Assembly: GCA_973895155.1 (NCBI GenBank)
Contig: OZ316891.1
Span: 6,481,708-6,545,707, forward strand
Source of the DNA: Marsupella aquatica
Lineage: Eukaryota > Plantae > Marchantiophyta
DNA length: 64,000 nt
Direction of reading: 5' to 3'
Part shown: piece by piece, positions 1-64,000 of the stretch
Position numbering within the stretch: the stretch's first letter is position 1
Layout of the letters: the number at the start of each line of letters is the position of its first letter
Notes under the pieces: generated by a model
Told to the model about the DNA's origin: nothing
Seen by the model: the letters and a program-made list of their open reading frames with translations, nothing else
Databases searched by the model: none
Translations under genes and position numbers: made by a program

Positions 1-636
1 TGTATAGATAGTGTGGTATGCTCTCGTCTGCCACAGAGACGCACATCATTTGAGTCACAATCTCACTTCATAGCTGGGCTCTTGTCAAAGCTAGTTGGCA
101 GGTCCATTATTCCACAATAGCTTCGCATGGCCTGAACTGTGTGTCACAGATGAATTCGCATACTTTCCTTGATTTTGCTACTAAGGATCTCCTGTATGAT
201 AGTTTCCAAAACCCAACTCCTTTACAATCATCCGTCTGCTACATGGTCAGGTCCAGTTCAGCTTTAATAATATTTTCATACACACAGGGCTTTTTCACGG
301 CTTAAATTTATGAACGATGTGCATAGATTTAATCTATTTTCTCTAAAAATCTGCATCCGGTAAGGTAGTTACACAAGAATATCTTTTAGTTTTTGGAAAA
401 AGGATAGGAAAAACTTTTAGTCCGAGCATTCAATCTAGCCTCAATATACACTGCAAGGGGTAATTATAGCATGAGAGCAAACAATGAAAAAAATCCATTT
501 GAATAAAAAAACCCCACTTCACTAGCAAAGTTAATCCCCAGCTAGCCAACATGGTTAATAAATTCCAAATTTGCAAGTACTCTTTTGGCTAGTAGACTCG
601 CTGAAAAATATAAAGCACTCAAAATATAAAAACCGG

Positions 637-846
637 CAAAAATCAAAAGAATTTAAAACCCACTAGTGAGTTGCTAAGAACATTCTCCTTGTTATGAAAT
701 TCCTGTTTGCTTGCATCATACTGTACCTCCACTGCCAGCAAACATCAAAAGAATTTAAAACCCACTGTCTAGTGACTTGCTAAGAACATTCTCCTTGCTA
801 TCAAAATTCCTGTTTGCTTGCATCATACAATACCTCACTGCCAGCA
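637..846 (+). repeat. Tandem duplication, 2 x ~105 bp
   Basis: ATCAAAAGAATTTAAAACCCACT...CATTCTCCTTG...TTCCTGTTTGCTTGCATCATA...CACTGCCAGCA occurs twice in succession. Confidence 0.85.
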
Positions 847-1419
847 TCCATGCAAAGCTAAAAAACAATTTGCAAAATGTCTACAAAAAGGAGTTCTTGC
901 TACGTGTCACCCAGCAGCAGGTCTCCTTTCCACCAGATTACTAAAGAGTCACCATAATTGAACCTTGGCCCTCCAATCTTCTCTATTGGCTGTTTAGAGC
1001 ATGGCCTTTGGCACTTCAAGCCCCACTGAGTCCATGAGGTCCCTTCACGGTTGAATAAGTGTAACATGTTGGCTAAACCCTAAACCTGATGCCAGTTGAA
1101 ATGCTTACAGGAATCAAGGTGGTTGTGTCCCAAAAGCTTGCAGGAGATATGCTTGAGCACAGCCCGGGAGCACAGAGCTAGAATATGGCATTATATTGTT
1201 GCCAGCAGTTCAAATTGCTTCAAAGCATATCTGGTGTCCAAACTTAAATTGTATCAAAGCATTGTCACAACTTTGAACTATCATTTTTTGTTTTTTTGGT
1301 AAAAAGTGACTGTGCCCAAAATGTATACCAAACGGCCATTGTGGCAAAGACCAGCAAGGCAAAGAGAAGACACATTCAAAGGGCCAAGGAGCATGGGCCA
1401 AGGAACATGTCAACCAAGC

Positions 1420-1707
1420 CTCGGGGGTTTCACTTCCATAGAATTGACACATCACGTAAGACTAAGACTAAGGTAGTTTTGGGTTTTAAGAAAAGACTTG
1501 GAATTTTTTGCCGTGGAAGAACTTTATGGTCTTTTAAACCCAATTTTGAGTTTGTAAGAACATTAGGGTCCTTGTAATCAAATTTTCTGAAAATATTCCA
1601 ATTTCATAGGGTTTTTTTTCAAATAGATGTTTTCTTATATTTTCAGGGGTACGCGGCTTAGAAACACCGCAGGTGATGCGGGGCTTCTATGTAGTGAGAC
1701 CCCCTTG
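1420..1707 (-). mobile_element. Older, diverged copy of the CTCGGGGGT-TIR MITE family
   Basis: Left end CTCGGGGGTTTCAC, right end GTGAGACCCCCTTG. Flanks AACCAAGC/AACCAAGT form a 7/8 TSD. It is a reverse-oriented relative of 20176-20472. Confidence 0.8.
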
Positions 1708-4700
1708 AACCAAGTGCACAATGGCACAATGCCAAACACCTTACGGTAGCCCGAGATTGTCAAAAAGCTGGCCCAAAGCAGCCTAAGGCCGAGACAAAGC
1801 CTGAGTCAGATGGGATCGAGGTCAACAACCATAGCACAGAATTGAAAGGAAACCAAAACCATATTCAAAAGAAGGGGGCCAACCTATAGGTAAGTGGGAA
1901 TTTGCCAACAGCATTCTTTGTGAAAGTATAGGTGGCAATGAGAGGACATCCAACCCCAAAGCAAGCAATTGAGCGTACGTGCAGAAAGCAACCCTCAAAG
2001 CACGGAAAATAACAAGAAGCTCACTAGGGTCCCTAAATTTGCACTCATTGTGAAAGTATGGTCCCTTCCTAGCCTTGCCATGTTCACCTAGTTAGTGTCA
2101 AATCCAATAAGGAGTATGCTGATACTCTCATCTTACCGCTTGAGAGTGAAAGGCAATGCCTGGTCTGATGGCAAGTGCCCCTTCTTTGTAGGGTCTAGAA
2201 ATAGTGTCCAATGCAACATACAAGAGCCTTTTCTTGGCAGTGTCATCACTCCTTCCCCACAACAAAATACAAAAAATTATTTTTTTAATCACTTATATCC
2301 AATCTTCTAGATGCTAAGCAATATAACATGGTACACTGGGATCGCACAAAGAACATGCTCCAGAAGGACCAGCCTACCAAGTTGTGTACTTAAGACAATA
2401 TCCAATTGGTCCAATGTCGCAATCATTATCATTATCCGCCTCTTGCACTGGTTGGATGCCATTGCCAATGGGACAGCCCAGGTAAGTGATGACCTCCCCT
2501 TTGCTAGAATGCAACACCCAGTTCTCTGTATCCAATCAGGTCACTTTGAATCATATTAGAGGTAAGTGATAAGATTTATGGATGTTAAGAAGAGCACCAG
2601 AGATATGTGTATGACGTTACAAGCAGTATGAAATTTCTCTTCTATGGCATTGAGAAATAGACAAGTGTCATCAGCAACTTAGATGGCACTACCATAGGAA
2701 GACAGAAACTGAAATGTTTGTATCGAGCATGAAAATTCATGTTCCATCATATTATAGTGTAGTTGGGACTATTTAAGTGACTGGAAACCATTGTCATATC
2801 ATCATGTTGGGACCACTTTGGGACTATTGAAATGACAAAAAATCATTGACATGTCGTGGTCCTTACAGTCAGCTAGAAATTACTTACTAATGATGGTCGT
2901 CATTTCAGTCTGGTTGGAATGACATAGTTAAATTAAGTTGTCATAAAGGGTTAAATTTTGGCAATCATTTTTGTGGTCATTTTGGGTGTTCTCCACAATA
3001 GGGAGGTGTTTTATGTTATACAAATCAATGAAAGAGAAATGATATATGTTGCTTTGTCACTGCCTTGTTCCCACAAGAGGGGATGTCCCCGTGAGACCTT
3101 TGGATGATAGAAGAATGAAAGAGGTACCTCAAACTGTACATCACTTTATTGCTTTGTGTATTGGGTCTCCCTAACACTTTGCATAAAAAAACAACCAAAT
3201 CTTTTAGAGCAAAATAAATTAACCGAGCTCCACACAGAATCCACAAGTGCCACAACCCTTCAATAAGTCCTACTGCATTGTTTCTATGACAATGTTGTAA
3301 ATTAGTAGGTTTCCGGTATCTTGCTGACACCTAGCAAAAACATGTCGTTGGCACGTATTTCACCCGATTAATTGTTTTTAAGAGCATTGTGCCTCATAGA
3401 AATTTATACTAAATTCATGCAGACTGTCAAGTCTAGGATTTAATCTCCTCCCTTTTCCCCGGCCAGCATATTTTTCCAGCCCAACTATTTTGGAGTGACA
3501 CTTTACTGGACTGGGTGCAATTCTGTAAAATTGAATTATATATGTGCAAACTTAATTACTACTACTGTATGGATTGTAGGTGGGGACTGCAATTGCAAAA
3601 TTCACTTCCCAAATCAGGTTCTTTTGGCGGTTTAGGGGGGCTTTACAAGACTGTGGGTGCCATTCAGTGTCTCTCCATCCAGAGCTGGCCATTTCCTTAC
3701 ACAAAAGTTAAAATGCCTGAGCCAAAATGTGTCAGGTTTGGAAATAATCAATGTAATTCCCTGAAAATAAGCTACTTTTTGCTCCAGGTTTTTAGTTCTA
3801 AGTTTTTGACCAAAAAAACTTGCACACATCAGCAAAAAAGGGGCCCACTGACAAATGACTAGGTTTGGTAATGCTTTTGTTTGATTGTGCCCCCAAGTTC
3901 ATGTAAAGTGAAGTGTGGCCAGTTCCCACATATGAACGACTAGGATTGCATCTCTCACTTAGGAAAAAAAGTAATTGCTGCCCCCAAATTCTTGTAAAGC
4001 CACCCTTAGTGGGTGGCAAGGAGAAAGGTGGAGATGCACTTATTACAGATTCAGTTTGTGGGTGGGGCATTAATGAATCCCAAACGAAAAACAAGCAGTG
4101 ACTCCATAGAAATAAGCCTGTTCCACCATCAGTCCACAGGTGTACCTGTCGCATTTGCTGCGATGGTGGTTTTTTCTTCGGGCTCCTCTCCCTTTTGGTC
4201 TCTCCTCTCGCCCCATGAAGGCCTTCACTTCACAGTCATCTCCCTGAAGCTCTCAGAAACAAGCAGTAGCACATTCTTTTATGTGGGATCTCTACATGAG
4301 AAGGTACCCCGTACTCGATTTGCAGGAGAAGCTAGTTCCAACGACGAGTCTGAATCTGACCCCACAAATGGATCGACCAGAGGAGCAGGCACAAAATGAT
4401 GAGACCCATCACCGACCGAATGTCCATTCGACTTCCTGGGGTAGAGAATTGGAGTTCAAGAAGTGCGAAGTGATACCTTGAAAAGATGAAAAGCTGGAAA
4501 GTGTGGATCCCGTGGAGTAATTTGTGCGCTGTATTGTTAGCTTGAGGGAGACTCCCGTGCCTTCAAATCAAATTTGTGATTCATGGTCCATTGTTTTACT
4601 GGCGGTTGCCGCGGTCTCATGTCCCTGCCCTGTGGATTCTAGACATACACCTTTCTGGCTCTTAATTGGCTTGTATCGTCAATGCGGGTGTTCTTCTTAT

Positions 4701-5107
4701 GCCTGTCGGTCGGCAGATTCTTTGAGAAGGAGAGAAGTAAGGTGGGCCGGCTTGTTTCTCTCTTTTGAGGTAGCTGTGGGTTCTTGGAGCCCAGCCTTGT
4801 GAAAGAGATTCAGATGGATTACTGCATTGAACTTCCATCAATGATGACTGGGTAGACGGCGCAATGGGTCAAGGTGAAAGATGTATTCAATGCAATGTTG
4901 TTGGACGTGAAGTGGTCACAGTTTCCGTGGAACATACTTGACCGAGGAGCTCGAAATGGAAGATCATTTGCCAGTGTAACGCTTACCCCAACCAAACCAA
5001 TGGAGAAGCGCAGCTGTTGAGGTTTATCTGAAGGCTGAGTAGGCATGGGCTCCAAAGTGGACACGTTTCAGAGGCCAACCTGTTTTAGCCAATTCCTGCC
5101 GAAAGGA

Positions 5108-5397
5108 ATGTGGGTCCTCTTCACTCTTCTCAGCTTAGGGTTTCTGTCGACATTGTCTGGGTTGGAGGAGCAGAAGGCCCCATACAGAATGCAAACGTTG
5201 TTCTCGGTGGAGTGCAGTCCCTACTTTGACTGGCAGACGGTCGGACTGATGCATAGTTTCAGGAAAGCAAAGCAGCCTTGGCCCATCACTCGCTTGCTGA
5301 GTTGCACTGACCAAAAGTTGGAGGAGTACAAGAACCTCGACATTGCTCCCACTCATGTGGTTCCGTCTATGACAGTCCACCCTGTCACAGGAGACAT
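5108..5397 (+). pseudogene. SERGT1: Orphan first exon of peptidyl-serine alpha-galactosyltransferase (SERGT1/SGT1-like)
   Basis: A signal-peptide-like MWVLFTLLSLGFL is followed by APYRMQTLFSVECSPYFDWQTVGLMHSFRKAKQPWPITRLLSCTD...HPVTGD, matching my recollection of the plant SERGT1 N-terminus. It ends at a GTAAG donor (5398). No later exons are recognisable before the NLR gene. Confidence 0.85.
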
Positions 5398-6512
5398 GTA
5401 AGCCTACTTTAGGTGGTAAAAATTTGTTTTAATTTTGAGTTTTAGATTCGACTAATCGATAGGAAAGACGAATACCTGAATGGATGACTGAACAACTGGA
5501 CGAAGCAGGAAGTGTTAAAGGGGAAAACAAAAGAAATTTTCTTGTTTATTGAAATTCTACGCAGATATTGCAGATTGATTGAATTTTGAAGCACAGATTG
5601 AGAATAATTCAAATGCAAATGTTTTCTGCTCTTTTTCTTTTTTTGGCTTTTGTTTGTCACATTCAAACAATTTGTACAACTAAAGTTTAGATTGTAAGGT
5701 GAACTTGTTTATGAAAATGAGAAAGTTGTAATGGAAGTTGACAAAGTAGTTGAAATTTCGAACTTCTGAGTGGAGTTTGCTCGCCAGGAGTTTGGTGATT
5801 TCTTGTGCGAAGGTTTTTAAACTTGCGTTATTTGGCACGTGGTTGTATCGGGAGTAGAGGGGCATTGCAGATGGGATAGATTACTTCTATTTATTTATTT
5901 ATTTATTTGCATTTTTTGACAGTTTTAGTATCACGGATGTATTAGTTTTGTGATGGTCACAATTTCAACGTGTCGACCCCTCCCCCTTGTAACTTTTATG
6001 TATTGACCACAGTTCTAACCATGGTTTGCTAGGCTAGCGGGCTACGTGGCGGTGATAAGCTACAACGTTTTTGAGAAGTTGCAAAAATTGATGTTTAGTA
6101 GTGGTTGCTAAGAGCCCATCCTAGTGTGCAGATCTTCTTCACTTTTATCTCCAGGATAAAGCTAAAGATAATACACAAAACACAACTAATTATGCAAATA
6201 AACAAGGGGGTCCACTGATTAATTCTCACTTGGAGAAAAGAAAGAATATCTCTTACGTGTAAACAAGTTCCTTGCATTATGATTGATTTCAAAATTTGGA
6301 AATCTACTTAAAGGGAAATTAACAAAAGAATCTAGGATAACATAGATGACAAACATTGAGAGGGGGCAAAATAGGCTGAAAATCCAATTAATACAAATGA
6401 TGCACCTTGTTTAGGCACATTGAAAATAAAAATACACAAAAAAAAGTTTGGGTAAGATAAAATATTGATGAAAGGTGAATGGGGTATTTACAAACGACTT
6501 GAGACGGTTTGC

Positions 6513-6617
6513 TACTTTCCTTGATTTTGCTACTAAGGATCTCCTGTATGATAGTTTCCAAAACCCAACTCCTTTACAATCATCCGTCCGCTACGTGGTC
6601 AGGTCCAGTTCAGCTTT
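6513..6617 (+). repeat. 105-bp copy of 161-265 just upstream of NLR copy 1
   Basis: TACTTTCCTTGATTTTGCTACTAAGGAT...GTCCAGTTCAGCTTT occurs at 161-265, 6513-6617 and 58552-58656, and inverted at 55469-55573. Confidence 0.9.
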
Positions 6618-9600
6618 GATTTCAGGCTCGGGTTTTTTCTATTTAGCATGAATGATCTAGCTAGGACTGTGTTCACATCCCGATCCCTTCAAATGCGATC
6701 GTGCGATAATTGTAAGAACAAAATGATCGGGATTTGCAACTAACAGTACCGACGGTCACGATAGAGCTCTCTTCGATCTTCTCCTATCTACCAGATGGTT
6801 ATAATAACAGAGGTGAAGTCCTGCCTAGATCTGGTCCTAAAAGCGTCCGAGTTTGCTAACCAGCTCCAAGATGGTTGGTACAAAGGTTCCGCTGAGGTGG
6901 AGTCATTCAAAGCCCAAGTCTCGATACTTCGTCAGAAGCATGATCAGTGGAGCGCTCAGCTACGGAGGCATGGGGTTTCGGAGGACGAACGGCTTTTGCG
7001 GGCAGTGCAGGCAGCCGTTCAGGTTCTGGACAAGCAAGAGCAATACGTGAGAAGACTCCAGAAAAATCATCTCTTGAGATTGAGGAGAAAGGCATTCCCC
7101 GGCCAGCTTACCTATGTCTTGAAAAATGTCTCGGACATCGTGGACGCTGGGCCTCAGCTGCTGGCCGCAAGGGTTGATACGTTTGATGTGTTGGAGAGAA
7201 TCGTAGCCCTGACTCCGGCTCCATTGCCTTTCATTCCGGATCCCAATTACGTCCCGATTTCAGAGTCTGTTCTAGAGATACGAAAAGCGTTGGAGGATAA
7301 AGAGGGCCCTCGCGTAGTGACTGTGTTTGGAGGGCCCGGACTGGGCAAGAGTAGTGTGGTGAAATATTTAGCACTCCAGTACGAAGAGGAGAGAAAGCAA
7401 GGCTTAAAACAACCCCCGAGCATCCCACTCAGTTTTCCATATGGTGTCTACTATTTGTTTTGTGGAAAGGACGCCCAAGAGAGTATGAAGCAGTTGGAGC
7501 TAGAGCTGGTCGAGTGTCTGGGCTTTGGACCGGGTTCAAGTTCAGCTCCACTGAATGACCAGACGGGTAACGGAATGCAGGAAGGCGGCTATCTTCAACT
7601 ACCTTTACATCGAATGAAGCTTAGATCACGCTTAGCTGAGCAAACCTTGCTCATTGTACTGGATGATGTATGGGAGCGGCAGGTTTTGCAACAGCTCTTG
7701 CAATTGGTTCCTGCGAAGGGAGTACGATTTCTCGTAACATCCCAGATGAAAGAAATTTGGGATTCTGCTGCAAAAGTCCAGATGAGATATCCGAATCTTG
7801 CAGAAGCCACGCAAATCATGTCGAATTACACAAACGGACTTACGATGAAGGGAAAATTTCCTGACAACATTCAGGTACAACTTCAAATCTTGCTACTGCA
7901 GTTTTCTGTCTGAGGTTCAGGGAACTGTCTGTGGATGTCTTGCTTTCACTTGAATTAATGTTAGCAGCCCTTGCGTCGTTGATTGCTACCAACCGTTCAA
8001 AGTGTACAAGCAAAGAGATCTTAAACCGTAATAGTAACTGTTATCCATAAAGGATTTACTGATTTCGAGCGTTTTCCATTGCCTGTAGAGTGTGATTAAT
8101 GCCATCATCAGGAAAGTAGGCTACCTTCCACTATCTTTGGCTCATGTTGGCATCAGCGTAAACAGTAGCAGAGCAACTGATGCAAGTCATTGGGAAGCGA
8201 TCAATGATAATTTACATCAAGTTCTTCTGCACGAGGACGACTTCCAGGTCAGTCCGGGTATGTATGAGAAATATTACGATCGCACAGTCGCGACCTCAAT
8301 GATGCTCATGGTGGAGTCTTTGACTGCAAGTCCAGATGCAAGGCGACTCCTCTTCTTGATTGCATTGTTAGAGGGCGACCATTTGCCAGAAACCCTGGTG
8401 AGGTATTTTTACAAATGGATTCAACCGGCTCAATCCACAGCTTTCCACAAATGGAACTACGAGAACCAGGAGAAGTACCTGGCAGACAGGTCATTGATTG
8501 ATTTGCACATGCAAGGAAATGAGTCAACGTGGGAGAGGATGCCCTACATGCGGGGGCAAAGAACTTTGGCTGGTCATTGCTTGAGGATGCGCTTCATTCG
8601 GGAGAGGAAGTCTCTCGAAGTGCGGTCCATCGCTGCTCAAATATTAAAAAGCAGTAATCAAGGTGGAACTGAACTTATTGAGAAAGGGGACGCAGAGGCA
8701 ACGCTGTGACTATCTTGAGTGCAATTTACTTCCAAGAACCGTTCACGGATGTCCTAGTAAATACTCTCGAAAAGCATCGTCGAACAATCTATGATGGCAC
8801 CATTGCTCGGAGCCTCAGTACGGGCATCGATCCACATGATCTTGTAAAGATGACAAGGCGAACGACAAGGTACGAAATCAAAGATCTAGTCTGGCTCATT
8901 AATGTCGATCGTGGAGATCCTGCTTGGAAGCAGCAAGCACATGGGTATGCCAAAAAGGTACGACTGCCTATCATATTCTGCCAAAACAATTCGCCTTCAA
9001 ATACCATAGTACATATCTCAGCTGGAAAAAATCAACCGTGATTAGTGATGCACGCAATGTCCAATTCCTTCGTTCTAAATTTTCAGTGTCTGTGAGTAAA
9101 ATTGAAATCCATACTGACTTGATGCTTAACTGGCCTGAGAACACGATTTAAGATTGAAAGGAATAGAAATTATGGAGAATAATGGGATTGCCAGGTCTGC
9201 AATCCAAGGTTCGATGTAGTTCACAAAACCAGAATGCCACTATTAAAGCTATGACAAAGTACACAGTAAACTATGGATCGACTTCGTGTTTCATCTGGTT
9301 TCTCCCAATTCAAGCATCAATTGTTTACTAATGACACTTACGTTTCCTATTTGGTGATAGATTATTATCAAGCTAGCCTATCAAGGCAAATTGGACGACA
9401 ACAGTATGGCAAGCTTGCTTCAACTCCCTCAAACAACCTCAGTTGCATGTGCAGTAGTCAAGGGCTACGGTAATTCCTGGGGTGCTTTTGATGTAATGCC
9501 ACCATTTTCAAGCGCACATGGCGAGACAATGAATGCTCTGCTCGCTCTCTTGCGTGATGATGGTGCATCAACCACCAGACGAGTTCCTGTAATTGGTGCT

Positions 9601-10601
9601 CTTCGGGCTGTACTTCACTACGAGAGCAAAGATACAATCCTCAGCGTGGCCCCTAAGTGTATGGAACTGCTGGCCATGGATTTCAGTGACTCTACTCTCC
9701 AGACTGCTGTAGCGCGAAGCCTTGAAAGGTATACAAGAGAAACAATTGTAATTGGCGAATTTACTGGAATCTCGGATCTCCTCGTGGCGTTACTAGTCTC
9801 CGTAAAAGACTACGAGGTCCGTATTTCTGCAGGACTTTCCCTTGAGAGCTTATGTCGCTGGAAGTGTGCTGCCCTCAAGGTAGCAGCCATACCAGACGCC
9901 GTCGAAAAGCTCTTCAATTTGTTCCTCACAACAGTGACACCCTCACAGGTTGCATCCACTGAGCTGGAAAGTCCATTCCTCTGCAATCGGGCAGGATACA
10001 TATTGATTGAGCTGGCATCCGTGGAAGAGAACAGGATCAAATTCCGTACCATCCAGAGCGGTTCATTACATGGCCTTGGAAATATCCTGGCTCGACTCAA
10101 GGAAACTTGGCAGGGCACTCATAGCGAGCAGCATCGGACAGAATTGATGGAACGAGCTTCTATGGCTGCCGGAATACTGGATCAGCTAGCACGGGACAAG
10201 GAGCTGAGACATTCCATTGCTTCATTGCCTGGGCTTGAGGAAGGTTTGCTATTCTTGCAACTTATCGAGATTGATACAATCAATGATTACACTTGGGTGT
10301 GGCCCATTAATTCTACTAGGGTGCTTACAAAGCTCTGCTACGCTTCAACAAACCCAAGATTGAGAGACGTACCAACTCTGAAACAACTACAAGCAGTATC
10401 TTCTTCTCCAGCGATGGGAGCGAGGGAATGCTTCGGAATATATTGGAGTCGATTTCAAGTCCATTGTGGAATGGGAGCGTACGAGGAGGCTCTTGAAAAC
10501 TTGGAACTCGCTCAACTGCATTTTGACCAGCTCCAGACTCCGGATAGGCTCGGGGTATTGGGAATCGACATAATGGTGATGATGTTCGGTAATATGGCGA
10601 T

Positions 10602-10946
10602 TGTTAGATATTGCTATAGCCTTGTGACTCATGAGCTAACCATAGTTAGTCTAACTCGGGTTAGGATTAAGCTAATGTTAGCGGTAGTGTTGTTGTGCAT
10701 ATAGCCAGGGCTGATGCCAGACCCTGGGTGGAACTTAGGCTCATTGTTACGGAGCTAGTTGAGAGATAGGGAGAGCTTGTGCTGTGGATGTTTGGTATGG
10801 CCGGTCGGCCTAGAGTGCAGTAAAGCTCTTGTGTGTTCCCGTGGACGTAGCCTCATGTGGAGGTGAACCACGTATCTCTCTGTGTCGACTATTGTGCGTT
10901 GGATGGTTCATGGGCTTGCCGTTACGAATGTCGTCTATGCTCAACA
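10602..10946 (+). repeat. 5' LTR of the copia element
   Basis: TGTTAGATA...GCTCAACA; about 11 substitutions relative to 16868-17212 by manual comparison. Confidence 0.97.
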
Positions 10947-10948
10947 AG

Positions 10949-10960
10949 TGGTATCAGAGC
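10949..10960 (+). promoter_or_regulatory. Primer binding site complementary to initiator tRNA-Met
   Basis: TGGTATCAGAGC, 2 nt after the 5' LTR. Confidence 0.95.
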
Positions 10961-12576
10961 ATGCCTGGGAGGTGACGAGGTTTTTTCGTGACGGGTTTTC
11001 CAGCGTTCATTGTCGATGGTACATTAGGAGTTTCGTTGCATGAAACTCGAATGTGTGTGGCTGTACGGATAGGTTAGTGAGAGGGCCTTCTAACGGTGGT
11101 TAGAACTCGCTGATTGTTATCCGTGGTGCGGAGGAATTGAAGTTTGTGTCGTTCATGATTTATTCGTGTTCGACGGTATTTCGGGGGAGAGACCAGAGAT
11201 CGCGTATTTCAACGGTGTGAGCTGTGCGATACGGGAGAGATCGCACATTATAGCTCAAAGTGAAGGTTGAAGCGAGCTGGTCATTTTGGTAGCTGGATTG
11301 TTGTCGAGTTATTACCGAGTGTGACGTGACGAGTGACGGAGGCATTCAGGTTTTTTCACAAGCTATGGAGCTTGTTCTCATCTGAATCGGGTTTCCCTTT
11401 GTGACGTCTGACTCGGTGGAAGAACCGCGAAGTGCTACGGCTCAACGGTTTGATCGCGGCGAGCCGGTTGTTTTGAGCCCGGGATTGGCACTTGACGCGG
11501 AGTGAAGACGTCACGATGAAAAGTTTTACTCTACTTGGAGTTGCAGATTGTACCAGCGCAATTCATCAACTTCACCCATCGGCGGTGGTCACTTTTCTCA
11601 AGCAAATGGCAAGGCAAGAGTGTCATTTTTTGCTTTGAGTGGCAGTTTTTTTTAAGGGTACTATAAGTGATTTTTTCCCCCTTAAAAGCTTTTGCGACAC
11701 TCAGGAGCGCCGGCGCCCCTCCCCGGCGCACGGCGTCGTTTCGCCCCCCCTTCGACCCTGTATCAGGCTGCGGATGCCGTAGCTGCTCCGCTGCCATTCC
11801 CTGTTCGCCCCTTCATACGCCCTGCCCGCATACTCCTGACCTTTATACAGGGTATTTTTGGGTCATAAGGGGCTTTGCACCCCCTTTAGGGCCTTATTTA
11901 ACCCTTTTTCCCCGGCTCTTCAAATTGGCTTTCCCGGGACCGGTGACCCGGCGCTTTAACCGCTTCGACAGGGGGAACTGCCCCTGTGAGACCTGTCGGA
12001 CTGTACGAGAATATTCCCAAAAAACAGAGAGCTGTTTTTTGGCCGTCCGACAAAGATTCCGCGTGCCGAACGATAACTTTTTTGGTTCTTCTTCGGCGTG
12101 GTGGTGGCCATTGGAGTTAGCAATGCGGCGCACCGATCACATCGCGATTCCGACGACAGGTTGTACTGGGTATTTTGGTTATTCTCCAAGGTGGTTAGAA
12201 CGGGGGAGTTTCCCAAGGTTTTACCCACCCCGACCGAAATTTGAATAACTTTTTCGTCAAATTTTGATTGTGATTTCGGCTTTCAGTATTGGACTCCTAG
12301 CTTCGTGGGCTACGCGGTGGTGTTGAGTTTTGAGTTTTATGAGAAGTTTCAAAAAAAGACATTTTTTCGTGATTGTTTCATATGAGTGCCTCGGAGGATA
12401 CTGGAAGAATTGGCGTCAGTAGAGCTTCAGGATTGTGAAGATCAGACGGTGAGTCTGAGGAGGAGCTGCTACCGTTTGAGGAAGAACTAGTGTCACCGGT
12501 AAGATCACCGGTGTGGCGTGCAGTGGAGGAAGCTGTGTTACTACCAGAGCTGTCCGTAGTTAAAAAGAAGAGGGAG

Positions 12577-15500
12577 ATGGCTAGATTTGGAGGAGTGAAG
12601 TTTGAGGTGGAGAAGTACGATGGTCGTATTGATTACTTGCTCTGGGAGAAGCAAGTGAAGGGTGTCCTTCGGGCCATGGGCTTAGCTCATCTGCTCTCTT
12701 CGCGAGAGCAGTATGATGGAGAAGAGGAGATCTCAGAGAAGCAGTGGAGATAGGAGCAGGTGATTGCTGTCAATGCAATGATGCTATATCTCAAGCCGCA
12801 CATCATCAAGCAGCTGGATGATTATGCGGATTGCGCATCACTATTCAAGGCTCTAAGAGAGAAGTACTACCGGGAAGATGCGTCAGACCGGCTATACAAG
12901 AAGTCTCTCTTGATGAGCCTCAGGCTCAAGGAAGGGAGCAAGATGCAGGATCACCTGGATGAGTTTGACAGTCTAGCGGTGGATCTGTCAAACCTGGGAA
13001 AAGGAGTTGAAGATGAGGATAAGGCCTTGCTTCTGCTAAGCTCCTTACCGCCGTCATATCAGGGTTTGAAACAGGTGCTCTTGTATAGAGATCTGAAGTC
13101 CATTTCATATAATGAGGTGGTGAGCTCCTTGCTGTCTGATGATGCTCAGAAGAAGTTGGGTCATTCACAGACAGCATCTTCTTCTGGCACTGCGCTGAAC
13201 GTGAACTGTGGTAGACCAGCACAACACTCAAATGGGTAGAATAGGTTTAGATCTACATCACGAGGGAGATCTAAATCCAGAGGGAAATCGCAAGAGAGAA
13301 AGCCTCTTGCATGTTGGAGATGTGGCAAGCAAGGCCACATGAAAAGGGATTGTCGAGTAAAGGATCCTACTGCTTCAGCTAACGCGGCTTCGAGCTCGCA
13401 TGAGGTAGATTTGCTCGATGATGATGACATATTGTGATGCCAAGGTTATGCTCTCAACGTAGTGTCAAATCCAGGTAGTGATGACTGGATTCTAGATAGT
13501 GCATGTACTTTTCATATTTGCTCTAGGAGAGATTTTTTCAGTTCTTACACGGTTTCCAACGGGTCAGTGTTGATGGGAAATGGAATCCCATGTCAAGTTG
13601 TTGGACTTGGATCTGTAAGATTTCAGATGTTTGATGGTGCTGTGAGAATGTTGAGGAATGTGAGACATATTCTCAGCATGATGAAAAATCTCATTTTACT
13701 TGGAGTTTTATAAGCAAATGGCCATCAGTGGAGTTCTGCTAATGGTGTCCTTCAGGTTTCAACTGGTACTAAAGTTGTATTGAAGGGAAAGAGACATAGC
13801 AATCTATACGTTTTGGAGGGCAATGTAGTTTGTGATGAAGCCAATGTAACCTTATCTCATGAGGAGACGGCCCGGCTGTGGCACTTCCGTTTGGGCCACA
13901 TGAGTGAAAAAGGTTTGGTTATTCTTCAGAAGAAAGGATTACTTTCTAATTTGCAATCTTGTAAGTTGGAATTTTGTGAGCACTGTGTGCTAGGAAAGCA
14001 GCACAGGAAACCCTTCGGAGTTGGAACTCACACCAACAAGGAGGTACTTGAGTATGTACATAGTGATGTGTGGGGTCCAGTCCCTACTCCCTCACATTCT
14101 GGACGGTTATACTATGTCACGTTCATAGACGATTACTCAAGGTATGTGTGGATATACTTTTTACACAATAAGTCTGATGTTTTTGCCACTTTTAAGGAGT
14201 GGAAAGCCCAAGTTAAGAATCAGACTGGTAATAAGGTGAGATATCTTTGATCGGATAATGGCGGTGAATACAATTCCAGGGAATTTGGAACGTATTGTAA
14301 GGAGCAGGGGATTACCCGCGCGCCATCTCACAACAAGTTATACTCCTCAGCAAAATGGTGTTTCTGAGAGACTCAACCGAACACTATTGGACCGCTCGAG
14401 GAGTATGTTGAGTCAATCATGCTTACCACATGAATTTTGGGCTGAAGCTCTCAACACTACAGCTTATTTGGTAAATTTTTCTCCATCCAGTTCTATTGGA
14501 TTCAAGACGCCATTTGAAATGAGGTACGGGCGTCCAGCAGATTACTCACATCTGAGGATTTTTGGATGTGATGCTTATGTGCTTACACCTTCCCAGCTTC
14601 GATCCAAGCTGGAGTCCAAGTCGAAGAAGTGCATTTTCCTTGGCTATCAGAAAGGTGTGAAGGGTTATAGGTTATAGGATCCAGTAACCTGTAAGTTAAT
14701 TGTCAGTAGAGATGTGTCCTTTAATGAATCCAGATCATCAAAGGAGGGGGAGAGTTCTCAGGACTCCCATACTGACAAGGGGAAATCTCCCATCCCGGAC
14801 CGGGTTGAGGGGAAGATTAGTCATGATGCTATTCATGACAGGAGAGATGGAGAAGCTCCGGGCTTGGAGCTGGTTCCTGTGATGGAACAAGAGGAGCAGA
14901 TTGTTGCTAGGGTACCTCAAATTCAACCAGCAGCAGTAGATCAGCCTGAGTCATCTACTAGAGGAACTTCCAGTCGTTCTACTAGAGCTCCTACCAGGTA
15001 TGGTCAATGGGCAGACTCATCTAAGCTAGATGATATTGACATTGCATCTGATGATGATGACATGGCTTTGATCTTGGAAGAAGGAGAGTCTTCTTCGTAT
15101 AGTGAGGCTTGTGCTTCAGAGCAGAAGCATGAGTGGAATGCAGCAATGCAGAGGGAGTTGCAATCTTTGAGTGACAACAAGACATGGGAGCTGGTGGAGC
15201 TTCCAAGAGGTCAGCAAGTGGTGGACAGCAAGTGGATTTACAAGTTGAAGGACAGTCCTTCAGAGGGTGGAGATAAGATCTACAAGACAAGGCTTGTTGC
15301 CAAGGGGTTCACTCAGGAGAAAAGAGTGGACTACAATGAGGTCTTTTCACCGGTGGCTAAGTATTCCACAATTCGGATCTTGTGTCAGCTTGTTGTGTTT
15401 TTTAATCTGGTGATGGATCAGATGGATATTATTACTGCTTTTCTCTATGGCAACTTGGAAGAGATGATCTTCATGAGACAGCCATTAGGCTTTATGAAAA

Positions 15501-16660
15501 AGGGCCAAGAGAACTTAGTTTGCAGATTGCTCAAGTCCTTGTATGGATTGAAGCAGTCTACCAGACAGTGGAACAAGCGATTTGATGATTTCATGCTTGC
15601 TCAAGGTTTTACAAGGATGGTGTATGATCCTTGTGTGTATACGAAATCAGTCAAGAATGATGTATTTGGTTTCATCATTCTGGTGATCTATGTGGATGAC
15701 ATGTTGATTGTGGCTAAAGATCAATCTGAGGTTGACAGTCTCAAGGCGAAATTGAGTGCTGAATTCAGGATGAAGGATCTTGGTAAGGCCAAGAGGATCT
15801 TAGGGATGGAGATTTTTTGGAACTCTGATACTTGACAGTTGTGCTTGAGTCAAGGCCAGTATGCGAGGAAAGTACTTGCACGATTCAACATGGAAAATTG
15901 TAAGCCAGTTCCGAGTATTCCTTTAGCTTCACATTTCAAGTTATCATCGGCTTTCTCTCCTACGGATGCTATGAAGAAAGGTCTGATGGCTAAGATTCCT
16001 TATGAGAAGGCAGTAGGTAGTCTGATGTATTTGATGACTTGTACTAGGCCTGACTTGGCCCTAGCGATGGGCAAGGTTAGCAGATTCATGTCAAATCCAG
16101 GGAAGGTACATTGGGAAGCTGTGAAATGGATTCTCAGGTATCTCAAGGGTACCCAGGACTATGGATTACTATTTTATAACAGATCAGATAGAACGTTGGT
16201 TGGCTATGTAGATTCTGACTATGGAAGCTGTCTGGATACAAGGAGGTCTACAACTGGGTTTGTATTTACTCTTGGAGGAGGATGCATCAGTTGGAAATCT
16301 ACCTTGCAGAAGTGTATATCTCAGTCTACTACAGAAGCAGAGTATGTTGCAGCAGCAGAAGCAGCAAAGGAAGCAATTTGGTTGGACAAGTTAATTGCGG
16401 AGATGGGTTTAGAGCATGGCAAAATGACTCTAAACTGTGATAGTCAGAGTGCTCTTCACTTGGCTGCTAACCAGGTGATGGATAGCAGGGTGAAGCACAT
16501 TGATGTCAGGTACCATTTTATCAGGCAAGCAATGTCTGATAAAACTTTTGAGCTAGTCAAGATTGATGGAAAACTCAATCCCGCTGATGCCTTTACCAAG
16601 GTGATTCCTTTGGAGAGTTTCTCAAGACACCGTGCTACTTTGCAGGTTTTGCAGTTGTAG
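12577..16660 (+). pseudogene. Copia gag-pol polyprotein with multiple stops and a frameshift
   Basis: Gag FEVEKYDG, zinc knuckle CWRCGKQGHMKRDC, protease WILDSACTFHI, integrase HSDVWGP and TPQQNGVSER, RT YVDDMLI, RNase H GYVDSDY/STTEAEY/KHIDVRYHF. In-frame stops at ~12751, 13237, 13435, 13711, 14248, 14675 and 15833; frameshift near 14310. Confidence 0.95.
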
Positions 16661-16856
16661 TGCAAGTAGAGTTATTTAGCAATGTGTGACTATTTGTATA
16701 TGGATTACTCATTCCTGTTTGGCTACGGCTTAGTTCTAGTTAACCCTTAGTTAACCCTTGTGGTTTTTAGGGGGAGACCTGGTTTGGTGATTGTCTAGAA
16801 CTTCCCGCTGAGGATTCCATATGGTAGCATTTAGTCTAGTCCCCAAGACAAGAGTC

Positions 16857-16865
16857 AAGGGGGAG
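16857..16865 (+). promoter_or_regulatory. Polypurine tract of the copia element
   Basis: AAGGGGGAG, 2 nt upstream of the 3' LTR. Confidence 0.85.
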
Positions 16866-16867
16866 TT

Positions 16868-17212
16868 TGTTAGATATTGCTCTAGCCTTGTGACTCATGA
16901 GCTAACCACAGTTAGTCTAACTCAGGTTAGGACTAAGCTAATGTTAGCGGTTGTGCTGTTGTGCATATAGCCAGGGCTGATGCCAGACCCTGGGTGGAAC
17001 TTAGGCTCATTGTTACGGAGCTAGTTGAGAGATAGGGAGAGCTTGTGCTATGGATGCTTGGTATGGCCGGTCGGCCTAGAGTGCAGTCAAGCTCTTGTGT
17101 GTTCCCGTGGACGTAGCCTCATGTGGAGGTGAACCACGTATCTCTCTGTGTTGACTATTGTGCGTTGGATGGTTCATGGGCTTGCCGTTACGAATGTCGT
17201 CTAAGCTCAACA
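16868..17212 (+). repeat. 3' LTR of the copia element
   Basis: TGTTAGATA...GCTCAACA, a direct repeat of 10602-10946. Confidence 0.97.
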
Positions 17213-20175
17213 ACGATGAAGTTCAGTTACGCTGCAGAAATGTTGAGGTACGAAACTGCTCGGATTGTGTACATTGAGCTTGGCTTGTGTGCCTTTGAGA
17301 AATGGCTTGTGTTCCCAAAGTGTAATCTTCGATTTAGATTTATGTGTGAGGTCCTTAGGGCTGTCCTGCAAGTGCCATCGTCTTAAAAAAATGGGGCCCT
17401 TATGACTCCTAAATTGTTGGCAAAAAGGTCATCTCTGCTACTTAAAGATGTGTGCCCTACCCACTCACCCGCCTGTCCTTCTTTGTCGCTTTCTTTCCTT
17501 CCTTCTAGGGCAATATATTGTCTTATTCATATATCAAAAGTTGGGACTCTGAAGGGCAGGAAACTTTCTGGCCCTTGCCCTTCAAACTCCTTGTTTTCTG
17601 CCGTGAGGACTGCATGGTGAGGGGGAAAGCTTGGCTCACTCATAGGCTCATAGCCCGAGAGACATTAAGTAAAGGGCCGAGTTTTTAGGACCGTCTACAT
17701 GCAAGACGGCCCTTGGGGCTCTCTTGTATGTGTGAGGTCCTTAGTTTTCCTGCCCTCCACTCCACAGATGGCACTAACTGAGAATTTTGTGGAAGAACCT
17801 ACTATTCAGGCAGGTCTTATGGCATGCAAAGGTGGAGAACCAGGGGCAGGGGCTGCAAACTTTGCAGCCTTGAGGTCCTGTCCTGAGGTCCTGTCCTTTA
17901 GAATCAACATAAGACAGGCAAAGCAGACAACACAGTGAGTCAGGAAACGACCAAAAATCAAGAAGAAAAAAAGTGTGGGCCTCGTACTGAGCATGACAAG
18001 AGGATATAAATCCTACAATTCAGGGAAAGGTACGGCCCGCTTGTTTTAGGACCACGGCCCGAGTTCACATTAGCAATTTTAATAATGATCAATTTAAGGT
18101 GGAAATTTAAAGGGATAGAAACAACTCTCAGGTTCTAATTTTGAGCTTGACAACTATAGTAATCAAAAGTGCTAGCAGGTCACCCAAGGGACGTCATCAA
18201 TTGTTGCCAAAGATAGATACACAAGTAAATTCCCTCTTCTCCTGCCCCTGACGCCATGCAATACAATGGATGGGTTCGTAATGCCTATTAATCTTAATTC
18301 ATTTTTAATGTTGAAGGCACCAGAACGCTTGGGCACCTGGTTCATAATACCTTTAAATAATATGAAATAAATGATAAATTACAGTCATCCGAATTGGTTA
18401 GTGGGTTTAGTGTAAAGTGTGGACAGTGAGTAATTTTAGGAATTCATAACTCTGTCAATTCTTCATGAATAGAAATATTAGACTAGTGGGAAAGATCTTT
18501 CCAATCCACATCTAATGATCCCAAGAAGAGCCAATTCTGCTGGACAGAAAGGGAGAATGATGTTGAAGGTCAAACTTTGCTATTGAAAACTCTTTGGAAA
18601 TGAGAAGTTGTCAATGAGTGAAGGTGTTAAACCAAGGTGTCATGGTCCATGGGGGTTGTATGGTTGATGGTCTCGGTCCATGTGAACAACACTTTTGCTT
18701 TGGGCAGATGTGTGAATGCCCTGTGCAGGTTTTCAACTACGAAGCACTCCAAAAATCAGAAAACTTTAAGTCCAGCTCCAGGCACAGTAAAGGCCACACT
18801 GTAAAACCCTTCCAAAGCAATGTTTCAGGAAAAGCACCAAGGCAAGCCTAGTACCCTTGGGCTTTATCCATAAAAATGCCCTTGTGAGAGGGCTTCACTA
18901 TACACAAGCTTCTCAGTGTGGTGTGTGAGAAGGAACTCAAGTTATTTGGAGGTCTATGTCCCCTCTACTTCCATATTAAGATGTCATATGCAGTTCCACA
19001 GGTCAATTGACACACCGACCTGTGCACACAGGTGGGATAGGATATTTCTTGAAGCTATGTTGGGGGATTACACAAGGGCCTTATTGGGTGCAGATGGGGA
19101 AGTTGAGAGGGCCCAGCAATCTAACCTCCCAATATACTTAAGACGGAGAGCTGAGAATTGCGGGCAGCAGTCTAACCTCTATCTATACTTGACATGGAGA
19201 GGAATTGTACGGAGGCTATGCAGAGATTTATCAGGGGCGCTTGATGACTTGGATGCAGTTTATCAACTGAGGCAAGGCCTTGGGCAAGAAAACAATTCTG
19301 ATTTTGCTATCCTCCAGCATAGAGGCTACATCAAATATTTAATGAAGGATGAAGTTGGAGCTAGGGCAGATGCAGAAGCTGCCCAACAGCTACAACGTAA
19401 AACTACTCGTCATGTTATTGGTATTGAAACTGTTAGAGATTATGAGTGTATTTTTGGGCCTTGGGATGTACTGGTAAACTATTTGGGTTACTTTTCCTCC
19501 TCTAAGTCAAGTCTCTTTTAGATTTATGTCCAGTCACATTAGCATGGTTGACGCTACTGCTGTCCTTAGTTTATGCTCTAGCAGAACTAGGAATGGCTTG
19601 TGGGCCATGTTTGCACCCTCAATATCTTTGAGGGGAGTCTTTGACAGCCTAAAAGTACAGGTGACCACCACTCTTAGAAAATTTGGCAGCCTCTACATTG
19701 GGTGGTCAGCCTACCTAAATTTCCCAATTCAGGGTACCGGTGGGAAACAAGAGTGACGGAGAATACTCATCTCCATTATCATTGTTTTTTAGGTTTTAAG
19801 CAAAAATGGGCAGCACTGGGGGAGTTCTAATTGGTCCACGGGTCTGAACCCTCAAAACTTGATGTACCCCAACTACTTGGTTAAATTTTTGGGTCTGCAT
19901 TAAAGAACAATAGGCCCATATTAAATGGGTCATATTCCATGAAGTTGTCAAAGAAAAGGGTTGTTGTGTCATGTACATGAATTGGACATGTGTCATGTGT
20001 CATGTTCTAATTGGTAGCCTGTCACTGTGTAATTGGTACACGTGTATATCCCAAAGAATAGTTAATTTAACTTTTCCCAAGAGAATAGCTAAAAGCATGC
20101 ATGGATGTAGGGTTTGGGCCTTTATATTTAGTGGCAAACCAATTTCATGGAGCCTCAATTGTTGCTGCTGTTACT

Positions 20176-20472
20176 CTCGGGGGTCTCACTATATGGGGAC
20201 CTCCCCATCGCCTGCGACGTTTTTAGGGCTCGGACCCCCTAAAATGTAAGAAAAAAAAATTATTTTTTAACCCCTATAAAGTTGGAATATTCTTGGAATA
20301 TTCTAAAAATTGGATTAAAAAGGCTCTAATGTTCTTATAAGTCTCAAAATTGAATTTGAAAGACCCTATTGTTCTTCTACAAAAATTCTTAAGTCTTCCC
20401 TTAGAACCAATAAAATGACCCTATCCTTCGTCGCACGTGATATGCCATTTTTGTGGAAGTGAAACCCCCGAG
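20176..20472 (+). mobile_element. 297-bp MITE with 8-bp TSD (hAT-like target size)
   Basis: TIRs CTCGGGGGTCTCAC/GTGAAACCCCCGAG and a perfect TSD CTGTTACT. The empty site is visible in arm 2 (~48565-48572). Confidence 0.93.
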
Positions 20473-20516
20473 CTGTTACTGGAGGAGGGCTAGCTATAGA
20501 AGGGCTATGGAAGGGC

Positions 20517-23073
20517 TGTCACGCGATTGACATGGGTCTTAACGCCAAAAACGTCACTATGGGTGCCAAAACCATCTCTTTATACCTGAGGATCACGAAG
20601 GGATGTTGTGAAGGCCGGTGAACACCAATTTACGCCCTTAACACCAGACTATCATAGCAAGACTCTATCACACATCACCCAAGCTCAATCCCAAGGAACC
20701 AAGGTTGGGGATCAGATCCGTGCTCATGATAGTTCTGGTGATAAGGGGTCTTCATATCGGGCCCGTACACACAGGGCCTAGCGCTACGGTGCGCATAGGT
20801 CTATACGTATGCTTACTATCATAGGTATGTTTCTATTCCGCCGCCGGAATGTACCCATAAACCAGTGACTCCTTACTGATTCCCGGCTTAGGGACTTCTA
20901 AGCCATTGCCCCACCACTCTGCCATTCCACTCTCAGCAATCAGAGCTATGACAGTCCTCACCCAGCCCACTTCAATGCACCATGTACACCTCTTAGTGGC
21001 GCTGCTAGTCCCATCATACACTCAGATTGCCTCACACACACACACATCCATGAGAGAAACGAGGCCTGAGAGGAAAACTCAATTAGATTCAACGATGTGC
21101 ACAATAGTCCACTGAGAACACTCGATCCGAACAATAGGCCCGAAGGCTGTCTACTCCAGATTACGACGTGCTTGCCCCGCAAGCCCCGTGCTTGCCATGC
21201 AAGCTCAATCCTGAACCTGAGCCCGGCTCACTCCAGATTGTGACGGCAGATTGGACTCAAACCAATCCCGTACTTGCCTTGCAAACTCAATCCTGAACTC
21301 AACCTCCTTCACTGCACTTCATTCTTGGGGGCACATATAGATCTCACACCTCCAATTCAGAATGTCAAGTTACGCATGCACAGTTGACTCGACTTCAAAG
21401 CTGGTACCAAGCCTAACGACAATCTATCCCAGACTGCAATGAGGCCCGGCCTCACGCTTGCCCTGCAAGCTCAGCTCTGGCCATAAATCCCTTAGTGCTC
21501 TCCACCAGACAAAGGCCGGGACTCCCCATGGATCACATAGCCTTGCCAGACTGAACTGTAAATGCTCCTCCTGCTGCCCCTCAATCAGTGTCTCAGCCTC
21601 CCTAATGTGCTCACCACAAATCAAATTGACATCCTCCCCACAGTTTACAATCACCAATACATCACCTATCACCAAGGCTCTGTATCGGGGGAAAAGAACC
21701 CAATTGTGCTGCCCACTAGAAAGAGCCACAATCCAGCTCGCAAACCTAGCAACCCGTTGCTGTGAAGCTTGGCTGATTACTCCCTGAGTAATAGCACAAC
21801 CAAGCTCTCCCCAACACGCAGCGTCCAAGTCCAGCCTTGCTTGCACAGAGCTCCTCCCTACTGCTCAGTCTAAGTGAGATCACACAACTGAAGTCCCCCC
21901 CTGCCTCTACCGGGGGCTGCTCTATATACTCTCATACTGAGCCCAAATAGGTGGATACTACGCTGCTGGAGCCCCATCCCAGCCCTAATAGAGCCGCCAC
22001 TATCTCTAACTACTGAACCCTAACTCACAACTTTATTTCTATCTCGAATTGGCTATGTACTTCGGATTCGGCCCTCCTCCATGGTTTTTGCGAGCTTGCG
22101 CCTCCTCTCCCGATTTCTCTATTCAACCATTTGCTGCGTGGATAGCAGCGTTGGAAGCGGCTTGAGCTCCTCTTTCCAATGAGGTCAATTATAGTCGATT
22201 TGGTCAAATACACAGAGAGTTATGCCCCCGCAACCGAGAGGGGGTACTCACTGCTGCGCTAACCCGAGTTACATAGCTAACCCGAGTTCGGCTAACCTAG
22301 CTATCCTATCTAACCCGAGTAGAGCTAACCCGTGGTCTCGGGTTAGGCCGCTACCCGCTATCCGCTATCCGCTAACCTAGCCTAAGCTGAGCCCGAACCC
22401 GAGTTTACCTGAGCTAAGCTGAGGCCGCGCTGACCTGAGCTAAGCTGAAGCCGTGCTGACCTGAGATAAGCTGAAGCCGTGCTTACCTGAGCTAAGCTGA
22501 AGCCGTGTTGACCTGAGCTAAGCTGAAGCCGTGCTTACCTGAGCTAAGCTGAAGCCGTGCTTACCTGAGCTAAGCTGAAGCCGTGCTGACCTGAGCTAAG
22601 CTGAAGCCGTGCTGACCTGAGCTAAGCTGAAGCCGTGCTTACCTGAGCTAAGCTGAAGCCGTGCTTACCTCAGCTAAGCTGAAGCCGTGCTCACATAAGC
22701 TAAGCCGTGGTCGAGCTTGGGTTAACCCGAAACTGAAGCCGAATCCGCTAATTCCGGCCACAAGTTAACCCGTCACACTAATCAAGCCGTATCTTTCTTA
22801 ATACACCTCCGTTTCTCGAGTGTTTTATATTGATTTTACTCGCCTTGACCAGATCTTTCCAATGCTCTTTACAGATCCAGATTTGGTGACATATTGAAAG
22901 AGATATGATCATCGACCACCCGCGACATAGCTTTTATTTCCCTACTCTTAACGCCATGATTGCCCTTATTCTTGCCATCTTGCTAATTGTTATGCAATAT
23001 CAATAGCTACTCCTTGCATACAGCAACCTACTTAATCAGATTACAAAATAAGGACCATGTCGTTGGCGTCACA
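20517..23073. mobile_element. 2.56-kb solo LTR (large, probably Gypsy-type)
   Basis: TGTCACGC...GCGTCACA termini and a perfect 5-bp TSD AGGGC. Absent from arm 2 (empty site ~48525-48535). No coding domains recognised. Confidence 0.85.
22408..22693 (+). repeat. Minisatellite, 11 x 26 bp, inside the solo LTR
   Basis: Unit CCTGAGCTAAGCTGAAGCCGTGCT(G/T)A repeated head-to-tail without spacers. Confidence 0.95.
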
Positions 23074-25830
23074 AGGGCGTAACCTAAGGAGGCTATTGGG
23101 GCTTTGATAGGAATAGAGGGTTAAGTTAGGTTAGGCTAGGGTTTTTGCTATTCAAGTTTGGGGTTCAAGCCAGGGAATTAAGGGGCAGCCAACCTGCCAC
23201 CCAATTGCAATGTTCAGTTTGAACACTTTTGAGTTTCATGCAGAGGTCAAAAGGAAGAGGTTGATGCCATAACAAGATGTGGAAGGACAATGTTGGCTAG
23301 GAGAACTGCCGTTGGACCTTGGAGTGCAATGTAGACTGAGGTCTTTGAGTAGACTCATTGTTTGTTTGTCATAGACATCTATTGCTATCCATTTTGCTAG
23401 CATTTGTTTACATGCCCATATTGTCTAACCCAAGGAAATGATTGTGTCTAACTGGTTGCATGAGAAGAGAAGGAAGACAATAAACCTAAGAAAGGAAGCT
23501 TGGTGAAGGAAAAGTGCAAAGTTTGAGTTTTCATGTCCGAGAGGTTTGTGTGTCTTGTAATGCCTTGTGTTTTTCAATGTTGTTTATAATTGCAAATACG
23601 AGTATTGCTAGTTGGTAACAGGAAAGTGGGTGGTAATTTGTTTGGATTTTTTTTTGGATTTTTTTTTTGAAATTTTTTTTTTGGTGAATTTTTTTTTTTT
23701 TGGGTTAGTTATCATCATATTGCTAGCGCCCGGAGCTAACAATAGCAGCGCTTGGCGCTTGCAAAAAAAATCATGATTTTAATTATTTTAAATAATAATA
23801 ATTTAAATGGTACATTTTTAGATCATCTTTTTTACAGGAGACTTTTTGCTAGTACCAGTACACCTGTTTGTTGTGGTGATGCCCAGGTGAATTAGCCATC
23901 ATAGTAGTATCAAAACCAAAATATACTATATATACAATGTTCCCATTAGGACTCTCACTTGGAACATTCACTTGAGACAAGATAACATTTCACTGAGTGT
24001 CGTAAAATCATGTTCATACCTTACTGGTGTTGTTGCTGTTGGTTAATAATTATGGACCTTTATTGAATTGGATCAACAAAATTGTGAAGACCCATCCTTG
24101 GATTGCTATCACAAAATATATACAAGGATAATACCCAATCCCGCTGCCTATCATTTTGCACCTAGCTGCTCACCATATTGCACCTAGCCACCCCAAGGGC
24201 AAGGCAACCCATGGTTAATGCTTTATTTATAAACGCCACACCATAGTTGGTTAGGATTTGTGCCTATCCACCCCCCACCCCCAACTAAAATGCTGCAGGA
24301 TGAAGGGAGATTGGTGGGTTAAGTTGTGCGCGCAGTAAGTTGAGGTTTCAGAGGTGAGGTTTTTACTACACACGGAGCTCAGGGGGGCATTATATGAAGG
24401 GTCCTACATGGTGTGCAATGTGTTTAGGTCCAAACCCATAAATTATAAGCAATTTTATTTTTTCCTGACCTTACTTACTTTAAAGCAGCCATTTTTTTAT
24501 TATGTTTACCCCTTAAAACTTTAAGTAAAGTTTTGTTTTGAATTAAACAATGCATATAAAGAAATGATAAGTATCTTGTAGGTTAGAGCCCAAATTTTTT
24601 GCAATCATTCAATTTGCTCCGTCTTTTCGCTTAATGCAATTTACTTTGCCTTTCCACTTGATACTACATCCTACATCTCTTGTACAGTCCATAGACTATG
24701 AAACTAAATAATTATATATATTATTCTATGGGTGTTCAATTAATTATCAATCAACTTACAAGTCTATTTTGCTCTCTAAACTCTCAAATATTGTAGCATG
24801 GTGGGTACCATGCACTACAAATAGGAAACCAAACACTATCGATTGTCTATTCAAGGTGTCGATTCTTTACCTTGCTTCACAACCCGTTGCATGACTACAT
24901 TATATCCACAGACTGGAGCAGAATTGAGCCAATGGCAATTTACAACTCATTTGTTTGAGCTCATGGCCTCAAATAAGAAGCAGAGGTGACCTTCACGATA
25001 GGTCACTTGAATGCAAAAGAAAGGTCCCCTTGACGCAAGTGGGGCATTGAACACACTGGGCTTAGCATAGGATTTTCATGGTTAATTCTATGATAATGAT
25101 AAAGTAAAAAAATACAAACTATATCCTAGACATTTTTCAAACCAACTAGCAATACTCGTATTTCACTAGTAGAAAACAAGGTTATTTATGACCGCAACAA
25201 TGATGACCCATATGGTCTTTTCAACAAAACAATGACGCATCCGTTTCTGTCTTTCCAGACGCGTCACAATGGACATTTAGGTCACGGTCCTTTTGGACAA
25301 ATGACGCAAAAAAGGTGTGGTCATTTCATACCGTCCAAAATGACTTAATTTATGATTTGGTCATAAATGGTAAACTGTCCGAAATGACCCAAAAATCACC
25401 GTTGACGGTCAATTGCCGTTCATTGTCGACGGTCTCCATACCCAATTATGTAATGCCACATGGCAGTTAAAGAACAAAGGTCATTTGTCATTTTGGACTT
25501 GTCCAAAATGATGCACATTATATAACAAATCAGGTAGTGACATGTGGCTCAAAGGATATTCCACCATGTGGCAATAGATTTGGGTCATTTTGGACTTGTC
25601 CAAAATGACTACATTATAGACAAGTCATATTGGGGCACGTGGTTCAATTAGAAAGAGACACATGGAGATATACATTAGTCATTAATGAATTGGGTTTAAT
25701 GACTTGAGTTGAGTCATATTGGACACAAACATAAACATCCATAATGACCATTAGATTAGTCATTTTAGATGTCATTTAGATCATGTATTTAATGACTCGA
25801 GTTAAATTGGTCATAAACAAGAAGCCTTAA

Positions 25831-28800
25831 AGGGTGAGTAACAAGCCCAAACTCTAAGCACTCTCGTAAAAAAATTGCAGAAACAAAGAAAATGGCAAAA
25901 AAGTGGCCAAAAATACTACCTGTTTTTTGACAAAATAATAAAACAAACTGAAAGTATTAAAATGACACACTTTTTGCACCATCTCCTAATTACAAAATGA
26001 TCTCAACTTACTTTTGATAAAATTACTACCTATAATTTTACTATGCCATTTTAGCAATTTTTACCAAAACATGATTTGTATTTTTAACAAACAATCAAAT
26101 TACCTCCATAATTCATTAGACTTGGGAAAAATTCAAATTCATAAAATATGATCTCTTTATGACTCTCCAACATGCGCCCCTTCACTCTTTGAGGAAGACT
26201 TTTCAATGGAAGATGATATCTCCACAAATTCACCACCTACGCTTCCAGATGTACCTGTTCTGATCCAAATCAGATCACTCAATGGCTCCTCTTTTACTCT
26301 CAACCTGGCTCTCAACATGCCTGAGTTTGATTTGTTAGGCAACATCTGAATTTCACAAACATATTGACCCAACAGGGCTCCCCCAACCTCTTCTTGGGGA
26401 CCTCTTCCAAATTCTTATTCTTCCCCTTCAAGTTAATTTCTTGATATTGATTGGCTTCCAATCTCAGCCAAATGATGCAAGTGTGCCCGGGTGACCTTCT
26501 TGTGATGATCCTTTCCTTGCTGGAATTATTTGCAGCCTCAGTAGGTCTTCTTGTGTCCCCGCTTGTGTCAGCGCTCTTACACCTTCCTGGAATTTGAGAG
26601 ATGTCAGACGACCATATTCACTCTCTCCCCTTGGTGCTTGTTGCACGCTTGACCTTTCCAAAATGCACAAAAATCTGGTTTTGAGACAGGACTTAGTGTT
26701 TTTAGAAACTTGTTACAATCGGTCTTCATGAATTCATGAGTCCGCTTTCTCAACTGTCCACTATCTTGAAGACCCTTGAGTCGGACACCCAAATTAACAC
26801 TAGTCTCAACCACATGGGATAGAACTTAACGCCCGGGGAGGCTAGTGCTCTCAAATGAGTGAGAAGAACTTAATGTAGACAAAACACACAAAAGAGCAAA
26901 AACCTTTTAACTTGAAACAAATGAAATAACATGTTTTCATGAATAGAGGACGCCTATTTGTACTTAATTGGTCCTTTCTCTAATTTAAATGAATAAGAAA
27001 TGCTTAAATCATTTTTCAATAATTAAGCCAATCCTTTCATGACATAGATGAACAAGTCAAGGAAAAAGTTGAAAAAATTATATTTCCAAAAGTTTTTTAT
27101 GACACAACACTTTATTAATTAGTCTTCTTGGCTACTAGGTGGTATCTTAGTCCTTTGACTTTTTGGCTTGTTGGGCAACTTAGGGCTTCTTTGGGCCTTT
27201 TCCCTTCCCCATACCTCCCTTTACTAGATTGCTCAATTATTAATCTCACAATATTGTTTGGACTACGCAATCCAGTTTACTTGGAGAAATAAATCATTTT
27301 TAGGTTTGCATTCCCATGTTTCATGAGGATAAAATTGGCAGTAAAAACCCATATGTTTTTGCCCAGCAGTAAAAACCCATATGTTTTTGCCCACCAGTAA
27401 AAACCCATATGTTTTTGCCCACCAAGATACGTACTTCCATGACTCATGATTGGAGAGTTTGTCTTGTTGACCTACTGTTTCCATATGCTTTTTGGAATAT
27501 TGGCATTTGGAGCACTTTTTGCTTTTATTTCACCATATTTTTTGCATTTCTTGAGATTGAGTGGTTTGTCTTTATCCCCTTTTCTTTCACTTTTGAAGTC
27601 TTTCTTTTGGCTATTCTGGAGATTCTCTCCCTAAGATACCTTATTCTCTTTCATGAATTCATGAAGGGGCTACCACCTGGGAAACTGAGAAACCAAAAGC
27701 TTCATGAATTCATGAAGCCCAAAACTGGTTGTGACAAAATTCAAAGGGCAAAGACTGTGTTGCAAGCTCAATGACCTACAAAGGGCGAGGGTAGCCAATT
27801 GGCTATGGCAAAGGAGGCTGCGGCCTGGAGAGGGCTATTGGCCCTCACTTAAGCTCAAGTCGCATCAAGGTGCTGTCATCAGCTGCCGATTGAGGTCAGG
27901 CCTAATTTATGGTCTGGGAACGACTGCTAATCTCTGCTGTCGCCTTCAAAATCCTGAAGCTGAAATTTTGAATTCCTGGTTTGATGTTGATGCTTTGATT
28001 GCTGGATTTCACCTGAGTGTTGGACTTTGATTTCTCAGATTTGGTTATTGAATGAGCTTCTACTGTGATTGACTGCTGCTTGAATTAGCTGTGGTAGACT
28101 CTGATTAAATGAGACAGATTCCAATTAGGGGAGATAGCCACAAAGGATCAGGGATAATTTGTGAAAAATTGAGCTTGAGAGCTAGATCTCAATCGAGCAG
28201 ACCTAAGGATTGAAGGGGGAGCGAGTGGAGGATGGGAGAGGGAGCAAGGGAGATTGGAATGGGATTGATAAGGATTGGAAGGGGATTGGAAGGGGGGCCA
28301 TTTAGGGATTGGAGGAGGGTGGACAATCGACCGTCAGGGGAACGATCAACCATCAGAGGGGGATGGAGCACCGGAGGAGGGCAGTCGAGCATCAAGGGGA
28401 TGATCAAACATTGGAGGGGGAGCGGTAAAGATCGGGGGGAGGGTTTAGGATTGGGGAAGGGTTTCACTAATCAGGGACCGGGGGAGGGCCGATCGGGAAT
28501 CAAGATTGATCCAGGGAGGATTAAGGGTTGACCAGGCCTGGTCTAGGTCAAAAATGAGTCCAAGGTGGGTGGATTGGGAGCAGAAGCAAAGAGAACTATC
28601 GAGCTTGGGGGAACTAACTGGAGGGAGCTAGGAGGATCAGGTAGCTTCTTTCAGGTGAGAACCCGGCTTCATGATTTCATGAAGCCAGGTGGCTGCCCAA
28701 ATCAAACTCGATGTACATTTCGATGTACAAGAGTGATCAAGAGACTGAGGAGGACGTGAAGCGCACCAGAGTAGAGGGTGCAACAGAAGATGTAACTATT

Positions 28801-29178
28801 GAGCTAGCTCGGATTGAAGCAAGGATCTTCTAGAAGTGGAGAGGAGGTTAGAGAAGCCTTAGATTAGTTGAGTTGCATTGTATTTAGAGATTTAGTGGAC
28901 TTAGATGCACACCTACAATGGATAGTGGCATTCTACTTAAGATTTTGAGTTTGCACAAACTCAGATCAAAGACCGTAAATTTTATGTTTGTAATTAAGTA
29001 TGGATTTGTTGTTTTTGGTAATTGTGAAAATGATGTTGAAAATATCCCAAGATTTTCATTGAAAGAATTATAATAGCAAAGTTCACAAAACATGTTTCAT
29101 TTTTATATGTTTTTTTAAAGCACTTTTGGAAAAATCATGAAAATCTTGAAAAAGGAATTCGGGCCTTGGACTCATCCC
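25831..29178. mobile_element. Possible non-autonomous TIR element flanked by TTAA
   Basis: TTAA|AGGGTGAGTAACAAGCCC ... GGGCCTTGGACTCATCCC|TTAA imperfect inverted termini. No transposase seen inside. Confidence 0.45.
27339..27422 (+). repeat. Tandem repeat, 3 x 28 bp
   Basis: Unit CAGTAAAAACCCATATGTTTTTGCCCA(G/C). Confidence 0.9.
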
Positions 29179-30364
29179 TTAAGGCTCCATGTTCATATTG
29201 GACAAAAATTCATGTCATTCAATAGATTTGTTGAATGAAACCCTAAAGAGACATTCTATACCTAACAAATCTAATTGACATTCATACAAGATACATCCTT
29301 AAGTTCCGCAATAATTATTCAACTCAATGCAAATTTATGAAGCAAAATGACATTGAAAAAAAGCATACACGTAATATTATTAGATGTATAATTGTCAAGT
29401 GCTACAATTTGAAATATCAACAACTCTTAATATCTGTAGAAAAATAGAGTTGTCATTCTCATTCTACAAACCTATTTCTATCATGTCTATTGCTTCTTGG
29501 CTCATGGCTGCTTATACTACTGTTTGGCTGTTTCTATTGTTTCTTGAGCAATCTAAAGTTCCACAGGGCACTCATCCCCTTCACATCAGATAACTTAGAC
29601 TAGTTCTCCCCTGCATTAGCAAATGATAATGCCACATCTACAAACACTTCAATCACAATGTCAATACTGTTAATTGTGTCACACTACAACACTACCCACA
29701 CCTTTTGCGAACTTGAAAGCATCGCAAACAACAAAGGAAATCAAAAAACAAAACTTGCCTTTGCGAAGTATCGCGCATCGCAATAGAATCGCAAACTGCG
29801 AAGCCCAAAGGTTCGCATCCGGTCTTTCGCAAGACCTTCGCAACGCCTTCGCAACTTGCGACACTAATAGAATCGCAAAGGACTCACATTTAAGCGACTC
29901 CGTGGGCGTCGCGAGAGGCTTGCGATAATAATCAAGCAGTTAAATATTTGCAATCCCAAAAGTTTGGTAATCGGTTTGCGATATTAAGTTAATGGTAGTT
30001 ATGCCATGAACATGGCTTCACATTTATGTGAACGTATGTGGTTTGCATAATGTTTGCGATACCTTCAATATGGTAAATATGCGAATTGGGTTGTTCGCAT
30101 AGGTTTCGCAAGATGTCTTGAGGCTAGGGTTTAGATTTAGAGTTTTGAATTATGGTTGGGTTCTTGTCGTCCAACACGGAGAATGAGGTCTGAATCAAAA
30201 TTGCTTTATAGAAAATTGATAGGTACACAAAAATTAGGGTTTCCTAAACCCTAAACCCTAGATGGGTGTCATATGACAAGCTAGGTCCCTATAAGACTAC
30301 CCATATCAAAACTATATACTACACTAAGTAAATAGGCATCCCATAGGCACTACACCACCAAGCT

Positions 30365-32341
30365 CTAGAATGGGGTCCTCCTACTCCTTGTCGCCGGCCT
30401 CTTCCCCTTGTCCCTCTTGCGACGATCCGGACGTGGCACAGGAGGTGGTGCTGGCTGCTCCTCCACATCTGGTTCCTCCTCGTCCTCGTCCTCATCCTCT
30501 TCCTCCCCCTCCTGCTGGGAAACTCCTCCTACTGGTCCAGATCCACTACTCCCTCCTACCTTGGGCCCCTTTGTCGTGGTCCCCTCATTGTTCTCATCGG
30601 TGCTGCTGGTATCACTGGCATCCTCATCATCCTGTTTGCACAGCACAACGCCAAATTGGTTTAGGTTTACGGAATGAAAAGATAAGTGGATTGGGTGGGA
30701 AAAACTGAAGGGGATACATGCACTTACAGTCGCCAACTCTGCGTCAACCAAGTCAAAGAGATGTTTGGCTCCATGCGCAGCTCCTATCTCCATCTCTTTT
30801 GCTGTTATCTTCCTGCGGTACCTCTTATACTACCACAACCAAACATTCCAAAACCAAAATAGATCGAGGTTAATATGCTATAAACCCAAGAAAAATGCAT
30901 GGAGGTGCTAATAGGGTGCCCCCTAACACAAAACTGGGCTCAATAACCCTTAGCGGTTTTTTTAAAACATAATACACACTTGCGAAACTCCCCACTTCGC
31001 AAATTCAAATAAATTGGCTGTTTGCGAAGTAGTTTGCAAAGCGAGTTATTTCGCAATAGCTTCGCATTTACAACTTTAAAAAATGCCATGATAGACTTTG
31101 CGAAACATTTGCGAAGCAACCCGCATCGCAAAAACTTCGCAAACTCTGTTTTTAAAAAATTCCGAGAAATCTCTAAGGCACGCAATGTGTCAGGGTGACC
31201 TAAAGTACAAGACAGGCCGTAAGAAAGAAACAAGAGGTATGCAGGGGGGGCATTGCAGGTTTGGATAGCAATTGAAAGCAAGGAAACAGAAGCAGGGGAG
31301 GAGAGGAGAGGGCCCACTCACAAAGTGTGCTTTGAGGCCGGGAAGTCCACCTTGGCCCATCTTGTGCGTGGTCTTGGGCCGTTTGCTGACTCGCTCAGCT
31401 GCAAGGATGAATTTTTGGGGTGGTGCACCCACTTCATCCACAATGTGCTGCATGTGAGACACTTTCTCAGCCATTGCCTTGAGCTCTCGGTCGGACTTCC
31501 CGGCCTTCTGTGCCTTGGCTTCCATCTCCTTCCAGAAGAGAAGGTTCCTGGAAGCTCTCATCTGCACCTCCACTTTGTAAAAGGCATTCCACACGTCCTC
31601 AGTGAATTGCAGTGGCCTCCTCACGTTTCTGTACTCCTCCAAGTTTGCCAGGTAGGCCCTTACCTTCTTCCTATCATGGTACCGTGCTTGAGACATTGAA
31701 TTGGAAATTCTATCTGCAAGCCACTGTTCATCAATCTCTGCTCCATTTTGAAATGAATCTTTGATTTGACTCATTACTTTCTTCTGGTCTGCCTTGCTGA
31801 GTTTCCCCCACTCAACTCCTCGTGCAAAATTGGAGCGCACCATAAGCCTGATAGTGCTCTTTGCCCCGGTGTAGGCCAGTTCAGTAGGAATGCCTTTGAT
31901 CAAGGCAATCATAGGCAGCTTCTTCCTCTCTTCCTCCTTCTTTCGCTGCTCCTCCCGCTGTGCTCTTATCTCATCTCGTTCCTCTCTCCTCCTCTTCTTT
32001 TCTAGGGCAACAGGTGAGACTACTCCTGCCTTGGCCCTCTCCTCCTTCTTACGCTTCTTCTCTCTTGCCTTCTATTGAGCTGCACTCCTTTGCTCCTCCT
32101 CCCTTGCAATGTTCCCTACATCTACTCCCGTTTGCAAGGCTTGCCCAAGGATTGCACTCAAAGAAGCAATCCCTGCTGGTGTAGTCAAATCTAAGTGGCT
32201 CAACTGTGCTGCATTGAGGTGCTCAGCCATCAAATCGGTCCATCGATTCCTCTCCTGCTCCCCATTGCCTTCATTCCCATTGCCACTCTCACTCACCCCT
32301 GTCCTATCACCTCCATTTGCTCCACTGGAATCCATAGCCAA
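30365..32341 (-). pseudogene. CACTA ORF2 / TnpA-like (Ptta/En/Spm-type) protein. Exons ~32341-31322, 30829-30728, 30631-30365; one in-frame TAG at 32072-32074
   Basis: The pattern W-x-K-L...KK...I-x-x-x-F...W-L...P-L-Q-F-T-E-D-V-W-N-A-F...H-K-M-G-Q-G-G is typical of CACTA second ORFs. Phase-0 GT-AG introns; acidic then basic (NLS-like) C-terminus. ORFs 32072-32341 and 31190-31912 are in the same frame across the stop. Confidence 0.75.
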
Positions 32342-33610
32342 GCCACCCCCCGAGCGCGCGTGAGCTCCCTTCTCCCTCCCTACGCTTGAAATTTGTCAAA
32401 TGCCGCTGAGTACGCCGCGGCCGAGTGCAAAAGTACAAGCGGGAAAGACTTGCGAAGCAACCCGTTTCGCATATAGTTTCTCAATTTTGCAAAACCATTG
32501 CGACGTGAAAGGCTTCGCAACACCTTCGCTCTCTCGCAGAAATGCTCTCGGGCTCTGTTTTTCTGAAGGTCTTGCGAAAGCAATAGCTTCGCAAACTTCA
32601 ATTCTAATTTGTGATGGTATTTGCGAAGGAAGCGGCTTCGCAAGACATTGGCAACTCGTCCTGGGGGAATGTTGGTTTCATTTGAAAGGGTTTTTTTCAA
32701 AGGTGAAGTGGACCCCTCTATACTCATATTTGGAATGCTTTTTGGCCATGTTTTGGGTGTTAGATAATAGTTGAAGGCGGGTTTGAAGGGTTAGGCAGAT
32801 TTCAGGTTAATGGGTTATGTATGGTGTTGGTTTAGGCTAAGGTTTGGGTTTACATTAGTTTAGAAGAAATAATAAAGGTGTGGGATTTGGTTTACAAGAA
32901 ATAAGTAAGGTTTGGGTTTAGGGTTTTAGGGTTTGGGGTTTTTTAATAGAAAGGTCTCTAGGGTTGAAGAAAGGTTTGGGTTTGTGTGTAAGTCAGATTT
33001 AGGTTTAATAGGTAGGATGCGGTTTGGGGTTGAAGGTTTGGATAAGACAAAGCAAGGTTTCATGAGATTTATATTGCAACCTTTTGGGTTTAAGAGAGGT
33101 TCATTGGGTTTATGAATCAAAAGGGGATTGGCATGGGTTTTGCTAACAAAGGAGGGGAATATATGATAGCTTGCAAGGTGCGGCACTTTTTGATGATTTG
33201 ATACTATTGCATATGCATTGTGAGAGCCCGGGCATCTGAAAGGTAAACATTGCATGATCGGCTAAAGTGTTCCTTTCATGTACTTAACACTTTTGGTTGC
33301 CACTATGTATAAAGGGGACATGTATATAGGGTTTTTTGTTCTTGTCTGGTCTAGATTATTGTGCTTACATATACATGGAATGGTTGCAGCTTTTCCCTCA
33401 TACTTTCAGATTGGGTTCATTAATTATCTTAGAGCCACAAGAGATATTGGCACTGCTGAGCCCGGGTCTCATAAAGGTACCTTTTTTATTGCTATGGTCA
33501 TTTTGGTTTGGGTTTCTTGTCATCATTATTTGGGAACTTTGATTTATATCATTTTGTGGTATGTTTTGGTCATAACATGCCCATTTTAATTATATCTTGT
33601 TACAGGGGAT

Positions 33611-36600
33611 ATGTCTTCATCTTTTGAAATCTCCACCACAGACTCGTCCTCCTCTAATGAAGATACACCACCTCCACCTCAACATCACACGACCGCACCT
33701 CCTCCTCGCGGTCCACCCCGTCAACTTTGTGAATGTTCCAGATGTGTGGGTCAGGTTTCCCAAAAATCTTACATATGTGCCCAACATATTGAGAGATATG
33801 GGCGTTGTGGACGTCATACGGCAGGGGCTTCTTCATCTCATATGGTAAGTGTTATGCCTTAGTTTTCCTACCCTATTCCCATTACTCAATGGTTGAAGGT
33901 TTGCAATTTCACACCTACTTTTGTTTGTTTTGGTTTCGGTGGAATAGGTATCCAATAGGCCTAGACCTGCGGCACAAGCACCCTATGTCCCATCACAAGG
34001 TGTTCTAGATGCTATAGGCAATGCATTCTCAAAAGCCTTGGGTCTAGCGGCAAGGCCCACCAGTCCTAGGGAAGTTGGGGTTGAGGCTATTGTCCCAAGA
34101 GGGAGAAAGCGTTCCAAGAGGCGGGCCCGAGGGGATACTGATTTGTACAAGGCAGTGGTTACGGGTCGGTGGGGTGATTGTGAGTTCACTAGCAGATGTG
34201 TCCCTATCATCAAGGACTGGGATCCTGAGACTCTTGGTTTGCCACAACAGCTTTCCTACGGTGCGGAGGTAGAGGTTTGGGGTAGACGTTGGGTTATCAA
34301 ACCTTCCACACTTGGGGATAGACATGGCTATGGAGTTTTTGCCTGTGAGGACATCATTGTGGACGTCGAGAGTGGTAGAGGTGGACGCGGCCGAGAGGGG
34401 CCTACTTTGTTTCCTTATGGTGGACCCATCTACAAGAGAAGACATTGGAACATGATCCTTGCACAACACCCTGAGTGGAAGACTTATGCATTGGACATGG
34501 ATACTTTTGATGGTAACACTAGAAGGTATAGTGAGCAGCGTGTCATAGATGGGGACCCCATACGGACTGGGAATATTGCTAGTTTCATAAACAGTACCGT
34601 GGGGACTCGCCCTAAGCGTAGGCAAAATTGTGAGTGGGTTTTCATTGAGGTCCTCCGCCAGCACCTTATGGCCAGACATATCATCATGACCATTGCCTAG
34701 TTGTAGCAACAAGGACCATTAACTCAGGGGATGAGTTATTTACTCACTATGAGTGGGATTAGGGTTAAGTTAAGGGTCATAGGTGGTATGTTGCATATCA
34801 AAGGGCACTACATATGGCCTTTGGCCACATTTTGTATTTGCACCACAACCAATATTATTTCATTTTTGCACACCCCTAGCCCATTTTTGTGTGTGTTCTC
34901 TTTGCAATATAACTTTCAATTGTTTGCTTTGTTTTTAGAATGTGCGACCCTCTCCAAATATGTTACCACGGAGATTGAGAGCAACATATCGAGAAATGGG
35001 TATGCCAGAAGAAGGACATGGATCAGAGTCACACTCCTCATCAAGTGCTAGTGGAAGCAGTAACCCTGATGAAGAGGTACCTCGGACGGATGAACAAGTA
35101 ACTGATGACCAGGATAGAGCCATGGATGACTTTATGGTTGATTGGTTTGGTGCCAACAACCTTGGTGATGACCTTCCCAATGAAGGGCAGGTGCCCCCCA
35201 ATGATCCACGCCCAAGGCATACCCCTGAGGGACAACGCCAATGGGAAGAAGCAGAGGAACATGCCCGAACACCTATCTATGAGGGTGCTCGTTTGAGTCG
35301 TCTTTCAGCCATCTTGGGGTTGATGAACCTACAGGCCAAACACAATGCAAGCAATGCCTTGTTATCTGATATGTTTGCACTTTGCCATGACCTTATGTTG
35401 CCCACTGAGAATGTGTTGCCAGCAACTTGGAAGGAGGCAAAGAGTGTTCTCTCATCTATTGGCATGGAATATCATATTGTTCATGCATGTGTGAATGATT
35501 GCATGTTATTTCATGGGGCCAATGCAAACATGACACAATGTACAACATGTGATGAGCCTCGCTATGACCCCAACATGCTAACAAAGAAGGTGCCAAGGAA
35601 GGCTGTTCGTTGGTTTCCCATCATTCCTCGGTTGTTGCACATGTATCGGTGTTCTGACTTGGCAGAGTTGATGGTATGGCATAAGATTCATCGACCAGAG
35701 TCTGGTGTCATGCGGTTGCCAGTTGACTCCCCTGCTCACAAACATATTGAGGCAACATGGCCAGACTTTGCACATGATCCTCGCCATGTGAGGCTAGGAT
35801 TGGCATCTGATGGAGTTAGCCCTCATTCACTTGGAGGAAAGGGGCAACCTACATCAGTTTGGCCTGTGGTTGTCATGAATTATAACCTCCCACCATGGCT
35901 ATCCATGAAGAAGGGGTTCCTTTTATTGTCTTTGATTATCCCAGGTCCAAAAAAGGTGAAGAACTTTGACACTTACTTGGCACTATTGGTTGGAGAACTT
36001 CAAAAATTATGGAATGGAGTGTGGGCATATGATGGCAGGAAAATTACAGGAGGTTTTCCACGTGTCTTTCAATTGAGAGGGATCATTTGTTGGACAATGC
36101 ATGACTATCCTGGTAAGATGACTTCCATGCCATTTGCAACCCTTCAATAATGTGTAGTTCCTATTGATGTTTCTCATGTGACAACCCTAACATAAAGTTT
36201 GCATGGTTTGATTTCTTCTATGTAAGCAGGGTTTGGTTTTGTCTCTGGATTGCAAACTCAGGGGTACAAAGCTTGCTCTACTTGTGGCCCAAGCTTAGAG
36301 GACATGGCCACATATTGTTCATGGATTAGAAAGATTGTTTATATTGGGCATACAAAGTTTCTTCCCATGGGGCATGAGATGAGGTTTGACCCACTTCTAT
36401 TCTCCTCCTTTGACATGCCATTTGGTGATGAGCGTGAAATTCCTGACGCAACAAGTTTTGCACATTGGAAGTCACTAGCTAATAGGGTGGCAGACCCAAA
36501 TGATTCCTTCACCTTTGATAGGACAGGTTTGACCAGGTGGAGTATACTAGCCACTTTGCCCTATTGGTCTGAGTTGAAGATCCACCATCTTTTAGACCCC

Positions 36601-38429
36601 ATGCACATAGAGGGAAATGTGGGGAAGGCTTTGATAAAGCATTTTTATGGGGAGAAGGACACTAATTTTAGGGAGGCATGCGAGGAGATGGAAATGCATC
36701 CAGATGTTTGGGTGACAATTGATCCTATCACAGGTGTGGAGAATCGTCCTTCTGCTCCTTGGGTGTTGAGTGTTGGCCAAAGACGTGAATTTCGGAACCG
36801 TATAGGAGAGATGCGGTTTCCTACAGGCTATGGTGCCAACCTTCGAAAAGCTTTTGGGATGGAGGACAATCACAAGTGGCCACGATATCTGAAGACACAT
36901 GACTATCATCGCCTATTGCAGCATATATTGCCAGTGGCAATTATAGGTATAGGGAGTGAAGAAGTGCAAGATGCCATCTGGTCATTGGGTCGTTTGTTGA
37001 GATGGATATGCTCAAAGGAGATATATGTAGAAGAGATCCCTGGGATGGAGGTATTGGCAGTTGAGGTGGTATGCAAGTTGGAGAAAGCCCTTCCTCCTTC
37101 CTTCTTTGATTGTCAGGTTCATTTACTTGTGCATCTTGTGCGGGAGGTTGCCATTGCAGGTCCAGTGCATTGTAGATGGATGTATTGGCTTGAGCGTTAC
37201 ATGGCGATGTTGAAGGCTTATGTACGTAACCGTGCACGGGTGGAGGGAAGCATAGCTACAGGATACTTGGCAGCATAGAGTATGTTTTATTGTAGTAACA
37301 TCTTGGCCACCATTGATCCTACTTGTCCACGTACTTGGATGGAGGAAAGAGAAGAGGAGGAGGACCGTTTAACAGGTGCCACAAAAACAAGCATGTTGAC
37401 ATCAACAGAGTGGTCACAGTTGACAACATTTATGTTGAGTAATAGTAATATCATGGAGAAATGGAGAGAGTTTTATGAGAATGCCAAGAGAACAAGTCAA
37501 AGAGCAAGAATTTTTCCTAAGATGCATGAGTATATGAAGCAAAAGTTGCTTGAGTTGGATGACATGGTGACACAAGGAGGAGATGTGTCCCACTTTCCTA
37601 CCATCACAGATGACGTTCGGACCATTGTTCATGGCCCTTTGAGAGTGGTGACATCCAAGACGGCTATGTGGACACAAGGGAGACACTTCAGGTCCACTAG
37701 TACCTAACCTTTCTTCCTCTATTAATTCATGTAGACCTTATTTTGATTAGTTATTTCTATTGTTTAAAAACTTTCTATTATTATTAATGACATCTATAAC
37801 TGTAATGTTGGCTTCTATATTTATGCCATAGGCCATGTGGGTTTTGGCTATTTAGGGATGGGTGTCATATTTTGATGATTATTACATTAATGGTATCTTT
37901 TACAGTGTAATAAAAATTTGTGGGTTTTGTTAATTTTAGGGTTTCTTCCCTTGATGAGAAGAGGGGTCGTACTTTTGATTGTGGAGTTCAAGGGGAATTT
38001 TCTCAAGACTCCAGAAGCAGCCGCCATGACAGGAACATTGTTCGAGATGTTGTGCCACACTATGGGAAGATAGAGGAGATCTTGGTGGTATCATATGACA
38101 ACCATTCAAAGTTTGAGGAATATGTCTTCAAGTGCAAGTGGTTCAAAGTGAACCTTGTTGGTCAAAATTGCACTGTACTTCAAGATGAGAGTGGGTTTAC
38201 ACGGTTGAAGACAAGTGCCACTAGTGTTCAAGCATCTCATTGGCAAACGTCAGAACCATTTGCTTTCCCATCACACTTGGAGCAATGTTTCTACATTCCA
38301 TACCCCTTAGACATCGAGTGGTCAATTGTCATCACCTATGTGCCACGTTCTCGTTCCATTGTTTCTGAGAAGCCAGATGTTATTGTATCAGACCTAGATG
38401 ACCTTGAGGCCGATGAGGACCAAGTGTGA
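33611..38429 (+). pseudogene. CACTA TnpD-like transposase. Exons 33611-33844, 34939-36112, 36230-37691, 37940-38429; one nonsense codon at 37276-37278
   Basis: Exon 1 CECSRC...ICAQHIERYG resembles the transposase-associated Cys/His domain. Transposase_21 motifs HACVNDCMLF, RLGLASDG, YNLPPWL and DYPG..SG...GYKAC; DPMHIEGNV; DUF4218-like FFDCQVHLLVHL/GPVHCRWMY/RVEGSI; DUF4216-like HYGKIEEI/FKCKWF. Splice phases are consistent. Confidence 0.93.
33948..34762 (+). CDS. SET-domain (protein lysine methyltransferase-like) alternative terminal exon within transposase intron 1; one frameshift near 34649
   Basis: The four SET motifs occur in order: IKPS..GYGVFACEDI, PYGG, YAL...VIDG..GNIASFINS..NC, and, after a -1 shift, LVVATRTINSGDELFTHYEWD*. 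The acceptor AATAG|GTA at 33947/33948 is phase 0 with the exon 1 donor ATG|GTAAGT at 33844. Confidence 0.82.
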
Positions 38430-39981
38430 GGGACATATTTATATGCACTTGGGTCCAGCCTAGACATTTGTTCATGTTTGGTGATATAAAAAAAAGGATT
38501 TTCTATATTTATATTTGCCATTCACTTTTGAATGAATCATACTCATGACATATGTATTGTATTGTTTTATTGTGATCACTTGTGAATTTTACATGCAACT
38601 TTCTATCTAACCTCTGTTGCTCAATATAACTTTATTTCCTACTTATTCCATAATTTTCATTCTCACCCTCGTGTTTCCCTCCTCCGTGGTACGTCTGTCC
38701 CTCCTCCTCCCTTCCTCTTTCTCCTCCCTCCTTCCTCTTCCATTGTACTCCCTCCCTTTTCCATCCTTCATTGTACCTCCCTCCATCCTCCCTTCCTCTT
38801 CCCTCCTGCCCCATCCATATATTGGACCATCCACCCTTTTCATTGTCTCACCTCACAATAACCTTAATTTTTAGTTTGCGAACAATTTGCAAAGCTCACA
38901 AACTCTCACCGGACTCGCAATTTATATGAAGCTTCTCGTTTCTCAATATTTCCATACTACACTCTTCGCAAACTTGTGAAGCAAAATAAATCACAAATTT
39001 CATATTTTCAGCGTTTCGCAAATCTTCCATCCTCCGACATTCTTAAACTTGTCAAACAACTACTATCGCAAAACATTTTCAATCCAATATTCTTCGCAAA
39101 TATTTACATGAGTTAGTTTCGGAGTCGGCGAGCAATTTTTCCGTCTTCGGAAGGTGCCTTTCCATTCGACGCATTTCGGTAAAAATTGCAAAACCACTTA
39201 CTTCGCAATTTATTAGCGATATAATGCGCTTCAGCTATTATATTTGCGATAGGGATAGAATCGCAAATTGCGATGCGGGTTGATTCGCAAAATATGCAAA
39301 GCGCCGCCCATCGGAAATACAAGAGCGTCGACAAAAATACCTTTGCAAAAGTGTCAAATATGTTGTAGTGTTAGTTGGTCTTCCGTGCAACACACGAGGC
39401 TCCCCTAAAGATGCTCTCATAAAACACACAAGGAAAATGCATAAACAAACTATAATCACCAACAAGATATAATCACACTAGAAACATGAACGAACATTAT
39501 AAACATACAATGACATATATACACCACAATAATTACATTAAATAGACAGTGAATACATGATAGAGAATTTTACCTTCATTATCACTAGAAACAATAAGAG
39601 ATCATTTTCTACTATCGAGCTTGGAACTTGTGCGATACTAGAGTGATGTGCCATCCATGTAGTCATCATGCTTGCCAACTCCTTCACAATGGCTTTCAAT
39701 TCATCGACATCCAATTGCACAGCCCCAATGGTAGTGATCTCTTCTTTTGAATGTGGGGTCTCTAAATGACTCACAAACCAACTCAACATTCTCACTGTCA
39801 AACTAACAAACTTGAATGTGGGGTCTGTAAATGACTCACAAACCAACACAACATTCTCACTGTCAAACTAACCAACAACTCAACATTCTGTCAAATAGAA
39901 AATGATGTACAAATTAGATTGGAATGACAATACTCACAGCTGATCCATGTCTGTACCTCGCACCAATCCATGTCTGTACCT

Positions 39982-42213
39982 CGCACCATAGATGCTGTCG
40001 CCAGTCTTCTTCCCGTCACTACTTTTGCTCGTGGATAGACTTGATGTCTCGATCAAAAAACTCTTGAGTCTCTACAATGCCTCCTCTTCACCTCCTACCA
40101 GTAGAGCCCCTCCGTATGGAGTACTTTTCTCCTGCTTAGCAAGAATGTGAAAACTCAATGCCAGGCATTCAAATCAAGTTGAATTCTCTCTAAATGGGAA
40201 GTCAATGATAACGCTAAATCGCCCCTAGGAAAGGGCCACTCTTATGAGTTGAGTCTAACATTTTTCCCTTTCTCCCTCAGATATATCTGTGAGAGAGGTT
40301 GTGGGGTGAAGAGACAATCCGACTTCACTCGCTTCACACCTTACTTAAACCAAATACTCCAGCTTAGCCAAGTACAAATCTAAAATCAACTCCCAACAGG
40401 AAGTGGCAAAGAAAGATCACAAAAGCCACCCTTTCCGGTGTTGAAAACAAGGTTAAGAGGTGAAAAATGCATCTGGAGCAGAAAACGCAGAACTCCTCAG
40501 GGGATATAGAGAACAATACTAACCTGAAGACCATTAAGAGTCTGCAGTCTACACATACATTAGGTTCTCACCAAATTCAATAGACACAAATCTAACAAAA
40601 AGAAGACTACAGTCGGCACGTGATTATGTTTGGTGCAAAATTGTCTTACTACGAGAGATAGGAATAATTTTCCTCACAAGTCCTTTTAAGGTTTAAGTGC
40701 GCTGTAAAATATAATGTCACGCATGATCCTCCCCTTCATGAAGGAAACAACATAGAGACCTAGAACTGCAATATTGTATACAGAAAAGTCTCCATATTTG
40801 CAGCTATGCATTGATTGAATGTGAGTGGTACGCGTTTCAATTACCTATGGCGATCAGTAACTTACAGAAGTTGGAACTTGTTTGAAACTTAAGAAAACAC
40901 AAAAGAACTAGTACTTGGGGGAAGAAGGGATAGGCACCTCCACCATCCCCATTGCATTCCCCATCCTGTTATATTCGTAATACTAATACAGATTCTTGAT
41001 TGGGTTGGTCTATATCTTTATTCAAATTCACCTTGCCCACAGCAACCCAAGGGTTTGAAAGTTAACATAGGTTTTACCATGCCCAAGATCCTGAGAGAAG
41101 CACAGATAACACGACAAAACTCCAATCACATGACTCGAAAAATATGCTCTTGCTTACTAACGGGTGAGGGCTTCACGTTCAAACACAAACAGATCCTCAG
41201 CTAAAAAATGAAACATAATTCGATGAGATTGGTGAGTAGATGATGCCATTGTCTCTTAAACAAATGAGACAATATAACTTACTGGTCGCTTGGCAGAAGT
41301 TGGATTCAATCCTAGGTCTTGAAGGGATGGAATATCTCCAGCCTTGATGCTGCCACGATTAGGAAACCCTTTCAGCTGCTTGGCAGCAGGTATAGTAGCT
41401 CTCACTTCCAATTGCTGTACTTTCTCTCTGAAGCCACCATAGTTGGAAGGCATTTCGTCCAGCTTGAACGGAAGGTCATCAATGTGGAACAAGGTACTTC
41501 CCCAAAAGAATTTTGGGTCCACTCCTTTCTCCTTCAGTGCAGCAGTGACCTTCGTGATCTCGGCAACCATCTCCTCGATAGCCACTTCTCGGTGAGCGTA
41601 AAGGGCATCGGCTCCAACACTCTTTGCTAGCGTGACTAACACCTCCTCGGGCTTCCCAATTCTCACGATCAGCTCCGAGCCTCTTTGCCTCAAATTCTCT
41701 CACAATTTGGCCACAAATTCCAAAAGAAACTTAGCTCTGTATGGGCCGGTTTTGTCGAATCCCGATGACGATTTTCCATAGTCACGAGGATCAAAGCAGT
41801 AGATGGGGAGAATTGACACAGATTCATTGCTGGCATTGACCAGAGCCTCATTGTTGTGGACACGCAGATCGTTCCTAAACTAGACAATAGTAGCCCTTTG
41901 CAGGCCAGCGGGGTTCTTGGGTTCCCCCAAAATTGCGATCCCTGAGCCTTTGGTACTCTGGAAATGGGGAGATGAAGCTCGCAAGCTTGCTGCCATTGTG
42001 CACACTCTGAAGGGGGGCAGTGGCAGCCACCAGCACCTTGGCGGAGCCCACAACAGGGCTGGGATTCAGAGCGCTCCTGGAAGACGTGTCCGCTGGCTTG
42101 GCAAACCCCACCTTCTTGGCTTTCGATGATGATTGACCACCAACAGCCAGGTTGACAAGATGAGTCAATGGAGGGACAACAACATTGAGAGAAAGCACGG
42201 AGTCCATGGCCAA
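39982..42213 (-). pseudogene. PHR2: Captured fragment of photolyase/blue-light receptor PHR2: exon 1 (42213-41283), intron, and partial exon 2 (40131-~39982)
   Basis: ATIV*FRNDLRVHNNE, LPIYCFDPRDYGKSSSGFDKTGPYRA, GADALYAHREV, FWGSTLFHIDDLPF and MPSNYGGF; exon 2 reads VGGEEEAL*RLKSF...SIYGA. Contains stops and a frameshift and is truncated. Confidence 0.9.
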
Positions 42214-44399
42214 GCTCAGAGACGCTGCCCCGGGACAGGATTGGGTGCCAGGCCATACACAAGAACCTCCGTCCGACCATCATGACGATCACCACCATCT
42301 TCTGCCAATTCTGCTCGTCCACCAGAAGGATCCGAAGACCGAAAATTCCTCACTGGCATTTTTTGTGGCTGACTTCCAAAAATGGCAAGAGATGGCGCAT
42401 CACCAACGATTCCTGCTATCCAGGTTCGTATCCAATATGAGCTTGAGATCTTGGAAGTCTGCCATCTCCCTCTCTAGCCCGTGCCTACTGCCCTGCACGC
42501 TGTGAACATGAGTATGGTGTGTGTTGTTGTGAACGTGTTCTTCTGTCAATATGTGGAATAGTAGGACAGGAAAAGTGTAATGTGGGTAGGGTTTACCCTA
42601 AATGAAAGTTACGTAACACATGTGCACTAACAGACAATGGGAACATTCAATCTGACTGGATCCTTTAAGACAACACATATATTGCAGGCACATGTAAAGC
42701 TCCACGAACATTGAGACAGGGTCGGAAAGCGGGTCCAGGTTGTGATTAAGAGAAAGAAACAGAGAGAAACCCCAGCTCCAGCCATCGCTTGAGCACACAT
42801 TTGCTTACCCTTAAAGCCCGAACTTGCTCCCACAAATGTAAGTCCTTAGTTCCTCCCACCACCGTTTGACAATGGCTGTTGCACTGCAAAGACAGTGCAA
42901 CGAAGCTCCCCTTCCAACAATGGACAGCTACCGCAGCTCCTCAGCTCCCACAGCTCCTCCGCTATGGAACCTCTTGTAGCTGCTTGCCGATCGCAGCTCA
43001 TCCTCACCCGCTCCTCACCACTCCTCTCACTCCTCAATCTCCAGTAGCTTGTCGCCGACTACAGGTCGTCACGGATTGCCTTGAACCCTTGAACTCCCGC
43101 AGCTCCTCCCTGACGGCAGCTCAATGATCACAATCTTAGCTGCACAACCCAAGCCTTGAGCACGCCTCACACCTCATCTGACCAAGCTACGAAGGCACAA
43201 CGTAGCCAGGATCGATGGCCATGTAAACCGTGTGAGGAGGCCGTCGACGCTACGCAACCCTCACCAATGTGCTAAGCACCCTAAAGCAGAGAGCACTCAG
43301 TAATGTGGTGTGCCAAGAAAGCCAAACATTGAACGTCAAGTCTCGACGGAAGCACGGAGGGAGGGAGCAGGCGCAGGCGTAGGCGCAAGTAGAAGGAACG
43401 GACAGCGGACGTGCTTATGATGATAAGCTAGGCACTCAGGACCACCCTCAACATTGTCGTCGCGGTTGCGCTCCACATTGCCCTTCAGCACGATGTTTCT
43501 CGAAAGGAATGGAATGACCTAAGCACTCAGGACTGCCCTCCGTTGCGCTCTACATTGGCCTGCTGCACGACGTTTCTTGGTAGAAATGAATGCAACCACA
43601 CCAAGATCAAATAATTATGTGTCCTACCTGTAAGTGCTTTGTTACAAAGTAAAATTGACTGCGGGAATCCTCTCGTTTACATGCGATAGTCCTCCCACAA
43701 TGCAGGGCGTCATCTCAGCCGTCGGCATTTGTGTAGGTGTCATCAACACTGTTAATATAAAAATAATGTTAATGATATAAGAGGTCCTTTTAGACCAAGG
43801 GGAAACCTTGAATTGGTAGTTTTCTAAAGCTCTAGTTATGGCTCAAGAACACATTGACCCTAAATCCATAACTCGCCCCTCATTTAAACAAATTAATCCT
43901 TCATGGCAGGTGGAGGTGTTGCTGATGACACTAGTGTAACTATGTAACACCATTTTTTTGGGTGATAGATTATGTCTGAAAAATATATATCATTCCAAAT
44001 GTTAGCATTTCATAGCTCTCCACTGGGTGACTCAAATAATAGAAAACCCTCATTGACAATCGACTCAAACACATTTCTAGGGCAACTATTAGTTTTGTAG
44101 TAATGAGTATATTATGTGTACTCTAAACCCTCTACTCCTGGGTTGTGTGGTAAATATCCAGCTCCACGGATGGGTCATTTGTATAGGTATTGAATGACAT
44201 CACGACAGACAATTCTAATGACTACATCCAACATGATAGCCCTAATGACCTTATTTCCTGTCATTGGCATTTATGCAACATCATTAATTGCAAATACTCC
44301 AATAAAGGACCTTAGGGTACCTCCAAAGAACCCACCAAATTCCAAAACCAATAGTCCTCCAAAGTATTCAATAAACCAAGCCCCTCTAGCTCCTAGCCC

Positions 44400-47270
44400 C
44401 AAGTGTCATTTGTGTAGGTCCTGAATGAAATTGTAAGGAGTTACCTCTCTTATGACTCCGTATGTCGTCATTTGGTCTACATGACCCTACATATGACAAC
44501 CCCAATGATTGGCCTAAATGACTGCATAGGGGACCCCTTAAATGACCCAAAGTCCAGTCATTTGACTTATATGACATTCCATATGACCAATTTTCAGACC
44601 CTAATTGTAGTCATTGGTATTTATGACACAAATTGGTTTGGAAATGACCCAATGAAGGGCCTAGTACCTCCAAAGAGAGCGTGTTCCGTATTCCTTGAAA
44701 AACTGGAATATTCCTATATCTTTATACTAAAGAGGGAAGCACATGGACCATAGAAGGAAGCACCACAACCAGGCCCATTCCATTCGAGTTGCACTACGTC
44801 TTGGAGAAACAAACCAAATGGCTCCATTTGCCTTTGGAACATAAGATATCCATCCATGATGACGATCTTGGAAAATCGTTCCAAAGCCATACGACTTGGG
44901 AGTGATTTCCCCAAAGTTCCATCATGCCTTACTAGTGGAGGGTAAGCACAAAAACATACCTTAACATTAATTATGGCATAACTAGTGGTGGAGAATAGTA
45001 AGTAGAGTGTCCAGCGCCTAGTGGAGGGGTTGCAAGCATTATGTGGGCCACATGGCACTCTAGGGCCCGCGTTTAGCCCCTAGCCCCAAATTGGTTATTT
45101 GTGCTTCCCCTAAATGACTACCCAAGGGACCCCTCAAATGACCACAATTCCAGTCATTTGACTTAAATGACATCGAATGTGACCATTTTAATGACCCTAC
45201 GTGTAGTCCATGGTATTTATGACATAGTTTTGTTTAGAAATGACCCAATGAAGCCCTAGTACCTCCAAACAGACCCCATTGTAGATTCTTTGCAAAAATG
45301 GAATATTCCTATACCTTTAACCAGCACACATACCGTAGAGGGAAGCATCACTACCATGCCCATTCCATTGGTGTTGCACTACCTCTTGGAGGAACAAACC
45401 AAATGGATCCATTTGCCTTTGGAATATAAGATATTCATCCATGATGGTGGTGTTGGCAAATCACTCCAAAGCCGTATGACTTGGGAGTGATTTCCCCAAG
45501 GTTGTATCATCCCTTAAGTAATTGCAAAAACATGGCTTCAAAGTGCTCATGGCGCAACTAGTGGTTGGAGAATAGTAAGTATAGTGTCTCACACCTAGTG
45601 GAAAGGTTGCCAGTTCCATATAGGGCCCCATGACACTCTAGGGCCCACTTCCAGCCCTTAGCCCCAAACTCCCCAAACTGGTCATTTATGCTTGTCCATA
45701 ATGACACCATGAGGGATCTCCCTAATGACAACATCTTTAGTCATTTGGTCCAAATGACCTCTAAAATGACAACCAAATTGACCCTTATTGCAGTCATTGG
45801 CATTAATGACACACCATTTCGTGAAAATGACCCAATGAAGATTACACTACCTCTCGGAGTGCCCCTCACAATTCCTTTGCAATTTAATAGAACATTCCTC
45901 ATCTAAACATCGGGTCAAACATGACATAGTTTTATAGAAGGACGATAGTTTATCGGGCAAACATGACTAGTAAATTGCACTATATAAATATCTTGGAGAG
46001 ACAAAAACAATTGGTGTTTGCCTTTGGATAGGATGGTATGCATGCATGGTGACACTTTTGGCAAATGACTCCAAAGTTGTATGACTTGGGAGTGATTTTC
46101 CCAAAGTTCTATCATGCCTAAAGTAAATGCAAAAACACGGCTCCAAAGTGCTAATGGTGCAACTAGTGGTTGGAGAATAGTAAATATAGTATTTGGCACC
46201 TAGTGGAGGGGTTGCAAGCTCTATGTGGGGCCACATGGCACTCTAGGGCCCACCTTCAGCCCCTAGCCCCAAACTGGCCATTTGTGCTTCTGTTTAATGA
46301 CTGCACAAGGGACCCATCAATTGACCACAAATCCAGTCACTTGACTTATATGACTTCTCATATGACAGTTTTAATGACTCTACTTTTAGTCATTGGCATT
46401 TATGACGGGCCATTGCTCACATATGACCCAATAAAGGACCTAGTACCTCCACAAAGAGCCCACTTTAGATTCCTTGCAAGGTTAGAATATTCCTCTACCC
46501 TAAACCAGCACACACACCATATAGGGAAGCACAACAACCACGCCCTTACCCTAAACCCTGCTGCACTACCTCTTGGAGAACAAAAATAGCACTTTTGTTT
46601 TCATTTGGATGTGATGGTATGCGCCCATTTGACATTTTTGACAAATCACTCCAAAGTCGTATGATTTAGGAGTGATTTCCCCTAGGGTGCATCATGCCTT
46701 AAGTAAACGCAAAAACATGTGTCCAAAGTGTTTATGTCGCAACTAGTGGTTGGACAATGATGAGATAGTGTCCCGCACCTAGTGGAGGGGTTCTTAGCTC
46801 TATGTGGGGCCCCATGGCACCCTAGGGCCCACCTCCAGCCCCTAGCCCCAAACTGGTCATTTGTGCTTCTGCTTAATGACTGCACAAGGGACCCCTCAAA
46901 TGACCACAAATCCAGTCATTTGACTTATGTGACAGCCCATATGACAGATTTAATGACCCTACTTGTAGTCATTGGTATTTATGACACCAATTTTTTTAGA
47001 AATGACTCAATGAAGATTACACTACCTCCTTGAGTGCCCCGTCACTATTCCCCATCCAAACACCGGCACAAACATGACACAATTACATGGAAGGACGACA
47101 GCCTTGCACTACTTCTTGCAGAGACAAAAAATGGCTTCATTTCCTTTTAGATAGGATGGTATGACACCATGAGGGATGTCTTGAATGACAACTTATATAG
47201 TCATTTGGTCAAAATGACCTCTAATATGACCACTGACATTACCCTTATTGTAGTCATTGGCATTCTTCAA
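44400..47270 (+). repeat. Degenerate tandem array of ~580-605-bp units (~4-5 copies) in the right arm of the outer CACTA
   Basis: Marker AGTGATTT(C/T)CC at ~44901, 45486, 46091 and 46671; marker CCTAGTGGA at ~45017, 45594, 46199 and 46778. Confidence 0.85.
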
Positions 47271-47354
47271 TGACTACAATTATGACCGGTGTCTGGAATG
47301 ACTATTGAGTATTTTAATCTTGATATCTCTTGGGTTCTTTAATGACTCTATAAG

Positions 47355-47610
47355 TAGTCATTTATGCAATAAGTCCATAATGATTGTATGTTATTGTAAA
47401 CATTGATATATCATGATTTTTAGATTGACTCTATATTTAGTCATTTATGCGACAAGTCCATAATGACAGTATGTTGTTGTAAACATTGATATATCCTAAT
47501 TTCAAGATTGACCCTAGAGTTAGTCATTTATGAGAGAAGTCCATAATGACGGTATGTTGTTGTAAACATTGATATATTCTTATTTTGAGATTGACCCTAG
47601 ATTTTGTCAT
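47355..47610 (+). repeat. Tandem repeat, 3 x 83 bp, in the CACTA subterminal region
   Basis: TAGTCATTTATG...AAGTCCATAATGA...GTAAACATTGATAT starts at 47355, 47438 and 47521. Confidence 0.88.
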
Positions 47611-49192
47611 TTAACACCGTTGGTTAAAATGACGGAAATACATATTTGTCATTTATCACCGTTGTCCAAAATGACCCAAATAGATTTTTGGTCATTTCAA
47701 TCATTGTCCAAAGTGACTATAATGGTGCTAAACATTGATTTATCATTGTTGTTATTTATTGGGTCATTTAGGACATATGTCTAAATTGACCATTTTAGGA
47801 AAATTATGTCATTTTGGTCGCATCAGTCATTACAGACATTATATAAAATGACACAAAAGTTATCATTTTGTCATTTCAGTCTATTGGTCATTGTGGATAG
47901 TCATTCTCCCGTCATTCTTTTTGTGTCATTAGAAATTTTGGTCATTGACTCAATTCCGTCATTGGATGATTGGTCATAAAGGGCCCTGTTTTCTTCTAGT
48001 GTTTGCAATTATAAATAACATTGAAAATAACTCAAAAGGCATTACAAGACACACAAACCTCTCGGACATGAAAACTCAAACTTTGCACTTTTCCTTCACC
48101 AAGCTTCCTTTCTTAGTTTTATTGTCTTCCTTCTCTTCTCATGCAACCAGTTAGACACAATCATTTCCTTGGGTTGGACAATATGGGCATGTAAACAAAT
48201 GCTAGCAAAATGGATAGCAGTAGATGTCTATGACAAACAAACAATGAGTCTACTCAAAGACCTCTAGATTGCACTCCAAGGTCCAATGGCAGTTCTCCTA
48301 GGCAGCCAACATTGTCCTTCCGCATCTTGTTATGGCATCAACCTCTGCCTTTTGACCTCTGCATGAAACTCAAAAGTGTTCAAACTGAACATTGGAATTG
48401 GGTGGTAGGTTGGCTGCCCCTTAATTCCCTGGCTTGAACCCCAAACCTGAATAGCAAAAACCCTAGCAGGCCTAACCTAACTTAACCCTCTATTCCTATC
48501 AAAGCCCCAATAGCCTCCTTAGGTTACACCCTTCCATAGCCCTTCTATAGCTAGCCCTCCTCCAGTAACAGCAGCAACAATTGAGGCTCCATGAAATTGG
48601 TTTGCCACTAAATATAAAGGCCCAAACCCTACATCCATGCATGCTTTTAGCTATTCTCTTGGGAAAAGTTAAATTAACTATTCTTTGGGATATACACGTG
48701 TACCAATTACACAGTGACAGGCTACCAATTAGAACATGACACATGTCCAATTCATGTGCATAACACAAAAACCCTTTTCTTTGACAACTTCATGGAATAT
48801 GACCCATTTAATATGGGCCACCCAAAAATTGAACCAAGTAGTTGGGGTACATCAAGTTTTGTGGGTTCAGACCCGTGGACCAATTAGAACTCCCCCAGTG
48901 CTGCCCATTTTTGCTTAAAACCTAAAATACAATGATAATGGAGATGAGTATTCTCTGTCACTCTTGTTTCCCACCGGTACCCTGAATTGGGAAATTTAGG
49001 TAGGCTCACCACGCAATGTAGAGGCTGCCAAATTTTCTAAGAGTGGTGGTCACCTGTACTTTTAGGCTGCCAAAGACTCCCCTCAAAGATATTGAGGGTG
49101 CAAACATGGCCCACAAGCCATTCCTAGTTCTGCTAGATCATAAACTAAGGACAGCAGTAGTGTCAACCATGCTAATGTGACTGGACATAAAT

Positions 49193-52100
49193 CTAAAAGA
49201 GACTTGACTTAGAGGAGGAAAAGTAACCCAAATATTTTACCTGTAGTTGCCATGGCCCCCCAAAATACATATCTTCTCTAACACTTTCAATACCAATAAC
49301 ATCACGAGTAGTTTTACGTTGTAGCTGTTGGGCAGCTTCTGCATCTGCCCTAGCTCCAACTTCATCCTTCATTAAATATTTGATGTAGCCTCTATGCTGG
49401 AGGATAGTAAAATCAAAATTGCTTTCTTGCCGGTCTTGCCTCAGTTGATAAGCTGCATCCAAGTCATCAAGCGCCCCTGATAAATCTCTGCATAGCCTCC
49501 GTACAATTCCTCTCCATGTCAAGTATCGACAGAGGATAGGCTGCTGCCCCCACATCTCAGCTCTCTCTCTTAAGTAGTCTGGGAGGTTAGATTGCTGGGT
49601 CCTCTCAACTTCCCCATCTGCACCCAATAAGGCCCTTGTGTAATCCCCCAACATAGCTTCAAGAAATATCCTATTCCACCTGTGTACACAGGTCTGTGTG
49701 TCAATTGACCTGTGGAACTGCATAAGACATCTTAATATGGAAGCAGAGGGGACATAGACCTCCAAATAACTTGAGTTCCTTCTCACACACCACACTGACA
49801 AGCTTGTGTATAGTGAAGCCCTCTCACAAGGGTATTTTTATGGATAAAGCCCAAGGGTACTAGGCTTGCCTGGGTGCTTTTCCTGAAACATTGCTTCGGA
49901 AGGGTTTTACAGTGCGACCTTTACTGTGCCTGGAGCTGGACTTAAAGTTTTCTGATTTTTGGAGTGCTTCATACTTGAAAACCTGCACAGGGCATTCACA
50001 CATCTGCCCAAAGCAAAAATGTTGTTCACATGGACCGAGACCATCAACCATACAACCCCCATGGACCATTACACCTTAGTTTAACACCTTCACTCATTGA
50101 CAACTTCTCATTTCCAAAGAGTTTTCAGTAGCAAAGTTTGACCTTCAACATCATTCTCCCTTTCTGTCCAGGGGAATTGGCTCTTCTTGGGATCATTAGA
50201 TGTGGATTGGAAAGATCTTTCCCACTAGTCTAATATCTCTATTCATGAAGAATTGACAGAGTTATGAATTCCTAAAATTTCTCAGTGTCCACACTTTACG
50301 CTAAACCCACTAACCAGTTCGGATGACTATAATTTATCATTTATTTCATATTATTTGAAGGTATTATGAACCAAGTGCCCAAGCGTTCTGGTGCCTTCAA
50401 CATTAAAAATGAATTAAGATTAATAGGCATTACGAACCCATCCGTTGTATTGCATGGCGTCAGGGCCAGGAGAAGAGGGAATTTACTTGTGTATCATCTA
50501 TCTTCGGCAACAATTGATGACGTCCCTTGGGTGACTTGCTAGCACTTTGATTACTATAGTTGTCAAGCTCAAAATTAGAACCTGAGAGTTGTTTCGATCC
50601 CTTTAAATTTCCACCTTAAATTGATCATTATTAAAATTGCTAATGTGAACTCGGGCCATGGTCCTAAAACAAGCGGGCCGTACCTTTCCCTGAATTGTAG
50701 GATTTATATCCTCTTGTCATGCTCAGTATGAGGCCCACACTTTTTTTTTCTTGATTTTTGGTCGTTTCCTGACTCACTGTGTTGTTTGCTTTGCCTGTCT
50801 TATATTGATTCTAAAGGACAGGACCTCAAGGCTGCAAAGTTTGCAGCCCCTGCCTGCCCCTGGTTCTCCACCTTTGCATGCCATAAGACCTGCCTGAATA
50901 GCAGGTTCTTCCACAAAATTCTCAGTTAGTATGTTATTGCCATCTGTGGAGTGGAGGGCAGGAAAACTAAGGACCTCACACATACAAGAGAGCCCTAAGG
51001 GCCCTCTTGCATGTAGACTGTCCTAAAAACTCGGCCCTTTACTTAATGTCTCTCGGGCTATGAGCCTATGAGTGAGCCAAGCTTTCCCCCTCACCATGCA
51101 GTCCTCACGGCAGAAAACAAGGAGTTTGAAGGGCAAGGGCCAGAAAGTTTCCTGCCGTTCAGAGTCCCAACTTTTGATATATGAATAAGACAATATATTG
51201 CCCTAGAAGGAAGGAAAGAAAGCGACAAAGAAGGACAGGCGGGTGAGTGGGTAGGGCACACATCTTTAAGTAGCAGATTATGTGAGGATTTGAGATGACC
51301 TTTTTGCCAACAATTTAGGAGTCATAAGGACCCCATTTTTTTAAGACGATGGCACTTGCAGGACAGCCCTAAGGACCTCACACATAAATCTAAATCAAAG
51401 ATCACACTTTGGGAACGCAAGCCATTTCTCAATGGCACACAAGCCAAGCTCAAAGGTACACAATCCAAGCAGTTTCGTACCTCAACATTTCTGCAGCATC
51501 ACCGATGAGCCACGTCCTATAACGGAACATCATATCACTCTCCGGAGTCGGGAACTGGTCAAAATGCAGTTGAGCGAGTTCCAAGTTTTCAAGAGCCTCC
51601 TCGTACGCTCCCATATCAAAATGGGCTTGAAATCGACTCCAATATATTCCGAAACAGTCCGTCGCTCCCATCGCTGGAGAAGAAGATACTGCTTGTAGTT
51701 GTTTCAGAGTTGGTACGTCTCTCAATCTTGGGTTTGTTGAAGCGTAGCAGAGCTTTGTAAGCGCCCTAGTAGAATTAATGGGCCACACCCAAGTGTAATC
51801 ATTGATTGTATCAATCTCGATAAGTTACAAGAATAGCAAACCTTCCTCAAGCCCAGGCAATGAAGCAATGGAATGTCTCAGCTCCTTGTCCCGTGCTATC
51901 TGATCCAGTATTCCGGCAGCTATAGAAGCTCGTTCCATCAATTCTGTCCGATGCTGCTCGCTATGAGTGCCCTGCCAAGTTTCCTTGAGTCGAGCCAGGA
52001 TATTTCCAAGGCCATGTAATGAACCGCTCTGGATGGTACGGAATTTGATCCTGTTCTCTTCCACGGATGCCAGCTCACTTAATATGTATCCTGCCCGATT

Positions 52101-55100
52101 GCGGAGGAATGGACGTTCCAGCTCAGTGGATGCAACCTGTGAGGGTGTCACTGTTGTGAGGAACAAATTGAAGAGCTTTTCGACGGCGTCTGGTATGGCT
52201 GCTACCTTGAGGGCAGCACACTTCCAGCGACATAAGCTCTCAAGGGAAAGTCCTGCAGAAATACGGACCTCGTAGTCTTTTACGGAGACTAGTAACGCCA
52301 CGAGGAGATCCGAGATTCCAGTAAATTCGCCAATTACAATTGTTGCTCTTGTATACCTTTCAAGGCTTCGCGCTACAGCAGTCTGGAGAGTAGAGTCACT
52401 GAAATCCATGGCCAGCAGTTCCATATACTTAGCGGCCACGCTGAGGATTGTATCTTTGCTCTCGTAGTGAAGTACAGCCCGAAGAGCACCAATTACAGGA
52501 ACTCGTCTGGTGGTTGATGCACCATCATCACGCAAGAGAGCGAGCAGAGCATTCATTGTCTCGCCATGTGCGCTTGAAAATGGTGGCATTACATCCAAAT
52601 TACCCCAGGAATAACCGTAGCCCTCGACTACTGCACATGCAACTGAGGTTGTTTGAGGGAGTTGAAGCAAGCTTGCCATACTGTTGTCGTCCAATTTGCC
52701 TTGATAGGCTAGCTTGATAATAATCTATCACCAAATAGGAAACGTAAGTGTCATTAGTAAACAATTGATGCTTGAATTGGGAGAAACCAGATGAAACACG
52801 AAGTCGATCCCTCGTTTACTGTGTACTTTGTCATAGCTTTAATAGTGGCATTCTGGTTTTGTGAACTACATCGAACCTTGGATTGCAGACCTGGCAATCC
52901 CATTATTCTCCATAATATCTATTCCTTTCAATCTTAAATCGTGTTCTCAGGCCAGTTAAGCATCAAGTCAGTATGGATTTCAATTTTACTCACAGACACT
53001 GAAAATTTAGAACGAAGGAATTGGACATTGCGTGCATCACTAATCACGGTTGATTTTTTCCAGCTGAGATATGTACTATGGTATTTGAAGGCGAATTGTT
53101 TTGGCAGAATATGATAGGCAGTCGTACCTTTTTGGCATACCCATGTGCTTGCTGCTTCCAAGCAGGATCTCCACGATCGACATTAATGAGCCAGACTAGA
53201 TCTTTGATTTCGTACCTTGTCGTTCGCCTTGTCATCTTTACAAGATCATGTGGATCGATGTCCGTACTGAGGCTCCGAGGAATGGTGCCATCATAGATGG
53301 TTTGACGATGCTTTTCGAGAGTATTTACTAGGACATCCGTGAAGGGTTCTTGGAAGTAAATTGCACTCAAGACAGTCACAAGCGTTGCCTCTGCGTCCCC
53401 TTTCTCAATAAGTTCAGTTCCACCTTGATTACTGCTTTCTAATATTTGAGCAGCGATGGACCGCACTTCGAGAGACTTCCTCTCCCGAATGAAGCGCATC
53501 CTCAAGCAATGACCAGCCAAAGTTCTTTGCCCCCGCATGTAGGGCATCCTCTCCCACGTTGACTCATTTCCTTGCATGTGCAAATCAATCAATGACCTGT
53601 CTGCCAGGTACTTCTCCTGGTTCTCGTAGTTCAGCCTGTGGAAAGCTGTGGATTGAGCCGGTTGAATCCATTTGTAAAAATACCTCACCAGGGTTTCTGG
53701 CAAATGGTCGCCCTCTAACAATGCAATCAAGAAGAGGAGTCGCCTTGCATCTGGACTTGGAGTCAAAGACTCCACCATGAGCAGCATTGAGGCCGCGACT
53801 TTGCGATCGTAATATTTCTCATACATACCCGGACTGACCTGGAAGTCGTCCTCGTGCAGAAGAACTTGATGTAAATTATCATTGATCGCTTCCCAATGAC
53901 TTGCATCAGTTGCTCTGCTACTGTTGACGCTGATTCCAACATGAGCCAAAGATAGTGGAAGGTAGCCTACTTTCCTGATGATGGCATTAATCACACTCTA
54001 CAGGCAATGGAAAACGCTCGAAATTAGTAAATCCTTTATGGATAACAGTTACTATTACGGTTTAAGATCTCTTTGCTTGTACACTTTGAACGGTTGGTAG
54101 CAATCAACGACGCAAGGGCTGCTAACATTAATTCAAGTGAAAGCAAGACATCCACAGACAGTTCCCTGAACCTCAGACAGAAAACTGCAGTAGCAAGATT
54201 TGAAGTTGTACCTGAATGTTGTCAGGAAATTTTCCCTTCATCGTAAGTCCGTTTGTGTAATTCGACATGATTTGCGTGGCTTCTGCAAGATTCGGATATC
54301 TCATCTGGACTTTTGCAGCAGAATCCCAAATTTCTTTCATCTGGGATGTTACCAGAAATCGTACTCCCTTCGCAGGAACCAATTGCAAGAGCTGTTGCAA
54401 AACCTGCCGCTCCCATACATCATCCAGTACAATGAGCAAGGTTTGCTCAGCTAAGCGTTTTCTAAGCTTCATTCGATGTAAAGGTAGTTGAAGATAGCCG
54501 CCTTCCTGCATTCCGTTACCCGTCTGGTCATTCAGTGGAGCTGAACTTGAACCCGGTCCAAAGCCCAGACACTCGACCAGCTCTAGCTCCAACTGCTTCA
54601 CACTCTCTTGGGCGTCCTTTCCACAACACAAATAGTAGACACCATCTGGAAAACTGAGTGGGTTGCTCGGGGGTTGTTTTAAGCCTTGCTTTCTCTCCTC
54701 TTCGTACTGGAGTGCTAAATATTTCACCACACTACTCTTGCCCAGTCCGGGCCCTCCAAACACAGTCACTACACGAGGGCCCTCTTTATCCTCCAACGCT
54801 TTTCGTATCTCTAGAACAGACTCTGAAATCGGGACGTAATTGGGATCCGGAATGAAAGGCAATGGAGCCGGAGACAGGGCAACGATTCTCTCCAGCACAT
54901 CAAACGTATCAACCCTTGCGGCCAGCAGCTGAGGCCCAGCGTCCACGATGTCCGAGACATTTTTCAAGACATAGGTAAGCTGGCCGGGGAATGCCTTTCT
55001 CCTCAATCTCAAGAGATGATTTTTCTGGAGTCTGCTCACGTATTGCTCTTGCTTGTCCAGAACCTGAACGGCTGCCTGCACTGCCCGCAAAAGCCGTTCG

Positions 55101-55291
55101 TCCTCCGAAACCCCATGCCTCCGTAGCTGAGCGCTCCACTGATCATGCTTCTGACGAAGTATCGAGACTTGGGCTTTGAATGACTCCACCTCAGCGGAAC
55201 CTTTGTACCAACCATCTTGGAGCTGGTTAGCAAACTCGGACGCTTTTAGGACCAGATCTAGGCAGGACTTCACCTCTGTTATTATAACCAT
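49193..55291 (-). pseudogene. NB-ARC/ARM/TPR NLR-like gene, copy 2. Exons 55291-54212, 53997-53128, 52724-51481, 49679-49193 (3681 nt, ~1226 aa if read through); single nonsense codon at 51825-51827
   Basis: Same motifs and splice sites as copy 1. TTC TTG TAA here corresponds to TTC TTG CAA in copy 1. Exon lengths sum to a multiple of 3. Confidence 0.92.
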
Positions 55292-55466
55292 CTGGTAGAT
55301 AGGAGAAGATCGAAGAGAGCTCTATCGTGACCGTCGGTACTGTTAGTTGCAAATCCCGATCATTTTGTTCTTACAATTATCGCACGATCGCATTTGAAGG
55401 GATCGGGATGTGAACACAATCCTAGCTAGATCATTCATGCTAAATAGAAAAAACCCGAGCCTGAAA

Positions 55467-58400
55467 TTAAAGCTGAACTGGACCTGACCACGTAGCGCAC
55501 GGATGATTGTAAAGGAGTTGGGTTTTGGAAACTATCCTACAGTAGATCCTTAGTAGCAAAATGAAGGAAAGTATGCGAATTCATCTGTGATAAGAGTTCC
55601 GGCCATGCGAAGCTATTATGGAATAATGGACTTCGACCAGAGCCCAACTATGAAGTGAGATTGTGACTCAAATGATGTGCGTCTCTGCGGCAGACGAGAG
55701 GATACCACACTATCTATACATGCAAACTAGTTAATCAACCATGGGTTCCTATGCGACGAGCAATAGTTTGCTAAATTATGGTCATACATGCTCTCCTGTG
55801 CGAATGCGAGGAATTAGAAAGTGTGGTGTCGATCTTAGAGGCTCGATCTGGGCATGTGGCCGTTGCACAAAGTCGCTTGCCCGCGTTGGGGAGACTTCAA
55901 CGCGCTCAAGTGGGGTACCATAGCCGTGTTTGCCGCGACTCTATGACTACTGGAGCCACGAGGAACATTCGGTCCATGAGGAATTGGTCGACAAGTCAAC
56001 AAATGGGGGACTGGGAAGATAGAGATCAGGCAATATTCTAGAGAAAGTAAGGATTACGGTAGAATATTTTAGTGTCTAGGGGTTGACGAAACAATCCTCT
56101 TGCCATTGATTTCACCCCCGTGGAGGCGAGCCTGCCACACAAAGTAATTGAATGTCATGCACGTAGCAGTTAGCTTGATTCTCTAGTTACGTACTTGTCC
56201 TCATCCAGAGTAGTGTTGTCTATAGATCTTTCGATACAGATCGTAGCAGCAAATGAACTAATCTATAGATCGATCGTAGCAGCAAATGAACTATTCTATA
56301 GATCGATCGTAGCAGAAAATGATTTTAAGTGTTGATGTTAACACATCTGATCATATTTTCAGGATGGAATAATGTACCTGCCAACTTTGACCAGGGACAG
56401 AATGTGAAGTAAAATTGTGCCTCGAAAGATAATAATTGTCAATATTTGCGTCTAGGGCAGCCCGCCGGCCAAACTACACAAACTAATCTTGCGTAAGATT
56501 TCTTCGTACCTCACTGATAAAGTCATCTTGGACCAAAGAGTGTGGACACACAATATTTCAATATTTTCATATGAAGAGAAACTGATTCGTACATGCAGGG
56601 CTTTTTCATGATTTAAATTTATAATCTTAGTTTTATGCCCATATGTTGCACACAAGATATCGAGGTGATAAAAGACACGGAGGAGAAAAATAATGTTGAA
56701 ATGAACAAAAGATATTGAGGCAATAATTAAAAGATGTTGAGCAGTCAGAGATGTCAAGGTGAGCAAAATATATGGAGGTGATAAAAGATTTGAAAGAGAG
56801 AAAAAAGATGTACGGGTGATAGAAGATGCAGAGGTGAGCAAAAGATGCAGAGGTGAGCAAAAGATGTTGAGGAGACAACAAATGTCAAGGCAAACAAAAG
56901 ATGTCAAGGTGATAAAACATGCTGAGGAGAGAAAAGAGGTTTAGGTGAGCAAAAGATATCAAGATGATAAAAAAGGTTGAGGAGAGGAAAGAGTTTGAGG
57001 TGGACAAAAGATGTCAAGGTGAGCAAATGATATTGAGGAGAGCAAAGATGTGAGGAGAGAAAAAGATTTCAAGGAGAGAAAGTATGTCAACGAGAGCAAA
57101 AGATGTCAAGGTGAACAAAAACTGTTTAAGTGATCAAAGATGTCGAGAGAGAAAAGGTGCTAAGGTGAGAAAAAAGATGTTGAGATAAGAAAATGATTTT
57201 GAGGAGAGAAATATGTCAAAAATGTTGGGAGCTTGATCTTATTGGCTTAGAGGTGCATTCTTTGAAAAGTGTTTCAAAACAATGTTGGAGGTTTAGATAG
57301 AATAACAAATTGGACGTGCAAGAGAGGTGATGACCCCAGTGCTGTGCGGGGTCAAGGTGTGGTCCCACAATACCATTGGGAGGGAAACATTTTTAATTTT
57401 TCTCTCCCCCTATTTCCTCTTTCTTCTCCTTAGTTTGCCACATTCCTCCCCCTTGCTTACCTTGGCAACGCTTAATAAACAGAATAAATTCATAATTAAA
57501 TACAGAAAAGAAGAAAAGAAGAAAAAGGGAGTGAAAAGCAAAATTAACCCATTTTTCTTCTTTCTAGAGTCTCATACTCATACTCTATGCAAAAGTCCAA
57601 AAAGTTTCTGATGCCCCCAAAAGATTTTCCTTCCAATTTGTGTACTTTTATACTTCATCTCATATACGTCATATATTCTGATTTTACTATTAAAATAAGC
57701 ATATCATTTGACATACCTGGTTAATCATTCCAAGAGCACAAAAAAATATTTAAAACAATCTGACTGCTCAGGTTTGTTCCCTCCATTTCTGAATTTGTAA
57801 GCATATGAAAGCACTTTTTGGCGGCATATTACAGAAATAGATTTGAAATATGACATATATATGAGCCCATTGCCCTTGCATTGCACAATTATTATTACAA
57901 CCATTTCATTGATAAAATCAATTATCATTTTGGCCATTTTGTTATTGAGGCCATCTTATTTTTGAGGCCATTGTGTTGTTGGTCCATAAGGTTATTGCAA
58001 AAAAGATTTTAGGATTGAGTGTTATGTAACTTGGAAAAAATATTTCCTAGAGAGAATACAAAAATATATATTTTTTGATCTCTTTATCCAGTACAACACG
58101 TAATTTATGTTGACTTGTTGACCAATTTCAAATGGACCGAAGGTTCCTCGTGCCTCCATTAGTCAAAAAGTCGCGGCAAACACGGCTATGGTACCCCACT
58201 TAGCGCGTTGGAGTCTCCCCAACGCAGGCAAGCAACTCTGTGTGACGGCCACATGCCCAGATCGAGCCTCTAAGATTGACACCACACTGTCTAATTCCTC
58301 GCATTCGCACAGGAGAGCATGTGTGGCCATAATTTAGCAAATATTGCTGGTCGCAGAGGAACCCGTGGTTGATTAACTAGTTTGCATGTATCTAGATAGT

Positions 58401-58658
58401 GTGGTATCCTCTCGTCTGCCGCAGAGACACACATCATTTGAGTCACAATCTCACTTCATAGTTGGGCTCAGTCTGGTCGAAGCTAGTTGGCAGGTCCATT
58501 ATTCCATAACAGCTTCGCATGGCCTGAACTGTTATCACAGATGAATTCGCATACTTTCCTTGATTTTGCTACTAAGGATCTACTGTAGGATAGTTTCCAA
58601 ACCCCAACTCCATTACAATCATCTGTCCGCTACGTGGTCAGGTCCAGTTCAGCTTTAA
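55467..58658. repeat. Second inverted repeat: arms ~55467-56030 and ~58075-58658, spacer ~2 kb
   Basis: For example, GTGGGGTACCATAGCCGTGTTTGCCGCGACT (~55910) is the reverse complement of AGTCGCGGCAAACACGGCTATGGTACCCCAC (~58169). Confidence 0.88.
56655..57220 (+). repeat. Degenerate purine-rich tandem array of ~20-bp units
   Basis: Recurrent (G/A)AGGTGAGCAAAAGATGT(C/T) and GAGGAGAGAAAAAGAT. Confidence 0.75.
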
Positions 58659-59235
58659 CAATATTTTCATATAAAGAGAAACTGATTCATACACGCAGGG
58701 CTTTTTCATGGCTTAAATTTATGAACGCTGTGCATAGATTTAATCTATTTTCTCTAAAAATCTGCATCTGGTAAGGTAATTACACAAGAATATCTTTTAG
58801 TTTTTGGAAAAAGGATAGGAAAAACTTATAGTCCCAGCATTCAATCTAGCCTCAATATATCACTGCAAGGGGTAATTATAGCATGAGAGCAAACAATGAA
58901 AAAAATCCATTTGAATAAAAACACCCCACTTCACTAGCAAAGTTAATCCCCAGCTAGCCAACATGGTTAATAAATTCCAATTTTGCAAGTACTCTTTTGG
59001 CTAGTGGACTAGCTGAAAAATATAAAGCACTCAAAATATAAAAACCTGCAAAAATCAAAAGAATTTAAAACCCACTTGTGAGTTGCTAAGAACGTTCTCC
59101 TTGTTATGAAATTCCTGTTTGCTTGCATCATACTATACCTCCACTTCCAGCAAAAATCAAAAGAATTTAAAACCCACTAGTGACTTGCTAAGAATATTCT
59201 CCTTGCTATCAAAAATTCCTGTTTGCTTGCATCAT

Positions 59236-59730
59236 TATAGCATGCTCATCCTCGAACATGCTTTATTTTTTGTCTTGTAGTGATCTGAAAGTAAATAAAA
59301 TATGAGAGCATAGAAGTGCTGTTATATAAGTAAAGTGTCTGCCAAGAATAGCACACTGACCAAGAAAAGGTAGAGTCAAACTATGCTACGATGTGTGCAC
59401 TTAACTCAAGGTGCCTTATGAATGACACTCCTTTCAATAAAAACCATAAACCTAGGAAAGAAAAACATGAGGAGAACTTAAGAGGCTATGCATTCATGTT
59501 CTTCAGCATCATTTCTCTCACTCTTGGTGGTGGAGCCTTTGGTTTCATCTCTAAGAAAACACATACTATAAAAGGGGGCTGCCGAGAACACTCTAGAATA
59601 CCTAAAACTAAAGGGGTCTAAAAATTAATTAAATTAATGTATAGAATACAAAGGCTGCCCCTTGATAAGGCAGATTGAAATGAAAATACAAGACACACAA
59701 ATGAAGACAAAATCTGAAATGTGCATTCAC
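59236..59730. mobile_element. ~0.5-kb insertion, possibly a degenerate solo LTR
   Basis: Absent from copy A (site ~821-826) and flanked by a duplicated CATCAT. Contains an internal TATAAAAGGGGG. The ends are not canonical TG/CA. Confidence 0.5.
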
Positions 59731-60336
59731 CATCATACAATCCTCACTGCCAGCATCCATGCAAAGCTAAAAAACAATTTGCAAAATGTGTCACCCAGCA
59801 GCAGGTCTCCTTTCCACCAGATTTACTAAAGAGTCACCATAATTGAACCTTGGCCCTCCAATCTTCTCTCCTGGCTGTTTAGAGCATGGCCTTTGGCACT
59901 TTCAAGCCCCACTGAGTCCATGAGGTCCCTACACGGTTGAATAAGTGTAACATGTTGGCTAAACCCTAAACCTGATGCCAGTTGAAATGCTTACAGGAAT
60001 CAAGGTGGTTGTGTCCCAAAAGCTTGCAGGAGATATGCTTGAGCACAGCCCGGGAGCACAGAGCTAGAATATGGCATTATATTGTTGCCAGCAGTTCAAA
60101 TTGCTTCAAAGCATATCTGGTGTCCAAACTTAAATTGTATCAAAGCACAAACTTAAATTGTATCAAAGCACTGAGTATCCAAATTTGAACTAATATTTTT
60201 TGTTTTTTTGGTAAAAAGTGACTGTGCCCAAAATGTATACCAAACGGCCATTGTGGCAAAGACCAGCAAGGCAGAGAGAAGACACATTCAAAGGGCCAAC
60301 TGAAGGAGCATGCACCAAGAAACATGTCAACCAAGC

Positions 60337-60627
60337 CTGGGGGGTTTCACTTCCATAGAATTGACACATCACGTACGACTAAGACTAAGGTAGTTTTGGG
60401 TTTTAAGAAAAGACTTGGAAATGTTTTCCGTGGAAGAACTTTATGGTCTTTTAAACCCAATTTTGAGTTTTGTAAGAACATTAGGGTCCTTGTACTAATC
60501 AATGTTTTTTGGAATATTCCAATTCTATAGGGTTTTTTTTCAAATAGATTTTTTCTTATATTTTCAGGGGTACACGGCTTAAAAACATCGCAGGTGATGG
60601 GGGCTTCTATGTAGTGAGACCCCCTTG
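60337..60627 (-). mobile_element. Old MITE copy, duplicated together with the segmental repeat (counterpart of 1420-1707)
   Basis: CTGGGGGGTTTCAC...GTGAGACCCCCTTG in the same flanking context. Confidence 0.78.
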
Positions 60628-62467
60628 AACCAAATGCACAACGGCACAATGCCAAACGCCTTATGGTAGCCCGAGATTGTCAAAAAGCTGGCCAAAAGCA
60701 GCCTAAGGCCGAGACAAAGCCTGAGTCAGATGGGATCAAGGTCAACAACCATAACACAGAATTGAAAGGAAACCAAAACCCAATTCAAAAGAAGGGGGCC
60801 AACCTATAGGTAAGTGGGAATTTGCCAACAACATTCTTTGTGAAAGTATAGGTGGCAATGAGAGGACATCCAACTTACCCCAAAGCAAGCAATTGAGAGT
60901 AGGTGCAGAAAGCAACCGTCAAAGCAGGGGAAAGAAAGAGAAGTTAGCTAGGGTCCCTAAATTTGCACTCATTGTGAAAGTATGGTCCCTTCCTAGCCTT
61001 GCCATGTTCACCTAGTTAGTGTCAAATCCAATAAGAACATAGTGACGGACCAAACGAGAAGTGTGACCACACTTCTCGTTTTTCCCGCGGCTAAAAAAAT
61101 TCTAAGGCAAAAAAGTGTTGGATACGGAATTAGTATTCCATGTAATAACCCAGATTTTAGATTTTTAAAACAGGAAAAAATGACTTGAATCCAAAGCAGG
61201 GATACGGCGTATCACATTTTGGATCCCACCGCAGTTTTCAAAAAAACAAAATCAACAAACGCAGTAAAAGGGGCGAGGACAGTTTACCCGTCAAGAATAT
61301 TCCTAGAGGATTCCTTTTAACGGTCACTTTTAATCGACTACGACAAAACTATGGTCAGAAACTGACCATGGTCAGGGGGAAACTATAAATAGGAGAGCGA
61401 CGACTCAAAATTTTTGGCTCATTTCTTCTTGCTCCCGCATTCGCTTGCTCCCGACGAATCCACAATCTGTATGCATATTCGTATCCCCCAAGTCAGACTA
61501 CAAAAACAGGTGAGAAATATATATTTTTGAAAATCACGAGGATGAATCCCAAATGGGATACGGCGTGTCCGGTTTGGGATTCAATCTTGAAAAATCCAGT
61601 CTTGGCATGACGAAACATGAGAAAAAGAGGTTGGATGCGAAGTGGGATATCCCACTTCGCATCCAACCTCTACATAAGAAGGTCTTGGTTGAAAAATGCA
61701 GGAAATTTGGAAGTTGAATGTGAAGTGGGATACCCGGTATCCCATATGGTATTCAACCTCTGAATATCAATCAGGTTAGGTCCAAAAGGCGAAGTTTGAA
61801 TGCTAAGTGGGATACGGCGTATCCCTTCGGATATTCAGCAATAGCTTTTTTGTGATGGCGAAAGATATCTTAAGTATTGGCGATTGTTTTGCAGGCTAGG
61901 TTCTTATCAACTTTGACAGAAGCTCTTGCTTCCTTCGAGCCCGCCATTTTGGAGTGACGAACTATTAAAGCTTTAGCTTTCGTTGAGACTAACATTTTCT
62001 CAAGTGAGTTCAATGACGGTCCAGATTCAAAACCGAGATAAACGTGCTCATCGATTGTATAAGAGATTAGTTGAACTCAAAGTGCTTCCTACTGGATTAG
62101 GAGCGATTTGGATGGGAGGCGTAGATCCTCAAGATAGTCTCAATCCGCTCCGAATTGAGTTTTGCAGAAAGAATGAGCAAGGAGTTCCGATTCGGTCAAG
62201 AATTTTTTGAACGGTTGTCTGCATTCTGTTGATTCTTCGTGTAATTATTGTCGTGATGATGAAAACAAGTATCATCGATTGGCATACTTGTGTTGTCGAA
62301 TTTGGAACGAAGATCCTTGGGTTAACTCTTCCCATTGAATCTACTTGATTCTAGGGTCACAAATATTTGGAGTTTTGTTCAGTATTCTTGGCTCTCAAAT
62401 ATTTAGACATGATGTTTTTCTTTTGATCAAAGAAATAAAGTAATTGTTTTGATCCCTGTTTTGTAGG

Positions 62468-62764
62468 CTCGGGGGTCTCACTATATGGGGACCTCCCCAT
62501 CGCCTGCGACGTTTTTAGGGCTCGGACCCCCTAAAATGTAAGAAAAAAAAATTATTTTTTAACCCCTATAAAGTTGGAATATTCTTGGAATATTCTAAAA
62601 ATTGGATTAAAAAGGCCCTAATGTTCTTATAAGTCTCAAAATTGAATTTAAAAGACCCTATTGTTCTTCTACAAAAATTCTTAAGTCTTCCCTTAGAACC
62701 AATAAAATGACCCTATCCTTCGTCGCACGTGATATGCCATTTTTGTGGAAGTGAAACCCCCGAG
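62468..62764 (+). mobile_element. 297-bp MITE, near-identical to 20176-20472
   Basis: Same TIRs, a perfect 8-bp TSD TTTGTAGG, and about 2 substitutions relative to the other copy. Confidence 0.93.
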
Positions 62765-62846
62765 TTTGTAGGTTCTTCAAACAGAGAACTTCTCCATTTT
62801 CTCTATCACTCAAGGTATTCCTTTTTTCGTGTCAAATTGGTTTGGA

Positions 62847-63390
62847 ATGGCCGTCCCTCAAAACCTTGTCTTTGCAAGGTTAGCGACCATATTTGAGAAC
62901 GAGAAGAAGAAACAAATTGAGCAGAAACGGAGCCGAAGGGAATCCGGACTACTTTTGGATGGACTTCCTGATGAGATTGTTGAAACGTTCATATGGCCTA
63001 TTTTGAAAGTTTCTTGCATCGAGGACGAATTTGATTCTTCCAAGATCTCGGCTGAAGAAAGACTCAGCCGATTAAAAGAAATGGTTTGGCTGGGATCCTC
63101 CTCAAAAAAAATGGAACCAGCTTGTAGTTTGTACACGAGTATGGGGTCTCCTTCGACTAGCACGAAGCCAGTTTGAGGGATTAAATGAATTGCTTGATAG
63201 CGTTCCCCATGGAGACCCACTTCAGAATGTTCATCTCGCAAACTTTTTTAGGATGGAAACTTTGAATCTTCCCCCAATCGATTTCCTTGGTTTGTTTTCG
63301 ACATCAGAACTAAGTCAATTTCAAGGGGACTGGCTAAATCTAGAGAAAGATCAACAAGCCAAACTAGTGGAAATATATGGACAAACTTGA
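62847..63390 (+). pseudogene. Small F-box-like protein (~180 aa) frameshifted in an A8 run (63104-63111)
   Basis: LLDGLPDEIVETFIWPIL...LGSSSKK(W)NQLV resembles the F-box pattern L-x-x-L-P-x-E-I...I-x-x-x-L...V-S-K-x-W. Removing one A joins ORFs 62829 and 63190. Confidence 0.55.
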
Positions 63391-64000
63391 TTAATGTTCT
63401 ATCATTCATGCTTAGGTGTGCTCATGGTGAGCTACTTGTAAAAATGTTTTTCATGAATCAATATTTACTATCTTTTGTGGCACATCTTTGGACCAAACTC
63501 AGATTGTCAGCATTTTGCCCTGGCTGGCTTCCAGACCTTTAGTTTCTCGTTGCCAATAGCATCCAAATGAGGGTATCCCATATCGGATTACTCCACTATA
63601 TTTTTCCGTAAAACATTCTTCAAACCCTAAACCGCATACTAGATTAGCCGCGACTATTTCAAGCGACTATTTCGAGGAACTAACTGCCTTGTTACGTAGT
63701 GGACCCAGGAGAAAGTATAAATAAGAGTGCCTCCCCCAAAAGTTACGCTCATTTCTCATCTCTCACGCCGCCTCTCACTCTTTCCAAATACCCATTCTCC
63801 ATAGATATTTGTATTCCCTCGGCAGACACTCCATCACCAATTGAGAATACAATCTCCACGATATTTTCATACAAACTGGGAGGATGAATCCGAAGTGGGA
63901 TACCGCGTATCCCACTTCGCATTCACTTTGGCCGAATTCTTGTTTGAGAAGAAAAATGCAATGAGATGTCGGGGATGAATATGAAGTGGAATACCGCGTA

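Follow-up and report, generated by a model that had tools for sequence, protein, structure and literature searches.

A moss-and-liverwort CACTA lineage with a predicted SET-domain exon between the zinc-finger exon and the transposase body

We have analysed a CACTA/EnSpm transposon in a stretch of 64,000 nucleotides of Marsupella aquatica DNA, called the window from here on, and sequence comparison confirmed that it represents a CACTA lineage of mosses and liverworts whose transposase gene has a SET exon lodged behind the zinc-finger exon and ahead of the transposase body. That this layout is conserved and under selection we regard as nearly certain. The explanation that we prefer, and to which we give about an even chance, is a choice between two splice acceptors that would lead either to a zinc-finger transposase or to a zinc-finger SET protein methylating lysines on the element's own chromatin. 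Within one transcript, the distal acceptor would join the zinc finger to the transposase and rebuild the ordinary CACTA form, and the proximal acceptor would join the same zinc finger to a SET protein that probably binds SAM. The zinc finger, or else the product of a divergent gene acting on the TCGCAA clusters at the ends, in the promoter and in an intron, would bring the SET product to the copies of the family, where it would methylate lysines on the element's chromatin and thereby keep the element active.

The element extends from 29682 to 39370 on the forward strand (9689 bp, about 9.7 kb), as delimited by its terminal inverted repeats and flanks. Its left repeat (29682..29691, forward strand) is 10 bp long, begins with CACTA and is identical to the first ten bases of the metagenome loci L004, L009, L031 and L038, and the right repeat (39361..39370, reverse strand) matches the left end perfectly over 10 bp, giving the CACTA...TAGTG termini at 29682 and 39370 that characterize the superfamily. 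A target-site duplication of 3 bp surrounds the window element (TCA/TTA, with one mismatch), and L031, a whole element of 9.9 kb with a gene order identical to that of the window, is flanked by ACA/ACA. The Pfam profile search revealed the CACTA transposase trio of Transposase_21, DUF4218 and DUF4216, distributed over three forward-strand exons. The first of them (34939..36112), opened by the distal phase-0 acceptor, carries Transposase_21 (PF02992, E 7e-39) and, by consensus, the first two catalytic Asp motifs; the second (36230..37691) contains CxxC and HxxxxxH motifs together with DUF4218 (PF13960), and the last (37940..38429), placed by Pfam and splice sites, contains DUF4216 (PF13952, E 9e-8). 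The window copy is defective and, because of a one-base frameshift near 34649-34650 in the SET exon and in-frame stops in the transposase (37276-37278) and in a minus-strand gene (32072-32074), must be considered dead. No second copy of the element was found within the 64,000 nucleotides, and no relative of the transposase in a viral sequence collection.

The SET exon (33948..34762, forward strand) encodes a linker, an N-terminal hairpin, the SET domain (about 34290-34759) and a stop codon. The frame that starts at 33948 contains GYGVFA, PYGG and GNIASFINS..NC, and GDELFTHY and the TAG at 34760-34762 are in another one, past the frameshift revealed by alignment with intact homologues; the four SET motifs and the stop named in the original prediction are thus present as given, the last motif after the frameshift. 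Motif III of the window shows the variant NS instead of NH, and the protein ends three residues past the motif IV tyrosine. The pieces of the window copy match adjoining parts of the Pfam SET profile (profile positions 36-80 with E 0.21 and 82-104 with E 0.0089), each below the cut-off. Homologue searches gave 49, 3 and 129 matches, corresponding to 175 distinct ones, and 77 of the longer ones were aligned (alignment A2); PF00856 matched 59 of these 77 at E up to 0.1, with 29.3 bits against a cut-off of 22.4 for the intact homologue P0003, which is 74% identical to the window. A 250-residue piece of the window and a further alignment, A1, gave no PDB match by sequence, and the fold predicted from A1 was unusable (pLDDT 51). 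The profile of A2 searched against the PDB retrieved SET proteins with a best E of 2.5e-7. The fold was modelled from P0003 and not from the broken window copy, and this model (pLDDT 93.5) was matched to SET structures by Foldseek at E 1.8e-7 and aligned with solved SET domains at Z 12.1 and an rmsd of 2.6 over 124 aligned residues. The predicted SET identity is supported by the profile comparison as well as by the structural one, both by way of this homologue, and is more than a chance match.

To look at the layout among relatives we used 39 metagenome loci, which had been recruited by SET patterns and hence show whether SET lies in a CACTA element rather than whether every copy of the family keeps SET. 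Of the 26 loci whose sequence continues for at least 300 nt downstream of the SET match, 23 have the transposase next, the three exceptions (L025, L034 and L035) having a SET interrupted by unrelated sequence, and of the 18 loci with at least 500 nt upstream, 17 have the zinc exon ahead of SET. With 38 of the 39 loci apparently belonging to a single Sphagnum-type family, neither count consists of independent observations, and the independent comparisons are the window, L001 and the Sphagnum-type family. Named homologous proteins come from Sphagnum, Calypogeia and Riccia, and the closest named relative of the window is P0050 from Calypogeia (82%). In Riccia, at 38-45% SET identity, the gene models show either the zinc motif ahead of SET or SET pieces ahead of a CACTA transposase, and overall the SET exon occupies an equal position in moss and liverwort elements that are 38-77% identical. 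The terminal repeats, the transposase domains and the 23 of 26 loci together bear out the earlier claim that the SET sequence lies inside a CACTA element. Four ordinary CACTA transposases (L040-L043), three of them on short contigs, had no SET match nearby.

In SET domains the GxG motif and an Asn serve to bind SAM, and tyrosines belong to the active site. The alignment of 77 homologues showed conservation of GxG (G66 in 70/75, G68 in 73/76), of the Y/F-x-G motif (Y90 in 59/77, F in the other 18/77), of the motif III Asn (N148 in 64/74) and of motif IV (E196 in 64/66, Y201 in 59/63), whose tyrosine is described as an active-site residue of SET domains in PMC2797608. The fold and these core residues argue for use of SAM by the modelled protein, and with modest confidence we predict that the SET protein is an active methyltransferase. 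The His of motif III is replaced by Ser in 70 of 74 homologues, and in the 51 rows with a matched motif IV (the 26 of 77 rows without one being left out) the tail past this motif has at most 5 residues in 27 and at most 10 in 39, with CxC in none of the 51, so that judged from its sequences the family lacks a post-SET region, for which a homodimer might conceivably make up. Both features would suit a pseudo-enzyme that, as a decoy or reader, would bind SAM or else a histone tail and keep host methyltransferases away from the element while writing no mark of its own, since in H3K9 enzymes the folding of the post-SET region, together with the motif III His, is described in PMC2797608 as needed for a competent active site and post-SET closure for catalysis. 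GxG, the Asn and both tyrosines are kept down to about 25-30% identity, which would be unnecessary for a pure binder and makes this alternative unlikely in our view, although it survives better than any other. Also against it, LegAS4, the best match by sequence and by Foldseek, is an active enzyme and likewise does not have that His in the alignment.

The preferred reading of an active lysine methyltransferase needs a substrate. The top fold matches are tied (Z 12.1-11.1, 16-28% identity) across Set1, PRC2, SET7/9, SET8 and LegAS4, none of the histone-mark subfamilies Set1, E(z), Su(var)3-9, SET8 and ATXR5 stands out among them, and owing to this tie the substrate is not readable from these matches. 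That the putative target is the element's own chromatin is our tentative choice, to which we give slightly less than an even chance. The SET protein might instead be active on a non-histone substrate, namely the transposase, the accessory protein or a silencing factor of the host, and the choice of splice acceptor would then tune transposition post-translationally. In line with this, the SET product would have a domain in common with the transposase, no histone subfamily is prominent among the fold matches, and these matches include SET7/9, SETD6 and BurB, which are enzymes with non-histone substrates. The top fold matches are nevertheless mostly histone enzymes, in part since the library is rich in them, and we rate this alternative a little lower than the pseudo-enzyme.

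For recruitment of the SET product to the element, the zinc finger and the product of a divergent gene come into question. This gene lies on the minus strand (30368..32335), has at least two exons and is conserved in 11 of the 39 loci, ahead of the zinc exon, with a dN of 0.29 versus a dS of 0.97; it gave no match in Pfam or the PDB, and by its position its product is a candidate for a DNA-binding, TnpA-like role. The motif TTCGCAA, which was chosen from the element itself, occurs 25 times in the window and all 25 copies fall within the element, which makes up 15% of the window; given this choice of motif, a P value for the enrichment is of descriptive use only. They form four clusters: two subterminal ones on the left (29705..30111) and on the right (38876..39290), one in an intron of the minus-strand gene (30980..31142) and one in the presumed divergent promoter region (32450..32643). 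TCGCAA clusters stand at corresponding places in L004, L009, L031 and L038, including counterparts of the intron and promoter clusters in all four, and the right end is present only in L031. By analogy with TnpA and VANC, which bind their own motif clusters, the product of the divergent gene may bind these.

The zinc exon (33606..33844, forward strand) has its ATG at 33611 and a coding stretch of 234 nt or 78 codons (33611-33844), which ends with ATG|GTAAGT at a phase-0 donor; coordinates re-derived from the sequence agree with those of the original prediction. An AG acceptor at 33604-33605 precedes the exon, likewise in 5 of 6 loci displayed, and because of it the zinc exon is probably the first coding exon with untranslated exons ahead, so that the earlier designation as exon 1 is right about the exon and probably not about its being the first of the gene. 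The motif CxCxxC-x13-H-x4-G (33728-33802) occurs a single time across the six frames of the window, and its spacing is that of PF13963 in the N-termini of three ordinary CACTA transposases. HHalign comparison of the zinc exon with these N-termini gave 80.6% (E 1.3e-5) for one profile pair, the window exon itself had no Pfam match including PF13963, and one of its homologues matched PF13963 weakly (E 0.031). Taken together this is suggestive of a resemblance between the zinc exon and the N-terminal domain of ordinary CACTA transposases. Between families its dN/dS is 0.17-0.21, and all scores of an Atlas search with the exon were below 0.8.

Downstream of the zinc-exon donor, AG acceptors precede both 33948 and 34939, both in phase 0; the pair of phase-0 acceptors proposed earlier is hence present and is conserved in the relatives. 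The donor GT was found in 16 of 16 loci and is the top-scoring donor of the region in a weighted scan of the window and four loci, the SET acceptor has its AG in 22 of 24 loci, and the transposase acceptor has its AG in 22 of 23. The introns differ among the window, the Sphagnum-type loci and L001, all of which nevertheless have AG|AAT at the acceptor of the transposase exon. From this acceptor to the first Met the codons for N-V/I-R-P-S are conserved with silent changes, as expected if translation comes in from upstream. Predicted gene models from Sphagnum and Calypogeia join the zinc exon to SET (P0018, P0020, P0031, P0050 and P0051), and a direct join of zinc exon to transposase appeared in none of 13 proteins carrying the zinc exon, a weak result from a small candidate set. 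Since splice sites and reading frames are conserved and the domains homologous, we infer that the zinc-to-SET and the zinc-to-transposase junctions are probably both used. The sequence from the SET stop to the acceptor of the transposase contains no canonical poly(A) signal, which leaves the original description of SET as a terminal exon unsupported.

We also considered a fusion of SET and transposase by a donor inside the SET exon, as in the gene models P0052, P0096, P0122 and P0128, the last three being Riccia models with SET pieces ahead of a CACTA transposase. It was rejected as the main form because the four models join at differing points and no above-threshold internal donor is common to the window and the four scanned loci.

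A further alternative to the shared exon is a nested SET gene apart from the zinc exon, which would have its own Met and be transcribed from an internal promoter or spliced to untranslated exons. Many relatives do have a Met close to the SET acceptor, at codon 4-6 in the Sphagnum-type family and L001, as this would need, but such a Met is missing in the window and in Calypogeia P0050; the SET frame of the window opens right after an in-frame stop and reaches its first Met at codon 169. As the zinc motif is transposase-like and the SET exon of the window family is without its own start, both products probably need the shared exon. A separate gene is also at variance with the SET acceptor being in phase 0 in all 24 loci and with the zinc motif ahead of SET in the distant homologues P0056, P0061, P0072 and P0093, and we therefore regard it as improbable.

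Codon comparisons indicate purifying selection on the SET core when families are compared, and not among close copies. Its dN/dS between the window and L001, L002 and L013 is 0.275, 0.247 and 0.232 with bootstrap upper bounds of 0.43, 0.38 and 0.36, and the transposase gave 0.09 and 0.14 between families, SET being the less constrained. Among close Sphagnum-type copies the median pN/pS is 0.95 for the SET core versus 0.49-0.68 for the transposase exons, and shared variants gave 1.35 for SET versus 0.79, 1.15 and 0.53 for the transposase exons; private variants are near neutral in both, and an open reading frame is kept by only 6 of the 17 full SET exons. Most of this neutral pattern can be put down to decay after insertion, and a recent relaxation on SET in the Sphagnum-type family may contribute. 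The expected retention of SET with a dN/dS below 1 was consequently found between families (0.23-0.28) and not among close copies (pN/pS 0.95). The idea that the SET exon was captured from the host and is now passive cargo, with which the pattern among close copies would agree, is largely refuted by the between-family dN/dS well below 1, the position shared by elements of mosses and liverworts that are 38-77% identical, the conserved active-site residues and the lack of an identifiable close host SET gene among the 175 matches.

Known systems share single traits with this element. SETMAR is a fixed host gene in which SET is fused to a mariner transposase; as there, SET and transposase sequence are found in one gene, and the SETMAR SET domain is among our fold matches, but unlike in that fusion SET and transposase would be alternative products of a mobile element. 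En/Spm of maize and EN/SPM3 and 7 of Arabidopsis are described as producing TnpA and TnpD through alternative splicing of one gene (excerpts of PMC13547354 and bioRxiv 10.64898/2026.08.24.746577). The window element resembles En/Spm in its CACTA ends, the 3-bp target duplication, the arrays of subterminal motifs and a single transcription unit that is predicted to give both transposase and accessory product. The En/Spm accessory protein is, in these excerpts, a DNA-binding protein of the helix-turn-helix type whose reported occurrence is limited to flowering plants, whereas the window element has SET, encoded upstream of the transposase body and expected to have the zinc finger of the transposase in common. 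VANC of VANDAL elements and TnpA of Spm are anti-silencing factors that bind DNA motifs and cause DNA hypomethylation (excerpts of bioRxiv 10.64898/2026.08.24.746577), and here too an accessory factor goes along with clusters of short motifs in the non-coding parts of the element; for VANC and TnpA these excerpts describe no methyltransferase domain, while the accessory exon of the window has a predicted enzyme fold. Among red-algal Plavaka elements, which belong to the EnSpm/CACTA superfamily, PAG2 combines an N6-adenine methylase with SET (available text of bioRxiv 10.1101/2025.02.11.637652). This again is a SET domain (PF00856) on an element of the same superfamily with a proposed role as chromatin modulator, set apart, going by that description, as a separate gene with SET fused to the methylase, while the window SET exon lies inside the transposase gene; PF01555, the N6-adenine methylase profile, was found in 0 of the 77 SET-family members. 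HarbingerS families and, in the oomycete Phytophthora, MuDR families also carry SET genes (available text of PMC12730594) and are likewise DNA transposons with an acquired SET gene, yet of other superfamilies and in other hosts.

The novelty seen in the original prediction therefore has to be narrowed, as SET on DNA transposons, including with PAG2 one lineage of the EnSpm/CACTA superfamily, has already been published, and it stands for the shared-exon form in land plants. A SET-carrying plant CACTA is absent from the accessible parts of PMC4158355, PMC12973397 and PMC11982613, and we found no published description of the nested shared-exon form in land plants in a search with subscription papers, Repbase and preprint supplements mostly outside its scope. 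The arrangement is real and conserved, and it differs from known SET-carrying transposons in the nesting of the exon, in a zinc finger common to both predicted products, in the lack of a post-SET region and in its occurrence in land plants. If the preferred explanation is true, the element would counter silencing directly with an enzyme, a lysine methyltransferase of its own that replaces the transposase as product, and would couple chromatin priming to transposition. A wider possibility, which we hold to be rather doubtful, is an old land-plant CACTA clade with a splice switch between transposase and a minimal SET without post-SET that, guided by the zinc finger or the product of the divergent gene, writes an activating or anti-silencing histone mark on copies of the family, and which may have moved between peat mosses and liverworts. 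With about 200 residues the SET domain should be easily expressed, and as it does without a post-SET region it lends itself to testing what a minimal SET active site requires. One protein cluster of the family has 360 members, and the public annotation of the family as 'SET domain-containing proteins' can make the host SET genes of Sphagnum and liverworts appear too numerous.

Comparison of the SET-family proteins P0050 (from Calypogeia), P0051, P0056, P0064 and P0072 showed 77% identity between the moss Sphagnum and the liverwort Calypogeia, whereas the two liverworts Riccia and Calypogeia share 38–45%. This pattern might reflect either horizontal transfer among co-occurring bryophytes or old lineages that are unsampled. 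The distant Calypogeia members of the family, P0113 and P0186, possess a cysteine-rich N-terminal part of a different type and possibly belong to another element or represent a domesticated gene. Using P0003, the intact homologue with a predicted structure, as query in Atlas, we found a SET cluster mostly from Basidiomycota at rank 2 with a feature score of 0.96, which is a lead to where this family may have come from.

The element also carries a divergent conserved gene on the minus strand (30368–32335), for which searches of Pfam and PDB gave no match and whose product is a candidate DNA-binding accessory factor. TTCGCAA motifs cluster at 29705–30105, 30980–31136, 32450–32637 and 38876–39284. 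These clusters, some of them internal to the element, one being located in an intron and one in the presumed promoter region, resemble the motif arrays of anti-silencing systems. Upstream of the zinc-finger exon two short and similar blocks (33222–33250 and 33458–33485), each ending with a donor-like site, are possibly duplicated untranslated exons.

CACTA transposases of plant type (L040–L044) were also found in five bacterial genome assemblies, where they are probably contamination.

Next to the element is a host gene with an exon that matches DNA_photolyase (PF00875, 41259–41699, minus strand, E = 3.7e-16). A large inverted duplication (6513–23569 and 48033–55573, 93–99% identity) is that of a gene with the P-loop GGPGLGKS and a repeat-like C-terminal part, which by eye appears NB-ARC-like. 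Its left copy is interrupted around 10.5–17.3 kb. Reverse transcriptase and RNase H frames, Copia-like by eye, are located at 14678–16660 (plus strand), flanked by 96% identical direct repeats (10596–10895 and 16862–17161). Tandem arrays are present at 22343–22758 (period 26 nt) and 44224–47264 (period about 590 nt).
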